In this document: piece by piece, positions 1 through 64,000 of the stretch
How positions within the stretch are numbered: the stretch's first letter is position 1
How the letters are laid out: each line of letters opens with the position of its first letter
Position numbers and translations under genes: made by a program
NCBI GenBank assembly: GCA_934119935.1
Contig: CAKOSX010000001.1
Location: 268,299 to 332,298 of the forward strand
DNA length: 64,000 nt
Source: an uncultured Clostridia bacterium
Lineage (GTDB): Bacteria > Bacillota > Clostridia > TANB77 > CAG-508
Direction: 5' to 3'
The notes under the pieces: generated by a model
Seen by the model: only the letters and a program-made list of their open reading frames with translations
Told to the model about the DNA's origin: nothing
Database searches by the model: none

Positions 1-1
1 A

Positions 2-376
2 TGCCAGAAACTAATTGAAAATTTAAAAAATAATAGTGTAACTATTACTGGGGCATATTCAAGCAGTGAATTTGAAAGAAAAACAGTCTCAATAACAGGA
101 GAAGACTCAAACGCACATAGCCAATTAAACGGAACAGATGCTGGAAAATATGCATACTATTACCCAGAATCCTACACGCCATGTTATTACTGTATGGTAT
201 CAGCATCGCAAACGTATTCAACAGATAATATAATTGCAAATACTGTAACCGATACAAATGGTAACAAAGTAAACATTATAAATTTAGGCGGAACAAATCT
301 AAGAAAAATATATTTAACTGCTCTAGCACGTTCAAGATATAATCTATATTTAACAAATGGATACTTTGGATACTAA
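2..376 (+). CDS. 3' end (C-terminal ~125 aa) of a gene that begins upstream of the window; hypothetical protein
   Basis: Continuous open frame from the window edge to TAA at 374-376; the ORF-track entry 194..376 is an internal Met of the same frame; no recognisable domain. Confidence 0.35.
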   Translation, partial: CQKLIENLKNNSVTITGAYSSSEFERKTVSITGEDSNAHSQLNGTDAGKYAYYYPESYTPCYYCMVSASQTYSTDNIIANTVTDTNGNKVNIINLGGTNLRKIYLTALARSRYNLYLTNGYFGY

Positions 377-380
377 AATA

Positions 381-425
381 TGTACAATTTTGTACAATTT
401 GGGGACGGAGAAAAAAATGTACAAA
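381..425. repeat. Copy 1 of TGTACA-flanked motif TGTACAATTTGGGGACGGAGAAAAAAATGTACA (with an extra TGTACAATTT unit at 381-390)
   Basis: 27-nt core GTACAATTTGGGGACGGAGAAAAAA is identical to 31639-31665; intergenic, upstream of the 487 gene. Confidence 0.6.
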
Positions 426-486
426 ATATTTTTCTCTGTTTCCTTGCTAATCTTATAAAGCATCGCATTAACGAAAGGAATTTTAA

Positions 487-1380
487 ATGGAACCAACTGA
501 AGAAATAAGCAAAAAGGCAGAGGTAGTCCTTGAAGAGGTGAAGGAAAAAATAGAAAACGCTAAAGAAGCTGGTAAGCAGGTTCTAAAAGAAAAGTTCGTG
601 ATAGAAGAGCCTGTTGTAAAAATTACATTTAAGCGTTTATTAGCATATTTTATTATATACAGTTTTCTGGGATTCATTGTTGAAACTATATTTGGAATAC
701 TCACTAAAGGTGTGCTAGAAAGCAGACGAAGCTGTTTGTTTGGACCGTTTTGTTGTATATACGGTGTAGGGGCAGCCTTAATGATTCCTGGGCTGCAAAA
801 ATTCAAAAAAAGCAATTGGGGAATATTCATAGCAGGAGCGATAGAGGGGTCTATGGTAGAATATGCTCTAAGTTGGATTGGAGAGGTATTCTTTAAAATA
901 AAATGGTGGGATTATTCGAACATGCCATTTAACATAAATGGTAGAATAACGCTTGTATTTACAATCTTTTGGGGACTTTTATCATTAGGATTGATAAGGT
1001 TCATAAATCCATATATCGAAAAGATGATAAATAAGCTATCGAAGAAATGGTATAATATACTGACGTTTGGATTCACAGCCTTTCTACTAGCAGATTTATT
1101 AATTACTGCTTTTGGGCTTAAAGTTTTTTATACGAGACTTATGAAAGATCATAATCTAAATATAAAAGATGGTCAGGCTTTAATGATAAGTGATGAAATA
1201 ATGGATACTAAGATTGTAAAGGACCTATCTGCAACAATTTTTTCTGATGAGAAAATATTAAAAACATTTCCAAACATAAAATACGAAGATGAAAATGGAA
1301 AGATAGTGTGGATAAAGGACATATTGACTGATATACAACCATATTATTTTAAATTTAGTAATAAATTTAGACTGAAATAA
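487..1380 (+). CDS. Polytopic membrane protein with charged/coiled N-terminus; resembles putative ABC-transporter type IV (CmpB-like, YSFxGxxxE motif) family
   Basis: AAAGGA RBS 8 nt upstream of ATG; FIIYSFLGFIVETIF motif and 5-6 predicted TM helices. Confidence 0.5.
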   Translation: MEPTEEISKKAEVVLEEVKEKIENAKEAGKQVLKEKFVIEEPVVKITFKRLLAYFIIYSFLGFIVETIFGILTKGVLESRRSCLFGPFCCIYGVGAALMIPGLQKFKKSNWGIFIAGAIEGSMVEYALSWIGEVFFKIKWWDYSNMPFNINGRITLVFTIFWGLLSLGLIRFINPYIEKMINKLSKKWYNILTFGFTAFLLADLLITAFGLKVFYTRLMKDHNLNIKDGQALMISDEIMDTKIVKDLSATIFSDEKILKTFPNIKYEDENGKIVWIKDILTDIQPYYFKFSNKFRLK

Positions 1381-1403
1381 ATTACAATTATGGGGGAATT
1401 ACT

Positions 1404-3491
1404 TTGAAAAGAGAAAAGATAGAAGATAAAGTTTTTGTTAGTTTAATAAATGATTTATCAGCATTATCTGAGAATACAAATGAAAATGAATTGGACTCAA
1501 AAAAGATAAATGGAGCATATACATATAAGCTAGAAAATGCACGAGGTGTTGTTTGGGCGTCGAGAGAGGCTGAGGGCAAGTTCTATTCAGAATTTGAGCA
1601 GGTTCAACCTGCCGAGCGAAAATACGCAGTATTTTATAAAATTAAGCCAACTACTTGTGTTGTAAGACCACGAGACATAATAAGTGCTTCGCAACATTTA
1701 CAGAAAGATGTTCAAGATGGTGATTGGCAAGCCGTTAAAAACAAGCTTGTTAAATACATGAGGCATAAAAACAAAAATGATAAAATAGAGAATATTATTT
1801 GTGAAATAGATGATAAACAAGATGTACAAGATTTACATAGATTGTTCAACACGGAATCTGTACAAGAGGTTGTTAAGGCTTATTCAAAGGCTTTCGGTGC
1901 TACATTTTGGAATTACATAAATGAAAAAGATGATTCATTTTTTCAGGTTCCAACTTTGATGATCACAGATAAAACAACCATGACTAATCCAAAAGCAATT
2001 CCAACAGTATCTTATTTAAGACGCCAAATGGGAGCTAATAAATATACTGGCAAGAATACAATGAAAGTAAATGATGAGTATTTAAATGAATTATTGAAAA
2101 AAGACTTGACGGTTGGTATGGCAGTTACACTGCTTAAATTAAGAGAAGGCTTTGCAGAAGATAGAGTAGCAGTGGAGAAAATAGATAAAAAGCTAGAAGG
2201 TTCTTTACTATTAAATAAGGCAATGCAAATTAAAGAACAAGATAAGACAGCAATTGAGCTTTCTATAGTAATTGGCGAAAATAAACGTAAGGCAATAAGA
2301 AAACAAATAATGCAAGATGCACAATTACGTCAGGACTTAAAAAAGGCAAGATTTGATCAAGACCGAATGGACGAGTATATGGCTGTATTTGTTGAAATGA
2401 TGGAAGAACATCAAAGAAAAAAATTATTGGAACCAGAACAAGAAAAAAATGGCATAATAGAAAAAATTCGAGGCTTATTTAATAGAAGAAAAACAAAATT
2501 ATTGCCAGAGGCTCAAAAAGAGCAAAAGGTAAATAGTGAAGATGAAAGAAACAGGAGCTTCGCAGAAAAACTACATGAAACATATAAAGATGAACAGCCA
2601 ATAGTTTATCCATTAAATACAGTAGAAGGAGCAATACAGCAGTTTTTAAATGCATATGCATATGAAACACAAAGGCAAAATGATGATGTATATTCGATAT
2701 TAACGAGCATAGGCGGAAAAGTGGAACACGGTAGAAGTAATCAACAAGAAGAAAGTGCCTTTTTAAGTGAACTAAAGCAAAAAAATCAGATTAATATAAT
2801 TAATCAAAACAATGCTTTCTTCCATTTGCAAACAAAATCATGGATACAAAAGAGATTGCCTATAAATACACGTTTATATATTAATCCTAAAAGGCAAAAC
2901 TTAATACCAATGGTGAGGGAAATTATAAAGAAAAATGGAGAGAAACCGCTATACTTGAAATTTGAATCTGACAATCAAATACAACAAAAAGCACTTCGAA
3001 ATAATGGAAGGAGTGAAAAAATAGTTATTTATGCTAATAATAACGAAAAGTATGGAAATCTTGGAACAATAGGAAAAATTCTTACTACAATTAAAGCAGA
3101 AAATCCAGAATTATTTGATGGATGTGAATATATGAATCCTTTCATGAAGAATATACCATCAATTTGCTCTTATGCTATAGATCCAGCTACTAGTAGGTAT
3201 GTGAGTTTAGATGGAAGAAATATTGAAATATCAAAATCATACAATACTTTTTTAGCCAAAGCATTAGAAGAAAGTTTAGATCATGCACTTGCTGATATAG
3301 AAAAAAGTGGAAAAATAAATGGATTCAATGGCTTTAACAAGGGACAACAAGTAAGAATGATGTTAGAAAGTTCGCCTCAAAGCATTGTAGTTCCTATGAA
3401 AAGATATTTAGCACAGTGTCAAAAAAATAATCCTGCATTAGAAATAAAAGGATTAGAAAAAAATACACAAAGAGAAGAAATAGAAAGATAA
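1404..3491 (+). CDS. Large (695 aa) soluble hypothetical protein, no recognisable domain
   Basis: TTG start 7 nt after GGGGGA RBS; long uninterrupted ORF with protein-like composition; convergent with dacF-like gene. Confidence 0.55.
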   Translation: MKREKIEDKVFVSLINDLSALSENTNENELDSKKINGAYTYKLENARGVVWASREAEGKFYSEFEQVQPAERKYAVFYKIKPTTCVVRPRDIISASQHLQKDVQDGDWQAVKNKLVKYMRHKNKNDKIENIICEIDDKQDVQDLHRLFNTESVQEVVKAYSKAFGATFWNYINEKDDSFFQVPTLMITDKTTMTNPKAIPTVSYLRRQMGANKYTGKNTMKVNDEYLNELLKKDLTVGMAVTLLKLREGFAEDRVAVEKIDKKLEGSLLLNKAMQIKEQDKTAIELSIVIGENKRKAIRKQIMQDAQLRQDLKKARFDQDRMDEYMAVFVEMMEEHQRKKLLEPEQEKNGIIEKIRGLFNRRKTKLLPEAQKEQKVNSEDERNRSFAEKLHETYKDEQPIVYPLNTVEGAIQQFLNAYAYETQRQNDDVYSILTSIGGKVEHGRSNQQEESAFLSELKQKNQINIINQNNAFFHLQTKSWIQKRLPINTRLYINPKRQNLIPMVREIIKKNGEKPLYLKFESDNQIQQKALRNNGRSEKIVIYANNNEKYGNLGTIGKILTTIKAENPELFDGCEYMNPFMKNIPSICSYAIDPATSRYVSLDGRNIEISKSYNTFLAKALEESLDHALADIEKSGKINGFNGFNKGQQVRMMLESSPQSIVVPMKRYLAQCQKNNPALEIKGLEKNTQREEIER

Positions 3492-3496
3492 ATTTA

Positions 3497-3530
3497 GTTC
3501 GAAAAAATGACTGAAAATTTTTTTGAACGA
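3497..3530 (+). terminator. Hairpin terminator after the 1404 gene (GTTCGAAAAAA...TTTTTTTGAAC)
   Basis: Inverted repeat with T-run, 6 nt after the stop codon. Confidence 0.4.
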
Positions 3531-3543
3531 TAGTATATTATAA

Positions 3544-3658
3544 AAGAAGAACAATTTGTATTTTTTAGCCTCAACACGTCGCTCTTGGTCGGGGCTCCTA
3601 ACGGACCCCTCAAAAGGCGAGCTTCCGGTTTCATTAAAAAATACAAATTGTTCTTCTT
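3544..3658. other. Structured element: 23-bp perfect inverted repeats (3544-3566 / 3636-3658) enclosing a GC-rich 69-nt core; possible ncRNA, MITE-like element or bidirectional terminator
   Basis: AAGAAGAACAATTTGTATTTTTT and its exact reverse complement flank GCCTCAACACGTCGCTCTTGGTCGGGGCTCCTAACGGACCCCTCAAAAGGCGAGCTTCCGGTT (about 60% GC in a 28% GC context), between convergent genes. Confidence 0.5.
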
Positions 3659-3749
3659 TAGAGTAGTATGTTTTTCAAAAAAGAAGATTTCAAAGTGATG
3701 AAATGAGCATCCAGTTGGGACACGATGAGTCTCTTTTGAGAGAGTCGGT

Positions 3750-5009
3750 TTATCTTAGCAGGTTAAACCACTTATTTAGTACCAGTTTTGTAATAGTTCC
3801 AATGCTTAATTTATCGACATCTCTACTAGAGACTAAATTCACAGTCAAAACTACATTTCCATTTATCGAGAATTCGACTTCGCCAATTTTTTGATTTTCT
3901 AAAACAGGTGCACTAATAGTATCATCCAATTTTATTTCCTGAGTTATATCATTATTGCTGCCATTCGAAGTAAGAATATCTGCATCGTTTTCCAGTATTG
4001 CATCAATTGAAGAAATAGTCCCTTTTTTTATCATTACAGATTTTATTACATCTCCTTTTTTTCCAAAAGAAGTTACAGAATAATTGCTAAAGCCATAGTC
4101 CAAAAGCTTTTGAGCATTAGAAAATCTTATTGCAGGAGTTGGAGCCTTTAAAACAACTGCGATTAAAGAAAGATTATTTCTGGTGGCAGATGCCGATAAA
4201 TTATATAAGGCGATAGAAGTAGAACCTGTTTTTAAACCTGTACAACCATTATAATTTCTAACTAATTTATTCGTATTTACTAAACTAGATTTGCCATCTC
4301 TTAAGGAATCCATCCATATAGTTGTATATTTTGTAATTGAAGGATGATTCATTAATAGTTCTCTAGACATTATCGCAATATCGTAAGCAGAAGTTAAGTG
4401 ACCATCTTCGTCAATTCCATGGCAATTCTTAAATGTGGTATCATTCATTCCTAATTCTTGAGCCTTTTGATTCATCTTTTTTACAAAAGCATCTTGGCTT
4501 CCTTCGAGATAATCAGCCATTGCAACAACGCAATCATTAGCAGAAACAACGCAAATTGCTTTTAACATCTCCTCAACAGTCAATGTTTCTCTAACATCGA
4601 GCCAAATTTGCGAACCACCCATTTTTGCAGCATCTTCTGTACATGGAATCTTATCTGTTAACTGAATTTTACCAGAATCTAAAGCTTCCATAATTAACAA
4701 AAGACTCATAATCTTTGTAACACTTGCAGGTCTTAATTTCTCATGCATATTATAATCGTAAATAATAAGTCCGGAACTTTGTTCTATAAGGCAGGCTGCT
4801 CCACAATCTAAGGCGAGTGGATTATCTGTAACAGTTGCAGAAGATGAGTTTAAGCCTACACTGGTTTCGGCAGTTTCCAACTTTTTAGATTGGTTAGACC
4901 ACACATATGCCGTGGCATCAGAAACAGCAAGTGCAAAAGTATTAAAAAGTATAAAATGACAAAGCAAAACGATGCAAGCAATATATATAAATTTATTTTT
5001 ATGAGACAT
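3750..5009 (-). CDS. dacF: D-alanyl-D-alanine carboxypeptidase (PBP5 family, DacB/DacF-like), with signal peptide
   Basis: SxxK (SVTK), SxN (SAND) and KTG (KTGST) motifs in canonical order; N-terminal signal/TM. Confidence 0.8.
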   Translation of the reverse strand: MSHKNKFIYIACIVLLCHFILFNTFALAVSDATAYVWSNQSKKLETAETSVGLNSSSATVTDNPLALDCGAACLIEQSSGLIIYDYNMHEKLRPASVTKIMSLLLIMEALDSGKIQLTDKIPCTEDAAKMGGSQIWLDVRETLTVEEMLKAICVVSANDCVVAMADYLEGSQDAFVKKMNQKAQELGMNDTTFKNCHGIDEDGHLTSAYDIAIMSRELLMNHPSITKYTTIWMDSLRDGKSSLVNTNKLVRNYNGCTGLKTGSTSIALYNLSASATRNNLSLIAVVLKAPTPAIRFSNAQKLLDYGFSNYSVTSFGKKGDVIKSVMIKKGTISSIDAILENDADILTSNGSNNDITQEIKLDDTISAPVLENQKIGEVEFSINGNVVLTVNLVSSRDVDKLSIGTITKLVLNKWFNLLR

Positions 5010-5069
5010 AAAAAGTCCTCCTTGCTAGAATATTAGTAAATAATATTCGTGTTAGGAGAAAATATTCAT

Positions 5070-5771
5070 TTAAACTAATTTTACAATTTTTACAGTGAGA
5101 GTAACATCATCTGTTTCAAAATAAAGCTTTATATTGTTATCAGTATTATTTTTAAACTTAAAATCAATAGAACCATATGAAACAGCTGCATCTTTACCGT
5201 CTGGAACATATGAAACATTCTTGCCATGTTCATGACGTTCTGTAACTTTTAAATCTGGAACATCAAGTACAGCATTATACAAAGTGCTACTTACTTGGCA
5301 GTTTCCGCCTCCTAAAGATTGAACTTCTTTACCATCTAAAAACATTGTTGCTTCTTTGTAACCTTCTTCTGCTGTTGAAGGACCGGTTATTTCACAAAAA
5401 GAAAAGGTGTCACCAGTATTTACTGTTGTACCATTCAATTTTTCACATGTGATTCTTATGTTGGTTAACCTATTTGAAGTACTGCCAGAAACCTTTGTGG
5501 AATAAGAAGCAATCTCTTCTTCCTTAACGGCAGGTGAAGCCTCAACGTTGGATAGAACATTTTCAATTCTATTATTAACTTTATTTAATTCTTCTGTATT
5601 GCCAAGAACATTGCTATTTTGTGCAAGTCTGGAAGTGTTGGTGGTACTATTGTAATTTTGATTTTCCTTCTGGCCAAATAAATTGTCTTTAAAAACGAAA
5701 ACTAATATGGCAACGATAATAACGAAAATAATTATATATAAGATTGAATAATTTTTACTTTTAGAACTCAT
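5070..5771 (-). CDS. vanW: VanW-family protein (N-terminal TM anchor)
   Basis: GGGNCQVSSTLYNAVLD-type VanW core; start taken at the internal Met (MSSKSK) preceded by AAAGGGA RBS rather than the ORF-track start 5807. Confidence 0.6.
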   Translation of the reverse strand: MSSKSKNYSILYIIIFVIIVAILVFVFKDNLFGQKENQNYNSTTNTSRLAQNSNVLGNTEELNKVNNRIENVLSNVEASPAVKEEEIASYSTKVSGSTSNRLTNIRITCEKLNGTTVNTGDTFSFCEITGPSTAEEGYKEATMFLDGKEVQSLGGGNCQVSSTLYNAVLDVPDLKVTERHEHGKNVSYVPDGKDAAVSYGSIDFKFKNNTDNNIKLYFETDDVTLTVKIVKLV

Positions 5772-5905
5772 AAAAACATCCCTTTCAAAATTTTTACATG
5801 CAAACAATATGTTTTAAAAGTAGTATGCACAAAAATATGAAAAATATGTAATGAGTTTTATAAAATAATAAATGCTAACGATAAATTATTACAAAAAAAT
5901 TAAAT

Positions 5906-5934
5906 TTGCTGCAAAATGTTGTAATATATATAAT
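5906..5934 (+). promoter_or_regulatory. Sigma-A-like promoter (TTGCTG, 17 nt spacer, TATAAT) for the VirB6-like gene pair
   Basis: -35 at 5906-5911, -10 at 5929-5934, about 50 nt upstream of the 5982 start. Confidence 0.35.
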
Positions 5935-5981
5935 GTTATTATAAAATAAAATGAAGTAATAGAAAATAAAAGGAGCAACAA

Positions 5982-8375
5982 ATGAAATTAAAGGAAAGTA
6001 TAAAGAGAAAATTAAGTATTGCCATTGTCGTAGTTATGATGGTAAGCTTTATGTTTGCAAAAACAGTAAGTGCGAAATCTTTTTTACAATCTGCAGGTGG
6101 AAAATTAATGAAACCTGTTCTAAATTTTGTAGTGTTTATAGGCGATTCAATAATAAGTGCATTAGATTCAAATTTGTATTTGAGAGAATGGGGGTATGCA
6201 AAAACGCCAATAACTAGCATATATATAACAGGAGAGGGAAATACTGTATACAGTGGAAGTGAACATTATGATGGTGAAGATGTAATAGAAGTAAATAAAG
6301 AAATTTTAACTTTAGATATGAATATATTTACTGATGATAGTATAGACACTCCAAAAGGAAAGCTATATTCTCCTTATGAAATTTTCTCTAATAAAGTTCC
6401 ACTGTTTGACGTAAATTTCTTTTCTGATAAAAAATATACATATAAAAAAAGTGTAATTACAGGAATAATTCCATCTGAAGAGGGAAATGGAGGAGGAAAA
6501 ATTGTAACTGAAGATGAATTGGTAGAAGTAGAGTCTGCGTCTGGGGTTCTCCAAAAAACTGTTAGTACCTGGTATATTGCGTTAAGAAATATTGCACTAG
6601 TTATATTATTATCAGTATTATTATATATAGGAATTAGAATAGTTATTTCATCTAATGCTGGCCAAAAGGCACAATATAAACAGATGCTACTTGATTGGGT
6701 TATTGCAGTGTGCTTAGTATTTTTTATGCACTATATAATGAGTTTTGCCGTAAATATAACAGAAAATATCTCTAATATAATATTTCAAATGGGAGATAAG
6801 GTAATTAAAGTTCCGATTACAGTATACTCGGGGTTTACTGGAAGACAAACTAAAAATATTGATATACTAACAAATTTTACTGGTTATTTAAGAGTGATTG
6901 CAGGAATTGCAAATTCAAAAGAACAAACGTTAATAACTGTTGAATATGTGATTATGTATTTAATTACTATAGCATATACCGTAATGTTTACTATTACATA
7001 TTTAAAGAGAGTTGTTTATATGGCTTTTTTGACAATTATTGCACCAATAACAGCGGCAACTTACCCTTTAAAAAAGGAAGGAACAACTGCAGGTCAATCT
7101 TTCTCGTTATGGTTAAGAGAATATATGGCAAATTTATTAATACAACCAATACAGTTAATGATATATATGTTAATAATCAGTAATGCTATGAATTTAGTAG
7201 TAGATTATCCTATATATGCTATCGTTTGCTTAGGATTCTTTATACCAGCAGAAAAAATGGTATTTAAGTTATTTGGAATACAAGCACCTCGATATGCTAA
7301 TTCAGAAGGAATTATGAATTCACAACTTAATATGGCTAGAGGTGGAGCAAGGTTAACTGCAAATTTTGCTGGAAACATTATGCATGGAGTTACTAATGGA
7401 TTAGGAAAAATCAGAACTATGACTATAGGAAAATCTGTAAATGGTAAAAATAGTGTGCCAAAGCTAACGGAAAAGAATAATAAAGAAATTTCCAAGAATA
7501 ATAAGGTTGAGAGAAATGATTTTGTTGGTGAGGATACTAATGAAAAGCAAATAATAAATTTAGAAAACGATAATATAGAAAAGGAAGTCGTAGGAAACAA
7601 ATTAAGAAAATTAGTTAGTGAAAAGAATATATCAAATGTTGGAAAGGGAATAGGAAGTTTTTATGGATCATTAACATCAGCAGGATTAGGTGCTATTTCA
7701 GGAATTATGTCTGGAAGTTTGGAAAAGACAATAGAAAATACGGCAAGTGGGGTGATTAGTGGTGCAAAAAAAGGAGGAAGAATAGGAAGTAATATAGGAG
7801 CGAGTGTGTATAACACTGGTGCAATAGTAAAAAATGTTGCAAATAGCTTATCAAAAACAGAAGAAAAAAAGGAGATAAAGACTGATTATGATTCTGATAA
7901 GGTTATGGAGAGTGTTTATCCAGAGTATGCAAAAAACGGAATATCGAAAATGAATGAATTTAAAGCCGCATATGGTTTGGAAAAAGAAGGAATTGATAGA
8001 AAAGAGGCAATAGCGACTTGTAAAATAGCAAAAAAGATTGGAGATATAAGACAAGATAATGAGACAAAACTAAAATGGCATGAGGAACTAAGCAAAACTC
8101 TTTCGGAAACAGACGAAATACAGAAAATAATGAAAGAACAAAGTGAACTAATAGAAAAGAAATATTCAGAGCAGGAAAAAGGTTTAGAAAAACAACATGA
8201 GAATGATGGAAAAAACAGCAAAGAGTTTAATGATTTATCAAAAAAGCTTGAAGACTTAAAGCAGGAGTTAAAGGATAATAAAGATAATGAACTTAAACAA
8301 GTAAAAGATATACCAATTCGTTATGCAGATAAGATTATAGCACAAGTCGAAGAATATTATGAAAATTTAGAATAA
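5982..8375 (+). CDS. VirB6/TrbL-like polytopic membrane protein, paralog A (ConG/TcpH/Tn916-Orf15-like architecture: signal/TM, about 160 aa external segment, about 6 TM, about 370 aa hydrophilic coiled-coil C-terminal tail)
   Basis: AAAGGAG RBS; topology from hydrophobicity; shares with the next ORF the KTVSAKSFLQSAGG N-terminus, TM core (WYIALRNIA..., FMHYIMSF, LWLREYMANL, IPAEKM) and conserved C-terminal tail. Confidence 0.45.
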   Translation: MKLKESIKRKLSIAIVVVMMVSFMFAKTVSAKSFLQSAGGKLMKPVLNFVVFIGDSIISALDSNLYLREWGYAKTPITSIYITGEGNTVYSGSEHYDGEDVIEVNKEILTLDMNIFTDDSIDTPKGKLYSPYEIFSNKVPLFDVNFFSDKKYTYKKSVITGIIPSEEGNGGGKIVTEDELVEVESASGVLQKTVSTWYIALRNIALVILLSVLLYIGIRIVISSNAGQKAQYKQMLLDWVIAVCLVFFMHYIMSFAVNITENISNIIFQMGDKVIKVPITVYSGFTGRQTKNIDILTNFTGYLRVIAGIANSKEQTLITVEYVIMYLITIAYTVMFTITYLKRVVYMAFLTIIAPITAATYPLKKEGTTAGQSFSLWLREYMANLLIQPIQLMIYMLIISNAMNLVVDYPIYAIVCLGFFIPAEKMVFKLFGIQAPRYANSEGIMNSQLNMARGGARLTANFAGNIMHGVTNGLGKIRTMTIGKSVNGKNSVPKLTEKNNKEISKNNKVERNDFVGEDTNEKQIINLENDNIEKEVVGNKLRKLVSEKNISNVGKGIGSFYGSLTSAGLGAISGIMSGSLEKTIENTASGVISGAKKGGRIGSNIGASVYNTGAIVKNVANSLSKTEEKKEIKTDYDSDKVMESVYPEYAKNGISKMNEFKAAYGLEKEGIDRKEAIATCKIAKKIGDIRQDNETKLKWHEELSKTLSETDEIQKIMKEQSELIEKKYSEQEKGLEKQHENDGKNSKEFNDLSKKLEDLKQELKDNKDNELKQVKDIPIRYADKIIAQVEEYYENLE

Positions 8376-8414
8376 TATATATAAGTTAATGATAAAAGCA
8401 AAGGGGAATAACAG

Positions 8415-10964
8415 ATGAAGAGAGCAAAAAAAATGCTATCAAAGCTAGAAAAAATAATTGCAATAATAATAACAATTAATATTATATTTGTGAGTCAGGT
8501 ATCTGCTAAAACGTTTTTGCAAACTGCAGGAGGCGTCTTAATAGAGCCAGTTTTAAATTTTGTTATGTATATAGGTGATACGGTTGAAAACCAATTAAAT
8601 AAAACATTATATACTCAATATGGAAATGAAGACGCTGTTGTTGATTATCCAGTATCAGATGCTATGGAAGACATTGCTGATATAGGAGTGTTTGCTCTTA
8701 CAGTAAAAGAAAAACTATTAAAAATTGATTTGGAGTCATATAGTGATGCGGCGCTAATAGTTTATCTTGGTTTGGACCCAGGGTTATATTTTTCTTTGCA
8801 TTATGGAACAAAAATAGCAGAGGCACTAGGACATGAAACAAAAATTATGTTGCATCCGATAATAAATCTTGCTGATGATGCTTATGAAGAAGCTAAGTCT
8901 TATGTGCTGAAGGTAATAGATATGCTTAGAAAAGTCAGAAAGTCATTGGTAGAAAGACAAGAAGAATTAGCAGAGGGAAGAAAAGTTGTAACTGTTGAAC
9001 CGTTTGTTTTAAAAACAAACGCATTTGACAGTATTGACATTCCGAATGGAGAAATATATTCTCCATACGAAATTTTTTCGAATCAAATACCTTTATTAGA
9101 CGTTAATTTTATATCGCCACATGAGTATAAAAAAACGATTTGGAATATTGATATGCAAAACTTTAAAATTTATAGTGAGGAAGAAGATGTAGAATCTTCT
9201 GCAGCAATTTTGCAAAAAACAATTAGTAGTTGGTATGTAGCTTTGAAAAACATTGCAATTGTCGCTCTAATGTCTGTATTATTATATATTGGAATTAGAG
9301 TTGTGGTATCATCAAGTAATTCAGAAAAGGCTCGCTATAAAGAATTAATTTTTGACTGGTTAACTGCTTTGTGTCTTATATTTTTTATGCATTATATAAT
9401 GAGTTTTATGATTAATATGACAGAAAATATATCTACAATAATTAGTGAAGGTGCCAATACACTTATAAAAGTACCGATACAGGTTAATACAATTTTGGGA
9501 GTAGAAAATGAAAATTTTAATATAATAACAAACTTTTCCGGATATGTTAGATTGATGGCAAGTTTACTTGAAACTAATGGCTCAACTCTGACTGCATTAG
9601 AATATATTATTTTGTATGTTGTTCTTGTTGCATATACAGTAATGTTTACAGTTATATATATGAAAAGGGTTATTTATATGGCTTTTTTAACAGTTATATC
9701 TCCTATCACGGCGGTAACTTATCCGTTTAGAAAGCAAAGAGTAGGTGGGGGACAAGCCTTTGCACTATGGCTTAGGGAATATGTTGCTAATTTAATAATT
9801 CAACCTATACATCTACTTTTATATTCAATAACTATTGGAAGTGTTATGGAATTTGCTGTAGAGCACCCTATATATGCAATTGTGGCTCTGGTTTTCTTTA
9901 TACCAGCTGAAAAAATGATAATGGAATTCTTTGGATTGAAAAATTTGCAATATGCAGACACAGGAAAGACAATGAATTCAGAATCAAGAATATTAAGAAA
10001 AAATGCAATGATTGCTGGAAACGTTGCAGGAAATCTAAGTAGTGGATTAGCAAACGGTCTAAAGAAAATTAGAGTGATGACACTAGGGGAATCTTCAGAA
10101 AACAAGAAGATAAAACAACTAAATACTGAAAAAAATATTGAAAGTGCAACGGAAAATAATCAAAATGGAAAAAATTATTTTAGCCAATTGAGTCAAGAAA
10201 TATTAAACAGAAATTTAACTAATTCGAATAATGAAAAAGAAGCTGAAAATATTCAGAAATCCATATTTGAAAGTATAGAGAGAAGTGTTGAGAAAAGCGT
10301 AGACAGCAAACAAAATGATGATATAGAAACGAAAAGTAATAACAAAGAATATGAAAAGAATATAAGAAATACTATGAATAAAGATGAAGAAAAAGAAATT
10401 TATGATGCTATGTCTACGGAAAAAAATAATCAAAGTAATATAGTACAGGAACAAGATTTTAAGATAGAAACAAATATTAATTTTGATCAAGAAAAAGGAG
10501 AGGCGTATAGAGAATATTCAAAAAATGGAATAACAAATATAAATGAGTTTGAAGCTACATATGCATTAGAAGAAAAGGGAATGAGCAGAGAAGAGGCTAT
10601 TGCAACATATCAAATTGCAAAACAAACTGGTGATGTGAGAAATAATGAAAATATACAACAGGAATGGTTAAAAAAAATAAGCATCAATTTATCGCAGAAC
10701 CAGTATATTAAAGAAATGATGCAGGAACAAAGGAATCTTATAACAGAAAAATATTTGAAAAATGAAAGAGAATTAAAAGAAAAACATAATAAGAAAAATA
10801 ATTCTAATCAGGAGTATAGAAGATTAAAAGAGCAGGTAGAAGATTTAGAAAGAGAGATGAAAAACAACCAAAATAAAGAATTAGATGACGTTGAACAGAT
10901 TCCGATACGATTTGCAAAACAGATATTGAGTAACATTGAAGATTATTATAACAATTTAGAATAA
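8415..10964 (+). CDS. VirB6/TrbL-like polytopic membrane protein, paralog B (849 aa)
   Basis: Collinear with 5982..8375 through signal peptide, TM core and C-terminal coiled-coil tail (…IPIRFAKQIL…YYNNLE); AAGGGGA RBS. Confidence 0.45.
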   Translation: MKRAKKMLSKLEKIIAIIITINIIFVSQVSAKTFLQTAGGVLIEPVLNFVMYIGDTVENQLNKTLYTQYGNEDAVVDYPVSDAMEDIADIGVFALTVKEKLLKIDLESYSDAALIVYLGLDPGLYFSLHYGTKIAEALGHETKIMLHPIINLADDAYEEAKSYVLKVIDMLRKVRKSLVERQEELAEGRKVVTVEPFVLKTNAFDSIDIPNGEIYSPYEIFSNQIPLLDVNFISPHEYKKTIWNIDMQNFKIYSEEEDVESSAAILQKTISSWYVALKNIAIVALMSVLLYIGIRVVVSSSNSEKARYKELIFDWLTALCLIFFMHYIMSFMINMTENISTIISEGANTLIKVPIQVNTILGVENENFNIITNFSGYVRLMASLLETNGSTLTALEYIILYVVLVAYTVMFTVIYMKRVIYMAFLTVISPITAVTYPFRKQRVGGGQAFALWLREYVANLIIQPIHLLLYSITIGSVMEFAVEHPIYAIVALVFFIPAEKMIMEFFGLKNLQYADTGKTMNSESRILRKNAMIAGNVAGNLSSGLANGLKKIRVMTLGESSENKKIKQLNTEKNIESATENNQNGKNYFSQLSQEILNRNLTNSNNEKEAENIQKSIFESIERSVEKSVDSKQNDDIETKSNNKEYEKNIRNTMNKDEEKEIYDAMSTEKNNQSNIVQEQDFKIETNINFDQEKGEAYREYSKNGITNINEFEATYALEEKGMSREEAIATYQIAKQTGDVRNNENIQQEWLKKISINLSQNQYIKEMMQEQRNLITEKYLKNERELKEKHNKKNNSNQEYRRLKEQVEDLEREMKNNQNKELDDVEQIPIRFAKQILSNIEDYYNNLE

Positions 10965-10978
10965 AAGAGGAAAGAATT

Positions 10979-11866
10979 ATGTACAAAAATGATACAAATA
11001 AGTATAAAGTTTGGATGACTATTATTGTATTAATAGTAGTGGTATTTATTGTAATCAATTCAAAAATGAAAAATAATAAGCAATCGAATCTAGATAATAT
11101 TTTGGAAAATGCAGAAAAAGTAGAGAACATAGAACATACAGATAACGAAAGTAATGAGAATAATCTAAATCAGACAAAGAATAATGAAATTGATTTTAAC
11201 CAAAATGTAATAGAACGATTTATAGAATATTGTAATAATAATGAGATTAAAAAGGCATATAATTTATTGTCACAAGATTGTAAAAATGAATTATTCCCTT
11301 CAGTAGATGATTTTTATGATAAGTATTATAAGAAAAAATTTAGTACTAAAAAGAATTATACTATCATGTTGTGGAAAAACATGACCTATATGATTAATCT
11401 AAAAGAATGTAGTATTGAAACAGGAGTGTTATCAAGTGAAGTTATTAGAGATTACATAACATATACAAGAAATGGATTAAATATTGGTGGTTATATAGGT
11501 AGGGAAAAAGCAAATAGAACTATCAATGTGGAGAATATAAAAATCGATATTCTCTATAGAAATACATATATTGATTATGAAGAATATGCATTTTCTATAA
11601 AAAACAATAGTAAAGCAAGTATGATTTTTGATAGCAAAGAAAAAGCGAATACTCTCTATATAAAAGATCAGAAAGGGCTAAAGTATTATGCGTATATGTA
11701 TGAGCTGAACAAAAGTGAACTTATTTATGATCAAAATGAAGAGAGAAAAATAATTATTAAATACGAAAAAATGTATGATACAAATATATACACAAAGAAT
11801 ATTATCTTTGATGATGTAACAATAGGAGAAGAAAAAACTCAAATAATGATAGCATTAGGAGAATAG
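10979..11866 (+). CDS. Single-pass membrane-anchored hypothetical protein (N-terminal TM, Asn-rich linker, extracytoplasmic domain)
   Basis: ORF with GAGGAAAG RBS; N-terminal TM WMTIIVLIVVVFIVI. Confidence 0.5.
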   Translation: MYKNDTNKYKVWMTIIVLIVVVFIVINSKMKNNKQSNLDNILENAEKVENIEHTDNESNENNLNQTKNNEIDFNQNVIERFIEYCNNNEIKKAYNLLSQDCKNELFPSVDDFYDKYYKKKFSTKKNYTIMLWKNMTYMINLKECSIETGVLSSEVIRDYITYTRNGLNIGGYIGREKANRTINVENIKIDILYRNTYIDYEEYAFSIKNNSKASMIFDSKEKANTLYIKDQKGLKYYAYMYELNKSELIYDQNEERKIIIKYEKMYDTNIYTKNIIFDDVTIGEEKTQIMIALGE

Positions 11867-11867
11867 T

Positions 11868-14226
11868 ATGGAAGAAGAGGGAAAAGAAAAAAAGAACAGG
11901 AAAATAAAAAATGCAGGGAAAAAAATATTAAAAAATACCATTAAAACAATAATAAAGTTCATAAATTTCATAATTAATTTAATTATTAACTTTACTGTGC
12001 CAACATTAATAATAATTGCTGTTCTTATAGTTATTTCATCTATAAAATATGTAATAGATACTCTGGATGGTTCTCGAAATGAAAGTGAGCCACGGGAATG
12101 TAGGACATGTTGTCTCTGAAGAGGTCAGTTCTAAAGTTGTTGTTTCATCTATTGTTAAAACTGATAACGGTTATGGATATGATGTGGACTTAGATGAAAA
12201 AGTAGAGGCTATAAAAAAGGATCTGAAAGAAAACGATGCTGATGATACATTAGATAGATATATAAAAGAAAAAAATCAAAATAAGTATTTAAAGAAGTTT
12301 TTGCAGGCTGAAATAAAAACAAAGTTTCCAGACTTAAGAAACAAAGAGAAAATTGGACAAGCGTTAAAAGAAAATGAACTACAGGGATCAATACAAATAC
12401 ATAGAAAAAATCAAAATGGAAAAGATGAAATTTTAACATATATAGACGGTAAAACATTTAGAGAGTATATAAATTCTAATGATAAAAGAGCTATAGAACA
12501 TTTTTCTCTTAATAGTGATGGTAATTTACTAATTTCTAGCTGGACGAAGAAAACTCTAAAAGATGGAAGTGAAGAGTATTTCCTAAGTGAAGAAATTATC
12601 GATTATAGAGCTCTAACAAAAAGGTATGACATGCCATTTGATTTTTTGTGGGCACTGACAGTAATGGGAAATGATGAGGATTTGTCTTATGAGGTGGCAA
12701 AATTAACGGATGATACAAAGATAGTATTAACAATATATGAAAATGTTGTAAAAACTACAACAGTAAGAAAAACAGAAAATCAGGAAACAGGGAAAACAGA
12801 AGTAACGACCGAAAAATATGAAGAATGTGAAAATCACTTATATATGTCAAGTGCTGTAACATGGGTTGCTGATGTTGAAAATGAATATGTTAACAAGGTT
12901 ATAGATCCTATTGTGAGCCAATATTCGTCAGGTATTAGTGAAGTCACAAAAACAGTTGAAAGAAACGAGTATGTGAAAGGAACTGAAAAAATAACAGAAA
13001 AAATTGACAAAAATTCAGAAAAAGAAAATTTCATTACATTGCTTCTAAAGCATGAAAATGCAACTAATAAGATTTTAACAGCAAGAGATTGGTTCTATGA
13101 AATGCTTGAATCAAGCAATGATACAGTAGATATGATTGATACTATAGATTACTTGCTAGATATAGTAGAGGGCAAAACTACTACTGGAAATATTATTGAA
13201 GAGGGCTCAAAACAAGATATAACGCAGAATCAATTGGTAGATGATATAATAGTTGATACCACAAAAGGAAATAACAATTTAGTTCTAAAAAAAGAACAAT
13301 TAGAAGAAATAATAAGAAAGACATATAAAGATACAGATGACAAGCAGAAAAACTTACTAGGAGCATTAAATTCTTTTTATAAGATTCAATCGGAAAGACA
13401 TGTTAATGCTGTATTTGCAATGGCTGTAGCAATACAGGAATCAAATGCGGGGACAAGTTGGAATTACATAGACAAAAGTACTCATAACTGGATGAGTGTT
13501 ATGGGGCAAAGTGGATATACAGATAAAAATGGCAATACGTGGAAAAAATATGAGAGCTTTTCCGAAGCAACAGAGGACTTTGGAAGATTAATAGAGACAA
13601 ATAATAGCTATTTTGCTGGAGGAAACATAACAGTAAAGCAAATATCTAAGGCATACTGCAGTCCTTCAGAGCCATGGAGTAACCACGTAATATTAAAGAT
13701 GAAAGACTTATATTCATCTATTGGAATTCACTTAGATGATTATATAGATAAGAAGGAAGAAGAAAATTCTAGTGAAGATGCTAATATAACAGCTACAACA
13801 TTTTTAGGAATAGCAAAGCAATGCCATGACTATATTAAAGACAATAATTTTTATTATGTACAAGGAAACAAAATCCCATATCCAAATGGAACAAGTTACA
13901 TTGATTGTAGTGCATATGTTACATGGGTTTTGTATGAATATGGATATACAGAATTTGCGGGGCACCAAAAAGACACTGCCTGGTTTATGGGAAGTGGCCC
14001 ATCAAAAATGGGGTGGACAATATTAAAACCATCTGAGGCAAAGGCTGGAGATCTTCTTGTAAAATCTGGACATATAGAAATATTTGCAGGCGATGGAGTT
14101 GGAACTTATTCAGCAGGTTCTACTAATTCCATAAGAAAAGACATAAGTTACAAAGGATGCAGTTTAAGCAAAATAATTTCAGATGGCGGATTTACTCGAG
14201 CTATTAGAGTAAAAGCACCAAATTAA
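11868..14226 (+). CDS. Membrane-anchored bifunctional peptidoglycan hydrolase (FlgJ-type glucosaminidase plus C-terminal NlpC/P60), CwlT/TcpG-like; read as one gene interrupted by a +1 frameshift (extra C at 12093)
   Basis: ORFs 11868..12119 (TM anchor) and 12067..14226 join in frame if the C at 12093 (CCACGGG) is deleted; glucosaminidase motif VNAVFAMAVAIQESNAGTSWNY; NlpC/P60 Cys/His (DCSAYVTWV…GHIEIF). Confidence 0.6.
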
Positions 14227-14242
14227 GAATGAAGGAAATGCG

Positions 14243-15490
14243 ATGAGTAAAAAGGTATTAATTATAGGACTGATTTTAATATTAATAATTAGTGGAACAG
14301 TCACTATTGTTTTAACGAGAAAGACAGATAATGAGAAAAATATGGATGTTGAGGAGCAAGTAGGAGACGTTGAAACAAAGTTTAAAAGAGAAAAAGTAAG
14401 CAATTCTACAGTATTTTATACTGTAGAAGATTGCATAAATTTTTACATAGATTTTGTCAAAGCAGAGGAGAAAGATAAGATTTTTGAACTGCTGGATGAA
14501 AAATATATTAATGAAAATAATATAAATCAAGAGAATGTACTAAAATATGTAGAAAAGCCGAAATATTCTTTTATAGCATTAGACATGTATGAAAGTGAGT
14601 TAAACAATGTGTGCAACTATATTGTGGAAGGTGTTGCGGATGATGGAATTTACAACACAAAAATGTATTTTAGAGTGGGATTAGATACTAATAATTTTTC
14701 ATTTAACATAATGCCTTTATCTGCAAAGAAGTATAACAACATAGATGAAATAGAAGAAAGTGAAAGTATAGCAGAAATTCCAAACAACGATGCCAATAGT
14801 TATCAGTATAATAGAATAAAAGAAAATGAAATAATAGAAAAAATTTTAAAATATTATTGCGACCTTACTGTAAATAATGTAAAAAAAGCATATGACATGT
14901 TAGAACAAGAATATAGGGAAAAACGATTTGATAAATATAGCAAATTTCAAGATTACATAAAAAAGAGAAGTGAAAATCTAAAACAAGCACGTGTTGCAGG
15001 ATATTCAGTAAAGGAAGAAGAAAATAAAAAAATATATACTGTAGTAGACCAAGACGGAAGGGTATATATATTTAAGCAAAAATCTATAATGAATTTCACT
15101 GTTCAGATGGATGACTATACATTAGAAACAGATGAATATAAAGAAAAATATATGAATTCTACTGTTGTAGATAAAATTAAACTAAATGTAAACAAATTTA
15201 TGAAGATGATTTCTAATTATGATTATGAGAGCGCATATGGGCTATTGAATGAAGCATATAAAAAGAATAATTTTAAAACTGAAAAATCATATGAAAAATT
15301 TATAGAACAGCATTTTTATAATTCAAACTCATATAGCATAGAAAAGATTGAGACAGATGCACAAGATTATATTATTACAATTACTGTTGCAGAAGATGCG
15401 AGTGCATCAGCAGCGAAAAAAACAAATAAGATTGCAATGAGACTAGGGGAGAATACAGAATTTGTAATGGCGGTAATATTAAATGAGTAA
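14243..15490 (+). CDS. Single-pass membrane-anchored hypothetical protein (415 aa)
   Basis: N-terminal TM LIIGLILILIISGTVTIVL then soluble domain; GAAGGAAATG RBS. Confidence 0.5.
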   Translation: MSKKVLIIGLILILIISGTVTIVLTRKTDNEKNMDVEEQVGDVETKFKREKVSNSTVFYTVEDCINFYIDFVKAEEKDKIFELLDEKYINENNINQENVLKYVEKPKYSFIALDMYESELNNVCNYIVEGVADDGIYNTKMYFRVGLDTNNFSFNIMPLSAKKYNNIDEIEESESIAEIPNNDANSYQYNRIKENEIIEKILKYYCDLTVNNVKKAYDMLEQEYREKRFDKYSKFQDYIKKRSENLKQARVAGYSVKEEENKKIYTVVDQDGRVYIFKQKSIMNFTVQMDDYTLETDEYKEKYMNSTVVDKIKLNVNKFMKMISNYDYESAYGLLNEAYKKNNFKTEKSYEKFIEQHFYNSNSYSIEKIETDAQDYIITITVAEDASASAAKKTNKIAMRLGENTEFVMAVILNE

Positions 15491-15555
15491 AATAGGTAAA
15501 AATTTTTTATTTATTATTAATAAACTTTATAAACATTATTATATGAGGAGGAAAA

Positions 15556-15945
15556 ATGATGAACATAAAAGAAAATATAAAGAAAATTATAACAGGAATC
15601 ACAGCTTTTTTTACAACAATTACAACAAAAGTGTTTGCCAAAACAAATACTGATATCCAAAAGGTATTAAATGTTCTAGATGATAGTTATAATATGAGAG
15701 GAGTTTCATTATATGGAATTGAACGACCATGGCAATATACAGTAAGCAATGGATTGTTGAAAATTTGTGAATTTATTGCTATTCCACTTATTTTAATAAT
15801 TGGAGCCATAATTTTTATACAAAGAAAGAAGAATATAAAATCTAAAAATTTAAAAAAAGCTATAATAATTATAAGTATTGTTTATGTTGTTGCTTTTATA
15901 GCTGCACTTATTATTCCAATAATTTATAACCAGATTTATTTCTAG
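15556..15945 (+). CDS. Small secreted/membrane protein: Sec signal peptide plus two C-terminal hydrophobic helices separated by a basic loop (VirB2/TrbC-pilin-like topology)
   Basis: AGGAGG RBS; paralog of 17855..18211 on the opposite strand. Confidence 0.55.
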   Translation: MMNIKENIKKIITGITAFFTTITTKVFAKTNTDIQKVLNVLDDSYNMRGVSLYGIERPWQYTVSNGLLKICEFIAIPLILIIGAIIFIQRKKNIKSKNLKKAIIIISIVYVVAFIAALIIPIIYNQIYF

Positions 15946-16082
15946 ACGCATTGCTTAAATAAGTTTAGTTATTAAAATATGAAGATTAGCTAGTGTAAAT
16001 AAATATTGTAGATGAAATTTGTAAAAACATTATTAGTTTAGTAAAACATATGAAATATTACAAGTGAATATATGGAGGAAAA

Positions 16083-17171
16083 ATGTTAAAGGAAATTTAT
16101 AAATTAGGGGAATTAACAATAAACAATCGCATTAAAGATGAAGAAAGAATTTTACATCCATTAAGAGATTTATTCTGGGAATGTACATTATCATGCAATG
16201 CAAAGTGCAAACACTGTGGAAGTAGTGCAGAAAAAAGAAGATATGACGGAGAATTAACAACAGATGAAATAAAATCAGCTTTTAAACAAATAGCTGACAA
16301 TATGGATGCTAGTAAAATTTTAATTAATGTTACAGGTGGAGAACCATTAGTAAGACAAGATTTGTGTGAGGTGATGGAATATGCTTCAAAAGAATTGGGT
16401 TTTCATTGGGGAATGACAACGAATGGAATTCTACTTAACGAAAAGAATATAGAAAAATTAAAAAATGCAAATATGGAAAGTATTTCGGTAAGCATAGATG
16501 GATTGCAAGAAACTCATGATGAGTTTAGAGGAGTACCAGGCTCATATAATTTAATAATGAATAATATTAAGAAACTTAAAGAAGCGGGTTTTGTAAAACA
16601 TTTGCAGGTTACAACAGTTTTTCATAAGAAAAATATTAACCAACTGCAGGAATTATATGATATTATGAAAAATTTAGGATTAGATTCTTGGAGACTAGTT
16701 TCAATGGATCCAATTGGAAGAGCAAATGAAAATTCTGAACTTTTACTCGATGGAAAAGAATTAAAAGAATTGCTGGATTTTATAAAATCAAAAAATAAGA
16801 AGCATTGTTTGCAATTATCTTATGGTTGCCCTGGATTTTTAGGATTAGATTACGAGAAGGAAGTAAGAAAACAGTATTTTTATTGCAGGACTGGAATAAG
16901 TGTTGCGAGCATACTTTATAACGGAGATTTGTTTGTATGTCCTAATGTCCCAAGAGTTTCTAGATTAATACAAGGAAATATAAGAATAGACAATTTTAAA
17001 AAAGTTTGGGATAATAAATACACGGAATTTAGAGATAAAAATAGAATGGCATGCGAAGAATGCAATAAGTGTGAAAATTGGGATTATTGTCTTGGAGGAG
17101 CATTACATACTTGGAACTTTGAAGAAAAGTGTCAAAATAAGTGTCCATACAAAATGATGGAAAATTTATAA
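16083..17171 (+). CDS. Radical SAM enzyme with C-terminal SPASM/twitch Cys-rich domain (peptide or protein-modifying maturase type)
   Basis: CNAKCKHC = CxxxCxxC radical SAM cluster motif; C-terminal cysteines (CPGF…CRTG…CPNVP…CEECNKCENWDYC…CQNKCPY); GGAGG RBS. Confidence 0.75.
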   Translation: MLKEIYKLGELTINNRIKDEERILHPLRDLFWECTLSCNAKCKHCGSSAEKRRYDGELTTDEIKSAFKQIADNMDASKILINVTGGEPLVRQDLCEVMEYASKELGFHWGMTTNGILLNEKNIEKLKNANMESISVSIDGLQETHDEFRGVPGSYNLIMNNIKKLKEAGFVKHLQVTTVFHKKNINQLQELYDIMKNLGLDSWRLVSMDPIGRANENSELLLDGKELKELLDFIKSKNKKHCLQLSYGCPGFLGLDYEKEVRKQYFYCRTGISVASILYNGDLFVCPNVPRVSRLIQGNIRIDNFKKVWDNKYTEFRDKNRMACEECNKCENWDYCLGGALHTWNFEEKCQNKCPYKMMENL

Positions 17172-17204
17172 AAACTTTTTTGAAAAATTAAATAGGAGAA
17201 AGAG

Positions 17205-17231
17205 GCATAGTATAAAAGCACTATGCTTTTT
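17205..17231 (+). terminator. Rho-independent terminator after the radical SAM gene
   Basis: GCATAGT-ataaaag-ACTATGC hairpin followed by TTTTT. Confidence 0.6.
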
Positions 17232-17282
17232 CTAGTAGACAAAAAAATAAAGGAGATGCTTCCATTTCCTTTAATTTTTTTA

Positions 17283-17492
17283 TTATTGAATTCCATATTT
17301 TTCTCTGAATTTTGCTGCTCTTCCACCTGTTGTTTCTCTTTTTAAGTTACCTGTCCAGAATGGATGGCATTTTGAGCAAACATCAACTTTGATATCTTTC
17401 TTTGTTGATCCAGCTTTTATAACATTACCACATGCACATGTGATTGTTGTTTCTGCATAATTTGGATGTATTCCTTCTTTCATTGTATTCAC
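17283..17492 (-). CDS. rpmE: 50S ribosomal protein L31
   Basis: MKEGIHPNY…CxC…CSKCHPFWTG signature of zinc-ribbon L31. Confidence 0.9.
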   Translation of the reverse strand: MNTMKEGIHPNYAETTITCACGNVIKAGSTKKDIKVDVCSKCHPFWTGNLKRETTGGRAAKFREKYGIQ

Positions 17493-17577
17493 CTCTCCTT
17501 TTTTTAATAAAAACTGCTAAATACTATAATAACATAAATGAATTATATTTTCAAGTATTAAATTATTATTTTTAAAT

Positions 17578-17739
17578 TTATATTGTATTTTCTGTATCTT
17601 GCTTGTGTTCTTCAATATATTCAATAGAACTTTGAACTTCTTCTTTTAAAGAATATCTTCTTACTATTTTTGATACAACATTAAATAAACAAGCAATAAT
17701 AAGAATTGCCAACAATAATTTTTTCCATATTTTTGCCAT
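17578..17739 (-). CDS. Unannotated small ORF, 53 aa single-TM peptide (MAKIWKKLLLAILIIACLFNVVSKIVRRYSLKEEVQSSIEYIEEHKQDTENTI)
   Basis: GGAGAAAAAATT-ATG RBS; below the 60-aa cutoff of the ORF track; hydrophobic N-terminus and charged C-terminus. Confidence 0.4.
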   Translation of the reverse strand: MAKIWKKLLLAILIIACLFNVVSKIVRRYSLKEEVQSSIEYIEEHKQDTENTI

Positions 17740-17854
17740 AATTTTTTCTCCTACATCAAAAACTACAATAATATTATACTATATTTTTAACTTTTGTCAA
17801 CTGGCAAACTAGCTTAATTACTTAAAAGCTAAGAGTGTTAAAGAGTTGAAAATA

Positions 17855-18211
17855 TTATATTGTAGGATTAAACAAAAAAATTGCAATTCTAATTATGCTG
17901 GCAATAAGAAATGTAATAATAGCTATAAGAAATACTATTTTAAAACTCTTAATACTTTTATTTTTATGTTTTTTCACAAGAATTATAATTCCTAATATTA
18001 AAATTATAGGTACTATAAATATTTGCCACAAACGAAGAATATTTAAAACAATTGACTTATAGTTTGGTGTTTGTGATGTACGTGGTGGACCATATAATTC
18101 TTGAAGAATAGGCATGGAATCAGTAGCAACAGCTAATACTTTAGTTGATACTGTTGCAAAAAAAGCTCCAATTCCAGCTGTGATTTTTTTGAACATTTCT
18201 TTTATTTTCAT
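17855..18211 (-). CDS. Small secreted/membrane protein, inverted paralog of 15556..15945 (signal peptide plus two hydrophobic helices)
   Basis: Shared signal peptide (KKITAGIGAFFATVSTKVLA vs KKIITGITAFFTTITTKVFA) and shared C-terminal helix-basic loop-helix layout. Confidence 0.55.
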   Translation of the reverse strand: MKIKEMFKKITAGIGAFFATVSTKVLAVATDSMPILQELYGPPRTSQTPNYKSIVLNILRLWQIFIVPIILILGIIILVKKHKNKSIKSFKIVFLIAIITFLIASIIRIAIFLFNPTI

Positions 18212-18348
18212 AAGTTCCTCCTAAAATCTAAGTGTTAAAATCATTATATATTCACCGAGATTTAATTGTCAATATCCTTGCTATTTTTTCTTTTTTATAG
18301 TAAAATAAATTGAGAAAAAAGTTGAAAAATGGAGAATATTAGAAGGTT

Positions 18349-19752
18349 ATGGAAATGCAAGAAAAGATTAGTGAGCAAACAAAATATATAGAAAAGGTAC
18401 GAAAATTAAACGAAGGAAAAAATCTAAAATACATAGTTTTAACAATGGGATGCCAGCTAAATGAAAACGATTCAGAGAAGATTTCTGGAATGCTTGAAGA
18501 GATGGGATATTCTAAGACAGATAAGATTGAAGATGCAAATGTTGTTGCTTTTAATACTTGTTGTGTTAGAGAAAATGCAGAAGATAGATTGTTTGGGAAA
18601 TTAGGAGAAGTTAAGAAATATAAAGAAACCAATGGCACTATTATTGCTATTGGTGGTTGTATGATGCAAGAAAAACACATTGTCGACAAATTGAAACATA
18701 GTTATCCATTTTTCGATATTGTATTTGGAACACATACTCTTTATAAGTTTCCAGAAGATATTTATAATGCTATTGTAAATGGTAAGAGAATTGAAGATAT
18801 AATAGATATAGACGGAGAGGTTATAGAAGGTCTTCCAATCAAGAGAGACGATAACATTAAGGCTTCTGTTGCAATTATGAATGGTTGTAACAATTTCTGT
18901 ACATATTGTATAGTTCCTTATGTTAGAGGAAGAGAAAGAAGCAGAAAAGCTGAAGATATTATTGCAGAGATTAAATGTTTGGCAAAAGAAGGTTACAAAG
19001 AAATTACTCTTTTAGGACAAAATGTTAATTCATATATGAGAGTCGAAAGAGAACAAAATCTTGCAACTGGGGAGATTGATTCTTTTGCAAAGCTGCTTAG
19101 AGAAGTAAATAAAATAGATGGAATAGAAAGAATTAGATTTATTTCACCACATCCAAAGGACTTTACAGATGATGTAATAGAAGCAATACGTGATTGTGAA
19201 AAGGTATGCAAAATAATACATTTACCATTACAATCTGGAAGTACAGAAATATTAAAAAGAATGAACAGAAAATATACTAAGGAACAATATTTAGCTTTAG
19301 TAGACAAGATGAAAGCTAAAATTCCAGGAATAGTACTTTCAACAGATATTATAGTAGGATTCCCAGGTGAAACGGAAGAGGATTTTGAAGATACTCTTGA
19401 TGTTGTAAGCAAGGTTCATTTCGAACAAGTTTATATGTTCATCTATTCTAGAAGAGTTGGAACACCAGCAGACAAGATGGAAAATCAAGTTCCAGATGAA
19501 GTTAAACATGAAAGATTTGATAGATTAAAGAAACTTGCAGAGAGCCAGATTGCAGGAAACAATCAAAAATATGTAAATACAATTCAAAAGGTTTTGGTTG
19601 AGGGAAAAAGCAAAACAAATGAAAATATGCTTACAGGCAGAACTGATACAAATAAAGTAGTAAATTTTGAAGGAACAGAGGATATGATCGGAAAAATAGT
19701 AAATTTGAAGATTGTATCTGAACATATGTGGTATTTAAAAGGAGAAGTATAG
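18349..19752 (+). CDS. miaB: tRNA-2-methylthio-N6-dimethylallyladenosine synthase (radical SAM methylthiotransferase); alternative start at 18355
   Basis: MTTase N-terminal Cys triad (GCQLN…NTCCVRE), radical SAM motif CNNFCTYC, TRAM C-terminus; classical miaB-mutS synteny. Confidence 0.9.
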   Translation: MEMQEKISEQTKYIEKVRKLNEGKNLKYIVLTMGCQLNENDSEKISGMLEEMGYSKTDKIEDANVVAFNTCCVRENAEDRLFGKLGEVKKYKETNGTIIAIGGCMMQEKHIVDKLKHSYPFFDIVFGTHTLYKFPEDIYNAIVNGKRIEDIIDIDGEVIEGLPIKRDDNIKASVAIMNGCNNFCTYCIVPYVRGRERSRKAEDIIAEIKCLAKEGYKEITLLGQNVNSYMRVEREQNLATGEIDSFAKLLREVNKIDGIERIRFISPHPKDFTDDVIEAIRDCEKVCKIIHLPLQSGSTEILKRMNRKYTKEQYLALVDKMKAKIPGIVLSTDIIVGFPGETEEDFEDTLDVVSKVHFEQVYMFIYSRRVGTPADKMENQVPDEVKHERFDRLKKLAESQIAGNNQKYVNTIQKVLVEGKSKTNENMLTGRTDTNKVVNFEGTEDMIGKIVNLKIVSEHMWYLKGEV

Positions 19753-19893
19753 TTGAAAAAGAATTAAATTTTTGCAAGGAAAATGAGTTTACAAGGCAAG
19801 GGCGCATACGTGGTGTATGTAACCGCGTTGGAAATGAAATTTGACGAAGCAAAAATTGTAATTATTTTTTAACAATGAAAGGAAGAAAAATAA

Positions 19894-22509
19894 ATGGCAG
19901 AATACTCACCAATGATGCAACACTATCTTGCTACAAAAGAAAAATATAAAGATTGTATATTATTTTATAGATTAGGAGACTTTTATGAGATGTTCTTCGA
20001 TGATGCGATTAACGTATCTAGAGAGCTTGAACTTACACTAACAGGAAAAGACTGTGGACAAGAGGAAAGGGCTCCGATGTGTGGGATTCCATACCATGCA
20101 GCAGAATCATATATTGCAAAATTAGTTCAAAACGGACATAAAGTAGCAATTTGTGAACAGTTAGAAGATCCAAAGCTTGCAAAAGGAATTGTTAAAAGAG
20201 ATGTTATAAGAGTTGTAACACCAGGAACTGTAACAGAATCTAATTTACTAGAAGAAAAAAGAAACAATTTCATAATGAGCATTTTCAAAAAGGGAATATT
20301 TTTCGGAATAGCAGTTTGTGATATATCAACAGGAGACTTCTATTCGGCAGAAATAAAGGAAGAAAATAATTTTGAGAGATTGCTAGACGAAATTTCAAGA
20401 TATTCTCCATCTGAAATAATTGCAAACGAGATGTTGTACGATTGTGGTGAAGAAATAAGCAAAATAAAAGAACGTTTTGATGTATATATTTCTACCGAAG
20501 ATGAGGAAAAGTTCAGCGAAGAAACAGAAGAAATATATATGCAATATGCACTTAGTGATGATAAAGGAAACATCATAAAAGACTTAGAAAAAAGACCATT
20601 TGCAGTTGCTGCAATAAATGGACTTATAAAATATATTGAAGATACACAAAAAACAAAATTAGAACACATAAACAAGATTACAATTTACACAATTACAAAA
20701 TATATGTCTTTAGATATAAATGCGAGAAGAAACCTAGAACTTACAGAAAAAATGAGGGATAAGTCTAAAAAAGGAACTCTTCTTTGGGTATTGGATAAGA
20801 CAGCAACTTCAATGGGAGGCAGACTTTTAAGAAGATGGATTTCTGATCCGTTGATAGATGTAAAAGAAATAAATAACAGGCTAGAAGCGGTAAAAGAATT
20901 TAAAGATGACATTATATTAAGAGGAGAACTTTCATCAAGCTTAAAAGGTGTATATGATATAGAAAGATTAGCCGGAAAAATATCTTATGGAAGTGCTAAT
21001 GCAAGAGACTTAAATTCTTTAAAATCATCTGCAAGCAAGTTACCAGAAATAAAGAATATGCTTGCAAATGCTAAGTCTGGAATGCTTAGAAAAATATACG
21101 AAGACCTAGACACATTAGATGATATCTTTCAATTAATAGATAAGGCAATAGTAGATGAACCACCAATACTGATAACAGAAGGTGGAATCATAAAAATGGG
21201 ATACAGCCCAGAAATTGATGAATTAAAAACTGCTATGATAGACGGCAAAACTTGGCTCGTACAATTAGAAGCAAGAGAAAGAGAAGAGACGGGAATAAAA
21301 GGCTTAAAGGTAGGCTATAACAAGGTATTTGGTTATTACTTAGAAGTAACAAAATCATATCTATCACAAGTTCCAGACAGATATATAAGAAAACAGACAC
21401 TAACAGGTGGAGAAAGATACATTACAGAAGAGCTAAAAGAGCTTGAAAGCAAAGTGTTAGGAGCAGAAGAAAAAGTTGTAGCACTAGAATACAAAGCTTT
21501 TTCAGAAATAAGAGAACACATAAAATCTCAAATACAAAGACTACAAAAGTCTGCAATGGCAGTATCACAATTAGATGTTTTATGCTCATTTGCTCAAGTA
21601 GCAGAAGATTTTAATTACTGTATGCCAGAAGTAGATGATAGTGGAATTATAGACATTAAAGATGGAAGACACCCGGTAATAGAAAAAATGTTACCAAGTG
21701 GAGCATTTGTTGCAAATGATACATATCTTGATAAAGATTCAAACAGAGTCTCGATAATAACAGGACCAAACATGGCAGGAAAATCAACATATATGAGACA
21801 AGTCGCATTAATTACATTAATGGCTCAAATTGGCTCATTTGTACCAGCAACATCGGCACACATCGGAGTAGTCGATAAAATATTTACAAGAGTTGGCGCA
21901 TCAGATGATTTAAGCATGGGACAGAGTACCTTCATGGTAGAAATGATGGAAGTTGCAAATATTCTAAAGGAAGCAACGGCAAACAGCTTGGTTGTACTAG
22001 ATGAAATAGGAAGAGGAACATCAACATATGATGGACTTTCGATAGCTTGGGCAGTTGCAGAATACATAGAAAACAAGGAAAAATGTGGAGCAAAAACACT
22101 ATTTGCAACACATTATCATGAATTAACACAATTAGAAGATACACTAGAAGGTGTAAAAAACTATTCGATTGCTGTAAAGGAAAAAGGAGAGGACATAATC
22201 TTCCTGAGAAAAATAATTCCTGGAGGGACAGACGAAAGCTATGGCGTACACGTTGCACGTTTGGCAGGAGTTCCAAAGGCAGTAACTCAAAGAGCAAACG
22301 AGATATTAAAGAAAATAGAAAGAAAAAATGTGCTTGTAAACAAGGCGCAAGAAAAAGAAGATAAAAAGCAAGTATCAGGGCAATTAGACTTATACAATTT
22401 CAAACTTGCAGAAATAGCACACGAACTAGACAAAGTAAATGTAAATGAACTAACTCCTATAGAGGCTTTAAATACACTTGTTAAGATAAAAGAAGAAATT
22501 AAGGGGTAA
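19894..22509 (+). CDS. mutS: DNA mismatch repair protein MutS
   Basis: N-terminal mismatch-binding GDFYE motif, Walker A GPNMAGKST, DE motif; full length 871 aa. Confidence 0.95.
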   Translation: MAEYSPMMQHYLATKEKYKDCILFYRLGDFYEMFFDDAINVSRELELTLTGKDCGQEERAPMCGIPYHAAESYIAKLVQNGHKVAICEQLEDPKLAKGIVKRDVIRVVTPGTVTESNLLEEKRNNFIMSIFKKGIFFGIAVCDISTGDFYSAEIKEENNFERLLDEISRYSPSEIIANEMLYDCGEEISKIKERFDVYISTEDEEKFSEETEEIYMQYALSDDKGNIIKDLEKRPFAVAAINGLIKYIEDTQKTKLEHINKITIYTITKYMSLDINARRNLELTEKMRDKSKKGTLLWVLDKTATSMGGRLLRRWISDPLIDVKEINNRLEAVKEFKDDIILRGELSSSLKGVYDIERLAGKISYGSANARDLNSLKSSASKLPEIKNMLANAKSGMLRKIYEDLDTLDDIFQLIDKAIVDEPPILITEGGIIKMGYSPEIDELKTAMIDGKTWLVQLEAREREETGIKGLKVGYNKVFGYYLEVTKSYLSQVPDRYIRKQTLTGGERYITEELKELESKVLGAEEKVVALEYKAFSEIREHIKSQIQRLQKSAMAVSQLDVLCSFAQVAEDFNYCMPEVDDSGIIDIKDGRHPVIEKMLPSGAFVANDTYLDKDSNRVSIITGPNMAGKSTYMRQVALITLMAQIGSFVPATSAHIGVVDKIFTRVGASDDLSMGQSTFMVEMMEVANILKEATANSLVVLDEIGRGTSTYDGLSIAWAVAEYIENKEKCGAKTLFATHYHELTQLEDTLEGVKNYSIAVKEKGEDIIFLRKIIPGGTDESYGVHVARLAGVPKAVTQRANEILKKIERKNVLVNKAQEKEDKKQVSGQLDLYNFKLAEIAHELDKVNVNELTPIEALNTLVKIKEEIKG

Positions 22510-22512
22510 CCA

Positions 22513-23769
22513 ATGAATAATAAAATTTTGAATAAATTAAATACAATAGTGGCTAAAGGCTATAAATTTTTTATAGCCCTAGTTGCTATTGTTTTTATTA
22601 TGCTTGTAATAATGTTAGGTTACATAGTTAATAAAAAATATACAGTAGCCATTATGACTGTTGCAAAACCTGAAAATAGAAAATCTACACTAATAATGAA
22701 GCAAGAAGAAGGAAATGTACAAAAATTAAAAGAAATTATAGAAAAAAATACAAGTGATATAGTAAAAGAAGAAATTTATGTTGAGGAGGCGGACCTAGAA
22801 TTTACTACAAGGTATGAGAAAAGCGATAAAATTGCTACTGGTACAATTCAGGTTGTTCAAGATGGAATTGATGGAAAGCAAAAAATTACCAAAAAGAAAA
22901 AATACATTAATGATGAACTAATAAGTGATGAGGTTGTTGGAAGTCAAATAGTAAAATCTTCTGTAGATAAGATTGTAAAAATAGGAACAGGACCAAGCTA
23001 TCTAAAATACCAGGTGTCAAAAAATGACACGATGTATGTAACCTCGAATACATTGGCACTAAGGCAAGAAGCAAATAACGATGCTCAAAAAATAATTACT
23101 ATAAATGAAAATGATGAAATAAAGGTGTTACAAATAGCAGACGATTGGTACCTAGTTCAATATGGAACCTATTCAGGATGGGCAAAAGCAGATTGTCTAA
23201 CAAAAAATGATCCGAATAAAAACATTTCTAATAACAATGAGGGTGGTAATTATTCAAAATCTCAGTTATTGCAGAATCTAAGTTTTGGTATGAGCTTAAA
23301 CAAAAAGAGTGGTCTATCATTAGCACAATTTGAAAAAATATTCGAGAATAACGAAAATGATAAGAAAGGTGTAATGAAAGAAAATGCAAAATATTTTTAT
23401 TATGCTGAACAACAGTATAATGTAAATGGAGTATTTCTTGCATCTGTTGCAATACACGAAAGCAACTGGGGAACATCTGCAATGGCTCAAAATAAGAAGA
23501 ATTTATTTGGATATGGAGCATATGATAGGGATCCATCTGGAAATGCATATTCTTTTGCATCTTATTCAGAAGGGATTGATCTACTTGCTAGAGTATTTGT
23601 TAAATATTATTTGAATCCTAAAGGAACCACTATTTATAACGGGGAGACTGCAACAGGAAGCCATTACAATGGAAATACATTGACGGCTGTAAACACAAAA
23701 TATGCAACTGACAAAAATTGGGCAAATTCTGTTTATAAATGGATGAAATATTTATATAATAAAATTTAA
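22513..23769 (+). CDS. Membrane-anchored cell-wall hydrolase: bacterial SH3 domain plus mannosyl-glycoprotein endo-beta-N-acetylglucosaminidase domain
   Basis: N-terminal TM; SH3-like segment (…DDWYLVQYGTYSGWAKADCL); glucosaminidase motif VFLASVAIHESNWGTS. Confidence 0.6.
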   Translation: MNNKILNKLNTIVAKGYKFFIALVAIVFIMLVIMLGYIVNKKYTVAIMTVAKPENRKSTLIMKQEEGNVQKLKEIIEKNTSDIVKEEIYVEEADLEFTTRYEKSDKIATGTIQVVQDGIDGKQKITKKKKYINDELISDEVVGSQIVKSSVDKIVKIGTGPSYLKYQVSKNDTMYVTSNTLALRQEANNDAQKIITINENDEIKVLQIADDWYLVQYGTYSGWAKADCLTKNDPNKNISNNNEGGNYSKSQLLQNLSFGMSLNKKSGLSLAQFEKIFENNENDKKGVMKENAKYFYYAEQQYNVNGVFLASVAIHESNWGTSAMAQNKKNLFGYGAYDRDPSGNAYSFASYSEGIDLLARVFVKYYLNPKGTTIYNGETATGSHYNGNTLTAVNTKYATDKNWANSVYKWMKYLYNKI

Positions 23770-23891
23770 AATAAAATGAAAAATAGTAAGAAAATTTCTT
23801 GCTATTTTTTTCATTCTAGTGTAAAATGTTATATGTATAATATTTATATGAAAAATAAGAGAAAATTAAATAAAGAGAGAGGGATAATTAT

Positions 23892-24293
23892 ATGAAAAAA
23901 ATACTAGCAATCATATCTATCTTGTTTTTCTTAATGGGGTGTACATCTGTGTATGCTGAAAGCCAATTGAACACAGTTCCACAGGATGCAACAGGAAAAT
24001 TAATAGAGATAAAAGACAAAGAATTGAAAACAATGGAAGAGTATAAAGAAGCCTATGGCTCAGATGCATATGGTATTACAGCATATTTATTAAATAAAGT
24101 TAGAATTTATAGTATACCTTTTGGATTTGTATCAATTATAATAGCAGCAATATATCAATACATAATAGGATTAAAAAAATTGGACGTAAGAGACAAAGGT
24201 TTTGCATTGATGATTGCAAGTGTTACTATAGTAGTAATATGTCAAGTATTGCCACTTGTTTTTGCAATTGTAGTAAAAGGTTGGAGGGGTTAA
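23892..24293 (+). CDS. Small lipoprotein with two C-terminal hydrophobic helices
   Basis: Lipobox LMGC after a signal peptide; topology resembles the small proteins at 15556 and 17855. Confidence 0.5.
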   Translation: MKKILAIISILFFLMGCTSVYAESQLNTVPQDATGKLIEIKDKELKTMEEYKEAYGSDAYGITAYLLNKVRIYSIPFGFVSIIIAAIYQYIIGLKKLDVRDKGFALMIASVTIVVICQVLPLVFAIVVKGWRG

Positions 24294-24297
24294 ACTA

Positions 24298-27039
24298 ATG
24301 AAGGTTTTATTCGCAGTAAATAATGAAAAGATTTCAGAGGCTATAATAAAAAAGTACCAAACAATGTACAAGGAAATAATTTCATGGAAAAACGTCTATT
24401 TTTTCAATGCGATAATAAAAGAGTTACAAAAAGATAAATCTTATGACAGAATTGTTATAGGCGAAGATTTGGAACCTTATGCAAACAATAATTACGAAGT
24501 TATAGATAATTTATTGTTTGATAAGTTAGACAGCATAAGTGATGAGGCTTCTAACAGTAGAGATGGAGATATTCCAATAATATTAATAGCAACAGATAGA
24601 AGAGAAAGGGGAAATTCTCTTCTTGTAAAGTTATTTGGAATTGGAATTTATAATGTATTACTTGGACAAGATAGAAAAATTGATAATGTTTGTCAATTAA
24701 TCTATCAACCTCGTACGAAAAAAGAGGCAAAAGCTTATTACAGAATTGATTCTGATGATGTAAACTATCAGGAAATTGATCCTGAGAGTGTAAGTGAAGT
24801 GGAAATCCAAAACATACTAACTCATTATAAAAAATTAGGAAAGAATGAAGATAGATATGTTGAAAGCTTTGAAGAAATTGCCACACAGTATACTGATGCT
24901 CAATTAAAGCTTATTACCAGAGCTCTGCCTTTAAATGTAAGAGCTGTTTTAGAGGAAAAATGCCCAAAATATCAACAAGTAATGATTGGTAGTGTGAAAA
25001 ATCAGGTGGCAGCACAGAAAAAATCTGCTAAGCAATTTACGAGCAAAAATATACAGAGTAAAAATATTAACAAAATTGAGTTGATTGATAGAGAATTACA
25101 AAAATCAAAATTAACGAAGCCAGTTGTTATTCCTTCAACAATCAATATGCAAAATGTAAAAAAAGCATATACAATGCCTAGAAGTGAAGAACAAGATATT
25201 CTGCAAAATATTCAACCAAATACAATGCAGACTCCACCAGAAAGAATGATACCAGATTTTTCTCAGGATATTATTCAAAATGATCAAACCAGTATTCAAC
25301 CAAACATTCAGCAAAATATTCAGCCAAGCTTTCAACCTGATTTTTCAAACAATTTCGTACAAAATAATAATGCTTCGAATTTTGAAAATAACGCTCCATT
25401 CTTGCCAAATGTGGAACCTGAAAAAGATGAAATACAAGAACAGAATGCTGAACCAGTAAAGAAGGGCAGAGGTAGACCTAAAAAAGAAAAAACGCCAGAA
25501 GAAATTGCCGCTGAGGAGGCAAAAGAGAAAAAGGGCAGAGGCAGACCAAGAAAAAATGTTGAACAACCTTCAAATGAAAATACTAATGTTTCTCAGGATG
25601 TTAATTTATTTGAGATATATAACCAAAACAACGCAGAAAATAATGTAAACGATGTAAATAATGTAATATTGCCAGGTTTTGAAGAAGAGACAAAAGATGC
25701 TAATGGTACAGAAAATCAGAATTTACAATTCAACTCAGTAGCACAAGAGGATGACACAAACGTTGATTTCTTTGGCAATAAATTAAATCGTGATTTTAAT
25801 CCAGATTTTTTCGGAAATGAAGCACAGGTTGATAGGCTCCCAGGTACAGAAAAACAAAAAAAGGAAGAACCAAAAAAGATTGAACCGATTGTACCTAATA
25901 AAGAAGTTCCAAAAGTTGTAGAAAATATAAAAAATGATAATATAAAAATTGAAGAAAAACCAGTCGAAATAAAGAATAATGATGTTAAAGAAAATATAAA
26001 TGCAAATCAAAATATTATTCCAAATATTGAAGATGTTAGTATCAGTATGCCTGGTTTTGAAGATGTAAATAACGGACAAAACAATAATCAAATAGAACCA
26101 GTAAGAGAAAATGTAAATTACGGAAATTCAGAATTATCAAATTTAATAACAGGTGATAAGAAGATTGTGGCATTTGTTGGAACATCTAAAAATGGAACAT
26201 CTTTCTTAGTAAATAACTTGGCAGCGCAAATGTCTAACAAGGGAATAAAAACTGCAATTTTGGATCTTACTAAAAATAAAAATGCATATTATATATATAC
26301 TTTAAATGAAGATTCACTAAGAGAAAAGGCATTTAATTGCATAGAAAAGCTAAGAAGAGGTGTCGCAGACGGAATTCAAGTAAATAAGAATTTATCTGTT
26401 TATACAACATTACCTGGAGAAAATTTGAGTTTAGATGATTATAAAAATGTATTAGAAACACTTGTAAGAAATTATTCATTAGTATTATTAGATTGTGATT
26501 TTGATACAGATTCAAACTACTTTGCTAGTGCACAAGAATTATATTTAGTACAAACATATGACATATTAACAATACAACCATTAACAGCATTTTTAAATGA
26601 ATTAAAGTATAAAAATATTTTAGATCAAAATAAGTTAAGAATTGTAATAAACAAAACATTGAAATTAAGAAAGCTTACAGATAAAATGATTATTGCCGGA
26701 ATTTCTTGTTACAATGATCCTGCATCAACATATATTAACACATTATTTGATAGAGATCATGTAAGATATACAACAATTCCATTTGAAGATCAAACTTATG
26801 CAAGGTACCTAGAAAGACTTGTAGACTGCGAGATATCATTAAATGGATACTCAAAGATGTTTTTGGATGCATTAGAAAGATTAGGAAATATGGTTTATCC
26901 ACTAATTGCAAATAATCCAAATAAGTATCAGCCAGGAAAGAAAAATTTTAATGACTATAGTAAAAATAACAAAAATGTAAATACAGCTTTTAATAGCAAC
27001 ATGAATGCTACTTTAAATAAAATGAGAAATAATTTTTAA
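24298..27039 (+). CDS. TadZ/CpaE-like protein: N-terminal receiver-like domain, Q/N/P-rich low-complexity linker with two AT-hook motifs (KKGRGRPKK, KKGRGRPRK), C-terminal ParA/MinD-fold with degenerate Walker A
   Basis: Domain order read from sequence; Walker-A-position sequence VAFVGTSKNGTSF lacks the GKT lysine; AT-hook GRGRP cores at aa about 385 and 410. Confidence 0.45.
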   Translation: MKVLFAVNNEKISEAIIKKYQTMYKEIISWKNVYFFNAIIKELQKDKSYDRIVIGEDLEPYANNNYEVIDNLLFDKLDSISDEASNSRDGDIPIILIATDRRERGNSLLVKLFGIGIYNVLLGQDRKIDNVCQLIYQPRTKKEAKAYYRIDSDDVNYQEIDPESVSEVEIQNILTHYKKLGKNEDRYVESFEEIATQYTDAQLKLITRALPLNVRAVLEEKCPKYQQVMIGSVKNQVAAQKKSAKQFTSKNIQSKNINKIELIDRELQKSKLTKPVVIPSTINMQNVKKAYTMPRSEEQDILQNIQPNTMQTPPERMIPDFSQDIIQNDQTSIQPNIQQNIQPSFQPDFSNNFVQNNNASNFENNAPFLPNVEPEKDEIQEQNAEPVKKGRGRPKKEKTPEEIAAEEAKEKKGRGRPRKNVEQPSNENTNVSQDVNLFEIYNQNNAENNVNDVNNVILPGFEEETKDANGTENQNLQFNSVAQEDDTNVDFFGNKLNRDFNPDFFGNEAQVDRLPGTEKQKKEEPKKIEPIVPNKEVPKVVENIKNDNIKIEEKPVEIKNNDVKENINANQNIIPNIEDVSISMPGFEDVNNGQNNNQIEPVRENVNYGNSELSNLITGDKKIVAFVGTSKNGTSFLVNNLAAQMSNKGIKTAILDLTKNKNAYYIYTLNEDSLREKAFNCIEKLRRGVADGIQVNKNLSVYTTLPGENLSLDDYKNVLETLVRNYSLVLLDCDFDTDSNYFASAQELYLVQTYDILTIQPLTAFLNELKYKNILDQNKLRIVINKTLKLRKLTDKMIIAGISCYNDPASTYINTLFDRDHVRYTTIPFEDQTYARYLERLVDCEISLNGYSKMFLDALERLGNMVYPLIANNPNKYQPGKKNFNDYSKNNKNVNTAFNSNMNATLNKMRNNF

Positions 27040-27067
27040 AATAACAAAATGAGGTGAGACTTTTTAA

Positions 27068-28159
27068 ATGATAACAGTAATAATAGTTATAGTGCTTTCA
27101 TCAATAATTATAGGATTAATGTTGTACAACATGTCGATTCATAAAAAAATAGAAGCATTTAAAAACATAAATCAGCAAATCACAAGCTTGAATGTATTAC
27201 AAGATTTCATGGATACAATAAGTGAGACATCAAGTGTAGATGAAAAGCTAAAAAGAATAAATGAAATATTAATTGAAAAGTATGGGATAAAGTATTCAAC
27301 TATTGTTGTATATACTGGAGCTGAATTTTCAATAAAAGCCTCAAATGTAGCAGAAAAACATTGGGATGTTTTAAAAAATTTACAATCAGAACCTGTTTTC
27401 AAAGACAGTATAGATACTGGAATTCCAAAATATATCACTGTTGAGAAAGAAGGAGAAAAATTACCATACCAAAAGATGGAATTTGGAAGAGCAAAGTCTG
27501 CAATGTTTTTCCCAATATATATTGATAATGTATACATTGGATATTGGATAATAGAGGGAAGCACACCACATGAATTTGATGATGTTGATACTACTATTCT
27601 AGAAGTTGTAAAAAATAACATAGTAGCTGTTCTTAAGACTGTTGAAAATCAATCAACTATAGAAAAAATTGTAAAAGACGATAAATATTCAGAATTAAAA
27701 ACTGCAGAGTATTTGTATACAGAAGGTAAAAAAGTTATAGATAGATATACGACATCAACAGTATGTTTATTTAAAATAATAAACCTTGTAGATATAAATG
27801 AAAAAATAAGCAGAAAAACAGGAGATAATACGATAACTCAAATCTGCAGAACAATAAAGCAAGACTTGGCACCTGAATATTTATTTGTAAGATATATGGG
27901 ACCAAAATTTGCAATTGTTTTTTCAGGGGTTGAATTACAAGCCGTTGAAGAATTTATGAAAGATGTAAAAGCAAAAGCAGAAGCTCTTAAAATAGAACCT
28001 GCAGAGGACTATAGTGGAGATTGCAAAGAGGTATCACCAAAATTAAATATTGCTCTAGCGAGGTATTATAAAGGTACTGCATTAATCGGAGTTACAAAAA
28101 AACTAGAAGAATACCTAGATACAACAGATCCTTTAGAGAGTAATATAAATTATTTATAG
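27068..28159 (+). CDS. Membrane-anchored protein with degenerate GGDEF-like domain (RYMGPKF in place of RYGGEEF), probably non-catalytic
   Basis: N-terminal TM; GGDEF-like fold signature with active-site substitutions. Confidence 0.4.
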   Translation: MITVIIVIVLSSIIIGLMLYNMSIHKKIEAFKNINQQITSLNVLQDFMDTISETSSVDEKLKRINEILIEKYGIKYSTIVVYTGAEFSIKASNVAEKHWDVLKNLQSEPVFKDSIDTGIPKYITVEKEGEKLPYQKMEFGRAKSAMFFPIYIDNVYIGYWIIEGSTPHEFDDVDTTILEVVKNNIVAVLKTVENQSTIEKIVKDDKYSELKTAEYLYTEGKKVIDRYTTSTVCLFKIINLVDINEKISRKTGDNTITQICRTIKQDLAPEYLFVRYMGPKFAIVFSGVELQAVEEFMKDVKAKAEALKIEPAEDYSGDCKEVSPKLNIALARYYKGTALIGVTKKLEEYLDTTDPLESNINYL

Positions 28160-28169
28160 GAGGTTTTAA

Positions 28170-28424
28170 ATGGTTACAGACGAAACTGTTAGTTTTAATG
28201 TTGAAAAAGAAAAAAATAAAAAAACAAAAGAGATTTTGAAGTCAGTATATGAAGCATTAACAGAGAAAGGATATAATCCTATTAATCAAATTGTTGGATA
28301 TATACTTTCAGGAGATCCTACTTATATAACAAGCCATAATAATGCAAGAAACTTAATAAGACAAGTTGAAAGAGACGAGCTTTTGGAAGAAATGGTTAAA
28401 ACATATATAGGATTGGACAAGTAG
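28170..28424 (+). CDS. ireB: IreB-family regulatory phosphoprotein (UPF0297)
   Basis: [48 protein letters not shown] matches the UPF0297/YrzL family; ireB-ruvX-DUF1292 synteny. Confidence 0.85.
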
Positions 28425-28425
28425 T

Positions 28426-28851
28426 ATGAGGGCGTTAGGAATTGATTATGGTGATGCGAGAGTTGGAATTGCTATTACAGATCCACTAGGCTATACTGCA
28501 CAAGGGCTCGAAACAATACATCACCAAGGAAATGACAAAATTGTTCTAAAGCGTTTAGAAGAAATAGTGAATCAGTATAATAATGAAATAGACACATTTG
28601 CAATTGGAATGCCAATAAATATGGATGGCACAAAAAGAGAAAGAGCAGAAGTTACAGAAAAATTCATTCACAAATTGCAATGTAAATTCAATAAAATAAA
28701 AATTGTTAGAATAGATGAAAGATTAACAACTGTAGAAGCACACAAAACTATGAATTTTTTAAATGTAAATAAACATAAAAAAAGAAATATTGTTGATACT
28801 ATTTCTGCAGTTTATATACTCGAATCTTATATGAAAATGTCTAAAAGTTAA
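28426..28851 (+). CDS. ruvX: Putative pre-16S rRNA nuclease / Holliday-junction resolvase-like YqgF
   Basis: MRALGIDYGDARVGIAITDPLGYTAQGLETI N-terminal RNase H-like motif. Confidence 0.85.
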   Translation: MRALGIDYGDARVGIAITDPLGYTAQGLETIHHQGNDKIVLKRLEEIVNQYNNEIDTFAIGMPINMDGTKRERAEVTEKFIHKLQCKFNKIKIVRIDERLTTVEAHKTMNFLNVNKHKKRNIVDTISAVYILESYMKMSKS

Positions 28852-28956
28852 TTGAATATAATTGACAAAAAGTAAAGATAATAGTATAAATAAGATGACT
28901 TTATTATTGTAGAAATACAAAATTAATAAATAAAAGCCTGAAAGGAGAAAGAAAAA

Positions 28957-29277
28957 ATGGATGACGAGAAAATAACAAATAACTCTGAGGATGAGCTAGA
29001 GAGCAGCATCATGGAGTTAGAAGATGAAGATGGAAAAAAGGTAAAATTTGAATGTTTGGATTATATAGAATATGACAATGAAGAATATGCAGTTTTATTA
29101 CCAGCTGATGAAGAAGATAGCGACGAGCCAGGAGAAGTTGTAATATTAAAAGTTGAAGACAACGACTCTGATAGTGAAATGTTATCATACGTTAGTGTTG
29201 ATGATGCAGAGATTTTAAACAAAGTTTTTGACATATTCAAAGATAAATTTAAAAACGAATTTGACTTCGTAGACTAA
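28957..29277 (+). CDS. DUF1292 (YrzB-like) acidic small protein
   Basis: ELEDEDGKKVKFECLDYIEYDNEEYAVLLP… pattern of the DUF1292 family; conserved position after ruvX. Confidence 0.7.
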   Translation: MDDEKITNNSEDELESSIMELEDEDGKKVKFECLDYIEYDNEEYAVLLPADEEDSDEPGEVVILKVEDNDSDSEMLSYVSVDDAEILNKVFDIFKDKFKNEFDFVD

Positions 29278-29283
29278 TTAAAA

Positions 29284-29322
29284 AAACTATTGAGAATATG
29301 TTGTATTTTCAATAGTTTTTAT
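29284..29322 (+). terminator. Rho-independent terminator
   Basis: AAACTATTGA…TCAATAGTTT hairpin plus T-run. Confidence 0.6.
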
Positions 29323-29345
29323 TTGTTAAAACAGGAGAGGAAAAA

Positions 29346-29819
29346 ATGCAGAAATTTAGTACTTGGATGGTATTGTCTTTAGATGTAATGTTTTGGATAT
29401 TAAGAATTATAGCGGCTTTAACCAATACAATGGCGATTGATTTCATGATAAAGCCAATAGATATGAATATGGAAATTATAATGATATTTGTTGCTTTAGT
29501 GTCATTTGTTTTAATTGCGAAAAGAAAATTCTTAGGTGCAATTATATATATGATTGGTTATTTTGGCTATTTTGGAGTTGCATTAGTAACTAATCTACAA
29601 AAAATGACAACTACAGGTGGAAGCGTAAACGATTATGGTACAGTAATGTTTTCTCTAGTTGGAGTAGCTCTGCCAATATTTACTTTTTTAGACTTATTAC
29701 TAGATAAAAATAGACAATTACATCCTACAGATAAAAAAACAGATTGGTTTTATAAAGATGAAAAATACGATATGAAAAAGGATGAAAGAGCAGACAAAAA
29801 TAATTACAGGACTTTATAG
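29346..29819 (+). CDS. Hypothetical integral membrane protein (4 TM)
   Basis: GGAGAGGAAAAAATG RBS, hydrophobic helices. Confidence 0.5.
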   Translation: MQKFSTWMVLSLDVMFWILRIIAALTNTMAIDFMIKPIDMNMEIIMIFVALVSFVLIAKRKFLGAIIYMIGYFGYFGVALVTNLQKMTTTGGSVNDYGTVMFSLVGVALPIFTFLDLLLDKNRQLHPTDKKTDWFYKDEKYDMKKDERADKNNYRTL

Positions 29820-29906
29820 TATGAACAATTTAAACGAAATTTATATAAATTTACTAAAAGTATACTCAGCAATTAAAGCAAAATAGAGATAAAAAAGGAA
29901 ACTAAA

Positions 29907-30335
29907 ATGATTAATACTAGATTAACTCAAAAAGCCATGATTATAGCATATAATGCCCATAATGGACAAGCAGATAAAGCGGGAGTTCCATATATATATC
30001 ACCCAATACACGTCGCAGAGCAAATGACAACCGAAACAGAATGCATAGTTGCATTGCTACATGATGTTGTGGAGGATACAGAGGTTACCTTTAAACAGTT
30101 AGAAACATTCTTTTCTGGTGAAGTAATCGAAATACTTAAATTATTAACTAGAAATGAAAATGCAGATTATTATGAATATATAAAAAAAATAAAAAAGAAT
30201 CCAATAGCTAGAAAAGTAAAAATTGCTGATTTAAATCATAATCTTGATATTACACGACTAAACGAGATCAAAGAAGAAGACATGAAGAGAATTGAAAAAT
30301 ACAAAAAAGCGATGAAGATTTTAAAAGGAAAGTAA
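29907..30335 (+). CDS. Small HD-domain phosphohydrolase (RelA/SpoT-N-terminal-like HD, possible (p)ppGpp hydrolase type)
   Basis: HPIHVAEQM…LLHDVVEDT HD motif; AAGGAAACTAAAATG RBS. Confidence 0.6.
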   Translation: MINTRLTQKAMIIAYNAHNGQADKAGVPYIYHPIHVAEQMTTETECIVALLHDVVEDTEVTFKQLETFFSGEVIEILKLLTRNENADYYEYIKKIKKNPIARKVKIADLNHNLDITRLNEIKEEDMKRIEKYKKAMKILKGK

Positions 30336-30366
30336 AAACGTTGCAATACAATGCAACGTTTTTGTG
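30335..30366 (+). terminator. Rho-independent terminator (AACGTTGCA…TGCAACGTT plus TTTTT)
   Basis: Perfect 9-bp stem immediately after the stop codon. Confidence 0.8.
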
Positions 30367-30475
30367 CTTTCAGACCATTGATTTCTGACTGCTGCTTTCT
30401 GTACTGATCAATTAATTTTTAAAAAATAGAAAATATAATAAGAAAAAATATACTCACATAAAAGAAGATTGAAAG

Positions 30476-30504
30476 TTGACGTAACAACGTAAAAATGTTA
30501 TAAT
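30476..30504 (+). promoter_or_regulatory. Strong sigma-A promoter (TTGACG, 17 nt spacer, TGtTATAAT extended -10)
   Basis: -35 30476-30481, -10 30499-30504, about 105 nt upstream of the 30611 start. Confidence 0.55.
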
Positions 30505-30610
30505 GAAATATGCAAAAGCAATCTTAAATACAAGAAAGGAGAACGTTTTGTAAGCAATCACGTAACTTCCAAATAGTTAATATTTGGAATACAAGCAAGA
30601 GAGGTTTTTT

Positions 30611-31444
30611 ATGAAAAAGACAAATAATTGCGAGAAAATACGGATCGATGGTGCATTTACAACAAATGATTCAGTTACATTTGTAACCGAAGTAAATGGC
30701 AAATGGTTTGCTACCAGGGCAAAAGAGTTTAACCATTGCATAAAAGTTGAAAAATGTGAAGCTATCGTTTTAGAAGGAGCTTCATTATTTAAGACTGATT
30801 ATGAAACAGAAGGAATCAGAGCAAGGTTTATGGCAGTGCTAACGGCAATTGTTTTGATTTTGGCTGCGTTTAAAATAACGGCAGTATACAAAAACATAAT
30901 GGCAGTGACTATCGTAAGCGCATTCTGCATTGATTTCATCTTTTGGAAAGGATCTATCATTAATTATTTCGTGAAATTTTGGAGTCAATTCGGAAAGAGT
31001 CAAGAAAAAGCTCTACATGCAGCAACACACAAGGTGATTAACGCCTATGAAAAGCTAGGATTCGTACCTAGCAACGTTGAAGCAAAGAGATATAGCCAAT
31101 TTTCCGTTGACTGCGAAAACTCGAAAAATAGCTTAGGAATTTGCACTTTGATCATCATGTTTTCAATCGGATGGGTAAAAGGAGATTTTATCACACCTGA
31201 AATGACAGTATTGATGTATGGAGTTGCATTAATTGTATATGCAATAATATACGAATTTGGGTTATATAAATATATATCCTACTATTCCGTAAAAAATCCG
31301 AACAAACATGAACTTGCCATGGCAGTATACGCTTTACGAGGACACATCGAATTCGTGAGCCAAGCCATAATAAACGAAGAAGAAGCTTTGAGCGAGGTAC
31401 AAAAAGAAATCGTAATTTCGAAAGAAGAAGCAAACACCATCTAA
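30611..31444 (+). CDS. Hypothetical membrane protein (N-terminal soluble domain, 5-6 TM)
   Basis: Start moved to ATG at 30611 (AGAGAGG RBS) instead of the ORF-track 30584. Confidence 0.5.
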   Translation: MKKTNNCEKIRIDGAFTTNDSVTFVTEVNGKWFATRAKEFNHCIKVEKCEAIVLEGASLFKTDYETEGIRARFMAVLTAIVLILAAFKITAVYKNIMAVTIVSAFCIDFIFWKGSIINYFVKFWSQFGKSQEKALHAATHKVINAYEKLGFVPSNVEAKRYSQFSVDCENSKNSLGICTLIIMFSIGWVKGDFITPEMTVLMYGVALIVYAIIYEFGLYKYISYYSVKNPNKHELAMAVYALRGHIEFVSQAIINEEEALSEVQKEIVISKEEANTI

Positions 31445-31470
31445 AAGTAAAAAACAAGTAAAGTGAGGAA

Positions 31471-31509
31471 AAGCAAATAAAAGCAAATAAAAGCAAATAA
31501 AAGCAATAA
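31471..31509. repeat. Short tandem repeat (AAGCAAATAA)x about 4
   Basis: Direct reading; intergenic, downstream of the 30611 gene. Confidence 0.7.
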
Positions 31510-31585
31510 AATGCAAAAAACAAAAAATAAAAAAAATACAAAACGTGATTCGAATTATCGCTAGCATTCTAGTGATAAAAGGCAA

Positions 31586-31629
31586 AAAGCAGGGCTATGA
31601 AGAACAATACTTCATAGTCCCTGCTTTTA
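31586..31629 (+). terminator. Rho-independent terminator (GCAGGGCTATGAAG…CTTCATAGTCCCTGC plus TTTT)
   Basis: 14-bp stem and T-run. Confidence 0.75.
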
Positions 31630-31637
31630 AAATTGGG

Positions 31638-31670
31638 TGTACAATTTGGGGACGGAGAAAAAATTGTACA
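31638..31670. repeat. Copy 2 of TGTACA-flanked motif TGTACAATTTGGGGACGGAGAAAAAATTGTACA
   Basis: Matches 391-425; immediately after the terminator, upstream of the rbgA promoter. Confidence 0.6.
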
Positions 31671-31937
31671 TAAATAAAAACATAATAACAATATATTTGG
31701 GCTATTTTGTTGAAACAGTGAATCAAGATGAGAAAATTACTTTATTAAATCAAATAAATGTGATATAATGGGAAAGAATGTTAAATAAGAGTGTAAGGAG
31801 TGCTATTTTAGCTGAAGAAGATTTTTGAGTAAAGTAAATAAGAAAAAATATAGAGTCAAACAAGATAAATTATATAAATCAGACTTTGATAATTTTTTAA
31901 ATGAAACAAGAATGATAGAGAATGGAAGTGATAAATA

Positions 31938-32894
31938 ATGGATATGTATCAAAAAAGAGAAATGAGAAAAAATAAAAAAATGAACGAAGATACAAAAAGT
32001 TTACCATCAATGGGTATCAACTGGTTCCCTGGTCACATGGCAAAGACTATGAAACAAATAGAACAAGATTTAAAACTTGTGGATATAGTAATTGAATTAT
32101 TAGATGCAAGAATTCCGCTATCAAGCCAAAATCCAAACTTTCATAAATTAATTGGAAACAAGGACAAAATAATTATATTAAATAAAAGTGATCTTGCTGA
32201 TGAAAAAGAAAATACAAGATGGATAAACTATTTTGCCAAACAAAATATTCCAGCAATATTGTTTGATTCAACAAAGCAATCTGACGTTTCTAAAATAATA
32301 AATAAGATAAATGAAATAATGCAGGAAGAGAGAAAAAAGCAAGAACAAAAAGGAAGAACCAATAAAATTGCACGAGTAATGGTATTAGGAATTCCTAATG
32401 TTGGAAAGTCTTCATTTATAAATAGAATTTCTAACAAGACTGCGATGCAAGTTGGAAATAAGCCAGGTGTTACAAAACAAAAACAATGGATAAGACTCAC
32501 GAACAATATAGAATTGTTAGACACACCGGGCGTACTTTGGCCAAAACTTGGTAGCAATGAAGTCTCTCTAAATTTAGCTTATACAGGAACAATAAAAAGT
32601 GAAATTATAGATGAGACTGAAATTGCATATAATCTTACAAAATTTTTACTTGAAAATTACAAGGAAAACGTGATCAGACGTTATAAATTAAATCCGGATG
32701 AAGTCGAAAAAGTGCTAAAAAATGAAGAATTTGAAGAAAATGAGAGAATTGTAGAGGTAATGAATTATATAGGAAAAGTTAGAGGAGCTATCCAAAGAGG
32801 TAACACAGTCGATTTGGACAAAACTTCAAAAATAATATTAAACGATTTTAGAAGCGGAGATATGGGAAAAATCACATTGGAAATTGCAAAATAA
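31938..32894 (+). CDS. rbgA: Ribosome biogenesis GTPase A (YlqF/RbgA), with a short N-terminal extension
   Basis: INWFPGHMAK…, circularly permuted GTPase motifs (NKSDL…GIPNVGKSS…DTPG). Confidence 0.85.
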   Translation: MDMYQKREMRKNKKMNEDTKSLPSMGINWFPGHMAKTMKQIEQDLKLVDIVIELLDARIPLSSQNPNFHKLIGNKDKIIILNKSDLADEKENTRWINYFAKQNIPAILFDSTKQSDVSKIINKINEIMQEERKKQEQKGRTNKIARVMVLGIPNVGKSSFINRISNKTAMQVGNKPGVTKQKQWIRLTNNIELLDTPGVLWPKLGSNEVSLNLAYTGTIKSEIIDETEIAYNLTKFLLENYKENVIRRYKLNPDEVEKVLKNEEFEENERIVEVMNYIGKVRGAIQRGNTVDLDKTSKIILNDFRSGDMGKITLEIAK

Positions 32895-32936
32895 TAAATT
32901 TTGATATAGAAAATGAAGAAAGAGTGAAAATAATAC

Positions 32937-33344
32937 ATGAAAAATGATTTAATAGAAAGAAAAAAGGACGTGGCAGAAGTCAATACGATGTCACCTTTAA
33001 CATGGGCATATGTTGGAGATGCTGTGTTCGAGCTGTTAATAAGAACACATTTAATAAATAAAACTAGATTAAAGCCACATATGTTGCATATAGAAGCTAT
33101 AAAATATGTAAAAGCAGACGCACAGGTTGAAATACTAAGAAGAATAGAAGATAAGCTAAGCACGGATGAGATGGAGATTGTTAGACGTGGAAGAAATGCT
33201 CAAAATCATCATGTACCTAAAAATGCGACAGTTGAAGAGTACAGTTATGCTACTGCTTTTGAAGCATTAATTGGCTACTTATATCTAACAAAACAAGACC
33301 AAAGATTAAAAGAAATATTAGATATGTGCATAAATGAAAACTGA
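32937..33344 (+). CDS. mrnC: Mini-ribonuclease 3 (Mini-III)
   Basis: LTWAYVGDAVFEL…RRGRNAQ…YATAFEALIGYLYL matches the MrnC/YazC family. Confidence 0.85.
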   Translation: MKNDLIERKKDVAEVNTMSPLTWAYVGDAVFELLIRTHLINKTRLKPHMLHIEAIKYVKADAQVEILRRIEDKLSTDEMEIVRRGRNAQNHHVPKNATVEEYSYATAFEALIGYLYLTKQDQRLKEILDMCINEN

Positions 33345-33432
33345 CAAAAATATGAAGCAAACTAAAAAAATTATTTAAAATTAGTTGACTTAGAACGAGA
33401 AAAATGTTATAGTAAGTAAGTAGTTTGCATAT

Positions 33433-33507
33433 GGCCCCTTGGTCAAGCGGTTAAGACGCGGCCCTCTCAAGGCCGAATCATGGGTTCGATTCCCGTAGGG
33501 GTCACCA
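33433..33507 (+). tRNA. tRNA-Glu, anticodon CUC (75 nt, CCA encoded)
   Basis: Manual fold: 7-bp acceptor, D and T arms (TTCGATT loop), anticodon stem CGGCC/GGCCG with loop CTCTCAA; overall very similar to Bacillus tRNA-Glu. Confidence 0.8.
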
Positions 33508-33515
33508 AACTCTAA

Positions 33516-33555
33516 AACCTAGAACGCTTATATTTTAAGCATTCTAGGTTTTTTC
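33516..33555 (+). terminator. Rho-independent terminator after the tRNA
   Basis: CCTAGAACGCTTA…TAAGCATTCTAGG plus TTTTTT. Confidence 0.8.
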
Positions 33556-33627
33556 TAATTTAAAATTAGACCTAATTTTGTAATACTTTGAATAATAATA
33601 TTCAAATGTGAAAAAAATGTCGATAAA

Positions 33628-33701
33628 ATACGAACAAAAATTTGCAAAAACTGTTGACAAAATGAAAAAGAAAATGTAATATATATACGAACAAAAATTT
33701 G
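33628..33701 (+). promoter_or_regulatory. recN promoter region: TTGACA (33654-33659), 17 nt spacer, TAATAT (33677-33682), flanked by two identical 17-mers ATACGAACAAAAATTTG (33628-33644, 33685-33701)
   Basis: Direct reading; the 17-mers contain a CGAAC half-site reminiscent of Firmicute LexA (Cheo) boxes. Confidence 0.4.
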
Positions 33702-33714
33702 GAGGCTGGCATTT

Positions 33715-35343
33715 ATGATTACTACATTACATATAAAAAATATAGGAATAATTGATGACATAATTATAGATCTAAATAAGGGATTAAATGTTCTTACAGG
33801 TGAAACAGGTGCGGGAAAAACCTTGATTGTTGATTCTTTGGGAATAATTGCAGGGGGAAGATTCTCAAAGGAAATGATAAGAAAAGGGCAGAGTGTTTCA
33901 TTTGTAGAATTAGGATTATATTTGCCTGAAAATCCTAATGCAATTGATGGAAATATAATTGTTTCAAGAGAAATAAATACAGCAGGAAAGAATTTATGCA
34001 AAATAAATGGTAGATTAGTAACTGTAAATGAATTAAAGAATTTTATGAAAAATATAATAGATATTCATGGACAGTATGATAATCAAACATTAATGGATAC
34101 AGAGTTTCACACGAAATATTTAGATAAATTTATTGGGGAGAATATAAAAAAAACAAAAGATACTTATTTGGAGTTATACAATGAATATGTAGAATTAAAG
34201 AATAGGTTAAAGAATAATTATGGAGATGAAATTGAAAAACAAAGGAAATTAGATTTGTTAAAATATCAGCAAAAAGAAATAAAAGCGGCAAATTTAAAAT
34301 CATCAGAAGATGAACAATTAGAGGAAAAAAGAAAAATAATAATGAGTTCGGAAAAAGTTGCAGAATCACTTAATATTGTAAGTAATAATTTAGAGGGCAC
34401 GATAATTGACGTTATAAACGATTCAATAAGATCACTTGAGAAGATAGAGGATGTAAATGATAAATACAATAAAAAACTTATAGAATTAAAAAATGTATAT
34501 TATGAAGTACAGGAAATTGCAAGAGATATATATTCAATGAAGGAAGACGTATATTTTGATGAAAGTGAAAGGAATCAAATAGAAGAAAGACTTGACGAAA
34601 TTTATTCATTAAAAAGAAAATATGGCAATACAATAGAAGAAATATTAGAATATAAAGACAGGTTAGAACAAGAAATTGATAAGATAGAAAATCTTGATGA
34701 AGAAAACAAAAGAATAAAAGAAAGAATAAATGAAATTGAAAAAGAAATGAATGTACTTTGTGATGAAATAAAGATTCAGAGAACAAAAAATGCAAAAATA
34801 CTCAATGAAAAAATAAATGTTGAGTTAGAGCAACTCGAAATGAAGAATGCAAGATTCAATGCTAAAATAATAGATGACAATGAATTTGGAATTAATGGAA
34901 AATGCCACGTTGAATTTGTAATATCAACTAATTTAGGTGAAGAGGAGAAAAAACTAAACAAGATAGCATCTGGTGGAGAAATGTCTAGAATAATGTTAGC
35001 AATAAAAACTGTGTTATCTGATATTGACGAAGTTCCGGTACTAATCTTTGACGAGATAGATACAGGAATTAGTGGAAAAGCTGCAAATGCTGTAGGTGAA
35101 AAATTGAAAAAGATTGCTAAGAAACACCAAGTGTTAATAGTAACACACTTAGCAACAATTGCTGCACAGGGAGAATTTAATTATTATATATATAAAGAGG
35201 TTAAAGAAAATAAGACAAATACTAAGATAAAGCTATTAAATGAGGAAGAAACTATAAAGGAGATAGCAAGGATTGCATCAGGAGATATAACAGAGATTTC
35301 ATTATCACATGCTAGAGAGTTAAGGAAAAAAAGGGTCGCTTGA
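33715..35343 (+). CDS. recN: DNA repair protein RecN
   Basis: N-terminal Walker A GETGAGKT, long coiled coil, C-terminal ABC signature and D-loop (LIFDEIDTGISG). Confidence 0.9.
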   Translation: MITTLHIKNIGIIDDIIIDLNKGLNVLTGETGAGKTLIVDSLGIIAGGRFSKEMIRKGQSVSFVELGLYLPENPNAIDGNIIVSREINTAGKNLCKINGRLVTVNELKNFMKNIIDIHGQYDNQTLMDTEFHTKYLDKFIGENIKKTKDTYLELYNEYVELKNRLKNNYGDEIEKQRKLDLLKYQQKEIKAANLKSSEDEQLEEKRKIIMSSEKVAESLNIVSNNLEGTIIDVINDSIRSLEKIEDVNDKYNKKLIELKNVYYEVQEIARDIYSMKEDVYFDESERNQIEERLDEIYSLKRKYGNTIEEILEYKDRLEQEIDKIENLDEENKRIKERINEIEKEMNVLCDEIKIQRTKNAKILNEKINVELEQLEMKNARFNAKIIDDNEFGINGKCHVEFVISTNLGEEEKKLNKIASGGEMSRIMLAIKTVLSDIDEVPVLIFDEIDTGISGKAANAVGEKLKKIAKKHQVLIVTHLATIAAQGEFNYYIYKEVKENKTNTKIKLLNEEETIKEIARIASGDITEISLSHARELRKKRVA

Positions 35344-35423
35344 GCTAACCAAAATAAAAAAACATTTACATATTGAGTTTTCTAGTATATAATATAAACA
35401 TCTAAAATAGAAAAGGTGAGAAT

Positions 35424-36164
35424 ATGTTTAATATAGATAGAAGAATAATATATGCGATTATTGCGGTGTTGGTGATATCATCGGTTATTCAATATGCACA
35501 AAATCCAATGGAGTTACTAGCTCTGCTTTTAACTCTTCCTGGAGTAATAATTGCTATAACATTTCATGAATTTGCACATGCTTATGTTGCATATAAACTT
35601 GGAGATGATACACCTAGAAGACAGGGAAGAGTAACTTTAAATCCACTAGCTCATATTGATCCGGTAGGTTTCTTCATGTTAATATTTGTGCATTTTGGAT
35701 GGGGAAAACCGGTAGAAATAAATCCAACAAACTTTAATAGAAAAAGATCTATGGCCAAACAAGAGATGCTTGTTGCACTTGCGGGACCTCTTATGAATAT
35801 AATAATTGCCTTGATATTAACAATTATATTATTTGCTATTAATACTTTTGCACCATCATTCACAATTACGATGACTGGATTGATAATTTCATTAGTGATA
35901 CAAATGGCAATAAGCGTTAATATAGGGTTAGGAATATTCAATTTAATTCCATTACCACCATTAGATGGTTCAAAAATATTTATAAATATTTTGCCATATA
36001 AAGCTAAAACATGGTTTCAAGATAATATACAAATATTCTATATTATCTTTGTAGTATTATGGGTAACAAATTTAATGGGATACATAATTTCACCTGTAAT
36101 AAGTGTGGTATCAAAAGGAATTTATGGATTGGTATCTGCAATCTTTGGAATTTTTAAATTATAA
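35424..36164 (+). CDS. Site-2 protease family (peptidase M50) membrane metalloprotease
   Basis: HEFAH in TM helix and downstream NLIPLPPLDG motif. Confidence 0.65.
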   Translation: MFNIDRRIIYAIIAVLVISSVIQYAQNPMELLALLLTLPGVIIAITFHEFAHAYVAYKLGDDTPRRQGRVTLNPLAHIDPVGFFMLIFVHFGWGKPVEINPTNFNRKRSMAKQEMLVALAGPLMNIIIALILTIILFAINTFAPSFTITMTGLIISLVIQMAISVNIGLGIFNLIPLPPLDGSKIFINILPYKAKTWFQDNIQIFYIIFVVLWVTNLMGYIISPVISVVSKGIYGLVSAIFGIFKL

Positions 36165-36181
36165 TATAGAAGGCGAAAAAA

Positions 36182-37175
36182 ATGAAAGATATATTAATAA
36201 TGCGGAATAGAGTCTAGTTGTGATGAAACATCTATAGCAATAGTAAAAAATGGAAGAAAAATATTATCAAATGTGATAGATACACAAATAAGTATACATG
36301 AAAAATTTGGTGGGGTTGTGCCAGAAATAGCATCTAGAAATCATGTTGAAGCAATTTCAAATGTAATGAAAAAATCATTGGAAGATGCAAAAGTTGAAAT
36401 TAATGATATCGATGCTATTGCATGTACGTATGGCCCGGGGTTAGTTGGTGCATTACTTGTTGGAGTTTCATATGCAAAGGCGCTTAGCTATGCACTAGAT
36501 AAGCAACTTATTGCTGTTAATCATATAAAGGGGCATATAGCGGCAAATTATATAACTCATGAAAAGTTAGAACCACCATTTTTATGTATGATGATGTCTG
36601 GGGGAAACACTCAAATTGTATTAGTAAAAGACTATAATAGTTTTGAAATATTAGGCAAGACAAAAGATGATGCAATTGGGGAAGCTTTTGATAAGGTTGC
36701 AAGAGTTATAGGCTTAGGATATCCAGGAGGACCAAAGATAGACAGACTTGCACGTGATGGAAAACCTAATATAGAATTACCAAAAACACATTTTGATAAT
36801 TTAAATTTTAGCTTTAGTGGAATAAAAACAGCGGTTATAAATTTAAATCATAATAAAAAAGATATAAACAAGGCTGACCTCGCCGCAAGTTTTGAAGATA
36901 CAGTATCTCAGATATTAGTGTCTCATATAAAAGAAGCGATAAAATTAACAGGAATCCACAAGGTTGTGTTAGCGGGTGGAGTATCTGCTAATACATATAT
37001 CAGAAGAAAATTTGATGAAATGGCTCAAGAAGAAAAATTAGAAATATATTATCCAGAAATAAAATTATGTACAGATAATGGAGCTATGATTGCTTCTGCT
37101 GGATATTATGAATTTATAAATGGAAATGTATCAAATTTAGAGTTAAATGCAATACCAAATTTAACTCTTAGTTAA
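36182..37175 (+). CDS. tsaD: tRNA N6-adenosine threonylcarbamoyltransferase TsaD, interrupted by a +1 frameshift at codon 7 (extra C at 36203)
   Basis: Without the C at 36203 the frame reads MKDILIMGIESSCDETSIAIV… joined to the ORF-track product (…ISIHEKFGGVVPEIASRNH…); as written the N-terminal motif is lost. Confidence 0.75.
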
Positions 37176-37187
37176 GGGGAAATAAAT

Positions 37188-37880
37188 ATGTCTATATATG
37201 CAATATCTGATTTGCATTTATCATTTAATACAAATAAACCAATGAACATATTTGGATGGAATGATTATGAAGAAAAAATAAGAGAAGATTGGGATAATAA
37301 GGTAAAAGAAGATGACTTGGTTTTATTGCCAGGGGATTTTTCGTGGGAAATGAAACTAAACACTACATATAAAGACTTTGAGTATATTAACAATTTGCCA
37401 GGAAAGAAACTATTATTAAAAGGAAACCATGATTACTGGTGGACAACTTTAAAAAGTATGAGAAAATACTTGGAAGATAATAAATTAAAAAATATAGATT
37501 TTATATATAATAACAGTTATGAATATGAAGGATATATTATAACTGGAACAAGAGGCTGGAATTTAGCTCCAGACAATCAAGATGATAAAAAAATAGAAGA
37601 AAGAGAACTTATGAGGCTTGAAAACTCTATAAAAGATGGAATAAACAAGTATGGAGAAAAGCCCATAATTGTTTGCATGCATTATCCACCTCTATTAAAA
37701 GATTATAAAGAAAGTGATTTTACTAGAATACTTGAGAAATATAACAATGTAAAATTTTGTCTATATGGACATTTGCATGGCAAAAGTCATGTAAATGTAT
37801 TAGAGGGTATCCGTAATAATATAGATTATAGAATGGTAAGTTGTGATTATACGAATTTCCAGCTGATAAAAATAGTATAG
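37188..37880 (+). CDS. Metallophosphoesterase (calcineurin-like)
   Basis: SDLH…GDF…GNHDYW motifs. Confidence 0.65.
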   Translation: MSIYAISDLHLSFNTNKPMNIFGWNDYEEKIREDWDNKVKEDDLVLLPGDFSWEMKLNTTYKDFEYINNLPGKKLLLKGNHDYWWTTLKSMRKYLEDNKLKNIDFIYNNSYEYEGYIITGTRGWNLAPDNQDDKKIEERELMRLENSIKDGINKYGEKPIIVCMHYPPLLKDYKESDFTRILEKYNNVKFCLYGHLHGKSHVNVLEGIRNNIDYRMVSCDYTNFQLIKIV

Positions 37881-37940
37881 TAAAGAAATTTGATAGTAAC
37901 ATTAATTTTATTAAAAAGACTCACAATATCTAAAAAATGC

Positions 37941-37968
37941 TTGCAATATACGGAATTTGTGGTATAAT
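37941..37968 (+). promoter_or_regulatory. tig promoter (TTGCAA, 16 nt spacer, TGgTATAAT extended -10)
   Basis: -35 37941-37946, -10 37963-37968. Confidence 0.45.
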
Positions 37969-38012
37969 AAACTAGCAATTTAATGAAAAAACAAGAAAGG
38001 ACTTGAATTTAA

Positions 38013-39299
38013 ATGAGTATAAAAATAGAGAAAACAGAGAACAAGAACGAACTAAAACTAGAATTTAAAATCGAAGCAAAAAAATTTGATGATGCAATAA
38101 TAAAGGTATTTAATAAAAGTGCAAGATATTTTAATATACCAGGATTCAGAAAAGGAAAGGCTCCATTTAATATAGTTGAAAGAATGTATGGAGACGAGAT
38201 TTTTTATGAAGATGCTTTCAATGAATTAGTTCCTTCAATATATGAAAAAGAAATAGAAGATAATAAAATTGAGGCTGTTAGCAGACCAGAAATAAATATA
38301 GTAAACATGAAAAAAGGTGAGGACTTAGTATTTACAGCTATAGTTCAAACAAAACCAGAAGTTGTTTTAGGAAAATATAAAGGCGTAGAAATAAATAAGG
38401 TTGAATATCCTGTAACAGACGAAGATGTTGATCATGAAATAGAACATATGCAAGAACACAATGCAAGAACAATTACTATAGAAGATAGACCTGTTAAAGA
38501 AAAAGACATTGCTGTTATAGACTTCGAAGGATTTGTTGATGGAAAAGCATTTGAAGGTGGAAAAGCACAAAATCATGAAGTAGAAATTGGAAGTAAAACT
38601 TTTATTCCTGGATTCGAAGACCAAATAATTGGAATGAAAACAGGAGAGGAAAAAGAAATAAAAGTAAAATTCCCGGATGATTATTTCTCAAAGGATTTAG
38701 CAGGAAAGGATGCTACATTTAAAGTTAAATTAAATGAAATAAAAGAAAAAAAATTACCTGCATTAGATGATGAGTTTGCCAAAGATGTTTCTGAATTTGA
38801 TACTTTAAAGGATTTAAAGACAAGTATAAGAGAAAAGAAACAAGCAGAAAATGATGATAAGGCAAAACATGAAACAGAACACCTTGCTATAGATGCTGTA
38901 TCAGCAAATACAGAAATTGATATTCCATCTGGAATGATTGAAAATGAAATTGATGCAATGATAAGAGATCTAGAACAACAATTATCATACCAAGGAATTA
39001 ACTTAGATCAATATTTAAATATTGTAAATAAATCTAGAAAAGAAATTGAAGACAACTATAGAGACCAAGCAAAAGAAAACGTAAAGACTAGATTAATTTT
39101 AGAGGCAATAATAAAAGCAGAAAAATTAGAGACTTCAGATGAAGAAGTTGCTGAGAAAATAAAAGAAATGGCAACAAGCTATGGAAGAAAAGAAGAAGAA
39201 CTATTAAAAAACGAAGCTTTAAAAGAATATGTAGCCAATAATATAAAAACAGAGAAAGCAATTGAATTAATCGTAAAGAATGCCAAAATAAAGAAATAA
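38013..39299 (+). CDS. tig: Trigger factor
   Basis: GFRKGKAP ribosome-binding signature, FKBP-type PPIase core, tig-clpP-clpX synteny. Confidence 0.95.
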   Translation: MSIKIEKTENKNELKLEFKIEAKKFDDAIIKVFNKSARYFNIPGFRKGKAPFNIVERMYGDEIFYEDAFNELVPSIYEKEIEDNKIEAVSRPEINIVNMKKGEDLVFTAIVQTKPEVVLGKYKGVEINKVEYPVTDEDVDHEIEHMQEHNARTITIEDRPVKEKDIAVIDFEGFVDGKAFEGGKAQNHEVEIGSKTFIPGFEDQIIGMKTGEEKEIKVKFPDDYFSKDLAGKDATFKVKLNEIKEKKLPALDDEFAKDVSEFDTLKDLKTSIREKKQAENDDKAKHETEHLAIDAVSANTEIDIPSGMIENEIDAMIRDLEQQLSYQGINLDQYLNIVNKSRKEIEDNYRDQAKENVKTRLILEAIIKAEKLETSDEEVAEKIKEMATSYGRKEEELLKNEALKEYVANNIKTEKAIELIVKNAKIKK

Positions 39300-39413
39300 T
39301 AAACATGTAAAAAAATAAAATAGTTAGGGGGGTTATTTATATACAGTATAAATATTATTATGCTCACTTAACTATTTTATGTTATTATAAATGAAAAATA
39401 GGAGGAATTTATT

Positions 39414-40019
39414 ATGTTTGAAAAAGATAGTTTAGTACCATATGTCATAGAGCAATCCGCAAGAGGAGAAAGATCTTATGATATATTTTCAAGATTATTA
39501 AAAGATAGAATTATATTTTTAGGGGAAGATGTTAATGCAACTTCTGCAGGACTCGTAGTTGCTCAGTTACTATTTTTGGAGTCAGAAGATCCAGATAAGG
39601 AAATTGATTTATATATAAATAGCCCAGGAGGATCTATAACAGATGGAATGGCTATTGTAGATACAATGAATTATATCAAATGCCCAGTGTCAACAATATG
39701 TGTTGGTATGGCAGCTAGTATGGGATCTGTATTACTTGCTTCTGGAGAAAAAGGAAAAAGATTTGCAACACCTAATTCAGAAATATTGATACATCAACCA
39801 TTAATTGGCGGCGGAGGACTTTCAGGACAAACAACAGAAATAAAAATACACGCAGATCATATGGTTAAGACAAGAGAAAAATTAAATAGAATATTGAGTG
39901 AAAGAACTGGGCAACCAATAGAAGTAATAAATAGAGATACTGAAAGAGATAATTACATGACAGCACAAGAAGCATTGGAATATGGATTGATTGATGGAAT
40001 AATGGAAAAAAGGAAATAA
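39414..40019 (+). CDS. clpP: ATP-dependent Clp protease proteolytic subunit
   Basis: Ser-His-Asp triad context (GMAASMGS…HQP…), high identity to Firmicute ClpP. Confidence 0.95.
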
Positions 40020-40058
40020 ACTATAAACAAAAGAAAAAGAAATTAAAAAAAGGAGAAT

Positions 40059-41381
40059 ATGTTAATGCCAAAAGGTGAAAAAGACAAAATGATAAGATGC
40101 TCTTTTTGTGGAAAGAAACAAGAAGAGGTTGAAAGAATTATAGCTGGACCTGGAGTATACATTTGCGATGAATGTATAAAGGTATGTACAAACATAATCG
40201 AGAATGATTTATATGAAGATAGTGAAATAACATATGATCAAGAGGCATCAATTGATCTACCAAAACCTGAAGAAATTAAGGCTATATTGGATGAATATGT
40301 TATAGGACAGGATACTGCTAAAAAAACATTGTCAGTTGCTGTTTATAATCATTACAAGAGAATAAATAGTGAAGAAAATCAGAACAAAGACGATGTAGAG
40401 ATACAGAAAAGTAATATATTGTTACTTGGACCAACGGGATGTGGAAAAACTTTGTTAGCACAGACACTTGCAAGAATTTTAAATGTTCCTTTTGCAATTG
40501 CTGATGCAACAACATTAACTGAAGCTGGTTATGTTGGCGAAGATGTAGAAAATATTTTATTAAAACTAATTCAAGCAGCTGACTATGATGTTGAAAAAGC
40601 TGAAAAAGGAATTATATATATTGACGAAATTGATAAAATATCTAGAAAATCTGAGAATCCATCTATAACAAGAGATGTAAGTGGAGAAGGTGTACAACAA
40701 GCTCTTTTGAAAATAGTAGAAGGAACAGTTGCATCGGTTCCACCACAAGGTGGTAGAAAGCATCCACATCAGGAATTTATTCAAATTAATACACAGAATA
40801 TTTTATTTATTTGTGGTGGTGCATTTGACGGACTTGAAAAAATTATTAGAGATAGAGTAGACAAGAAAACCATGGGATTTGGTGCAGATATTAAGAGTAG
40901 TAAAGAGATGAATAAATATGATGTATTCGAATCTTTATTACCTCAAGACCTATTAAAGTTTGGATTAATTCCTGAGTTTGTTGGAAGACTACCAGTAGTT
41001 ACAACCTTAAAAGAATTAGATAGAGAAGCTTTAATAAAAATAATGACTGAACCAAAAAATTCATTGGTAAAACAGTATAAGAAATTGTTCGAATATGATA
41101 ATGTAGAATTAGACTTTGACAAAGATGCATTAAATGCGATAGTAGATAAAGCAATAGAAAGAAAGACAGGAGCAAGAGGCCTAAGAGCAATAATAGAAGA
41201 GATTATGAGAGACATAATGTTTGAAATACCATCTAATCCTAAAATCGAAAAATGTATAATTACAAAAGCTACGGTCGAAAATGGAGAAGCACCAAAACTA
41301 ATAATCAATAATAATAGAGAAATTCCTAAAAAAGTGAAAACAAAGAGATCTGTGACAAGTAAAAAAACTGGAACAGCATAG
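40059..41381 (+). CDS. clpX: ATP-dependent Clp protease ATP-binding subunit ClpX (likely start at 40065)
   Basis: N-terminal zinc-binding CSFCGK…CDEC, Walker A GPTGCGKT, sensor motifs. Confidence 0.95.
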
Positions 41382-41481
41382 AAAAAACATAAAAAGAGTA
41401 AACTGAAAGATAAAAGGAATATATAATATTATATACTCCTTTTATCTGTGTTAAAAGAAATATTCTGCGAGGGAGTAACAT

Positions 41482-42831
41482 ATGAATAACAATAAATGGA
41501 AAAATATTATATCTAATGTATTTGTGATTGTTATAATTATAATTGCTTTTGCAATGTACAGAAAGTATGATTATAATTTTTATACTAAAGGAATTGCGGA
41601 AAAAGGAAAAACACTTTTCTCAAGAGATTCTAATACAAAATATTCTAAATCTAGAAGCTATAAGATAGAAAATAAGATGCTAAATGATGCTATGTTTTAT
41701 AAAGAAATATCTGTTAGAAAAAATACCCCATACAAGGTAACCTGTATGGTAAAAACATCAAATGTAGTTGGAAATAATGATAATTTGATGGCTGGAGCAC
41801 AAATCTGTTTAAACGGAACAGAGGAACACTCTAGAGTTTTGCAGGGAGATAATGATTGGACGCAAATTGAATTTCTTTTTAATTCGAAGTGCAACGACAA
41901 AGTGGAAATTGGCTTTAGATTAGGTGGAAACTTACAGAGTGCATCTGGAACAGCATGGTTTTCAGACTTGAAGATTGAAGAAGGTGCAGTAGATGAAGGA
42001 ACCACGTGGAAATTTGGATGTTTTCTTATAGATAATGCAAATGTAGAAATAAATGGTCAAGAGAATCAATATACAATGACGACGGAAAATAAGAGTGTTG
42101 TATCTGTTGATATGGAAAGGTTAAAAAAATCGATAGGTGCACTATCAAATAATCAAATGAGCATTGAATATGATATAATAGAAATTTCAGAGCCACTTAC
42201 TACCCTAACATATGATGAAGAAAATGGATATTATATTAGCGAGAAGGATGTTTATGATCTAATAGATGATTATGTTAAAGAAAATGAGTATGACCATATC
42301 TATGTTTGTACGAATTTGCCATTAGAAAGTGAACTGACTAAAGATAGTAATATATGTGAATGGGTAGGTTTGGGAAACATGTTATATATTGGAAGAGGAT
42401 TTTCAAATATAAGAATTATATCAGGTAATTACAGTTATAATACTTTTCCAGAAGAAGTATTCCTACATGAATTTTTACATACATTAGAAAGAAACTCAAA
42501 GGAATATGGATATGAGGTACCAGCATTACATGATAATGCAAAATATAATTTTAAAGACGAAAGAGACGAAGGCTTAAAAAAGTGGTACATAGCTTATATG
42601 AATAGAAATATTGTAAATGATGAGGGAGAATATATTGGACTTCCAGAAGAAATATTCAAGTACAAGCCAGCAAAAGAAAATGATTTTGTTTATTCGAATG
42701 AATTAGATAAACTAGAAGAACCTAAGAATATTAAAGAAAGCATAGAAAGTATAATTTACAAAGTTAAGAGATTGTTCAAAGCAAAAAATAAAGACTACAA
42801 TATAGTAACAGCAGAAGGAGTGTCTGAATAG
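41482..42831 (+). CDS. Membrane-anchored hypothetical protein with HExxH motif (HEFLH), putative zinc metallopeptidase
   Basis: N-terminal TM; HEFLHTLE motif at about aa 330; occupies the position where lon often follows clpX. Confidence 0.4.
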
Positions 42832-42833
42832 AA

Positions 42834-43856
42834 ATGGAATTATCAGAATTTAATTATGAATTACCACAAGAATTAATTGCACAAACACCAATCGAAAAAA
42901 GAGATGAATCTAGATTAATGGTACTAGATAAAAATACAGGAGAGATAGAACATAAAATATTTAGAAACATAATTGAATATCTTGAACCAGGTGATTGTAT
43001 CGTTAGAAATAATACGAAAGTTATACCAGCAAGGTTATATGGAAAGAAAGATACAGGTGCAAATGTTGAGTTTGTATTGCTAAAGAACATTGAAGGTGAC
43101 ATATGGGAAGCTATGGTTAGACCCGGAAATAAACTTCACAGCGGTGCCAAAGTAATATTTGGAGACGGATTATTAAGAGCAGAAATATTAGATACATTGG
43201 AAGATGGAACTAGAAGAGTTAAATTTGACTATAATGGAATTTTTAATGAAATATTGGATAAAATAGGATTAATGCCATTACCACCATATATACATGAGAG
43301 TTTAAAAGATAATGATAGATACCAGACTGTTTACGCAAAATATGAGGGATCTGCAGCAGCACCAACAGCAGGGCTACATTTTACGGATGAACTACTAAAA
43401 AAAATTGAAAATAAGGGAATAAGTATCGCAAATGTAACTTTACATGTTGGAATAGGAACTTTTAGACCTGTAAAAGAAAAAAATATAGAAGACCATCACA
43501 TGCATACTGAACATTATTACATAAAAGAGGAAGATGCTAAGAAAATTAATGATGCAAAACTATCAGGACATAGAATAATTGCAGTAGGTACTACTTCCTG
43601 TAGAACAATCGAAACAATTTCAGATGAAAAAGGTTTGGTAAAAGCGTGTGAAGGAGATACAGGAATATACATATATCCTGGTTATAAATTCAAATGCCTA
43701 GATGGATTAATTACAAATTTCCATTTACCAGAGTCTACTTTGTTAATGCTTGTATCTGCGTTAGCTGGTAGAGAAAATATTTTAAATGCTTATAATGTGG
43801 CTGTAAAAGAAAAATATAAATTCTTTAGCTTTGGTGATGCAATGTTTATAAAGTAA
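42834..43856 (+). CDS. queA: S-adenosylmethionine:tRNA ribosyltransferase-isomerase
   Basis: [15 protein letters not shown]-terminus and overall QueA similarity. Confidence 0.9.
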
Positions 43857-43860
43857 ATGA

Positions 43861-45012
<1,152 letters not shown>

Positions 45013-45046
45013 CAGGTTTACATTATAAATTAAGGGGGAAAAATAA

Positions 45047-46528
45047 ATGAACATATATGACTCGCAACCGGTGGAAGATGAAAAAGCAAAATCAAAAAAA
45101 ATGATGATAATTATAGGCATTGCTATGGCAGTTCTGTTTGTGTTGATACTATGCATTATATTTTATATAAGTTATATAGAAAAGAAAACGTTAAAACTAT
45201 ACATAGATAATTCGAAAATTTCATTGAAATCTGACATGGTTTTGGTAAATAATGGCGATATATTTATATCTATTGATGACATTGCCGAAAAAATAGGATA
45301 TGCAAAGAATAATGGAGAGTATAAGTCTCATTATGTAGAAGATGCTTCTAAGCGTTATTTAGAAAATAAATATGAAACAGTTTCATATATAACAGATTCT
45401 GATAAAATATATAAGGCAATTTTACCAGCAAGTCAAAATGAAGAAATTGAATATGAGTATTTTAAAATAGATAAACCAGTATTTAAATCAAACGATAAAA
45501 TGTATATATCGATTGATGGACTTTGCAAGGGATGTAATTTAAGACATTCATACACGATAGATAATAATACAATAAACATATATACGTTAGATTATTTATG
45601 CTCACTATATGCAACAAAGATGCCAGAGAGTTTGGAACTAAGTGAAAGAGATGATGTTGAGACATACAAGAATAGAAAAGCTTTATTGTATAATATGATT
45701 ATTGTAAAAAATAGCTCAGGTAAGTATGGAGTAAAAGATCCTTCTGGAAATGATATACTTGGCGAAAAATATAAATCCATAGCTTTTGTTGAAAGTGAAG
45801 AAGAGTTTATCGTAGAAACGGATGAAGGAAAATTTGGAATAGTTGATAAAACAGGTACAAAAAAATTCGAACCTGATTATGCAAGTATAAAAGAAATTGA
45901 TAAAACTAGAGGATTATATTTGGTTTCAAAGAAGTCAAGTACATCAAGAATACAATATGGAATAGTAAATAGAAGTGAGAAAACGATAGTCTACATTGAG
46001 TATGAGCAAATAGGTATAGATAAAAGTGAGTTCCCTGCTAATAACATAGAAAATCAATATATATTGTTTGGAAAATGTATACCTGTAAAAAGGTCTAATA
46101 AATGGGGATTGTTAGATTTGAACGGAAATACAATATTACCATTAGAGTTTGACAGTTTTGGATGTAAAACGAGTTCGTCAAAAAATAATCAGGCTAATGC
46201 ACTTATTGTGTTACCAGATTATGAATCGATTGTTGTTTGTAAAAATGGGTTATATGGATTATATAATTCTTCTGGCAAACAATTAATACAAGAACTTGTA
46301 ACAGATATGTATGTAATAAATACTTCTGGGACAGATCAATACTATTTAACATATCAAGGAGAAACAATGAATATAAGAGACTATTTGAGAAATGTTTTTG
46401 GTATTGAACCTATGGACCAGAGCAGCAATAGCAGTAATCAAAACAATGCTGAAGATGCAACAAATACAGAAAAAAGCACGAGTGGACAAAATGAAAGTTC
46501 ATCAAATAATAATGTAAATGTAAATTAA
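45047..46528 (+). CDS. Membrane-anchored protein with WG-containing (KWG-type) repeats and Ser/Asn-rich tail
   Basis: N-terminal TM; repeated GKYGVKD…/GKFGIVDKTG…/KWGLLDLNGN… units. Confidence 0.5.
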   Translation: MNIYDSQPVEDEKAKSKKMMIIIGIAMAVLFVLILCIIFYISYIEKKTLKLYIDNSKISLKSDMVLVNNGDIFISIDDIAEKIGYAKNNGEYKSHYVEDASKRYLENKYETVSYITDSDKIYKAILPASQNEEIEYEYFKIDKPVFKSNDKMYISIDGLCKGCNLRHSYTIDNNTINIYTLDYLCSLYATKMPESLELSERDDVETYKNRKALLYNMIIVKNSSGKYGVKDPSGNDILGEKYKSIAFVESEEEFIVETDEGKFGIVDKTGTKKFEPDYASIKEIDKTRGLYLVSKKSSTSRIQYGIVNRSEKTIVYIEYEQIGIDKSEFPANNIENQYILFGKCIPVKRSNKWGLLDLNGNTILPLEFDSFGCKTSSSKNNQANALIVLPDYESIVVCKNGLYGLYNSSGKQLIQELVTDMYVINTSGTDQYYLTYQGETMNIRDYLRNVFGIEPMDQSSNSSNQNNAEDATNTEKSTSGQNESSSNNNVNVN

Positions 46529-46561
46529 AAATTAAGACAATAATTTATAAAGGGAGTCTAT

Positions 46562-46864
46562 ATGGAATATATACAGTTTATTGTAACAGTAATATTAATA
46601 TTAGTAATATTTTATTTTGCTAATTTACAAAATAAAAAGCAAGAAAAAGAACTTAAAAAAATGCAATCAGAGATAAAAAAGAATGATAGAATTATAACTT
46701 ATTCTGGTTTATCAGGAGTTGTATCTGAGGTATTAGAAGATAGAGTTATTTTGAAGACATATCCGGACAAAATGAAAATATCAATTGAAAAGTGGGCTAT
46801 AGCAGGATTAGATGACAGAAAAATAGAAGTTGAAAAAGTGGAAGATGTAGATAAAGAAAAATAG
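46562..46864 (+). CDS. yajC: Preprotein translocase subunit YajC
   Basis: Single N-terminal TM and YajC core; queA-tgt-yajC-secDF synteny. Confidence 0.8.
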   Translation: MEYIQFIVTVILILVIFYFANLQNKKQEKELKKMQSEIKKNDRIITYSGLSGVVSEVLEDRVILKTYPDKMKISIEKWAIAGLDDRKIEVEKVEDVDKEK

Positions 46865-46898
46865 AAGTTGAAAAAGTGGAAGATGTAGATAAAGAAAA
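46823..46898. repeat. Perfect 38-bp tandem duplication (2 copies) spanning the yajC stop codon
   Basis: ATAGAAGTTGAAAAAGTGGAAGATGTAGATAAAGAAAA x2; the encoded YajC C-terminus (…EKVEDVDKEK*) is the same with or without the duplication. Confidence 0.8.
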
Positions 46899-46986
46899 AT
46901 AAATAATAAAAAATGAAAGATTAAACATAAAAGGCCTTCGATTATAATATATTTATAGTATTAATTATAGTTGGAGGTTTTTATGT

Positions 46987-47397
46987 ATGAATTTATTAAA
47001 AAAGATAAATAATGAAGAAAGAAGTAATAAAAATAGTAATTTTATAAATGTTGCAAGAGGAAGCATAATAGCGATTACTATTACGTTAGTTTGTTTAGTA
47101 ATATTCTCTGTAATATTAGCTAATACTGAGGTCGCCGAAAGTACTATTAACCCTGTAATAATTTTAGTTACTGCAGTAAGTATTTTTGTGGGAAGTATAA
47201 TGAGTGTATCAAGAATATCAAAAAGAGGAATAATAAATGGTGGAATTGTTGGAATGATATATTTTTTAGCCATTTATATATTGTCTGGAATAGTCAACTC
47301 AAACTTTTCGATAAATATTAGTGGAATTATTTTAATAATTTGTGGAATATTAGCAGGAATGCTTGGCGGAATAGTAGGTGTAAATATAAAAAAATGA
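46987..47397 (+). CDS. Small 4-TM membrane protein (TIGR04086-like family)
   Basis: GGAGG RBS, four hydrophobic helices. Confidence 0.45.
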   Translation: MNLLKKINNEERSNKNSNFINVARGSIIAITITLVCLVIFSVILANTEVAESTINPVIILVTAVSIFVGSIMSVSRISKRGIINGGIVGMIYFLAIYILSGIVNSNFSINISGIILIICGILAGMLGGIVGVNIKK

Positions 47398-47465
47398 AAA
47401 AAATAGGCTTAAATAGTTGATATTTTTGCACAGATAGAGTAAAATTTAACAGTGTGGAGGAAAGA

Positions 47466-48127
47466 ATGGTAACTTTTTCTGACGTAAAAAACAATGAGGA
47501 TATAAATAATTTAATCCTATGTTCTCAAAAACAATTGGATGCTTTAGGTTATACAGAACATGCTATGAGACATATAACGATAGTATCGAACAGAGCGGCA
47601 GAAATTTTGGAAAAACTTCGGATATGATAAACACAGGGTTGAACTTGTAAGAATAGCAGGGTATATGCACGACATAGGAAATGCTATAAACAGAGTAGAC
47701 CATGCTCACTCAGGAGCAATACTTGCATACGAAATATTGAAGAATATGGGTATGGATATAAAAGACCGTACTGAAATTATGACGGCTATTGGAAACCATG
47801 ATGAATCAACACGGTACATCTGTAAGTGATATTTCGGCTGCATTAATTCTTGCAGATAAATCTGATGTCCACAGAGAAAGAGTTAGGAATACTAATATTT
47901 CAAAATTTGACAAACATGATAAAGTTAATTATGCTGTAACAAATACTGAATTTATAGTAAATAATGATAAGAAAAAGGTAACTTTGAGTTTATTGATGGA
48001 TACAGAAATGTGCTCGATACTAGACTATTTTGAAATTTATATGGATAGAACTATAATGAGCAAAAATGCTGCAAAATACTTGAATATAGAGTATGAATTA
48101 ATTATTAATGGTACAAAATTATTATAA
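47466..48127 (+). pseudogene. HD-domain phosphohydrolase split into three pieces by two +1 frameshifts (extra C at 47619 and 47812)
   Basis: GGAGG RBS; frames rejoin as …EKLGYDKHRVELVRIAGYMHDIGNAI…HAHSGA…GNHDESTGTSVSDISAALILADKSD… when each extra C is removed. Confidence 0.65.
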
Positions 48128-48130
48128 AAT

Positions 48131-49597
48131 ATGGAGGAAAATAAATTGAAAAACAAAAAACAAAGTAATGGATCATTAAAAGTAATTGGAAGAATTTTAG
48201 CAACTATAATAATTATATTAATAGGACTTATTTCTTTCGTGGGAATTTATGTGAATGATAAGAATGCAATGAAAAATTTAATTCCTGAATATCAGTTAGG
48301 CTATGATGTATATGGAAGCAGACACATATCAATTAGCGTAGATGATAGTACTGAAACAAAAAAATATGATTCAGAAGGAAAACTGGTTGAAAACACTGAT
48401 GAAAAAAGTGATGAGAATGCAAATGAAAACATCACAGAAGTAGAAGAACCAGTTAATCCAGAAGAGGTAAAAACTGTTGAAAACTATAAAGCTGTACGTG
48501 ATATCATAGAAGCTAGATTAGAATATCTAAAAATAGATGGATATCTTTTAAGATTTGATGAAGATACAGGAAAAATTGATTTAGAAATACCTGAAAATAC
48601 TAATACAGATTATCTTGCACAGTACTCAATAACTAAAGGAGTTTTCAAAGTTGCAGATAATGACACTTCTGAAGTGTTATTATCTAATGAGAATTTAAAA
48701 AGAGCAAGAGTACAATATACAACTGGTACTTCTGGAACAACAGTATATTTAACAATTGAATTCAATGATGAAGGAACTCAAAAGTTAAAAGACATTTCGA
48801 ACACATATGTAAGTTCGAAAGATAGCGACGGAAATACTACAACAAAGAAAATAAAAATGACAATAGATGATAGTACAATAATATCAACATATTTCCAAGA
48901 GCAAATTACAGATGGTATAATTCAATTATCTTTAGGGACAAGCACTAATTCTTCGGATATACAAACATATTTACAAGAAGCATCTAATATGGCTGTATTG
49001 TTAAATACAGATCCAATGCCTATAACATATAAAATGGATGTAAATAGATTCGTTTATTCAGACATAACACCAGAAATGTTAAAGGTAGTAATTATAGCTT
49101 TATGTGTAATCGCAGGAATAATGGCTATTATAATGATAATAAAATTCAAGAAGAATGGATTTATGGGAGTTATTGCAAATATTGGATTTGTTGCAATATT
49201 ACTACTTGCAATAAGATATGGTAATGTAACATTAACATTAACAGGAATAATTGCAATTGCAATTGCTGAAATAATAGAGTATTGTATTACGATGTTGATA
49301 TTAAGAGAATATGCAAATAAATGTGAACCAGATATATTAAAAAAGAATATTAGAAGATTATTAGAAAATATAGCAGTTGTGCTAACACCGATAACAGTAA
49401 TGGCAATTACTTTTGCATTAATTAGCTGGGAAGAAATTTCAAGTTTTGGAATGGTATTATTCTGGGCAATTATTATAATGATAGTATATAATGTTTTAAT
49501 GCTTGTAATACAATTCTTTAGCCCAAAAAGTGATAAAAAAATAAAGAATAAAAAAAGTGTTAAAACAGACAAAAAATCAAAAAAAGAAGATAAATAG
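48131..49597 (+). CDS. secD: SecD-like protein-export membrane protein (divergent)
   Basis: N-terminal TM, periplasmic domain, C-terminal TM bundle (GIIAIAIAEIIEY… aligns with the SecD TM4 region); position after yajC. Confidence 0.5.
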   Translation: MEENKLKNKKQSNGSLKVIGRILATIIIILIGLISFVGIYVNDKNAMKNLIPEYQLGYDVYGSRHISISVDDSTETKKYDSEGKLVENTDEKSDENANENITEVEEPVNPEEVKTVENYKAVRDIIEARLEYLKIDGYLLRFDEDTGKIDLEIPENTNTDYLAQYSITKGVFKVADNDTSEVLLSNENLKRARVQYTTGTSGTTVYLTIEFNDEGTQKLKDISNTYVSSKDSDGNTTTKKIKMTIDDSTIISTYFQEQITDGIIQLSLGTSTNSSDIQTYLQEASNMAVLLNTDPMPITYKMDVNRFVYSDITPEMLKVVIIALCVIAGIMAIIMIIKFKKNGFMGVIANIGFVAILLLAIRYGNVTLTLTGIIAIAIAEIIEYCITMLILREYANKCEPDILKKNIRRLLENIAVVLTPITVMAITFALISWEEISSFGMVLFWAIIIMIVYNVLMLVIQFFSPKSDKKIKNKKSVKTDKKSKKEDK

Positions 49598-49635
49598 TCG
49601 AACAAAATTAATTGAGTAGTAGAAAGGAAAATATA

Positions 49636-50298
49636 ATGAAGAAAGTAATTCAAATATTATTAATATGTTTAATAATTGCGGGAATAGTTGTAATATCAAC
49701 AGTAGGCTTTAATGTGGGATTAAAATATTCAGAACATAAAGAAATAAGCATAAACATTAGTAAAGAATTTAATGTTTCTGACATTAGAAATATTACCAAA
49801 GAAGTTTTTGGTAATAAGCCAGTGATCATTCAACAAGTAGAATTATATAAGGATATGGTTCAAATATCTGTAAAAGAAGCAAGCGAAGAACAAGTTTCTT
49901 CTCTTAACGATAAAATAAATGAAAAATATGGTCTTGAAAATGCAATATCAGATGTTAAAGTTGTTGATATTCCAAATGTAAGATTAAGAAATGTAATAAA
50001 ACCATATATATTACCAGTTTCAATAGTAAGTGTATTAACTATTATATTTGCTATGATTGTGTATAGAAAGTTAGGAGTATGGAAGGTTTTGTATGATACA
50101 GCGATGGCTATTGTAGCTCCACAGGCTATACTATCAAGTTTGTATGCTGTAACAAGAATACCGATAAATAGAATAGCAACTATAGTTGCAATTTCAGTTT
50201 TTGCTTTATCAATAACGATGATTATTTTAAAATTAAATATTACAAAGCAAAAATTGTTTAAAGAAAAAGAGGACTCAAAGAAGGTTGAAAAAGACTAA
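49636..50298 (+). CDS. secF: SecF-like protein-export membrane protein (short, divergent)
   Basis: AAAGGA RBS before ATG 49636; N-terminal TM, small periplasmic domain, C-terminal TMs; follows the secD-like gene. Confidence 0.45.
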   Translation: MKKVIQILLICLIIAGIVVISTVGFNVGLKYSEHKEISINISKEFNVSDIRNITKEVFGNKPVIIQQVELYKDMVQISVKEASEEQVSSLNDKINEKYGLENAISDVKVVDIPNVRLRNVIKPYILPVSIVSVLTIIFAMIVYRKLGVWKVLYDTAMAIVAPQAILSSLYAVTRIPINRIATIVAISVFALSITMIILKLNITKQKLFKEKEDSKKVEKD

Positions 50299-50325
50299 TA
50301 TCCCATATATTTTGAACAAAAAAAT

Positions 50326-50360
50326 GCTATTAATAATAAAATATTATTAATAGCACTTTT
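50326..50360 (+). terminator. Rho-independent terminator (GCTATTAATAAT…ATTATTAATAGC)
   Basis: Perfect 12-bp stem plus T-run. Confidence 0.7.
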
Positions 50361-50380
50361 GCTATATATGAGGAGGAAAT

Positions 50381-50701
50381 ATGAAAATAAGAGTTTTTTA
50401 TAATAGACTATTATCAAGGCTTTCGAAAATGGATTTGGAAAAAGAAGAGGCCTTGGAAATATATAGAAGAACAAATGCTTTAATGATTGACGTTAGGACT
50501 CCAGAAGAATATGCAGAGAACCATTTTAATGGAGCAATAAATATTCCACTATATGAAATTGATAACATTGCTAACGAAATAGTAGATAAGAATAAAGTTA
50601 TTCTTGTATATTGCAAGATTGGTAGTAGAAGTAAATTAGCAAAGGAAATTTTGTGTAAGAATGGGTATAAAAATGTCTATACATTTAATGCAAAAATATA
50701 A
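50381..50701 (+). CDS. Rhodanese-like single-domain sulfurtransferase
   Basis: DVRTPEEY…active-site loop YCKIGSRS. Confidence 0.7.
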   Translation: MKIRVFYNRLLSRLSKMDLEKEEALEIYRRTNALMIDVRTPEEYAENHFNGAINIPLYEIDNIANEIVDKNKVILVYCKIGSRSKLAKEILCKNGYKNVYTFNAKI

Positions 50702-50726
50702 AATTAAAATATATAATTTGTAAGGA

Positions 50727-51605
50727 TTATGACCCCTGACGTTTGTCCAGGGCCTGATATATTTTGCACAAGTCACAGTCGGTACAAATTGTTACTCTAT
50801 TTTCAAATATAGCTTGCAGAGTATTAATAAAGTCATCTGTAGGGCTTATTAAATGAATAATTAGCTTACTTGGTAAGAGAGAAAGCAAAGAATTTAAAGC
50901 ATAATCATTAGATGAGAAAGTTATGTCTGACAAGTAACATTTCTGCTCTAAGTTATTCTTTGTTAGGGCTAATACTTTTTTGTTTTTGTCTAATAATATA
51001 GATTCTTCATTTATATAAATTAAATGAATTAGATCGACTGTTGGAGATTTAGAAGATATATATACTTTTAACATGTCAATAAATTCACAATATTCTCTAT
51101 TTACCACAAATTGACTTACGGTGTAATCTAAAATATTTTCCAAACAATTAATGTAATCTTTAATTCTGAATGTTATAAAACCATCGAGAAAGATAGATTT
51201 TTGAAATGAGATATAGCGAAGAACATCACTCCATAAATATTTTTTTCTATCACTTATATTTTCATAAATAGATGAAACAGTTTTGTTATCATTTTGCAGT
51301 AGAGAAGATTTACAGTTATCTGTTATAATGTCAAGGTCTGTATCATCAAAGTAAAAATAATCTAATAAAAGTAATTTTCGGATTATAGGGCCTTCATAAT
51401 TTTCGAGTATACAATTTGTAATAACAGTAGAAAGGGCTGCATAAAATTCGGGAATATTATTACCAAGATAGTGAACAATAACATTAACATATTTTGAAAA
51501 ATCTTTTTTTACAAAAATGATATTGTCCAGATTTATTTTTGATATATTAAGCATTAGATAATCAATTGCATTCTGATTATTTGTTTTTATACATAATGAA
51601 GTCAT
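50727..51605 (-). CDS. Hypothetical protein (possibly YtxC-like sporulation protein)
   Basis: 292-aa ORF; family assignment uncertain. Confidence 0.35.
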   Translation of the reverse strand: MTSLCIKTNNQNAIDYLMLNISKINLDNIIFVKKDFSKYVNVIVHYLGNNIPEFYAALSTVITNCILENYEGPIIRKLLLLDYFYFDDTDLDIITDNCKSSLLQNDNKTVSSIYENISDRKKYLWSDVLRYISFQKSIFLDGFITFRIKDYINCLENILDYTVSQFVVNREYCEFIDMLKVYISSKSPTVDLIHLIYINEESILLDKNKKVLALTKNNLEQKCYLSDITFSSNDYALNSLLSLLPSKLIIHLISPTDDFINTLQAIFENRVTICTDCDLCKIYQALDKRQGS

Positions 51606-51734
51606 CTAAAAAATCCCCCAGAAAAATGAATGTATAGTTAATATTAGTATTTACTAAAATGTGTTTGATATACATATAATATTCAAAAAATAGGCAACTG
51701 AAATTTGTCCAAAAAAATAAATCCTATATAGGAT

Positions 51735-53330
51735 TTATTTATATATTGTGTAATCTATTTCTGGGAATATACAGTCTATTTCTGCAATGCTTTTTAAGAA
51801 ATCTGTATCTATTTTGTCATTCTTTATTTGTATATAAAGTTTTGAAAATCTTCCGATATGATCTTTTATTCGTTTCTTTGCATAATCTACCATTGTGCCA
51901 TTTGTAATAATAAATAACCAATCACTACTTTGGGCTAATAATAATTCACGAGCACATTGATTTAAAGCTTGTCTTCTTAGACTATCTTTTGGCTCATCAG
52001 GATATAAATTTGCAAGCTCAACCATTTTGTCTCCAGCAACATGTAAGTGCCTGTGTACATAATCGTTTGAGCGGTTCAACCAAACTTCACTATATCCATT
52101 TGCACCCCAGCTTGATCTACAAGGAGTACACAATTGCATTTGTGGATATTTATCAATGTATTCACTTGGCGTAATTAAATCAAAATCACATCTGTCGTAA
52201 TATATTTTTTTAAATAGGGTATAAAGCCAATCTGGACCTTCATACCACCAGTGTCCATATAGTTCTGCATCATATGGACAAAGCACAATTGGTGGATTTT
52301 GAGTATAATTTGCAGCTTCTGTAATTTGCTTTTCACGTGAATCGAAGAAGTGACCGGCCTGTTTATTAATAGAATCCTGTGCCCACTGAAGATTATAATA
52401 ATCTTTTTCGCAATCTTTTCCGGTTATTCTATAATATTTAATTCCAGTTGGAACTCTGGCACCATTACATGCAATATATGGTTTTATATAATCATATGGG
52501 GCATCGTATCCTATGTCTCTGTACCATTCTCTATAATTAAAATCTCCAGGATATCCATTTATAGAACTCCAAACTTGTCTTGATGATTCAAGGTCACGTC
52601 CAAATGCAACAATTCCATCGGGAGAAACTATAGGGGCAAGAGTACCATAAATAGGTGTTGGATTTGCATACAAAATACCATGTGTTTCGGTAATAACGTA
52701 TTGAATTCCGAATTCTCTTAAGTATTTGTCTGCTTCAGGAACATAACCACATTCTGGAAGCCAAATTCCACGTGGCTTTCTGCCAAAGTATTTTTCGTAG
52801 CATTGAACACCAACTGCAATTTGAGCACGTACTGTTTTTTCATTTACGTATAGTATAGGGAAGTAACCATGGGTTGCTCCACAGGTTATAATCTCTAAAA
52901 CGCCAATATCTTGAAAATGTTTGAATCCTGTTATTATATTACAATTATAAACATCTTTAAAAACATGTAAGTCGTTAGAATATCTGTCTACATAATATTT
53001 GGCTAGATTTTTCAAAGCTTCATTGTTTTCGTTTCTTATAATTTCTTTTTGTGCAAGTTCGATGTGAGTCTTTAAATATTTAATATATCTTTCTTGCAAC
53101 AATTTGTTATCAAGCATATTTAATAAAGGTGGAGTCATAGACATTGTTATTCTAAAATCCACGTGTTCTTTTTCTAACTTACCAAAATTTAAAAGAAGAG
53201 GAATGTAAGTTTCAGATATTGCTTCAAAAAGCCATTGTTCTTCTAAATAATCTTCACTTTCAGGGTGATGTACAAATGGCAAATGAGCATGAAGTACAAA
53301 ACTTACATATCCTTTTGGGTTGCTTTTCAT
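51735..53330 (-). CDS. Glycoside hydrolase family 57 alpha-glucan branching enzyme (GH57 plus DUF1957)
   Basis: N-terminal VLHAHLPFV…WLFEA…ETYIPLL signature of GH57 branching enzymes. Confidence 0.8.
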   Translation of the reverse strand: MKSNPKGYVSFVLHAHLPFVHHPESEDYLEEQWLFEAISETYIPLLLNFGKLEKEHVDFRITMSMTPPLLNMLDNKLLQERYIKYLKTHIELAQKEIIRNENNEALKNLAKYYVDRYSNDLHVFKDVYNCNIITGFKHFQDIGVLEIITCGATHGYFPILYVNEKTVRAQIAVGVQCYEKYFGRKPRGIWLPECGYVPEADKYLREFGIQYVITETHGILYANPTPIYGTLAPIVSPDGIVAFGRDLESSRQVWSSINGYPGDFNYREWYRDIGYDAPYDYIKPYIACNGARVPTGIKYYRITGKDCEKDYYNLQWAQDSINKQAGHFFDSREKQITEAANYTQNPPIVLCPYDAELYGHWWYEGPDWLYTLFKKIYYDRCDFDLITPSEYIDKYPQMQLCTPCRSSWGANGYSEVWLNRSNDYVHRHLHVAGDKMVELANLYPDEPKDSLRRQALNQCARELLLAQSSDWLFIITNGTMVDYAKKRIKDHIGRFSKLYIQIKNDKIDTDFLKSIAEIDCIFPEIDYTIYK

Positions 53331-53405
53331 ATTTTTTTCTCCTCATAGGTATTTTTATTAAGAAAATATAAGTGCCTGGCGCAAAAAAGTAAGGCACTCA
53401 TAAAT

Positions 53406-54392
53406 TTATTTTTTAAATGTTGAACTTGGGTTTGATGATGATGGATTTCTTAAATCTAATTGCCAATGTTCACTATCAATCCAAATATTTTTAGTGAAGT
53501 CACTTTGTAAATCGTATAAATTATAAATTCTTCCAATATTGCGTAAAAATGCGATAGACGTAACGTCTTTTTCGGTGATAATGTTTGTTTTTACGTCCTT
53601 GAAATATACTGTTTTTACATTTCTATCAAATAATACATGATCATTTGGTGCCTCAATATTGTTTGATGATGTTACATATAAATAATCGTTTGGAATATCA
53701 ATATGCCTTTCTTCATTATAATATTTTGGTCTACGACCAAGTTCGACAGAATATTCACAATTAGAGTCATTAACATGAAGATACCAACTGTTAGCAAAAT
53801 CGTCAATTTCAATTTCAAAAGAATAATGCATAGTTTTATTGCGAATCACTAAAACCGGTTTTGTATTGTTAAAGAAATCTTCACCATATTTCTCTACGAA
53901 ATCAGCACGATCAGCATCAGAAATATCCCAATATATGAATAGGGTAGTTGGAGTTTGTGCAAGAACTTTAACAACTGTTTGATTATATCTATATGGCAAA
54001 TCATAATATTCTAAAACTTCTATTTTCTTAGTTAAATCTGTAGTAGGAGTTATTTCATCTGCAACAATCTCTGCAACTGTAGTTTTCTTCTTAGATGACC
54101 TTGTTGTAGAAGTGCTTCTTTTTGTAGCTCCTTTTTTAGACGTAGTAGTTTTCTTGCTAGAAGTCTTAGTACTTTTTGTTGAAGCCTTCGTGGTAGTCTT
54201 TTTTGTAGAAGACTTTTTTGAAGTTGTTTTTGTAGAAGATTTTTTTGTTGCAGCTTTTGTCGTAGACTTCTTAGCTGTTGTAGCCTTTTTCTCAACTTCT
54301 ATATTATCTTGTAATACCTTCTCGTTTTTGGTATTTTCTAATTTGCTTGATGGTTTTCTTGGCATGCTATTCCTCCTTTGTTTTACGCTCAA
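53406..54392 (-). CDS. DUF4912-like protein with N-terminal K/T/S-rich low-complexity region (commonly paired with GH57)
   Basis: Low-complexity KKxTTK repeats then a globular C-terminal domain; GH57 neighbourhood. Confidence 0.45.
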   Translation of the reverse strand: MSVKQRRNSMPRKPSSKLENTKNEKVLQDNIEVEKKATTAKKSTTKAATKKSSTKTTSKKSSTKKTTTKASTKSTKTSSKKTTTSKKGATKRSTSTTRSSKKKTTVAEIVADEITPTTDLTKKIEVLEYYDLPYRYNQTVVKVLAQTPTTLFIYWDISDADRADFVEKYGEDFFNNTKPVLVIRNKTMHYSFEIEIDDFANSWYLHVNDSNCEYSVELGRRPKYYNEERHIDIPNDYLYVTSSNNIEAPNDHVLFDRNVKTVYFKDVKTNIITEKDVTSIAFLRNIGRIYNLYDLQSDFTKNIWIDSEHWQLDLRNPSSSNPSSTFKK

Positions 54393-54584
54393 ATAAAATC
54401 TTATTATATACTATATCAAAATAAAAATAAATTCAATAGTAAAGAGAAAAATAAAATGAAAAAAATTATAAAAAAATTAGCAAAAAATGTTTACTTTTGT
54501 TTTTTTTTTGTATACAATAGAGCAAGTTAGAAAATATATGAATAATATACTAAAGAAAATTATGTGAAGGGAGATTTTTCTAAA

Positions 54585-55880
54585 ATGAAAATTTTAATGC
54601 TAACATGGGAGTATCCACCAAGAATTGTGGGAGGAATTGCAAGAGTGGTACACGATTTATCTAAGAGATTGATAAAAGATGGACACGATGTTACAGTTGT
54701 AACATATAGAGACAATACAGACGTTCCAGCATTTGAAGACGATAAGGGCGTTAAAGTGTATAGAGTGGATAATTATATGATTCGTCCTAACAATTTCATA
54801 GACTGGATTATGCAATTAAACTTTAACATGGTATCTAAGGCTACAGAAATTATAAACAAAGAAGGTGGATTTGATGTAATTCATGCTCATGATTGGCTTG
54901 TAACATATGCTGCTAAAACATTGAAAAATGCATATGATATTCCTATTGTAGCTACAATTCATGCAACAGAAGCTGGAAGAAATAGTGGAATTCATGATGA
55001 AACTCAAAGATATATTAATGACACAGAGTGGCTTTTAACATACGAAGCAAGTGAAGTAATAGTTAACAGCAACTTTATGAAAAACGATATACAAAGATTA
55101 TTTGGATTACCATATGATAAGATTAATGTAATACCAAATGGAATAAATTTATCTAACTTCACAGGAATAGAGAGAGACTATGACTTTAGAAGACAATATG
55201 CAATGGATAATGAAAAGATTATACTTTATGTTGGTAGACTTGTTTATGAAAAAGGAATTCAACATCTAATTGCCGCAATGCCAAAAATATTGTCAAACTA
55301 TAATGATGCTAAATTAATTATTGCCGGACGTGGAGGCATGATTGATGAATTAAGAGCAGAGGCTGCAAATTTAGGATTAAATAATAAAGTTTACTTTACA
55401 GGATACTTAAATTCTAAGCAAGTTCAAAAAATGTACAAATGTGCAGATGTTGCAGTATTCCCAAGTACATACGAACCATTTGGAATCGTGGCTTTAGAGG
55501 CAATGCTTGCAGGAGTTCCAACAGTTGTTTCAGATGTTGGAGGACTAGATGAGATAATAACACATGGAGTTGACGGAATGAAGTCATATGCAGGAAATCC
55601 AAACTCGATTGCAGATTCTGTAACCGCTTTATTATATGATCATCAGCTTGCTGCAAATGTATCTAAGAAAGCAGTTCAAAAGGTTAAAGAACAATTTAAT
55701 TGGGAAAGAATCGCTCAAGATACACATTTTACATACGAAAAAGCAGTTTGCCAAACTATGGCAGAAAGACAAGCAAAACAAATGTTACAGGAAAAGGCAA
55801 AGAAAGCGGAAAAAGCAGAAAATTCTCAAAAAGAGATTACAAACTTATTAAGTTTCAAGAAAAGACATGCGTATGCTTAA
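54585..55880 (+). CDS. Glycosyltransferase family 4 (alpha-glucan/glycogen synthase-like)
   Basis: MKILMLTWEYPPRIVGGIARVV N-terminus, C-terminal EPFG…E motif; start at second Met with AAGGGAG RBS. Confidence 0.8.
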   Translation: MKILMLTWEYPPRIVGGIARVVHDLSKRLIKDGHDVTVVTYRDNTDVPAFEDDKGVKVYRVDNYMIRPNNFIDWIMQLNFNMVSKATEIINKEGGFDVIHAHDWLVTYAAKTLKNAYDIPIVATIHATEAGRNSGIHDETQRYINDTEWLLTYEASEVIVNSNFMKNDIQRLFGLPYDKINVIPNGINLSNFTGIERDYDFRRQYAMDNEKIILYVGRLVYEKGIQHLIAAMPKILSNYNDAKLIIAGRGGMIDELRAEAANLGLNNKVYFTGYLNSKQVQKMYKCADVAVFPSTYEPFGIVALEAMLAGVPTVVSDVGGLDEIITHGVDGMKSYAGNPNSIADSVTALLYDHQLAANVSKKAVQKVKEQFNWERIAQDTHFTYEKAVCQTMAERQAKQMLQEKAKKAEKAENSQKEITNLLSFKKRHAYA

Positions 55881-55901
55881 CACAAGGAGGTTTGAGTCTA
55901 T

Positions 55902-56234
55902 ATGAATATATATGATGAGGCAAGCAAGCTAGCAAGCAAAATAAGAGAGTCAAAAGAATACAAGGAATATAAAAAGTTAAAAGAAAATATAGAATCAAAT
56001 CCAATAAAAAAAGCACAAGTAGAAGAATTTGAACACTTGAGATATAAAATACAAGTCATGACGATGCAAGGTAATTCTGATGCATCTGAATCTAAGCAGA
56101 TGCTACAGGAGAAATATGCAGAATTGTTAAAAGATGAAGAAATAAAAAAATACTTTGATTCGGAAATACAATTTAATGTTATGGTGGCTGATATAAATAA
56201 AATTATAGCAGAAGCAATAAAAGATGTATTATAA
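55902..56234 (+). CDS. UPF0342 (YheA/YmcA/YlbF-like) family protein
   Basis: MNIYDEASKLASKIRESKEYKEYKKLKE… matches the family. Confidence 0.6.
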   Translation: MNIYDEASKLASKIRESKEYKEYKKLKENIESNPIKKAQVEEFEHLRYKIQVMTMQGNSDASESKQMLQEKYAELLKDEEIKKYFDSEIQFNVMVADINKIIAEAIKDVL

Positions 56235-56310
56235 ATATAGTAAAAAAACGGAGCACTTAAATACACTAAGATATTTATGTGCTCTTTTTTTATAGAATAG
56301 GAGGAAAAAT

Positions 56311-57015
56311 ATGATAATAATATTAAGTATTTTAATAGTGATGGTACTATTAACAATTGTTTTAAATGTTGGAATAAAAGATTTTAAAAAATTAAGAGAA
56401 ATTGTGGAAGATGAAGAATTAGCAAAAAGTGTAAAGAAATTTCCAAGTAATACAGAAATTTGCAAACAGGCACTTGATAAGTTAAATAAAGAGAATGTTA
56501 AAGTTGAGGAGGATGATAGCTCTAAGACAAGTGTGTATATGGTATTCAAAAATAAAATAGTAATTGGAAAAGCAAATGTAATAACAAGAATACAAACAGT
56601 TATACATGAATGCATTCATTCAACACAAGATAAGAGACTACTAAAATTTAATGTAATATTTGCAAATATTAATAATTTATATTTTCTAATAATATCAGTA
56701 TTGAGTCTATTTAACCGAATAAGTTATAATACTGCTACAATTTGCTTGTGGATTTTAGCACTTATGCAAATTATATTGTATGCAGTGAGAAGTTTTTTAG
56801 AAACAGATGCCATGACAAGAGCAGAGTTTATAACACAAGATTACATAGAAAAAACAAATTATGTTTCAAAAGAAGAAAAAGAGAAAATAATACAAGTATA
56901 TAAAGATGTAAATAAAGTTGGAATAAAATCATACAATTATGTTTTATTAATGAAAGCACTAATAAGGTTACTAATATATGCAATAGTTATGAACATGATG
57001 GTTAATTTGTTGTGA
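56311..57015 (+). CDS. Polytopic membrane protein with HExxH (HECIH) motif, putative membrane zinc metalloprotease
   Basis: TM helices plus HECIHSTQD motif. Confidence 0.4.
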   Translation: MIIILSILIVMVLLTIVLNVGIKDFKKLREIVEDEELAKSVKKFPSNTEICKQALDKLNKENVKVEEDDSSKTSVYMVFKNKIVIGKANVITRIQTVIHECIHSTQDKRLLKFNVIFANINNLYFLIISVLSLFNRISYNTATICLWILALMQIILYAVRSFLETDAMTRAEFITQDYIEKTNYVSKEEKEKIIQVYKDVNKVGIKSYNYVLLMKALIRLLIYAIVMNMMVNLL

Positions 57016-57139
57016 AATAAAATACAAATATTACAATTTTATTACATTTTTGCAAATTGTTGAATAAAAATCCTCATATTGATATAATCTAAACATACTA
57101 TAGGAAAAATCGCACAAAATATACTAAGGAGGATAAATT

Positions 57140-58312
57140 ATGTTAAAATCAAATGTAAGTTATAGCACAGATAAAGACAGCTATACAGCTGGCAAAGCGT
57201 GTGCTGAAAAGGCAGTTGTAGATCTTATGGAGACTAAAGTTGCCTTTTTATTTAGTTCTGTAAAATACAATCAGAACAAATTACTAGAAGGAGCAAAATC
57301 AGTTTTAGGAACAGCTCCAATAATTGGCTGTACTTCTTCAGGAGCAATAATTGTACCAGATGGAGTAATTTCATCTGAAGATGGATTTGCAGGAATGCTT
57401 GCAATAGGTGATGATGAAACAGCAGTTGGTGTTGCTGGTTCAGAGCGTGGAAAAAATCCAAGAGAAACAGGAAGAAAAGTCGCAAAAGAGGCAATGGCAA
57501 AGGTTGGAACAGATAGAGCACCAGCATACTTCTACATGGTTGCTTCTCCAGCAGAGGAAGAAGAATATGTAAAAGGTATAGAAGATGTAATAGGCTGTGT
57601 TCCTTTCTTTGGTGGAAGTGCTGCTGATGATGCAGTTGCAGGAGATTGGAAAATCTTCACAAACGATAAATGCTTCTCAGATGGTGTTGCTGTAGCATTC
57701 TTTTACACAAATAAACCAATGATAAACAAATATACAGGAGCTTATCATGAGACAGTAAATTCTGGAATTATAACAAAATTAAATGGAAAGAGACAATTAG
57801 TTGAAATAGATGGAAAACCTGCCATGAATGTTTATGCAAAATGGACAGGCAAAAAAGTAAAAGATTTAATGGGAATGAATTTACTTTCATCTACTATAAC
57901 AGAGCCTTTAGGAGTAAAAGATAGATTAGGTTCATTAATAGCAATTCGTCACCCAATGGTTGGAAACGAAGATTTATCAATGAACATAGGAAATAACTTA
58001 GCAATAAACACTGCAGTAATTCAAATGCAAGCAAGTGTTGATGAGTTAATAGATTCAACAGGAAAAACTTTAAAAACTGTAAGAACAAGCCTTCCATGTG
58101 AAGCAGGAGCTTATTTACTAGTTCACTGTGGTGGAAGAAAATTAGGAATAGGCGACAGAATTGATGAAGTTGCAAAACAATTAAAGAAGGAAGCAAAAGG
58201 TGTTCCATTCTTAACTGTATTTACATTTGGTGAATATGGAACAGAAGACCACGGAGAAAATACTTGTGGTGGATTAATGCTTTCATTTACTGGATTTGGC
58301 AAGAATAAATGA
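57140..58312 (+). CDS. FIST-domain (FIST N + FIST C) sensor protein
   Basis: Domain-like pattern …VAFLFSSVKY…GTAPIIGCTSSGAII…; stop overlaps the next start (TGAATG). Confidence 0.5.
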   Translation: MLKSNVSYSTDKDSYTAGKACAEKAVVDLMETKVAFLFSSVKYNQNKLLEGAKSVLGTAPIIGCTSSGAIIVPDGVISSEDGFAGMLAIGDDETAVGVAGSERGKNPRETGRKVAKEAMAKVGTDRAPAYFYMVASPAEEEEYVKGIEDVIGCVPFFGGSAADDAVAGDWKIFTNDKCFSDGVAVAFFYTNKPMINKYTGAYHETVNSGIITKLNGKRQLVEIDGKPAMNVYAKWTGKKVKDLMGMNLLSSTITEPLGVKDRLGSLIAIRHPMVGNEDLSMNIGNNLAINTAVIQMQASVDELIDSTGKTLKTVRTSLPCEAGAYLLVHCGGRKLGIGDRIDEVAKQLKKEAKGVPFLTVFTFGEYGTEDHGENTCGGLMLSFTGFGKNK

Positions 58313-59944
58313 ATGCCAAACTCTGGAAAGGCAGAGTTAGAAGAGCCTTGCCAGCAAGAAGATTACGAGGCTGAAAAAGGCTCTGATCAAAGTAAATTAA
58401 ATCTAAAATTTGAAAAAGTTTTAGATAGCGTGATTCAAGTCACTGGAAATGTGATTCAAGAAGGTAAAAAGATTGTAGAATCTAATTTAAAAAAGAAGGA
58501 AGGCGATTGCGTGAAGGTTTTAATAGGAAGAGATTGGAAAGAAAGTTCTAATGGTTCAAGAATTGAAGTTGTAAATCCTGCAACGGGTGAGCTTATAGAC
58601 AAGGTTCCAAACATTAGCTTGGAGGATGTTGATGAAGCTGTTACAGTTGCAAAAGATATGCAAAAAGAATGGGAAAAAGTTTCAATTTATGATAGAGGCG
58701 AAATACTTTATAAATTCGTAGATTTAGTAGATGAAAACAAAGAGCGTTTAGCAGGTTTATTATCTGCTGAAACAGGAAAGCCAATAACAGAGGCGAGAGG
58801 AGAAATTGCAAATGTAAGAATTGGTGTACGTGGATTTGTTGAAAAAGCAAAACACTTATATGGAGAAAGTTTAGTTGGTTCATCAGAATTAGGAAACGAG
58901 AAAACAATGCAAATTACAACTAGAGCACCTCTTGGAGTTATAGTTGCAATAATACCGTTCAACTTCCCAAGTGATTTATTTTGCCAAAAAGTACCACCAG
59001 CATTGATGATGGGAAATTCGATAATTATAAAGCCATCAAATTACAATCCATTAACACTAATAGAATATGTTAAATTAATGGTTGAAGCAGGTGTTCCAGC
59101 GGGTGTAATTCAAGTAGTTACAGGAGATGGACCTGTTGTTGGCCAAGCATTAGCAAGACATAAGGGAGTATCTTTAGTTTCTTTAACAGGAAGCACAGGT
59201 GCAGGAATTCAAACAATGGGAACAGCTTCTCAAAATTTAACACATGTAATGCTAGAGCTAGGTGGAAACGATGCTTTCATAATGTTAGAAGATGGAGACA
59301 TGGACTTAGCAATAAAAGAAACAATCTGGGGAAGATTGTACAATGGTGGTCAAGTTTGCTGTGCAAGCAAGAGATTCTTAATTCATAATTCAAGAAAACA
59401 AGAATTCATAGACAGAATGAAAGATGTAATATCAAAATTAAGAGTCGGAGACCCAAGTAAAGAAGATACTCAAATGGGACCAATGATAAATATTCATGCT
59501 GCACAAAGAATAGAAGAACAAGTAAATAAAACAATTGAACAAGGTGCAACACTAGTTTGCGGAGGAAAAAGAGAAGATGCATTCTATTATCCAACAATAC
59601 TAGATAATGTAACAAAGGATATGGACGTTGCAAAAGACATGGAAATATTCGGACCAGTAATCCCAGTAATAGGATTCGATACCGAAGAAGAAGCAATAGA
59701 AATTGCAAACCAATCATCTTATGGACTTTGCGGCTGTGTAATCACAAAAGATTACTCAAGAGGATTAAAAATTGCAAATAAGTTAGAATGCGGTGGAGCA
59801 ATAGTAAATGGTGCAAGTTTCTTCAGAAGTTTTGAAATGCCTTTTGGAGGCTGGAAACACAGTGGAATAGGCAACGAAGGAGTATCAAGCACATTACAAG
59901 AAATGAGCAGAGTAAAGACAATAGTCTTAAAAAATATATTATAA
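58313..59944 (+). CDS. NAD(P)-dependent aldehyde dehydrogenase (possible true start GTG 58511; upstream 66 aa is a non-ALDH extension)
   Basis: ALDH motifs: catalytic Cys context (…GQVCCASKRF…), ELGGN, glycine-rich NAD fold. Confidence 0.8.
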   Translation: MPNSGKAELEEPCQQEDYEAEKGSDQSKLNLKFEKVLDSVIQVTGNVIQEGKKIVESNLKKKEGDCVKVLIGRDWKESSNGSRIEVVNPATGELIDKVPNISLEDVDEAVTVAKDMQKEWEKVSIYDRGEILYKFVDLVDENKERLAGLLSAETGKPITEARGEIANVRIGVRGFVEKAKHLYGESLVGSSELGNEKTMQITTRAPLGVIVAIIPFNFPSDLFCQKVPPALMMGNSIIIKPSNYNPLTLIEYVKLMVEAGVPAGVIQVVTGDGPVVGQALARHKGVSLVSLTGSTGAGIQTMGTASQNLTHVMLELGGNDAFIMLEDGDMDLAIKETIWGRLYNGGQVCCASKRFLIHNSRKQEFIDRMKDVISKLRVGDPSKEDTQMGPMINIHAAQRIEEQVNKTIEQGATLVCGGKREDAFYYPTILDNVTKDMDVAKDMEIFGPVIPVIGFDTEEEAIEIANQSSYGLCGCVITKDYSRGLKIANKLECGGAIVNGASFFRSFEMPFGGWKHSGIGNEGVSSTLQEMSRVKTIVLKNIL

Positions 59945-59953
59945 AAATTTAAA

Positions 59954-59986
59954 TTCGCTCCAAAAGGGACGCCACTATTGGGCGAA
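59954..59986. repeat. Palindromic repeat copy 1 (TTCGCTCCAAAAGGGACGCCACTATTGGGCGAA)
   Basis: Related to 61250-61280; sits between the ALDH and ADH genes. Confidence 0.5.
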
Positions 59987-60001
59987 AGAAGGAGAAATAT
60001 T

Positions 60002-61159
60002 ATGGCAAACACAAGATTTATATTGAATGAAACTTCATATTTTGGCTTTGGTGCTAGAGAAGTTTTATTAGACGAATTAAAAGACAGAGGATATAAGAGA
60101 GTATTTTTAGTATCTGATAGATCACTTGTTGATGCAGGAGTTACAGACAAAGTTATGAATATTCTTGAAGAAGGAAAGGTTAGATATGAATTATATGATG
60201 ATGTAAAACCAAATCCTTCAATTGAAAATGTATTAGCTGGTTATAAAAAGAGCAGATGGTTTAGACCAGATGTTATTCTTGCAGTAGGTGGCGGATCAAG
60301 CATGGATACAGCAAAAGCAATATCTATACTTATGACAAACCCAGATAGAGACGACGTAGTTTCTTTAAATGGACTATCGAACACAAAGAAAAAAGGACTT
60401 CCAATGATTGCAATGCCAACAACAGCTGGAACTGCAGCAGAAGTTACAATAAACTATGTTATAACTGATGAAGAAAGTAAAATAAAAATGGTTTGTGTTG
60501 ATCCACACGACATACCAGTTTTAGCAATAGTTGATACAGAACTTATGGCTTCTATGCCAAAAAAACTAGCTGCTGCAACAGGAATGGATGCATTAACACA
60601 TGCAATAGAAGGATATATAACAAAGTCACACAATACAATGTCTCAAATGTTTTCTATGAAAGCAATTCAACTGATTTACAAAAACTTAGCAGCTGCTGTA
60701 AACGATAAAGATCAAAAAGCAATAGATGATGTTGGATTAGGTCAATATATAGCTGGAATGGGATTCTCAAATGTTGGACTTGGAATAGTTCACTCAATGG
60801 CACATCAATTAGGAGCTGTTTATGATACACCTCACGGTTTAGCAAATGCAATATTACTTCCAACTGTACTAGAATTTAATGGAGCTGTTTGTGCAGACCT
60901 ATATAAAGAAATTTTAACACAGGGAATGGGAATAAATGCAATGAAATTCACAGATGAAGAAGCTGTAAAGACATTATGCGAAAAAGTAAGAGACTTATCA
61001 GAAGCTGTTGGAATAACTCAAACAGTAAAAGATGTTGGAGCAAAGAAGAAAGATTTCGCAATGCTTGCAGATAAAGCAATGGTTGACCCTTGTAAACCAG
61101 GAAATCCAAGAGAAGTAACAAAACAAGATTTCATAGACTTATATGAGAAAGCTTGGTAA
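60002..61159 (+). CDS. Iron-containing (class III) alcohol dehydrogenase
   Basis: GGGSxxD, metal-binding His motifs (…HAIEGY…HSMAHQLG…), start at ATG 60002 with GGAG RBS. Confidence 0.85.
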   Translation: MANTRFILNETSYFGFGAREVLLDELKDRGYKRVFLVSDRSLVDAGVTDKVMNILEEGKVRYELYDDVKPNPSIENVLAGYKKSRWFRPDVILAVGGGSSMDTAKAISILMTNPDRDDVVSLNGLSNTKKKGLPMIAMPTTAGTAAEVTINYVITDEESKIKMVCVDPHDIPVLAIVDTELMASMPKKLAAATGMDALTHAIEGYITKSHNTMSQMFSMKAIQLIYKNLAAAVNDKDQKAIDDVGLGQYIAGMGFSNVGLGIVHSMAHQLGAVYDTPHGLANAILLPTVLEFNGAVCADLYKEILTQGMGINAMKFTDEEAVKTLCEKVRDLSEAVGITQTVKDVGAKKKDFAMLADKAMVDPCKPGNPREVTKQDFIDLYEKAW

Positions 61160-61249
61160 TAAAAATAAGAAATAAAGGAAACTTTGCTGAACTATGATAA
61201 TTTATTGAACAAAGACACATTGTTTAATGTATATAAAGAAATTAATATT

Positions 61250-61280
61250 TCGCCCAAAAAGGGATGTCCCTATTGGGCGA
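61250..61280. repeat. Palindromic repeat copy 2 (TCGCCCAAAAAGGGATGTCCCTATTGGGCGA), likely terminator hairpin
   Basis: Near-perfect 14-15 bp stem with 2-nt loop, followed by TTTATTT. Confidence 0.55.
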
Positions 61281-61314
61281 TTTATTTCTAATTAGACAAA
61301 AAGGAGATGTGATT

Positions 61315-63975
61315 ATGGAAAAAGTAAAAAAATACGGTAAATTTTTAATTCCACCAGCGATTGCAATAGCCATAACGCTAATTTTATATGCAATTAAAGG
61401 AATTTATCCTTTTGGTGGAATGACTGTCGCACATGCGGATATGGGACAATCTTACGAGACTTTTTATCATCTATTATGGGACATATTAAGAGGTGGAAAA
61501 TCTCTATTCTATTCATACACTTTAGGTAGTGGTTCAAATGTATTTGGAGGAGTATTACTTGATGGATTTGCAAGTCCATTTGCATGGTTAATTGCTTTAT
61601 TCAAGAGAGAAAATATAATATATGCATTCTCGTATTTATTATTAATAAGAATAGCATTTATAGCTCTATCAACATACATATTCTTTGACAAAATATACAA
61701 GAAAAGTGAGAACGAAGGCTCGAGTTTAGAGTTTTGGAAAGTTTTATTTAGCGTAATGTACTCATTATCTGCTTATGTTTTAATCAGTTATACAAACATA
61801 ATGTGGCTTGATGTTGTTGCAATATTCCCAATTTTCTGCTTAGGAGTGCACAGACTTCTTACACAAAATAAATCTGGACTATTTATTGTAACACTAACAT
61901 TAAGCTTGATAATTAGCTACTATATATCATACATGATTCTATTCTTTATATTATCTTGCTTGCCATTTGCAGTATTCTTCTATGCAAAGAAAGAAGATAG
62001 AAAAAGAGTCGCAGGAAAAATTGTAATTGCAGTAATTTTATCACTATTTTTATCGATGTTTTCTTTCTTACCAGCATTTTCACAAACAATGAGTTCGTAC
62101 AGAATGGCTGGACAAAAGGCTACAATAGTAAGAAATTACGAAGCAGGAATGAAACTAACATTCTTAATGCTATCATCACTAAGTTTATTAGGAACTGTAA
62201 GCTTAGTAAAATACTTCAAAAAAGACAATACAGTAAAAATGATGTTATTAAGTCTATTGGTTTGTGGAGTTTTGCCCATACTATTTGAAAGGATAAATAT
62301 GCTATGGCATACAGGTTCACACAACAGCTTTCCATTCAGATATGGTTTTATACCAATATTTGTTATGATGAATTGTGCAATGTACTACATTACAAAATAT
62401 TACAAAAATGATAAGAAATTTGAAATAGCAGACGTTATCTTTATAATTTTAGCATTTATACCAATTATAATTTTAACACCAAAAACAATAGCAGAAATAA
62501 ACCAAAATCAACCTGCATTCAGAATTACAACAAATAACTTTTTATCAATCTGTATTCAAACAGTTTTATTTGCGTACATCATAAGGGAACTTTTGAAAAT
62601 AGAAAAAATAAAATTGAGAAATGGGCTAATAGCATTTGTTGTGATTGCTGAAATTATACTTCATGGATTAGCTTATATTGGAGTACCGGAAAGTGCAAGA
62701 GGAGGAGCGGAACATTCTGATAGTTCAATTTTAGTAGCAGACAATTTGTTAGAAAAATTCAAGACAAATGAAACAAAACTTTACAGATATAGAGATCCAG
62801 ATCAAAATTTGACAGAAAACTATCCATTGGTATTAGATGCTCCATCAATGTCTACATTCTTACATGTAATAAGCAAAGAACAAGTAGAAACACATTCAAG
62901 TTTAGGATACACCAGAAACTACACAAAACTTGGAGATGCAGGAGGAACACCAATTTCTGATGCGATTTTAGGCGTAAAATATGTATTCTCGAATAGTGAT
63001 CTAGACGACGAAATATTCAAATATGATGGAACATCTAAAGAAAATATTAATCTATATGAATACAAAAACGTACTTCCTTATGGAATTATATATGAAAACA
63101 ATAATGACATAAGCACTATACCACAGGCAGATGATATTTATGCAACACAAAACTATGTATATAAACAACTATTCAATAAATCTGATGACATAATAGAAAA
63201 AGTAGATTCGGAAAGAGAATCAATCAGTAAAGATGAAAAAGTCGAAACCTTCAAGTACAAAGTAAAAGTAAATGAAAAATCATATTTATATGTGTATGGA
63301 AGTGAAGAAGACACATTACTATACAGCATAAAAGTAAATGGAGAAACAGTAAGAATACCTTGGATTAACGATTATGAAAACACAATATACCCATATAGAT
63401 ATAGCAATGGACTTATAAATTTAGGTAAATTTGAAAATGAAGAAGTAGAGATAGAGGCAAGAAGTTACAAAGAAAAATGCAACTTAAAATTTGCCACATT
63501 ATCACTAGAAAAATATGAGAATGCATTTGCAGACTACAAAGAAGAATGCACTAAAGATATAAAAATAGAAAGAAACAAAATAAGCATTAAAATAGAAAAT
63601 GCAAAAGCGGGACAAAAACTATTCTTACCAATTACTTATGACGCAGGCTGGACAGGCACAAACAATGGTGAAACAACAAATGTAAACAAAACATTCAATA
63701 CATACATGAGCCTTGATTTAAAAGAAGGAACAAATGAAATAGAACTTACATTCATACCAGCAAAGATGAAGTTAGGAATAGAACTATCTATAGCTACACT
63801 TGTAATAATATTGATATACACATTCGGAATAAAAAGATTTATAAAAAAAGACGGACTGTTAGACAAGATAATAGTAAATATAGGATTCGGAATTTATATT
63901 GTAATAACAGTGGGATTCTATTTAAAAGTATATGTAATGTGCATAATACAATCAATAAAACAGTGGATAAGCTAA
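61315..63975 (+). CDS. yfhO: YfhO-family polytopic membrane protein (glycosyltransferase-like)
   Basis: About 890 aa with more than 10 TM and a C-terminal extracytoplasmic domain plus terminal TM; start at MEKVKK with AAAGGAG RBS. Confidence 0.7.
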   Translation: MEKVKKYGKFLIPPAIAIAITLILYAIKGIYPFGGMTVAHADMGQSYETFYHLLWDILRGGKSLFYSYTLGSGSNVFGGVLLDGFASPFAWLIALFKRENIIYAFSYLLLIRIAFIALSTYIFFDKIYKKSENEGSSLEFWKVLFSVMYSLSAYVLISYTNIMWLDVVAIFPIFCLGVHRLLTQNKSGLFIVTLTLSLIISYYISYMILFFILSCLPFAVFFYAKKEDRKRVAGKIVIAVILSLFLSMFSFLPAFSQTMSSYRMAGQKATIVRNYEAGMKLTFLMLSSLSLLGTVSLVKYFKKDNTVKMMLLSLLVCGVLPILFERINMLWHTGSHNSFPFRYGFIPIFVMMNCAMYYITKYYKNDKKFEIADVIFIILAFIPIIILTPKTIAEINQNQPAFRITTNNFLSICIQTVLFAYIIRELLKIEKIKLRNGLIAFVVIAEIILHGLAYIGVPESARGGAEHSDSSILVADNLLEKFKTNETKLYRYRDPDQNLTENYPLVLDAPSMSTFLHVISKEQVETHSSLGYTRNYTKLGDAGGTPISDAILGVKYVFSNSDLDDEIFKYDGTSKENINLYEYKNVLPYGIIYENNNDISTIPQADDIYATQNYVYKQLFNKSDDIIEKVDSERESISKDEKVETFKYKVKVNEKSYLYVYGSEEDTLLYSIKVNGETVRIPWINDYENTIYPYRYSNGLINLGKFENEEVEIEARSYKEKCNLKFATLSLEKYENAFADYKEECTKDIKIERNKISIKIENAKAGQKLFLPITYDAGWTGTNNGETTNVNKTFNTYMSLDLKEGTNEIELTFIPAKMKLGIELSIATLVIILIYTFGIKRFIKKDGLLDKIIVNIGFGIYIVITVGFYLKVYVMCIIQSIKQWIS

Positions 63976-64000
63976 AAAATTATAAAATTAATACATAAAC

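What the first reader, a model, noticed from the sequence alone, without database searches (positions are those of the whole stretch)
5906..18211. Chromosomal T4SS/conjugation-like module without ATPases, relaxase or integrase
Two tandem paralogous about 800-aa proteins have the VirB6/TrbL (ConG/TcpH/Tn916-Orf15) architecture. They are followed by single-pass membrane proteins, a TM-anchored bifunctional peptidoglycan hydrolase (glucosaminidase plus NlpC/P60; CwlT/TcpG-like, the VirB1 analogue), another membrane protein, and small Sec-signal two-helix proteins with VirB2/TrbC-pilin-like topology. The VirB6-hydrolase order matches Gram-positive conjugative elements. However no VirB4/ConE, VirD4/ConQ, relaxase, replication or integrase gene lies in or near the block, which is embedded between dacF/vanW and rpmE-miaB-mutS. 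It could be a decayed ICE remnant or a domesticated ATPase-less envelope-spanning apparatus.
Basis: partly seen in the sequence, partly recalled or inferred. Interest (0 to 1): 0.75.

Follow-up and report, generated by a model that had tools for sequence, protein, structure and literature searches.

The report
Orphan hypervariable type-IV secretion channel cassette
A gut Clostridia chromosome carries only the membrane and cell-wall-spanning half of a type IV secretion machine, with no motor ATPase nearby; the block is kept in every strain sampled but swapped between very different versions, so it is a maintained surface module rather than a dead mobile element.

The parts
5982..8375 (+). A: VirB6-like polytopic membrane protein (797 aa). 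It has a signal/anchor helix, a beta-rich ectodomain (about aa 66-185), a TM core (aa 186-440) whose first hairpin is pilin-like, a disordered linker, and a helical cytoplasmic C-domain (aa 636-797).
8415..10964 (+). B: a second VirB6-like paralog (849 aa), present only in this allele (window and L012).
   Evidence: 42% identical to A. Retains 62 of 73 family-conserved residues. Absent from alleles L007, L013 and L022, which carry one such gene.
6167..12001 (.). Core of the hypervariable recombination cassette: A from about aa 62 onward, B, C and the N-terminus of D.
   Evidence: Window vs L007: 96% nucleotide identity for 1-6167, about 68% or unalignable for 6167-12001, then 92-96%. The left junction falls at 6152-6179 in every allele compared (L001, L007, L009, L013, L014, L022); the right junction varies.
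10979..11866 (+). C: single-pass membrane protein (295 aa) with an NTF2/VirB8-like ectodomain.
   Evidence: One TM segment. hhalign of the C family against the F family gives probability 93.7%, E 1.8e-7, aligning C aa 72-145 with F's third NTF2 domain. Homologs follow the VirB6-like gene in all complete loci.
11868..12119 (+). D: an 83-aa TM fragment, the detached N-terminal anchor of the hydrolase.
   Evidence: One TM segment. In L001, L007, L013 and L022 it is in frame with the hydrolase, giving single ORFs of 774-787 aa.
12088..12094 (+). Site of the 1-nt insertion (frameshift) that separates D from E.
   Evidence: Alignment A2 of window, L012, L001 and L007: the extra base is shared by the window and the independent assembly L012.
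12067..14226 (+). E: body of the cell-wall hydrolase (VirB1 analog). It has a conserved N-domain with the FPDLR motif, a GH73 glucosaminidase domain (aa 436-520; AIQESNAG at nt 13429-13452) and an NlpC/P60-type domain (IDCSAYV at nt 13900-13920; SGHIEIF at nt 14065-14085).
   Evidence: PF01832 E 2.6e-7; NlpC_P60 E 0.011; CHAP E 0.055. Motifs located. The N-domain is shared with hydrolases of complete loci that carry different catalytic domains. Window vs L012: 10 synonymous against 1 nonsynonymous difference.
14243..15490 (+). F: TM-anchored protein with three tandem NTF2-like (VirB8-like) domains (415 aa).
15556..15945 (+). G: small protein with a signal peptide and two TM helices. Not assigned to the T4SS cassette; it belongs with the rSAM/SPASM gene.
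   Evidence: The family has only 23 representatives in 1.84e9 proteins. No consistent pilin hit. G-like genes flank an H-like rSAM gene in L020/L021 and L024. No match in any of the complete T4SS loci held (tblastn).
16083..17171 (+). H: radical SAM/SPASM enzyme. A neighbour, not a T4SS part.
   Evidence: PF04055 and PF13186. TIGR04133-like, 325 bits against a cut-off of 425. A terminator-like hairpin lies at 17248-17273.
17855..18211 (-). I: paralog of G on the opposite strand, with a full-consensus promoter at 18272-18243.
   Evidence: 35% identical to G. Promoter matches 12 of 12 positions. Varies between strains from 42 to 99%.

Best explanation
Window 5982-15490 is one tightly packed, same-strand gene block (gaps of 1-39 nt). 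It encodes the envelope-spanning half of a monoderm (MPF-FATA-related) type IV secretion apparatus. The parts are two VirB6-like channel/platform proteins (A, B), two membrane-anchored NTF2/VirB8-like scaffold proteins (C, F) and a bifunctional peptidoglycan hydrolase (D/E, the VirB1 analog).

Shown. Each of these families is homologous to a gene found in the same order directly downstream of pilins, VirB3(PrgI), a TraC-like protein and VirB4. Those complete loci lie among chromosomal housekeeping genes in related uncultured gut Clostridia, with no relaxase or T4CP in the flanks held. In this lineage only the A-F half is present at this site, in every strain sampled. The genes keep family-conserved residues. 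The segment is a recombination mosaic with deeply diverged alleles between near-identical flanks.

Inferred. The hydrolase opens the wall locally. C and F scaffold across membrane and wall. A and B form the membrane platform, with ectodomains exposed at the surface, and those exposed parts are under diversifying selection or are exchanged by recombination. Because no known T4SS works without VirB4, the most likely mode of action is as a satellite or alternative channel set that docks on a VirB4 motor (with VirB3, a TraC-like protein and pilins) encoded elsewhere in the genome. The split and duplicated vir loci of Rickettsiales are a precedent, as are the extra cassettes seen in L010 and L017.

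G, H and I are a separate unit of an rSAM/SPASM enzyme plus small membrane proteins.
For: Identity of the parts:
- A family: TrbL_4 in 6/49 members and PF18895 in 37/49. The L010 homolog carries TrbL_3.
- F: three NTF2 domains that hit TraM, TcpC and OrfG.
- C: shares that domain.
- E: GH73 plus a Cys/His peptidase motif pair.

Context:
- L002, L003, L004, L006, L010, L015/16 and L018 all show pilins-PrgI-TraC-like-VirB4-A(x1-4)-C-hydrolase-F. Several lie next to gidA/gidB/parA/parB or dnaB. No relaxase or T4CP was seen in the flanks held.
- L010 has an extra orphan A-like gene beside a full system. L017 has three tandem hydrolase-F cassettes, of which the second also carries C and the third both A and C.

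Maintenance:
- Loci of this lineage (L001, L007-9, L012-14, L022/23) all keep the block between vanW and rSAM-rpmE-miaB.
- A and B retain 63 and 62 of 73 positions that are at least 90% conserved in the other members.
- dN/dS between window and L012: E 0.02, F 0.21, C 0.21, A 0.40, B 0.49.

Hypervariability:
- Flanks are 92-98% identical, against A 45%, C 37-40%, E 71-80% and F 67-95%.
- The 25 closest database hits plus A and B fall into at least 8 allele clusters, none more than 62% identical to another.

Precedent: split vir loci with tandem, strain-variable virB6 in Anaplasma (PMC3556328). Chromosomal relaxase-less MPF-FATA-type T4SS near the origin in Patescibacteria (PMC12102498).
Against: - No VirB4, VirB3, TraC-like protein or true pilin was found in the 64-kb window or within 10 kb of the block in any locus of this lineage.
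- I could not search the rest of the genome. The remote-motor step is therefore pure inference.
- The hydrolase has lost its membrane anchor by frameshift in this strain, and A is frameshifted in MAG L001. Both are compatible with ongoing decay.
- dN/dS of 0.4-0.5 for A and B rests on few substitutions and could reflect relaxed constraint.
- A and B themselves do not reach any Pfam or NCBIfam cut-off.
- The Foldseek E-value for VirB6 is not significant on its own.
- The dN/dS argument for E could be blurred by recombination with intact alleles.
Confidence: 0.5

Rival explanations
1. Truly ATPase-less, domesticated envelope apparatus. The VirB6-like, VirB8-like and hydrolase set has been exapted for a VirB4-independent job at the cell surface, such as local wall remodelling, a passive wall-spanning conduit, or adhesion/recognition. 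There is no T4SS motor anywhere in the genome.
For: - No motor gene in 64 kb, nor in the 10-kb flanks of any locus of this lineage.
- The block is fixed, conserved and recombining like a surface-antigen locus.
- The neighbours are wall enzymes, dacF and vanW. A VanW-domain gene also abuts the closest foreign cassette, in L017.
Against: - Every other lineage examined in which the upstream flank of the cassette is held has VirB4 directly upstream. That VirB4 is under very strong conservation, at least 88% identity across 120 clusters. This argues that the family's function depends on VirB4.
- A keeps the cytoplasmic C-terminal helical domain (pLDDT above 90). In VirB6-like proteins this kind of domain is the expected docking side (my inference).
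- Extra cassettes coexist with a full system in L010 and L017.
Confidence: 0.22
2. Slowly decaying remnant of a chromosomal T4SS or ICE whose motor half was deleted. The genes are no longer functional as a system.
For: - Frameshift separating the hydrolase from its anchor in two independent assemblies.
- Frameshift in A of MAG L001.
- dN/dS of 0.4-0.5 in A and B.
- Absence of all motor genes nearby.
Against: - Long intact ORFs in at least five allele types.
- About 85% retention of family-conserved residues.
- E shows 10 synonymous against 1 nonsynonymous change after the shared frameshift.
- The block is present at the same site in all sampled strains, although alleles are only 45% identical. 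That degree of divergence is far older than a decaying pseudogene block would survive.
- No att sites, integrase or compositional break: GC is 24-32% through the block against 27-35% elsewhere in the part profiled.
Confidence: 0.13
3. Ordinary ICE or conjugative plasmid segment, or an unrelated membrane-protein family (FtsX/YhgE/ComEC-like) mistaken for VirB6.
For: A distant relative (23% identity) sits after a DUF87/VirB4 gene on Clostridium botulinum plasmids. That shows the lineage also occurs on replicons.
Against: - No relaxase, T4CP, integrase, replication gene or att repeat in the window.
- Housekeeping flanks are identical across strains.
- No relative in 2.9 million viral contigs.
- No PADLOC hit.
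- Structural and contextual evidence points to VirB6, not to other transporter families.
Confidence: 0.03

Closest known systems
Gram-positive conjugative T4SS (MPF-FATA): pCW3 TcpH/TcpG/TcpC, ICEBs1 ConG/CwlT, pIP501 TraG/TraM/TraH, pCF10 PrgH/PrgK/PrgL/PrgD
   Same: - A large VirB6-like polytopic protein with a cytoplasmic tail.
- A two-domain wall hydrolase.
- TM-anchored NTF2/VirB8-like proteins, with two per system as in pIP501 and pCF10 (cited in PMC12102498).
- The same gene order.
- F hits the TraM, TcpC and OrfG structures.
   Different: - No VirB4, T4CP, relaxase or oriT context at this locus.
- Chromosomal, fixed and non-mobile.
- A and B do not reach the cut-offs of the TrbL or PrgH-type models.
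- The VirB6-like core begins with a pilin-like (PF18895) hairpin.
- The block is allelically hypervariable.
Chromosomal relaxase-less T4SS of Patescibacteria (Quinonero-Coronel et al. 2025, PMC12102498)
   Same: The complete loci found here in other Clostridia (L002, L015, L018 and others) have the same make-up: VirB2-like pilins (PF18895/PF04956), PrgI/VirB3, a VirB4-N-like protein (TrsD/TraC-like), VirB4, VirB6, and hydrolases downstream of virB4. They lie next to origin-region genes, with no relaxase in the flanks held.
   Different: The organisms are spore-former-like Clostridia, not Patescibacteria. The window's own block lacks the whole motor half and does not sit next to the origin-marker genes (parA/parB, gidA/gidB, dnaB).
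Rickettsiales vir homolog (rvh) T4SS, e.g. Anaplasma phagocytophilum (Al-Khedery et al. 2012, PMC3556328)
   Same: - vir genes split over separate chromosomal loci.
- Tandem virB6 paralogs with large extensions.
- virB6 and virB2 are the most strain-variable components and are thought to be surface exposed.
   Different: Diderm MPF-T system with no sequence relatedness. There the motor genes are known to exist in the same genome; here that is untested.
ICEBs1 ConG-YddJ exclusion specificity (bioRxiv 10.1101/2021.01.25.428195)
   Same: A VirB6-type protein (ConG) is the target of the element's exclusion protein YddJ, and the pairing is specific (paper title). That variable regions of ConG set this specificity is from my own knowledge; I did not read the paper. 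This gives a precedent for selection to diversify VirB6 ectodomains.
   Different: No exclusion lipoprotein gene was identified here, and the system is not a conjugative element. This is only an analogy for why alleles might diverge.

Membership tests
VirB6/TrbL family (T4SS polytopic membrane subunit) | Polytopic core of at least 5 TM helices, with hydrophilic extensions | tested here: met
   AF2 helices at 186-222, 226-271, 316-359, 369-408 and 410-430 with pLDDT above 90. Hydropathy peaks agree.
VirB6/TrbL family (T4SS polytopic membrane subunit) | Match to curated TrbL/VirB6 profiles above threshold | tested here: not met
   A and B hit no TrbL model. They give only sub-threshold PF18895 hits and sub-threshold NCBIfam conjugation TM-protein hits. 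At family level, TrbL_4 appears in 6/49 members (best E 4e-5) and TrbL_3 (weak) in the L010 homolog.
VirB6/TrbL family (T4SS polytopic membrane subunit) | Fold similarity to a solved VirB6 | tested here: met
VirB6/TrbL family (T4SS polytopic membrane subunit) | Encoded next to virB4 in a T4SS gene cluster | tested here: inconclusive
   Not so in the window. It holds for homologs in L002, L003, L004, L005, L006, L010, L015/16 and L018, and for a distant relative on C. botulinum plasmids.
Functional T4SS / conjugative element (MPF-FATA) | VirB4 ATPase | tested here: not met
   tblastn with four VirB4 sequences and four TraC-like sequences finds nothing in the 64 kb at E<=1, apart from one 22-residue chance match at E 0.22. 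No DUF87 or AAA_10 domain in the scanned ORFs. The rest of the genome was not searchable.
Functional T4SS / conjugative element (MPF-FATA) | Coupling protein, relaxase, integrase/att sites | tested here: not met
   Pfam scans of 50 window ORFs show none. No flanking direct repeats beyond AT-rich chance matches. No tRNA at the borders.
VirB8-like (NTF2-fold T4SS scaffold: TcpC/TraM/PrgL/OrfG) | N-terminal TM anchor plus NTF2-like ectodomain(s), encoded in a T4SS cluster | tested here: met
VirB1-type T4SS wall hydrolase (CwlT/TcpG/PrgK-like) | Muramidase/glucosaminidase domain plus NlpC/P60-CHAP domain with catalytic residues, exported or membrane anchored | tested here: inconclusive
   PF01832 is above its cut-off. 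NlpC_P60 and CHAP are sub-threshold, but the Cys and His motifs are present. The anchor is detached by a frameshift in this strain, so export of E is uncertain. No sequence match to any PDB chain.
VirB2/TrbC pilin (PF04956, PF18895) for G and I | Profile match, and location in a T4SS cluster | tested here: not met
   0 of 24 family members listed as hitting PF18895, and 2 of 24 hit TrbC at E 0.03. hhalign against true pilins of the complete loci gives probability 68%, covering only the signal peptide and first TM helix. No G/I match in any of the complete T4SS loci held. G-like genes flank rSAM/SPASM genes in L020/21 and L024.

The most novel reading that the evidence does not exclude
The species has no VirB4 at all. 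The VirB6-like, VirB8-like and hydrolase cassette would then be an ATPase-independent, T4SS-derived envelope machine, kept by selection and diversified by allele exchange for a surface role such as recognition, adhesion or a wall conduit. That would be the first example of the T4SS channel half working without its motor.
Probability: 0.2. Interest if true: 0.8.

Novelty: new variant of a known kind. Interest (0 to 1): 0.55.

Why it matters
Three reasons.

1. It points to a large, unnamed T4SS lineage on the chromosomes of uncultured gut Clostridia. The lineage has no relaxase in view, often sits near the origin-region genes, and has a remarkably conserved VirB4. It mirrors the non-conjugative T4SS recently described as important in Patescibacteria, and it may be related to the monoderm source of that system.

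2. It shows that the channel/scaffold/hydrolase half behaves as a separable unit that can be duplicated and exchanged. VirB6-like proteins are the fastest-evolving part. This makes them candidates for determinants of partner or phage specificity in the gut.

3. If no motor exists in this genome, it would be a new use of T4SS parts.

The deciding test is simple and cheap: search one complete genome of this species for VirB4.

Tried and rejected
- att repeats: searched for attL/attR around 5.8 and 18.3 kb. Only short AT-rich chance repeats turned up.
- tRNA integration site: none near the block.
- Known defence systems: no PADLOC hit for A-F. H hits pVip models only through generic radical-SAM similarity.
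- Phage origin: PHROGs gave nothing for A-F. No relative of A in IMG/VR.
- Sequence search of the PDB with the A-family profile and with E: nothing meaningful.
- G and I as VirB2-like pilins: rejected as members.
- Locating a VirB4 in the same genome: I compared the 'longest contig' sizes of VirB4 clusters with those of contigs carrying the module. No match, but the test is uninformative, because only the top 120 of more than 6,900 VirB4 hits were listed, all at least 88% identical to the query.
- Phase variation at the D/E frameshift: the site lies in no homopolymer or repeat, so I do not propose a programmed shift.
- Promoter scan: the number of promoter-like sites is no higher than in shuffled sequence, so I assign no promoter to the A-F block.


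Full report
**What is there.** The + strand between vanW (5070-5807, -) and rpmE carries closely spaced ORFs:

| Name | Coordinates | Length |
|---|---|---|
| A | 5982-8375 | 797 aa |
| B | 8415-10964 | 849 aa |
| C | 10979-11866 | 295 aa |
| D | 11868-12119 | 83 aa |
| E | 12067-14226 | 719 aa |
| F | 14243-15490 | 415 aa |
| G | 15556-15945 | 129 aa |
| H | 16083-17171 | 362 aa |

A terminator-like hairpin follows at 17248-17273. On the - strand lie rpmE, a 53-aa TM ORF (17578-17739) and I (17855-18211, 118 aa). miaB and mutS follow on the + strand. GC content (24-32%) and GC skew show no break at the borders of the block.

A and B are 42% identical paralogs. G and I are 35% identical. Curated libraries say little about A-F:
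- A and B give only sub-threshold PF18895 (T4SS_pilin) hits at aa 189-254. A also gives sub-threshold NCBIfam hits to mycoplasma-ICE and pLS20 conjugation TM proteins.
- E has a Glucosaminidase domain above its cut-off, plus weak NlpC/P60 and CHAP hits. The motifs AIQESNAG, IDCSAYV and SGHIEIF are intact.
- H is a radical SAM/SPASM enzyme.

**Identity of the large paralogs.** A has more than 2,000 unnamed relatives in metagenomes. An AlphaFold2 model built on 91 of them has a confident core (pLDDT above 90 for aa 130-440 and 640-797). It shows a signal/anchor helix, a long helix, a beta-rich ectodomain, a multi-helix TM core, a disordered linker and a helical C-terminal domain.

Structure searches agree on VirB6:
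- Foldseek against the PDB ranks TrwI/VirB6 of the R388 T4SS first. The E-value is weak (0.73), with TM-score 0.43 on the target.

Within the family, 37 of 49 members hit PF18895 and 6 hit TrbL_4. A homolog in L010 carries TrbL_3. The PF18895 signal is real homology: free-standing VirB2-like pilins of related loci align to A aa 185-263, the first TM hairpin of the core (tblastn 1e-6).

The N-terminal domain of E, with its FPDLR motif, is shared with hydrolases of related loci. Those hydrolases carry other catalytic domains, including Amidase_3, Phage_lysozyme2, M23, CHAP and C39.

**Context in other genomes is the strongest evidence.** In L002, L003, L004, L006, L010, L015/L016 and L018 the homologs of A (1-4 tandem copies), C, the hydrolase and F lie in that order directly after a VirB4-like ATPase (DUF87/AAA_10/P-loop_TraG). 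In L005, a short contig, only VirB4 and the A homolog are held. Where the upstream flank is held, the ATPase is preceded by a TraC-like 400-aa protein, a PrgI/VirB3-like protein and 2-4 TrbC/PF18895 pilins.

These loci sit among chromosomal housekeeping genes:
- gidA-gidB-parA-parB in L002 and L003;
- parB in L015;
- dnaB in L018;
- holB and a spore photoproduct lyase gene in L010.

No relaxase or coupling protein appears in the flanks held, up to 10 kb on each side. This closely parallels the relaxase-less, origin-proximal, MPF-FATA-derived T4SS described in Patescibacteria (PMC12102498). A distant version also occurs on C. botulinum plasmids, with DUF87, an A-like gene and a C39 peptidase in the same order.

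The VirB4 of these loci is extremely conserved. The top 120 clusters (at 90% identity) are all at least 88% identical to the L002 protein. The adjacent VirB6-like proteins are only 35-47% identical.

**What is missing here.** tblastn with four VirB4 and four TraC-like sequences, plus the pilin and VirB3-like proteins of those loci, finds no motor, VirB3-like or free-standing pilin gene in the 64-kb window. The only pilin matches fall on the pilin-like hairpins inside A and B. A reciprocal search shows that only A, B, C, E and F, plus vanW and dacF, have counterparts in the complete loci. Pfam scans of 50 ORFs across the window show housekeeping genes only, such as tsaD, tig, clpPX, queA, tgt and glycogen genes. 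There are no att-like repeats, and the only tRNA is at 33433.

**Not a recent remnant.** Loci L001, L007-L009, L012-L014 and L022/L023 come from the same lineage: where held, miaB is 98-100% identical, vanW 88-98% and H 93-99%. All have the same arrangement, vanW | A(-B)-C-hydrolase-F | G-H-rpmE-53aa-I-miaB, and none has a VirB4.

Selection signals point the same way:
- A and B retain 63 and 62 of the 73 positions that are at least 90% conserved among 43 other family members.
- Between the window and the near-identical independent assembly L012, E shows 10 synonymous against 1 nonsynonymous change. dN/dS is 0.21 for C, 0.21 for F, 0.40 for A and 0.49 for B.

**Hypervariability.** Against L007, nucleotide identity is 96% up to position 6167, which is aa 62 of A. 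It then falls to about 68% or becomes unalignable until 12001, and returns to 92-96%. The left junction falls at 6152-6179 in every allele compared. The right junction differs between alleles, and further variable islands cover the E N-domain, F (67% in L022), G (about 40-48% in L013/L014) and I (42-52% in L001, L014 and L022).

Even the TM core of A is only 54-59% identical between alleles of this lineage. That is similar to A against B (55%) and to A against VirB4-linked homologs of other species (46-48%). The 25 closest database hits plus A and B fall into at least 8 clusters, none more than 62% identical to another. Copy number also varies: there are two VirB6-like genes in the window and L012, and one in the other alleles. 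This is the pattern of a surface-exposed locus that diversifies by allele exchange.

(i) In this strain the hydrolase is split by a 1-nt insertion near 12090. The result is an 83-aa TM anchor (D) and a 719-aa body without a TM segment (E). The insertion is shared with the independent Logan assembly L012 and absent from L001 and L007. It lies in no homopolymer. The strong synonymous bias in E suggests the body is still used, though recombination could blur this signal.

(ii) G and I are not supported as pilins. No family member is listed as hitting PF18895, and similarity to true pilins is marginal. They give no match in any of the complete T4SS loci held. In L020/L021 and L024, G-like genes flank an H-like rSAM/SPASM gene (74-78% identical to H) with no T4SS genes on those short contigs. 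G, H and I are therefore a separate unit.

**Mechanism.**

Shown:
- The block encodes the channel (VirB6-like x2), the scaffold (VirB8-like x2) and the wall hydrolase (VirB1-like) of a T4SS lineage.
- It is separable from the motor half. L010 has an orphan A-like gene beside a full system. L017 has three tandem hydrolase-F cassettes, the second with C and the third with A and C, ending next to a VanW-domain gene.

Inferred:
- The set assembles an envelope-spanning structure whose exposed parts are under diversifying selection.
- It most likely uses a VirB4/VirB3/TraC-like/pilin motor encoded elsewhere in the genome. The split rvh loci of Rickettsiales are a precedent: there, tandem virB6 paralogs are the most strain-variable T4SS genes (PMC3556328).

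I therefore put about 0.5 on this model, about 0.2 on a truly ATPase-less exapted apparatus, about 0.13 on slow decay, and very little on an ordinary ICE or a misassigned family.

**Verdict.** The thing is a new variant of a known kind: a stand-alone, hypervariable T4SS envelope cassette. It belongs to a wider, apparently undescribed, relaxase-less chromosomal T4SS lineage of gut Clostridia. Interest is moderate to high. It hinges on one simple unresolved question: is there a VirB4 elsewhere in this genome?

Noticed in passing
window 1404-3491 (+): A 695-aa protein with no Pfam hit and no TM segment, upstream of dacF, is itself hypervariable between strains of this lineage. It is 95% identical in L007, 84% in L009 and 57% in L001 and L022, while dacF and vanW next to it stay at 88-98%.
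   Followed up: partly
window 15556-18272; L020 1195-3322; L024: G, H and I form a separate unit: a radical SAM/SPASM enzyme flanked by 1-3 small proteins that each have a signal peptide and two TM helices. The small-protein family has only 23 representatives in 1.84 billion proteins and carries a conserved YG motif and a Lys-rich loop. They may be substrates or partners of the enzyme. Full-consensus sigma-70 promoters (12 of 12) lie upstream of I (18272-18243) and of the 53-aa TM ORF (17800-17773).
   Followed up: partly
L002, L003, L004, L006, L010, L015, L018 (VirB4 genes): The VirB4 of the complete chromosomal loci is extraordinarily conserved: the top 120 clusters (at 90% identity) are all at least 88% identical to the L002 protein. 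The loci sit next to gidA/gidB/parA/parB or dnaB, with no relaxase or T4CP in the flanks held. This looks like a Clostridia counterpart of the Patescibacteria T4SS.
   Followed up: partly
window 6537-6770 (A aa 185-263); 9144-9431 in B: The first TM hairpin of the VirB6-like core is homologous to the free-standing VirB2-like pilins of the complete loci (tblastn 1e-6; PF18895 in 37 of 49 family members). This suggests a pilin-derived or pilin-mimicking element built into VirB6.
   Followed up: partly
L017 1-17765: Three tandem cassettes, [hydrolase-F], [C-hydrolase-F] and [A-C-hydrolase-F], end next to a VanW/G5 gene. The hydrolases carry different catalytic domains (M23, Phage_lysozyme2, M15_4, Phage_lysozyme). 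The envelope half appears to duplicate as a unit.
   Followed up: no
window 19894-27039: mutS is not followed by mutL. Instead come a G5/SH3/Glucosaminidase protein (22513-23769), a 133-aa ORF and a 913-aa ORF with no Pfam hits. The same order is conserved in L022.
   Followed up: no
L001 4461-6804; L002 13488-17043; L022 15482-18113; L023 14078-15554: Frameshifts split the A gene (L001), the hydrolase (L002), mutS (L022) and miaB (L023) in metagenome-derived contigs. They may be assembly errors, so single frameshifts in these loci should not be read as decay. The window's D/E frameshift is the exception, because an independent assembly confirms it.
   Followed up: partly
L025 (C. botulinum plasmid NZ_KT897276.1, 11082-17713): Plasmids of 134-144 kb, typed 'non-mobilizable', carry DUF87(VirB4), an 853-aa A-like protein and a C39 peptidase in the same order. 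This is a possibly overlooked transfer or secretion apparatus.
   Followed up: no

What the first reader, a model, noticed from the sequence alone, without database searches (positions are those of the whole stretch)
5982..10964. Tandem duplicated VirB6-like giants with conserved N-terminal signal, TM core and C-terminal tail
The two adjacent ORFs are collinear: the signal peptide KTVSAKSFLQSAGG / SAKTFLQTAGG, the TM blocks (FMHYIMSF, LWLREY, FIPAEKM) and the extreme C-terminus (IPIRYADKII…YYENLE / IPIRFAKQIL…YYNNLE). They diverge in the external loop (paralog B has about 100 extra residues) and in a GS-rich/K-E-rich low-complexity tail. Two VirB6-like paralogs in tandem is unusual for Gram-positive conjugation loci, which normally carry one.
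Basis: seen in the sequence. Interest (0 to 1): 0.55.

Follow-up and report, generated by a model that had tools for sequence, protein, structure and literature searches.

The report
Paired VirB6-like genes lacking VirB4
Two adjacent genes really are diverged copies of one large membrane protein related to the VirB6 channel subunit of type IV secretion systems. They sit in a fixed chromosomal half-operon of an uncultured gut Clostridia bacterium with no ATPase or DNA-transfer genes nearby, and this strain carries a swapped-in, very divergent version of them.

Summary
ORF A (5982-8375, 797 aa) and ORF B (8415-10964, 849 aa) are collinear paralogs, 42% identical over 709 residues; only the linker is low-complexity.

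Both belong to a large unnamed family (about 3,700 clusters at 50% identity) that no Pfam or NCBIfam model captures at threshold. In more distant relatives the gene sits directly after virB4, in chromosomal, relaxase-less operons: VirB2-like pilins, PrgI, TraC-like, VirB4, VirB6-like, VirB8-like, hydrolase, VirB8-like.

The window holds only the distal half: A, B, a VirB8-like protein, a split cell-wall hydrolase, a triple-NTF2 VirB8-like protein and a protein with VirB2-like topology. This half lies between PBP5/VanW and rSAM/MiaB/MutS. No VirB4, VirB3, coupling protein or relaxase is present in the 64 kb. Close relatives keep the same layout.

Extra copies are not unusual here: other loci carry two to four.

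The more notable points are:
- The nearest relative is 96% identical in the flanks but only about 68% across 6167-12001, and has one copy there, so this is a replaced cassette.
- The first transmembrane hairpin is homologous to the systems' VirB2-like pilins.

The module is under purifying selection (dN/dS about 0.1-0.35). I rate it a new variant of a known kind.

The parts
5808..5981 (+). Divergent intergenic region between VanW(-) and ORF A: presumed promoter and leader of the module. The Shine-Dalgarno AAGGAG lies 8 nt before the ATG.
   Evidence: Sequence. It is 90-100% identical to relatives L005, L007 and L025. The promoter scan gives only weak consensus matches, so the promoter is inferred, not shown.
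5982..8375 (+). ORF A, 797 aa, extended VirB6-like polytopic membrane protein (paralog 1).
5982..6074 (+). ORF A signal peptide (aa 1-31, predicted cleavage VSA|K).
   Evidence: Hydropathy and AF2 helix 5-24. It lies in the conserved left flank of the cassette, 97-100% nt identity to relatives up to about 6085. Cleavage is inferred.
6075..6536 (+). ORF A N-terminal ectodomain (aa 32-185): conserved helix 34-65, a beta-rich variable part, and the conserved block PxxxYSPYEIFSN..DVNF (aa 121-150).
   Evidence: AF2 and conservation profile. No Pfam hit even at E<=1.
6537..6794 (+). ORF A first transmembrane hairpin (aa 186-271), homologous to VirB2/TrbC-like pilins. Its cytoplasmic loop is SSNAGQKAQYKQ, against pilin GSAEEKAEYKKT.
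   Evidence: hhalign of the family against pilins of related loci: probability 93.5%, E 2e-7, A residues 196-263. Pfam T4SS_pilin PF18895 is sub-threshold in A and B and hits 39 of 52 members, best E 3e-8. tblastn of pilins hits here.
6795..7271 (+). Remainder of the ORF A hydrophobic core (aa 272-430): external beta-hairpin 274-297 and long helices 316-359, 369-408 and 410-430. It holds most of the family's invariant residues (R304, Y340, R343, F349, P355, Y361, P362, W377, E380, Q388, P389).
7323..7886 (+). ORF A low-complexity linker, predicted disordered (aa 448-635; G/S-rich in A). This is the most variable part.
   Evidence: pLDDT below 50; 10-26% column identity.
7887..8372 (+). ORF A conserved helical C-terminal domain (aa 636-797, pLDDT about 95), ending IPIRYADKII..YYENLE. 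Predicted cytoplasmic.
   Evidence: The YxxxGI(T)D...LExxGxxRxxAI block is in the majority consensus of 96 homologs. No Pfam family. Location is inferred from a five-pass reading of the AF2 helices.
8376..8414 (+). A-B spacer (39 nt) with B's Shine-Dalgarno AGGGGA. Its leader is 80% alike to the leader of A.
8415..10964 (+). ORF B, 849 aa, extended VirB6-like paralog 2. Signal peptide 8415-8507; B-specific ectodomain insert aa 67-186 (8613-8972); hydrophobic core about 9198-9932; K/E/N-rich linker; C-terminal domain about 10476-10961.
   Evidence: B is its own cluster at 50% identity (P0013).
6167..12001 (.). Replaced cassette: ORF A from about codon 62, ORF B, w295 and the 5' part of w83. Only about 68% nt identity, in patches, to the nearest relative L005, which has a single 802-aa VirB6-like gene plus a 172-aa gene here.
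   Evidence: blastn of the window against L005: 1-6167 at 96.0%, 12001-19758 at 92.1%, 19872-21484 at 96.0%, and only 66-73% patches between. The left boundary is resolved. The same A+B+295+83 arrangement appears on all six contigs shown (of nine read) from several cohorts.
10979..11866 (+). w295: bitopic protein (N-terminal TM aa 8-32) with an NTF2-like, VirB8-like ectodomain.
   Evidence: Homologous to the gene after VirB6-like in VirB4-containing operons (E 1e-24). hhalign to the third NTF2-like repeat of w415: probability 93%, E 3e-7.
11868..12119 (+). w83: detached N-terminal membrane anchor of the hydrolase. It is fused to the hydrolase in relatives.
12067..14226 (+). w719: cell-wall hydrolase (VirB1-like role). 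Glucosaminidase domain at aa 436-520 plus a C-terminal NlpC/P60/CHAP-like cysteine-peptidase domain. It is in the +1 frame relative to w83.
   Evidence: Pfam PF01832, E 2.6e-7, above cut-off. NlpC/P60 E 1.2e-3 and CHAP E 2.8e-3 are sub-threshold. The N-terminal region matches hydrolases of VirB4-containing operons.
14243..15490 (+). w415: bitopic VirB8-like protein, an N-terminal TM helix plus three tandem NTF2-like domains.
   Evidence: AF2 pLDDT 87, pTM 0.80. The best PDB hit is the VirB8-like OrfG of ICESt3 (7pkw, E 5e-3, probability 0.80); TcpC (3ub1) and many single-domain NTF2 folds also appear, but none at E<=1e-3. Homologous to the last gene of VirB4-containing operons (E 1e-31).
15556..15945 (+). 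w129: small protein with a signal peptide, two TM helices and a basic loop. It is a candidate VirB2-like subunit by topology only.
   Evidence: Hydropathy. It matches the S-O-M-I-M-O, 50-150 aa, near-virB6 criteria of bioRxiv 10.64898/2025.12.18.695078. No detectable homology to TrbC/T4SS_pilin.
17855..18211 (-). 118-aa paralog of w129 (34% identity, E 6e-19), with the same topology.
   Evidence: Equivalent minus-strand copies exist in relatives.
3750..5807 (-). PBP5-type DD-carboxypeptidase (3750-5009) and VanW-domain protein (5070-5807). These are conserved upstream neighbours, and such genes recur next to this module in unrelated genomes.
   Evidence: Pfam. PBP5 lies next to the module in L001 and L029, and VanW next to it in L028.

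Best explanation
A and B are old paralogs of an uncharacterised 'extended VirB6-like' membrane-protein family from uncultured gut Clostridia. They head a chromosomally fixed operon that is the distal, envelope-spanning half of a monoderm, relaxase-less T4SS-like machine. That half comprises two VirB6-like proteins, a VirB8-like NTF2 protein (w295), a peptidoglycan hydrolase (w83/w719), a triple-NTF2 VirB8-like protein (w415), and small proteins with pilin-like topology (w129 and its paralog).

Proposed working (all inferred):
1. Each protein is exported by Sec and its signal peptide is cut after VSA.
2. The N-terminal ectodomain faces the cell wall.
3. The pilin-like hairpin and three further long hydrophobic helices form the membrane platform or channel, by analogy with pentameric VirB6.
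4. The disordered linker and the conserved helical C-terminal domain stay in the cytoplasm as a docking site.
5. The VirB8-like proteins and the hydrolase build the path through the wall.

The energising VirB4 (with PrgI and the TraC-like protein) is not in this locus. It must be encoded elsewhere in the genome, or the module works without it.

The A-B-w295 segment is an allelic cassette exchanged by homologous recombination. The anchors are the conserved signal-peptide end of the first gene and the hydrolase gene. This points to diversifying pressure on exposed parts of the machine.

Shown here: paralogy, family synteny with virB4 elsewhere, absence of virB4 here, cassette replacement, purifying selection, and the pilin-like hairpin. 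Inferred: topology, oligomeric state, the substrate, an ATPase supplied in trans, and the selective agent.
For: Paralogy.

Family and synteny:
- More than 2,090 homologs, none named; 3,665 clusters at 50% identity.
- In L003/L004, L012-L016, L029 and a C. botulinum plasmid, the gene directly follows virB4 in the order pilins, PrgI, TraC-like, VirB4, VirB6-like, w295-like, hydrolase, w415-like.
- The window's w295, w719 and w415 match their counterparts there, with E values from 2e-4 (w719) to 1e-31 (w415).

VirB6-like character:
- Sub-threshold but consistent NCBIfam hits: 41 of 52 members to MMCAP2_0566 (best 3e-12), 37 of 52 to pLS20_p028, 22 of 52 to Mbov_0396.
- Weak TrbL_3 and TrbL_4 hits.
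- TrwI/VirB6 chains among the top Foldseek hits.
- Five or six hydrophobic helices plus a large hydrophilic tail.

Other module parts: w415 is VirB8-like and w295 is related to it.

Not a mobile element:
- The same core-gene context occurs in L005, L007-L011 and L025-L027.
- GC content is the same as the flanks.
- No VirB4, PrgI or TraC-like match in 64 kb, and no Walker A motif in the unannotated large ORFs.

Functional: dN/dS is 0.12-0.34 for module genes, against 0.035-0.11 for the flanks.

Cassette. In the tree, A and B are the two deepest branches of a 100%-supported clade.

Related complete loci are chromosomal: next to gidA-gidB-parA-parB, or next to ribosomal-protein genes. This matches the relaxase-less chromosomal T4SS described in Patescibacteria (PMC12102498).
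Against: - No curated VirB6/TrbL model is matched at threshold.
- Foldseek E-values for TrwI are 2.7-4.8, with target-normalised TM-scores (TMt) of 0.33-0.41.
- hhalign against TcpH finds nothing.
- VirB4 is regarded as indispensable for every known T4SS, and none could be tied to this genome. A VirB4 search shared no contig length with the clade's contigs, but only 120 of at least 7,700 hits were visible.
- In this haplotype the hydrolase is split from its membrane anchor by a frame change.
- In relative L011 the VirB6-like gene is in two ORFs. Both observations could mean decay.
- Six hydrophobic peaks would put the C-terminus outside, unless the 44-residue AF2 helix 316-359 crosses the membrane only once.
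Confidence: 0.6

Rival explanations
1. A decaying remnant of an ancestral chromosomal T4SS or an integrated element. The proximal half (pilins, VirB3, TraC-like, VirB4) was deleted. The surviving distal genes, including the duplicated VirB6-like pair, are on the way to loss and no longer do anything.
For: - No VirB4, VirB3, coupling protein or relaxase in 64 kb, nor within 10 kb upstream in relatives.
- The hydrolase is split by a frame change in this haplotype.
- The VirB6-like gene is split in L011.
- dN/dS is 3-8 times higher than in flanking housekeeping genes.
Against: - All six or seven genes stay open in a genome of about 30% GC, across relatives whose VirB6-like proteins differ by 40-60%.
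- dN/dS of 0.12-0.34 is well below 1.
- About 20 residues are invariant across 52-96 homologs, including A and B.
- Several intact haplotypes are kept at one locus, and copies are gained (window, L009) rather than lost.
- There is no integrase, flanking repeat or GC shift.
Confidence: 0.15
2. These are not secretion-channel subunits. The family would be a pilin-domain-containing envelope protein working with PBP5, VanW, the hydrolase and the NTF2-like proteins in local peptidoglycan remodelling or surface-structure anchoring. The link to virB4 operons in other genomes would reflect co-option of that wall-remodelling module by T4SSs.
For: - PBP5 and/or VanW genes recur next to the module in unrelated contexts.
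- L028 shows three tandem [w295-like, hydrolase, w415-like] units with no VirB4 in view.
- No VirB6 model is matched at threshold, and structural matches are non-significant.
Against: - In most sampled loci outside this clade the gene is directly adjacent to virB4 and co-oriented with it.
- The consistent weak hits are all to conjugation membrane proteins.
- The pilin-like hairpin and the VirB8-like partners are T4SS-type parts.
- PBP5 and VanW are on the opposite strand here and evolve like housekeeping genes.
Confidence: 0.15
3. An antigenic or phase-variation arrangement. B, and second copies in relatives, would serve as a donor or alternative cassette that recombines with the expressed first gene through the shared 5' (signal-peptide/N-helix) and 3' (IPIRxA..YYxNLE) ends, producing surface variants within a lineage.
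For: - The ends and the leader are conserved between A and B (30-nt leader 80% alike, last 27 nt 89% alike).
- The N-terminal 42 residues are 57% identical, against 42% overall.
- The recombination boundary lies exactly at the conserved 5' end.
- Many divergent alleles occupy one locus.
Against: - B is a complete gene with its own Shine-Dalgarno, start codon and signal peptide, not a silent fragment.
- The A+B arrangement, with an identical B and a 797-aa first gene wherever it is complete, was recovered on all six contigs shown from several cohorts, with no mosaics.
- No long identical tracts exist between A and B; the longest repeats are 18-30 nt.
- No invertase or recombinase gene is nearby.
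Confidence: 0.07

Closest known systems
Extended VirB6 homologs of monoderm conjugation systems (MPF-FA type: TcpH of pCW3, Orf15 of Tn916, ConG of ICEBs1)
   Same: They are 700-900 residues long, with an N-proximal block of hydrophobic helices followed by a large, partly unstructured hydrophilic C-terminal region (review PMC12857230). They are encoded with a bifunctional wall hydrolase and NTF2/VirB8-like bitopic proteins.
   Different: - No detectable sequence relationship to TcpH (hhalign).
- Absent from known plasmids apart from weak hits in C. botulinum plasmids.
- A and B have a cleavable signal peptide and a roughly 150-240 residue ectodomain before the first helix.
- The first hairpin is pilin-like.
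- The locus has no VirB4, coupling protein or relaxase and is not on a mobile element.
Rickettsiales vir homolog (rvh) T4SS with tandem VirB6 paralogs (Ehrlichia, Anaplasma, Rickettsia)
   Same: Several tandem, strongly diverged, extended VirB6 paralogs. The T4SS genes are chromosomal, lack a relaxase and are scattered in separate islands, so some islands lack virB4 (PMC7648143; Bao et al. 2009 as cited in PMC12857230; PMC12102498).
   Different: Those are diderm alphaproteobacteria with a P-type system that includes VirB9/10/11. There the virB6 paralogs sit next to virB3-virB4, whereas here the paralogs are in the island without virB4. There is no sequence relationship beyond the general VirB6-like architecture.
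Chromosomal relaxase-less T4SS of Patescibacteria (MPF-FATA-derived: VirB2-like pilins, PrgI/VirB3, TrsD, VirB4, VirB6)
   Same: The related complete operons found here have the same parts list. They match the same Pfam models (TrbC PF04956, T4SS_pilin PF18895, PrgI), have no relaxase in view, and sit in chromosomal positions near the origin (parAB/gidAB) (PMC12102498).
   Different: The hosts are annotated as uncultured Clostridia, not Patescibacteria. The window's own locus lacks the pilin, VirB3 and VirB4 half. Whether the two systems are specifically related was not tested phylogenetically.
PrgH (VirB6) - PrgF (VirB2-like) platform and pilus of pCF10 and other Gram-positive plasmids
   Same: The proposal there is a VirB6 pentamer onto which small two-helix proteins with a charged loop assemble, with such genes found next to virB6 (bioRxiv 10.64898/2025.12.18.695078). 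w129 and its paralog fit that topology definition and location.
   Different: Here the VirB6-like protein itself carries a hairpin homologous to the pilins. w129 shows no sequence similarity to those pilins.
Domesticated T4SS-derived DNA-uptake systems (H. pylori ComB; archaeal Ced/Ted)
   Same: Chromosomal, relaxase-less machines built from VirB2-, VirB4- and VirB6-like parts and used for something other than conjugation (PMC9905601, from its title and abstract; ComB from general knowledge).
   Different: All of those keep their VirB4-type ATPase with the system. There is no evidence here for DNA uptake.

Membership tests
VirB6/TrbL superfamily | Polytopic inner-membrane protein with about 5 or more hydrophobic helices | tested here: met
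   Hydropathy peaks at A 204-222, 239-257, 317-341, 382-407 and 403-431, with equivalents in B. AF2 long helices at 186-222, 226-271, 316-359, 369-408 and 410-430, pLDDT 85-96.
VirB6/TrbL superfamily | Match to a curated VirB6/TrbL sequence model (Pfam TrbL PF04610, TrbL_2/3/4, or an NCBIfam equivalent) at its cut-off | tested here: not met
   A and B give only PF18895 T4SS_pilin, below cut-off. TrbL_4 hits 5 of 52 members, best E 3.9e-4. TrbL_3 is 'weak' on one homolog. NCBIfam conjugation membrane-protein models score far below their cut-offs, e.g. 26 bits against 90.
VirB6/TrbL superfamily | Fold similarity to a solved VirB6 (R388 TrwI) | tested here: inconclusive
   Chains 7o3v_F/J, 8rtd_L and 8rt9_F rank 2, 5, 6 and 8. 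However, E is 2.7-4.8, probability 0.12-0.20 and TMt 0.33-0.41 over about 280 columns.
VirB6/TrbL superfamily | Encoded next to virB4 in a T4SS gene cluster | tested here: not met
   Not met in the window or its close relatives. Met for more distant family members L003, L012-L016, L029 and the C. botulinum plasmid.
VirB6/TrbL superfamily | Assembles as a pentamer at the centre of the inner-membrane complex | not testable with these tools
   No multimer prediction or experiment was available.
Extended-VirB6 subgroup | Large hydrophilic central or C-terminal domain added to the hydrophobic core, with total length about 700 residues or more | tested here: met
   A residues 431-797: a disordered linker at 448-635 and a confident helical domain at 636-797. 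A is 797 aa and B is 849 aa.
Gram-positive conjugative T4SS locus (MPF-FA / MPF-FATA) | VirB4 ATPase present | tested here: not met
   tblastn of two VirB4 and two TraC-like proteins from related loci against the 64 kb finds nothing. Pfam on the ORFs scanned (487-39299) shows no DUF87 or AAA_10. No Walker A motif in the unannotated large ORFs.
Gram-positive conjugative T4SS locus (MPF-FA / MPF-FATA) | Coupling protein (VirD4/TcpA) and relaxase present | tested here: not met
   None appear in the Pfam scans of ORFs from 487 to 39299. ORFs beyond 39.4 kb were not scanned individually; their order after trigger factor looks like housekeeping genes.
Gram-positive conjugative T4SS locus (MPF-FA / MPF-FATA) | Peptidoglycan hydrolase (VirB1-like) and VirB8-like NTF2 proteins in the operon | tested here: met
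   Glucosaminidase above the Pfam cut-off, and NlpC/P60/CHAP below it. For w415, the best PDB hits are OrfG and TcpC, with a predicted triple-NTF2 architecture, though E is only 5e-3. w295 is related to w415.
Integrative/conjugative or other mobile element | Integrase or recombinase, flanking repeats, atypical composition, variable insertion site | tested here: not met
   No recombinase next to the module. No flanking direct repeats. GC is 0.25-0.31, like the flanks. The chromosomal position is identical in at least 6 related contig sets.
VirB2/TrbC-like pilin (for w129 and its paralog) | 50-150 aa, optional signal peptide, two TM helices joined by a short charged loop, encoded near virB6 (criteria of bioRxiv 10.64898/2025.12.18.695078) | tested here: met
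   w129 is 129 aa, with a signal-peptide-like N-terminus, TM helices at about 68-88 and 101-125, and the loop RKKNIKSKNLKK. This is topology only. Sequence homology to TrbC/T4SS_pilin was tested and not found. Co-modelling with VirB6-like proteins was not possible.

The most novel reading that the evidence does not exclude
This lineage runs a T4SS-derived envelope apparatus without any VirB4. It would be built from VirB6-like platforms carrying a built-in pilin hairpin, VirB8-like wall subunits, a hydrolase and small pilin-like proteins. It would be a domesticated, ATPase-independent surface structure whose exposed VirB6-like subunits are kept hyper-diverse by balancing or diversifying selection (phage, host IgA or partner recognition) and are exchanged as cassettes between strains.
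Probability: 0.15. Interest if true: 0.8.

Novelty: new variant of a known kind. Interest (0 to 1): 0.5.

Why it matters
VirB6 is the least understood core subunit of type IV secretion systems, and monoderm systems are poorly characterised. This locus, with its relatives, defines a very large unnamed VirB6-like family in uncultured gut Clostridia (about 3,700 clusters at 50% identity).

Three features make it useful:
- The first transmembrane hairpin is homologous to the VirB2-like pilins of the same systems. That is a concrete evolutionary and structural link between platform and pilin.
- The family occurs in chromosomal, relaxase-less operons like those reported as essential in Patescibacteria. 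That type of machine would then extend into ordinary gut Firmicutes.
- The distal half-operon is stably inherited without VirB4. This offers a natural test of whether VirB6, VirB8 and VirB1 parts can function, or be supplied with an ATPase, in trans.

Cassette replacement between genomes that are 96% identical marks these proteins as exposed targets of strong selection. That is relevant to strain-level ecology, phage receptors and immune recognition in the gut. It also explains why assemblies break here.

Tried and rejected
- Profile search of the PDB by sequence with the family alignment: only low-complexity artefacts such as huntingtin polyQ.
- PDB sequence searches with the w415, w295 and hydrolase profiles: nothing.
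- PHROGs: no phage relationship.
- hhalign of the family against TcpH, and of w415 against TcpC, of pCW3: nothing.
- hhalign of w129 against VirB2-like pilins: only the signal peptides align.
- tblastn against 72,556 plasmids: only weak hits in C. botulinum plasmids typed non-mobilizable. The family is therefore not a known plasmid VirB6.
- Rfam on the whole window: one tRNA only, and no riboswitch before the operon.
- Promoter and terminator scans: not above shuffled expectation.
- Small-ORF check for a peptide upstream of the rSAM/SPASM gene: none.
- Pfam at E<=1 on the A and B ectodomains and C-terminal domains: only coiled-coil noise.
- Polymorphic-toxin reading, considered and rejected: the variable region is a disordered low-complexity linker, while the C-terminal domain is conserved.
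- Assembly-artefact explanation for the duplication, considered and rejected: the same arrangement is on all six contigs shown (of nine read), from several cohorts.

Full report
**1. The observation**

ORF A (5982-8375, 797 aa) and ORF B (8415-10964, 849 aa) are adjacent, co-oriented and separated by 39 nt. Each has its own Shine-Dalgarno sequence and ATG. BLASTP gives 556 bits, E=0, 42% identity and 65% positives over 709 residues, plus a separate N-terminal match of 57% over 42 residues.

All quoted motifs are present. Conservation across six clade members is highest at residues 31-60, 121-150, 181-450 and 631-690, and at the extreme C-terminus. It is lowest in the linker at about 451-630. 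The similarity is therefore not a low-complexity artefact.

B's roughly 90 extra residues (B 67-186) lie in the N-terminal ectodomain. At the DNA level only short tracts remain alike: a 30-nt leader at 80% and the last 27 nt at 89%. The duplication is old, with dS about 1.5, which is saturated.

**2. Anatomy of the protein**

Hydropathy and an AlphaFold2 model (96-sequence alignment, mean pLDDT 72) agree on the following layout:
- A signal peptide (1-31, VSA|K) followed by a conserved helix (34-65).
- A beta-rich ectodomain, to about residue 185.
- A hydrophobic core of long helices (186-222, 226-271, 316-359, 369-408, 410-430), with an external beta-hairpin at 274-297.
- A disordered linker (448-635).
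- A confident helical C-terminal domain (636-797, pLDDT about 95).

About 20 residues are invariant across 52-96 homologs, nearly all in the core.

The first hairpin (A 196-263) is homologous to the VirB2/TrbC-like pilins encoded in related loci. hhalign gives probability 93.5% and E 2e-7, and the loop motif is shared. Pfam T4SS_pilin hits 39 of 52 members.

**3. What family it belongs to**

No Pfam or NCBIfam model is matched at its cut-off. Across 52 members there are consistent sub-threshold hits to monoderm conjugation membrane proteins: MMCAP2_0566 in 41 of 52 (best 3e-12), pLS20_p028 in 37 of 52, and Mbov_0396 in 22 of 52. A few members hit TrbL_3 or TrbL_4 weakly.

Foldseek against the PDB returns nothing significant. 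However, four of the top eight hits are TrwI/VirB6 chains of R388, with TMt 0.33-0.41.

The family is large: more than 2,090 hits in the word-indexed search, none of them named, and 3,665 clusters at 50% identity in the exhaustive search. It is essentially absent from 72,556 plasmids.

**4. Genomic context elsewhere**

In more distant members the gene lies directly after virB4. These members are L003/L004, L012-L016, L029 and a C. botulinum plasmid. The gene order is VirB2-like pilins, PrgI, TraC-like, VirB4, VirB6-like (one to four copies), a w295-like protein, a large wall hydrolase, then a w415-like protein.

These operons sit in core chromosomal surroundings. L012 follows gidA-gidB-parA-parB, L003 follows parB, and L029 lies between rpsU/yqeY and PBP5-rpsL-rpsG. 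No relaxase or coupling protein is in view. This resembles the relaxase-less chromosomal T4SS reported for Patescibacteria (PMC12102498).

One locus, L030, has a coupling protein and PcfJ nearby and may be a mobile version.

**5. Context in the window**

Downstream of A and B lie five further module genes:
- w295 (10979-11866).
- w83 (11868-12119).
- w719 (12067-14226): a glucosaminidase plus a sub-threshold NlpC/P60/CHAP domain.
- w415 (14243-15490).
- w129 (15556-15945).

w295, w719 and w415 are homologous to the genes that follow VirB6-like in the VirB4-containing operons, with E from 2e-4 (w719) to 1e-31 (w415).

The AF2 model of w415 (pLDDT 87) is a TM helix plus three NTF2-like domains. 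Its best PDB hits are the VirB8-like OrfG of ICESt3 (E 5e-3) and TcpC. w295 is homologous to the third repeat of w415.

w129 and a minus-strand paralog (17855-18211) have the signal-peptide, two-helix, basic-loop topology used to define Gram-positive VirB2-like candidates. They show no sequence homology to pilins.

What is missing matters more. There is no VirB4, TraC-like protein, PrgI or recognisable pilin anywhere in the 64 kb. No ATPase motif occurs in the unannotated large ORFs. No coupling protein or relaxase was found.

The flanks are CmpB, an unknown 695-aa protein, PBP5(-) and VanW(-) upstream. Downstream are rSAM/SPASM, L31, MiaB, MutS and other housekeeping genes.

**6. Conservation and cassette replacement**

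Close relatives keep exactly this position and gene order, again without VirB4 within 10 kb. These are L005, L007-L011 and L025-L027, all from uncultured Clostridia in gut metagenomes.

The nearest relative, L005, compares with the window as follows:
- 96.0% nt identity over window 1-6167.
- 92-96% nt identity over window 12001-21484.
- Only 66-73% identity, in patches, between those two blocks.
- In that interval L005 has a single 802-aa VirB6-like gene plus a 172-aa gene.

The left junction lies just after the signal-peptide codons. The right junction lies in the membrane-anchor part of the hydrolase gene.

The A+B+295+83 arrangement recurs on all six contigs shown (of nine read) from several cohorts.

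In an NJ tree (386 columns, 100 bootstraps), all alleles at this locus form one clade with 100% support. A and B are its two deepest branches, so they are not each other's closest relatives.

dN/dS is 0.26-0.34 for the VirB6-like genes and 0.12-0.30 for the other module genes. Flanking housekeeping genes give 0.035-0.11. Selection on the module is purifying but relaxed or partly diversifying.

**7. Interpretation**

The pair is best read as two diverged extended VirB6-like subunits heading the distal, envelope-spanning half of a chromosomal, non-conjugative T4SS-like machine. The ATPase half is encoded elsewhere or has been dispensed with.

The tandem duplication itself is ordinary for this family: there are four copies in L014 and two each in L009 and L001. 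Three findings are less ordinary:
- The half-operon without VirB4 is stably inherited.
- Cassette-type allelic replacement has occurred between nearly identical genomes.
- The VirB6-like protein contains a pilin-homologous hairpin.

The main rivals are a decaying remnant and a wall-remodelling module that is not a channel. The decay reading is supported by the split hydrolase and by a split VirB6-like gene in L011. The wall-remodelling reading is supported by recurrent PBP5 and VanW neighbours and by L028. Neither can be excluded without a complete genome, multimer modelling or expression data.

**8. Novelty and score**

This is a new variant of a known kind: extended VirB6-like paralogs of a monoderm T4SS-type system. 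The family is unnamed and the arrangement, without VirB4 and with cassette variation, is unusual. Interest is 0.5.

Noticed in passing
window 11868-12119 and 12067-14226: The hydrolase is split. The 83-aa membrane anchor and the 719-aa catalytic part form one 776-aa ORF in L005 ('..DGSRDDDDSGNVGHVVSK..'). In the window the reading frame changes by +1 around 12085-12100. The same split is present on all contigs of the A+B haplotype, so it is real. It could be a recombination scar at the cassette's right junction, a pseudogene, or programmed frameshifting.
   Followed up: partly
window 15556-15945 (+) and 17855-18211 (-): Two paralogous small proteins (34% identity, E 6e-19) flank the rSAM/SPASM and L31 genes. 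Each has a signal peptide, two TM helices and a basic loop. Relatives carry one or two extra minus-strand copies. The topology is VirB2-like, but there is no detectable homology to TrbC/T4SS_pilin.
   Followed up: partly
window 3750-5807 (-); L001 14529-15734; L029 20313-21572; L028 17783-19447: PBP5-type DD-carboxypeptidase and/or VanW-domain genes lie next to the VirB6-like/hydrolase module in several unrelated genomic contexts. This hints at a functional link with peptidoglycan editing.
   Followed up: partly
L001 1037-2983 and its homologs: The VirB4 of the related complete operons is extraordinarily conserved: 87-95% identity across more than 100 separate 90%-identity clusters. The adjacent VirB6-like proteins are only about 30% identical between the same kinds of loci.
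   Followed up: no
L012 852-9967; L003 1-9986; L029 1-9629: Complete T4SS-like operons with TrbC/T4SS_pilin pilins occur in uncultured Clostridia MAGs. They sit beside gidA-gidB-parA-parB, or next to ribosomal-protein genes, with no relaxase or coupling protein in 10 kb. This is reminiscent of the chromosomal T4SS of Patescibacteria.
   Followed up: partly
L014 6740-18180: Four tandem VirB6-like paralogs (931, 774, 987 and 864 aa) lie directly after virB4. They form a monophyletic group, so the amplification was lineage-specific.
   Followed up: partly
L028 1-17765: Three consecutive repeats of [w295-like, large hydrolase, w415-like]. One VirB6-like gene is in view, followed by a VanW/G5/PG_binding_4 gene. 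No VirB4 is seen on the contig portion available.
   Followed up: no
L011 4461-6807: In this GTDB representative MAG the VirB6-like gene is in two overlapping ORFs (165 + 638 aa). This is either a frameshift pseudogene or an assembly error.
   Followed up: no
window 1404-3491: A 695-aa soluble protein with no family in Pfam, NCBIfam or PHROGs and no Walker A motif. It is a conserved neighbour in the clade but evolves fast: 47-96% identity where neighbouring genes are 81-98%.
   Followed up: partly
window 22513-28159: mutS is followed not by mutL but by a glucosaminidase/G5/SH3 wall protein. Next come a 133-aa ORF and a 913-aa ORF without any family, then a protein with a weak GGDEF hit and a sub-threshold HTH_60 hit.
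   Followed up: no
L019-L024 (contig ends): Contigs carrying the A+B haplotype are all only 7-9 kb long and break near the cassette borders. This is consistent with strain-level heterogeneity at this locus disrupting metagenome assembly.
   Followed up: no

What the first reader, a model, noticed from the sequence alone, without database searches (positions are those of the whole stretch)
15556..18211. Inverted paralogous small signal-peptide/two-helix proteins bracketing an orphan radical SAM/SPASM enzyme and rpmE
15556..15945 (+) and 17855..18211 (-) share a signal peptide (KKIITGITAFFTTITTKVFA / KKITAGIGAFFATVSTKVLA) and a C-terminal helix, basic loop, helix layout typical of VirB2/TrbC-type pilins. 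They face each other across a radical SAM/SPASM maturase-type enzyme, rpmE and an unannotated 53-aa TM peptide. A third protein of similar topology (lipoprotein 23892..24293) lies after mutS. The radical SAM/SPASM enzyme has no obvious Cys-rich precursor peptide beside it, so its substrate is unknown. The small secreted proteins or the 53-aa peptide are candidate substrates.
Basis: partly seen in the sequence, partly recalled or inferred. Interest (0 to 1): 0.55.

Follow-up and report, generated by a model that had tools for sequence, protein, structure and literature searches.

The report
Radical SAM enzyme with Tyr-Gly membrane-protein partners
A radical SAM/SPASM enzyme in an uncultured gut Clostridia genome is almost always encoded beside small exported two-helix membrane proteins that share one invariant Tyr-Gly-x-Pro motif, and the same motif marks its partners in Bacteroidales, so this is most likely an uncharacterised enzyme-substrate system, not a pilin locus.

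Summary
Genes 15556-15945 (+) and 17855-18211 (-) are paralogues (35% identity, E 2e-10). They converge across a radical SAM/SPASM gene, rpmE and a 53-aa single-helix membrane peptide.

The linkage is real and conserved. In 53 of 59 species-level Clostridia relatives, one to three members of this small-protein family lie within 450 nt of the enzyme gene on the same strand, while the other neighbours change. The family shares a signal-peptide-like N-terminus, a nearly invariant L-Y-G-[V/P/I]-P-x-P motif, and a two-helix membrane hairpin with a basic loop. It has about 440 clusters and no Pfam or NCBIfam model.

The enzyme is closest to TIGR04133, an uncharacterised "radical SAM with lipoprotein" family, but scores below its cutoff. 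True TIGR04133 enzymes in Bacteroidales sit next to non-homologous exported partners that carry the same Y-[G/A]-x-P motif just after the lipoprotein-signal cysteine.

Best reading: the enzyme modifies the Tyr-Gly motif before export, in the manner of anSME, the anaerobic sulfatase-maturing enzyme. The chemistry is unknown.

The VirB2/TrbC pilin idea, the 53-aa peptide and the protein at 23892-24293 are not supported. This is a new variant of a known kind and a good experimental target.

The parts
15556..15945 (+). smallA: 129-aa member of the small Tyr-Gly two-helix membrane-protein family. Residues 1-28 form a signal-peptide-like N-terminus ending K-V-F-A. A short external segment follows, then helix 1 (about residues 71-89), a basic loop (QRKKNIKSKNLKK) and helix 2 (about residues 102-124).
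   Evidence: ORF. Paralogue of smallB. 93 bits against the family HMM. Homologues lie directly upstream of the enzyme gene in L001 and L080-L090.
15709..15729 (+). Tyr-Gly motif of smallA: L52-Y53-G54-I-E-R-P58, the proposed modification site.
   Evidence: Read from the sequence. The column is invariant or nearly invariant in alignments A2 and A3.
16083..17171 (+). Radical SAM/SPASM enzyme, 362 aa. The CX3CX2C cluster motif is at residues 38-45. Seven conserved SPASM-region cysteines are at 249, 268, 286, 327, 330, 336 and 354. There is no N-terminal peptide-recognition (RRE) domain.
   Evidence: Pfam Radical_SAM plus SPASM. Best NCBIfam hit is TIGR04133 at 325.6 bits, below the 425 cutoff; next best is 183 bits. 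The AlphaFold2 model and Foldseek give SuiB, anSME and SkfB as top matches.
17205..17273 (.). Two terminator-like hairpins, one on each strand, between the convergent enzyme gene and rpmE. They mark the end of the smallA-enzyme transcription unit.
   Evidence: pattern match only.
17855..18211 (-). smallB: 118-aa family member, convergent to the enzyme gene. Signal-peptide-like residues 1-27 end K-V-L-A. Helix 1 spans about residues 59-79, the basic loop is KKHKNKSIKSFK, and helix 2 spans about residues 92-114.
   Evidence: ORF. Paralogy. 85 bits against the family HMM. The AlphaFold2 model shows helices 3-30, 51-81 and 87-114 with a disordered motif region, at low confidence (pLDDT 68).
18083..18097 (-). 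Tyr-Gly motif of smallB: L39-Y40-G41-P42-P43, the proposed modification site.
   Evidence: Reverse complement of 18083-18097 reads tta tat ggt cca cca. Y40 and G41 are invariant or nearly invariant columns.
18243..18272 (-). Promoter-like site matching the sigma-70 consensus at 12 of 12 positions (TTGACA, 18 nt spacer, TATAAT), upstream of smallB.
   Evidence: consensus match only; the total number of sites is not above the shuffled expectation.

Best explanation
The region holds a two-component protein-maturation module: one cytoplasmic radical SAM/SPASM enzyme and its co-encoded substrates. The enzyme belongs to a sister clade of TIGR04133. The substrates are small exported membrane proteins with a signal-peptide-like N-terminus, a short external segment carrying the near-invariant motif L-Y-G-[V/P/I]-P-x-P, and a two-helix hairpin with a basic cytoplasmic loop.

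Proposed mechanism (inferred, not shown):
- The enzyme binds the unfolded Tyr-Gly-x-Pro segment before or during Sec/YidC insertion, as anSME (the anaerobic sulfatase-maturing enzyme) does with the sulfatase Cys/Ser-x-Pro-x-Arg motif.
- It cleaves SAM to a 5'-deoxyadenosyl radical and abstracts a hydrogen within the motif.
- With help from the two auxiliary SPASM clusters it installs a modification. The most plausible candidates are an intramotif Tyr cross-link (cyclophane-like, Tyr to residue +2 or +3), or a C-alpha or C-beta change such as epimerisation or oxidation.
- The modified segment ends up on the outer face of the membrane.

In this genus the module has been rearranged. One substrate gene (smallA) lies upstream of the enzyme gene. 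A second (smallB) became convergent, with rpmE and a 53-aa peptide gene interposed.

Shown: paralogy, conserved adjacency, the motif, enzyme class and fold. Inferred: the enzyme-substrate relation, timing before export, and the chemistry.
For: 1. Adjacency. In 59 species-representative Clostridia loci found through the enzyme, a family member lies within 450 nt on the same strand in 53. The usual gap is 9-25 nt and there are often 2-3 tandem copies, while the remaining neighbours differ.
2. Remaining loci. Four of the other six still carry a Tyr-Gly-motif protein beside or near the enzyme gene, of a different architecture or further away: L042, L051, L058 and L059.
3. Reverse test. Five small proteins looked up independently all lie beside a Radical_SAM+SPASM gene, in two unrelated contexts: mutS/miaB/rpmE and SMC/MntP.
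4. Motif conservation. Y and G are the only conserved residues outside the membrane and signal-peptide parts, although overall identity is only about 29%. The motif is present in 77 of 79 locus-derived members, and in 170 of 176 members retrieved from the protein databases by script; three of the six misses also carry it by eye. The background YG frequency is 0.0027 per residue.
5. Motif behaviour. It occurs in 1-4 copies per protein and can sit at the C-terminus instead (L042, L045, L053). This is how an enzyme recognition site behaves.
6. Cross-phylum partners. True TIGR04133 enzymes in Bacteroidales (468-503 bits, 33-38% identical to this one) have non-homologous exported partners carrying the same motif.
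   - TIGR04134 lipoproteins have [E/L]-Y-[G/A]-[T/S/V]-P within 25 aa of the lipoprotein-signal cysteine in 24 of 25 cases, against 0.015 expected by chance.
   - TonB_C-type and ACP-like fusions have RYGVPRP or MYGVQRP in 7 of 7 full-length cases.
7. Enzyme class. TIGR04133 is by far the best family match (326 bits against 183 for the next). Sequence and fold neighbours with solved structures are mainly peptide- or protein-modifying SPASM enzymes: CteB, SkfB, SuiB, anSME and PqqE. anSME matches over the full length without an RRE domain.
8. Evolutionary regime. The enzyme is 70-80% identical across species whose partners are only 25-45% identical. One MAG (metagenome-assembled genome) carries two modules, each orthologous as a pair to modules elsewhere.
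Against: - No biochemical evidence exists for this family or for TIGR04133. I found no paper on either.
- The motif lies in the part of the protein predicted to face outward, so the cytoplasmic, oxygen-sensitive enzyme must act before export. That step is assumed, not shown.
- There is no RRE domain and no recognisable leader, so how the enzyme recognises its substrate is unknown.
- In this window the pairing is looser than usual: a 137-nt gap to smallA, and smallB on the opposite strand with its own promoter-like site.
- L052 and L056 showed no partner.
- Conservation of the motif within each partner family could partly reflect shared descent.
- The rank correlation between enzyme and partner divergence (0.65) is confounded by species phylogeny.
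- The two-module MAG could be a binning artefact.
Confidence: 0.62

Rival explanations
1. The small proteins are VirB2/TrbC-type type IV secretion pilins, belonging with the neighbouring membrane-protein and cell-wall-hydrolase island. The radical SAM gene is an unrelated neighbour.
For: - The topology fits: a signal peptide plus a two-helix hairpin with a short basic loop.
- The 797-aa protein at 5982-8375 has a weak PF18895 T4SS_pilin hit (E 1.7e-4, below the cutoff).
- A glucosaminidase-domain protein lies at 12067-14226.
Against: - None of 30 family members hits PF18895 or PF04956, even at E up to 1. Only scattered membrane-protein noise appears.
- No VirB4- or VirD4-like ATPase is nearby.
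- The island 5982-15490 is absent in relatives that keep smallA, the enzyme and smallB.
- In more than 50 species the family sits beside the enzyme in otherwise unrelated contexts.
Confidence: 0.04
2. The small proteins are not substrates. They are membrane partners of the enzyme (an anchor, regulator or export/immunity component), and its true substrate is something else, such as a lipid, cofactor or cell-envelope precursor.
For: - The hairpin has conserved features of its own: the I-P-I-x-L-I-I-G stretch and the KKSK loop.
- Some SPASM-like radical SAM enzymes act on non-peptide substrates. AhbD/NirJ family models and BlsE, GDGT synthase and MoaA structures all appear among the weaker hits.
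- The enzyme has no RRE domain.
Against: - In Bacteroidales, and in L042 and L058, the partners have no such hairpin. What they share is the Y-[G/A]-x-P motif.
- Motif copy number and position vary.
- Tandem multiplication of partner genes per enzyme gene is typical of substrates.
- No biosynthetic pathway genes are co-conserved.
Confidence: 0.15
3. It is a classical modified-peptide (RiPP) or bacteriocin locus. The N-terminus acts as a leader, the modified Tyr-Gly segment is cleaved off and released as a diffusible peptide, and the hairpin is a disposable carrier or immunity part.
For: - Multiple tandem, fast-evolving precursor-like genes sit beside one conserved maturase.
- Repeated core motifs occur in some members.
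- The nearest structurally solved relatives are RiPP maturases.
Against: - No protease, peptidase-containing ABC exporter or immunity gene is co-conserved.
- The hairpin is the longest and best-retained part of the protein.
- In Bacteroidales the motif sits on lipoproteins with folded domains (TIGR04134, TonB_C), which look like mature proteins rather than precursors.
Confidence: 0.12
4. The adjacency has no shared function. The enzyme is a housekeeping enzyme, and the small genes are simply frequent neighbours in a compact genome.
For: - The enzyme is highly conserved (70-80% identity).
- In this window it sits among housekeeping genes: rpmE, miaB and mutS.
Against: - Adjacency in 53 of 59 species with changing flanks would not arise by chance for a family with 1-3 copies in a genome of about 1.5 Mb. 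The expectation is about 0.002 per locus by my estimate.
- The motif is shared across phyla.
Confidence: 0.03

Closest known systems
TIGR04133 (rSAM_w_lipo) with TIGR04134 (radical SAM-associated putative lipoprotein). These are paired NCBIfam 'hypothetical equivalog' families from Bacteroidota, defined by computation only.
   Same: - TIGR04133 is by far the best family hit for the enzyme (325.6 bits against 183 for the next).
- Both share the DLFWECTL signature, the CX3CX2C motif and the same seven SPASM-region cysteines.
- Both are encoded beside exported or membrane-anchored proteins that carry Y-[G/A]-x-P close to the mature N-terminus.
   Different: - The score is below the curated cutoff of 425, and identity is only 33-38%.
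- The host is Clostridia, not Bacteroidota.
- The partner is a non-homologous signal-peptide plus two-helix membrane protein with no TIGR04134 hit.
- The TIGR04133/TIGR04134 pair has no known function either.
anSME, the anaerobic sulfatase-maturing enzyme (for example anSMEcpe, PDB 4K36-4K39)
   Same: - A radical SAM plus SPASM enzyme of about 360-370 aa without an RRE domain.
- Full-length fold match, TM-score 0.64 normalised either way.
- From established knowledge: anSME modifies a short Pro-containing motif (C/S-x-P-x-R) near the N-terminus of signal-peptide-bearing proteins in the cytoplasm before export. This is the model proposed here.
   Different: - Sequence identity is only 17-19%, and anSME models are not among the 25 best NCBIfam hits.
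- The motif has no Cys or Ser to oxidise to formylglycine.
- The partners are not sulfatases.
SPASM-type RiPP maturases: CteB (SCIFF thioether), SkfB, SuiB (streptide Lys-Trp), PqqE and MftC
   Same: - The closest relatives with solved structures, by sequence and by fold.
- NCBIfam MftC, PqqE and SCIFF models score 88-145 bits, far below their cutoffs.
- One maturase sits beside several fast-evolving substrate genes.
   Different: - There is no RRE/PqqD-like domain. The radical SAM core starts at about residue 30, after a single helix.
- There is no short Cys-rich precursor.
- The substrates are membrane proteins of about 110 aa exported by a signal peptide.
- There is no dedicated protease or exporter.
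Triceptide (three-residue cyclophane) maturases, which cross-link an aromatic residue to the residue two positions on (own knowledge of the literature, not tested here)
   Same: The conserved Tyr-Gly-[Val/Pro/Ile] fits the aromatic-X-X pattern, is sometimes repeated, and is paired with a radical SAM/SPASM enzyme.
   Different: No family-model match was seen. The third residue here is aliphatic or Pro rather than the usual polar residues. The chemistry is entirely untested.
VirB2/TrbC and PF18895 type IV secretion pilins
   Same: A signal peptide followed by a two-helix hairpin with a short basic loop, and a similar size.
   Different: No profile match in 30 members, no linkage to secretion genes, and a conserved Tyr-Gly motif plus enzyme linkage that pilins lack.

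Membership tests
TIGR04133 radical SAM/SPASM (rSAM_w_lipo) | Whole-protein score at or above the curated NCBIfam cutoff (425 bits) | tested here: not met
   325.6 bits, E 3e-97. The Bacteroidales homologues score 468-503 bits.
TIGR04133 radical SAM/SPASM (rSAM_w_lipo) | CX3CX2C radical SAM motif plus the C-terminal SPASM cysteine set | tested here: met
   C38/C42/C45 and C249, C268, C286, C327, C330, C336, C354 are invariant within the Clostridia clade alignment. They align with the same cysteines in the intact Bacteroidales sequences; one Bacteroidales copy is masked in this region.
TIGR04133 radical SAM/SPASM (rSAM_w_lipo) | Encoded next to a TIGR04134 lipoprotein | tested here: not met
   smallA, smallB and the protein at 23892-24293 give no TIGR04134 hit at E up to 0.01. 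The partners are a different family that shares only the Y-[G/A]-x-P motif.
VirB2/TrbC or PF18895 type IV secretion pilin | Match to the Pfam profile (PF04956 or PF18895) | tested here: not met
   No such hit for smallA or smallB at E up to 0.01. Neither family is among those listed for 30 family members at E up to 1.
VirB2/TrbC or PF18895 type IV secretion pilin | Signal peptide plus two hydrophobic helices separated by a short basic loop | tested here: met
   Sequence features and the AlphaFold2 helices 3-30, 51-81 and 87-114 (low confidence). No signal-peptide predictor was available.
VirB2/TrbC or PF18895 type IV secretion pilin | Encoded within a type IV secretion or conjugation gene cluster (VirB4-type ATPase and so on) | tested here: not met
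   No such genes in the window neighbourhood, nor among the called genes of related loci. The family follows the radical SAM gene.
RiPP radical SAM/SPASM maturase systems (SCIFF/CteB, sactipeptide, ranthipeptide, PqqE, MftC) | Score above the family-specific NCBIfam cutoff | tested here: not met
   SCIFF 88 against 425; PapB 97 against 340; StsB 94 against 625; PqqE 106 against 381; MftC 145 against 265.
RiPP radical SAM/SPASM maturase systems (SCIFF/CteB, sactipeptide, ranthipeptide, PqqE, MftC) | N-terminal RRE/PqqD-like peptide-recognition domain, or a separate PqqD-like partner | tested here: not met
   Pfam finds only Radical_SAM, Fer4_12 and SPASM, starting at residue 34. The model shows a single helix (residues 2-24) before the core. 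No PqqD-like gene is adjacent.
RiPP radical SAM/SPASM maturase systems (SCIFF/CteB, sactipeptide, ranthipeptide, PqqE, MftC) | Adjacent short precursor peptide carrying the modified residues | tested here: inconclusive
   No short Cys-rich ORF is present. Adjacent proteins of about 110 aa with a conserved motif are present and may play the precursor role.
anSME (anaerobic sulfatase-maturing enzyme) | Radical SAM plus SPASM architecture without an RRE domain, with an anSME-like fold | tested here: met
   Foldseek against 4K39_B: E 2.8e-11, TM-score 0.64 on both normalisations over 362 columns. The query model has mean pLDDT 72.7.
anSME (anaerobic sulfatase-maturing enzyme) | Sulfatase substrate with a C/S-x-P/A-x-R motif, and an anSME family-model match | tested here: not met
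   No anSME model is among the best 25 NCBIfam hits. No sulfatase is in the neighbourhood. The partner motif lacks Cys and Ser.
Triceptide (three-residue cyclophane) systems | C-C cross-link between an aromatic residue and the residue two positions downstream | not testable with these tools
   Only the sequence pattern Y-G-[V/P/I] is compatible. This needs mass spectrometry or NMR.

The most novel reading that the evidence does not exclude
The TIGR04133-like radical SAM/SPASM enzymes of gut Clostridia and Bacteroidales form one cross-phylum maturation system. It installs a so far unknown radical modification on a Tyr-[Gly/Ala]-x-Pro motif of exported proteins before they leave the cytoplasm. 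Those proteins include two-helix membrane proteins, lipoproteins and TonB-C-domain proteins. This would be a second anSME-like case of pre-export radical maturation. It would have new chemistry and a new substrate class, including the first small integral membrane proteins known as radical SAM substrates.
Probability: 0.5. Interest if true: 0.8.

Novelty: new variant of a known kind. Interest (0 to 1): 0.62.

Why it matters
Radical SAM/SPASM enzymes are a main source of new post-translational chemistry, but most characterised ones act on short, Cys-rich peptides recognised through an RRE domain.

This case is different in several ways:
- The enzyme is compact and lacks an RRE domain.
- It is conserved in dozens of uncultured gut Clostridia species and related to an unexplained Bacteroidota family.
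- Its likely targets are exported membrane and surface proteins marked by a single Tyr-Gly-x-Pro motif.

If confirmed, it would assign a function to two 'hypothetical' NCBIfam families (TIGR04133 and TIGR04134) and to a family of about 440 small-protein clusters with no annotation. It would define a recognisable substrate motif for genome mining. It would also point to a modified cell-surface component common in human and animal gut anaerobes. The prediction can be tested directly with a two-gene co-expression and mass spectrometry.

Tried and rejected
- **Pilin membership.** Pfam scans of smallA, smallB and 30 family members gave no PF18895 or PF04956 hit, only scattered membrane-protein noise. 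I did not run a fold search on the small-protein model because its confidence is too low to be meaningful (pLDDT 68, pTM 0.32).
- **Protein at 23892-24293 as a third member.** BLASTP was non-significant and the family HMM gave 9 bits, with the alignment placing its 'AYG' on the motif. Its family is far more conserved (85-88% identity, 4316 hits). A 41%-identical homologue in L045 lacks the AYG at that position. Rejected.
- **The 53-aa peptide as substrate.** It has no Tyr-Gly motif. tblastn finds it only in L001, and an ORF of matching size and position is called in L080-L083 and L088-L090, always beside rpmE. Rejected.
- **Hidden tiny precursor ORFs in the two intergenic gaps.** None found.
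- **Classification as SCIFF, sactipeptide, PqqE, MftC, AhbD or NirJ.** All are far below their cutoffs.
- **Literature.** Searches for TIGR04133/TIGR04134, for radical SAM with lipoprotein or Bacteroidetes, and for signal peptide, tyrosine or crosslink found nothing specific in the held library. Subscription-only papers are not covered.
- **PHROG scan of the neighbouring island proteins.** No hits.
- **Word-indexed protein search with the family profile.** It found only 33 relatives. The exhaustive search was needed to see the family's size.


Full report
**What is in the window**

The window has about 30% G+C. Its closest relatives are uncultured gut Clostridia MAGs (metagenome-assembled genomes). 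The enzyme is 96% identical to CAKOZB010000030, and a related complete chromosome is 1.55 Mb. NCBI names close homologues of two small proteins from this window (smallB and the protein at 23892-24293) 'hypothetical protein, Clostridium sp. CAG:245'.

| Gene | Coordinates | Strand | Length |
|---|---|---|---|
| smallA | 15556-15945 | + | 129 aa |
| radical SAM/SPASM enzyme | 16083-17171 | + | 362 aa |
| rpmE | 17283-17492 | - | 69 aa |
| single-helix membrane peptide | 17578-17739 | - | 53 aa |
| smallB | 17855-18211 | - | 118 aa |

These are followed by miaB and mutS.

- smallA and smallB are true paralogues: 35% identity over the full length, E 2e-10.
- The protein at 23892-24293 has a similar layout but no detectable homology.
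- The two intergenic gaps hold no candidate precursor ORF.
- A pair of terminator-like hairpins separates the enzyme gene from rpmE. smallB and the 53-aa gene each have a perfect consensus promoter-like site. These are pattern matches only.

**The enzyme**

- Pfam gives Radical_SAM plus SPASM.
- The best NCBIfam hit by a wide margin is TIGR04133, 'rSAM_w_lipo', at 325.6 bits. This is below the 425 cutoff. The next best is AhbD at 183 bits. SCIFF, PapB, StsB, PqqE and MftC are all far below their cutoffs.
- The CX3CX2C motif and seven C-terminal cysteines are invariant in the Clostridia clade and align with the same cysteines in Bacteroidales TIGR04133 proteins.
- There is no room for an RRE peptide-recognition domain. 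The radical SAM core starts at about residue 30, after one helix.
- By sequence, the nearest solved structures are CteB, SkfB, BlsE, GDGT-MAS, MoaA and PqqE.
- By fold (model pLDDT 72.7), the nearest are SuiB, anSME (full length, TM-score 0.64), SkfB, BlsE and PqqE.
- More than 2,000 database proteins match at E 1e-20 or better. The best 120 are 73-94% identical, so the enzyme is strongly conserved in a large uncultured clade.

**Linkage to the small proteins**

A scan of one genome per GTDB species returned 59 Clostridia loci (63-96% identity to the enzyme) and 20 Bacteroidales loci (33-38%). I built an HMM iteratively from smallA and smallB.

- The HMM found a family member within 450 nt of the enzyme gene, on the same strand, in 53 of the 59 Clostridia loci. 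The usual gap is 9-25 nt, and there are often two or three tandem copies or one on each side.
- Four of the remaining six loci still carry a Tyr-Gly-motif protein beside or near the enzyme gene, of a different architecture or further away. L042 has a lipoprotein with 'AVYGVPAD', L058 a soluble-domain protein with 'ALYGVPSG', L051 a 312-aa polytopic protein, and L059 a truncated member. L052 and L056 showed none.
- The other neighbours differ between loci: HemK, ABC-F, amylase, pnp, SMC, MntP and others.
- The reverse test agrees. Five small proteins looked up by exact sequence all lie beside a Radical_SAM+SPASM gene, in two unrelated contexts.
- In the 64-kb window the HMM finds only smallA and smallB.
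- The layout seen in this window (smallA, enzyme, then convergent rpmE, peptide and smallB) is the genus-specific version. It is conserved in L001, L080-L083 and L088-L090.

**The small-protein family**

- An exhaustive profile search finds 440 clusters (at 50% identity) at E 1e-3 or better, and 141 at 1e-10 or better.
- None of the members returned by the word-indexed search carries a Pfam domain, and the only source names are 'hypothetical protein' and one evidently wrong label.
- Members are only about 29% identical on average, yet they share three parts:
  - a Lys-rich, signal-peptide-like N-terminus ending K-[V/I]-[F/Y]-A, which fits the -3/-1 rule for signal peptidase I (my inference);
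  - a short variable segment with the motif [L]-Y-[G much more often than A]-[V/P/I]-P-x-P;
  - a hairpin of two hydrophobic helices around a KKSK-type loop.
- Y40 and G41 (smallB numbering) are invariant or nearly invariant in both alignments. The other such columns are K24 in the signal region and G74 in helix 1.
- The motif is present in 77 of 79 non-redundant locus members. In 176 members retrieved from the protein databases, the script finds it in 170, and three of the six misses also carry it by eye. The background YG frequency is 0.0027 per residue.
- It occurs one to four times per protein and can sit at the C-terminus instead.
- By the positive-inside rule the motif would face outward (inference).
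- The AlphaFold2 model agrees on the helices but has low confidence.

**The same motif in another phylum**

- The Bacteroidales enzymes are true TIGR04133 members (468-503 bits), and their neighbours include true TIGR04134 'radical SAM-associated putative lipoproteins'.
- In 24 of 25 non-redundant TIGR04134-like neighbours, [E/L]-Y-[G/A]-[T/S/V]-P lies within 25 residues of the lipoprotein-signal cysteine, where 0.015 would be expected by chance. The one miss is an over-extended ORF call.
- In Prevotellaceae and Muribaculaceae loci the neighbours are different again. They have an N-terminal anchor plus a TonB_C domain or a weakly ACP-like domain. All seven full-length ones carry RYGVPRP-, MYGVQRP- or KYGAIMP-type motifs.
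- So the only feature shared by all partner architectures of this enzyme superfamily is export or membrane anchoring plus Y-[G/A]-x-P.

**Interpretation**

Several features are the usual signature of a maturase and its substrates:
- one conserved enzyme paired with fast-evolving, tandemly multiplied neighbours;
- a single conserved short motif that varies in copy number and position;
- the same motif on non-homologous partners in another phylum;
- peptide- and protein-modifying SPASM enzymes as the nearest structural relatives.

The partners carry export signals and the enzyme lacks an RRE domain. The best mechanistic analogy is therefore anSME, which modifies a short Pro-containing motif of signal-peptide-bearing sulfatases in the cytoplasm before export (established knowledge). 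QhpD acting on QhpC is another precedent for radical maturation before export (own knowledge).

The chemistry cannot be read from the sequence. The motif has no conserved Cys, Ser, Thr or Lys. That leaves a Tyr-centred cross-link to residue +2 or +3 (triceptide-like), or an epimerisation or oxidation at the Gly or aliphatic position, as the leading candidates (inference).

One MAG (UMGS1852) carries two modules whose enzymes are 75% identical and whose partners are 34% identical. Each is orthologous as a pair to modules in other MAGs, which suggests the pair duplicates as a unit. Binning error cannot be excluded.

**What is not supported**

- **VirB2/TrbC pilins.** This rests on topology alone. 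There are no profile hits and no secretion genes. The adjacent island (5982-15490) that might suggest a surface apparatus is missing in relatives that keep the module.
- **The 53-aa peptide.** It is conserved only within this genus, beside rpmE, and lacks the motif.
- **The protein at 23892-24293.** It belongs to a much more conserved family that travels with the 913-aa protein downstream. Its 'AYG' is not conserved in a distant homologue.

**Novelty and verdict**

The enzyme is a sub-threshold sister of a named but functionally blank NCBIfam family. Its Clostridia partner family has no model, and no source gives it a credible name. I found no paper on either, or on the shared motif, within the limits of the held library.

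I rate it a new variant of a known kind: a radical SAM/SPASM protein-maturation module. My confidence in the enzyme-substrate reading is about 0.6, and the chemistry is unknown. It is a well-defined experimental target but is unproven biochemically. Interest 0.62.

Noticed in passing
window 5982-15490: Five-gene island between VanW (5070-5807) and smallA. It holds two paralogous polytopic membrane proteins of about 800 aa (42% identical), a 295-aa protein, a 719-aa glucosaminidase-domain protein and a 415-aa protein. One membrane protein has a weak PF18895 T4SS_pilin hit; there are no PHROG hits. The island is absent in relatives L080 and L088, where VanW abuts the smallA homologue. In L001, where the enzyme is 96% identical, the large membrane protein is only 37-39% identical. 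It looks like a hypervariable surface or envelope cassette.
   Followed up: partly
window 17578-17739 (-): A 53-aa single-helix membrane peptide gene with its own 12-of-12 consensus promoter-like site (17800-17773). tblastn finds it in L001 (81% identity), and an ORF of matching size and position (52 aa) is called between rpmE and smallB in L080-L083 and L088-L090. It has no Tyr-Gly motif. Function unknown.
   Followed up: partly
window 23892-24293 and 24298-27039: A small protein with a lipoprotein-signal-like N-terminus and two helices, 85-88% conserved in more than 100 relatives. It is followed by a 913-aa protein with no Pfam hit. The pair also occurs together in L045. A GGDEF-like protein follows at 27068-28159.
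   Followed up: partly
L003 and L044 (both from MAG UMGS1852); L008 and L059 (both from MAG BRZ_BI__bin48): Two separate enzyme loci come from the same MAG. For L003/L044 I checked both modules: the enzymes are 75% identical and the partners 34%, and each is orthologous as a pair to modules in other genomes. The L008/L059 pair was not analysed. This is either module duplication or a binning mixture.
   Followed up: partly
L013:5935-6576; L028:2076-2377: L013 encodes a 213-aa head-to-tail fusion of two small-protein units. L028 has fragments of a second radical SAM gene upstream of an extra small-protein gene. Both point to ongoing duplication and decay of the module.
   Followed up: no
L042:7094-7492 and L058:5682-6020: In these two Clostridia loci the protein beside the enzyme gene is not the two-helix type. 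L042 has a lipoprotein and L058 a soluble-domain protein, carrying 'AVYGVPAD' and 'ALYGVPSG' near the N-terminus. This bridges to the Bacteroidales lipoprotein partners.
   Followed up: partly
L076-L079 (Prevotellaceae and Muribaculaceae): TIGR04133 neighbours here share a conserved N-terminus (…GKK[S/T]L[T/A]AVGAVVAAGLTPG…) and a conserved '…TYSFDELYAMQ…' segment. They end in a TonB_C domain, a weakly ACP-like domain, or no recognisable domain, and there are often two or three per locus.
   Followed up: partly
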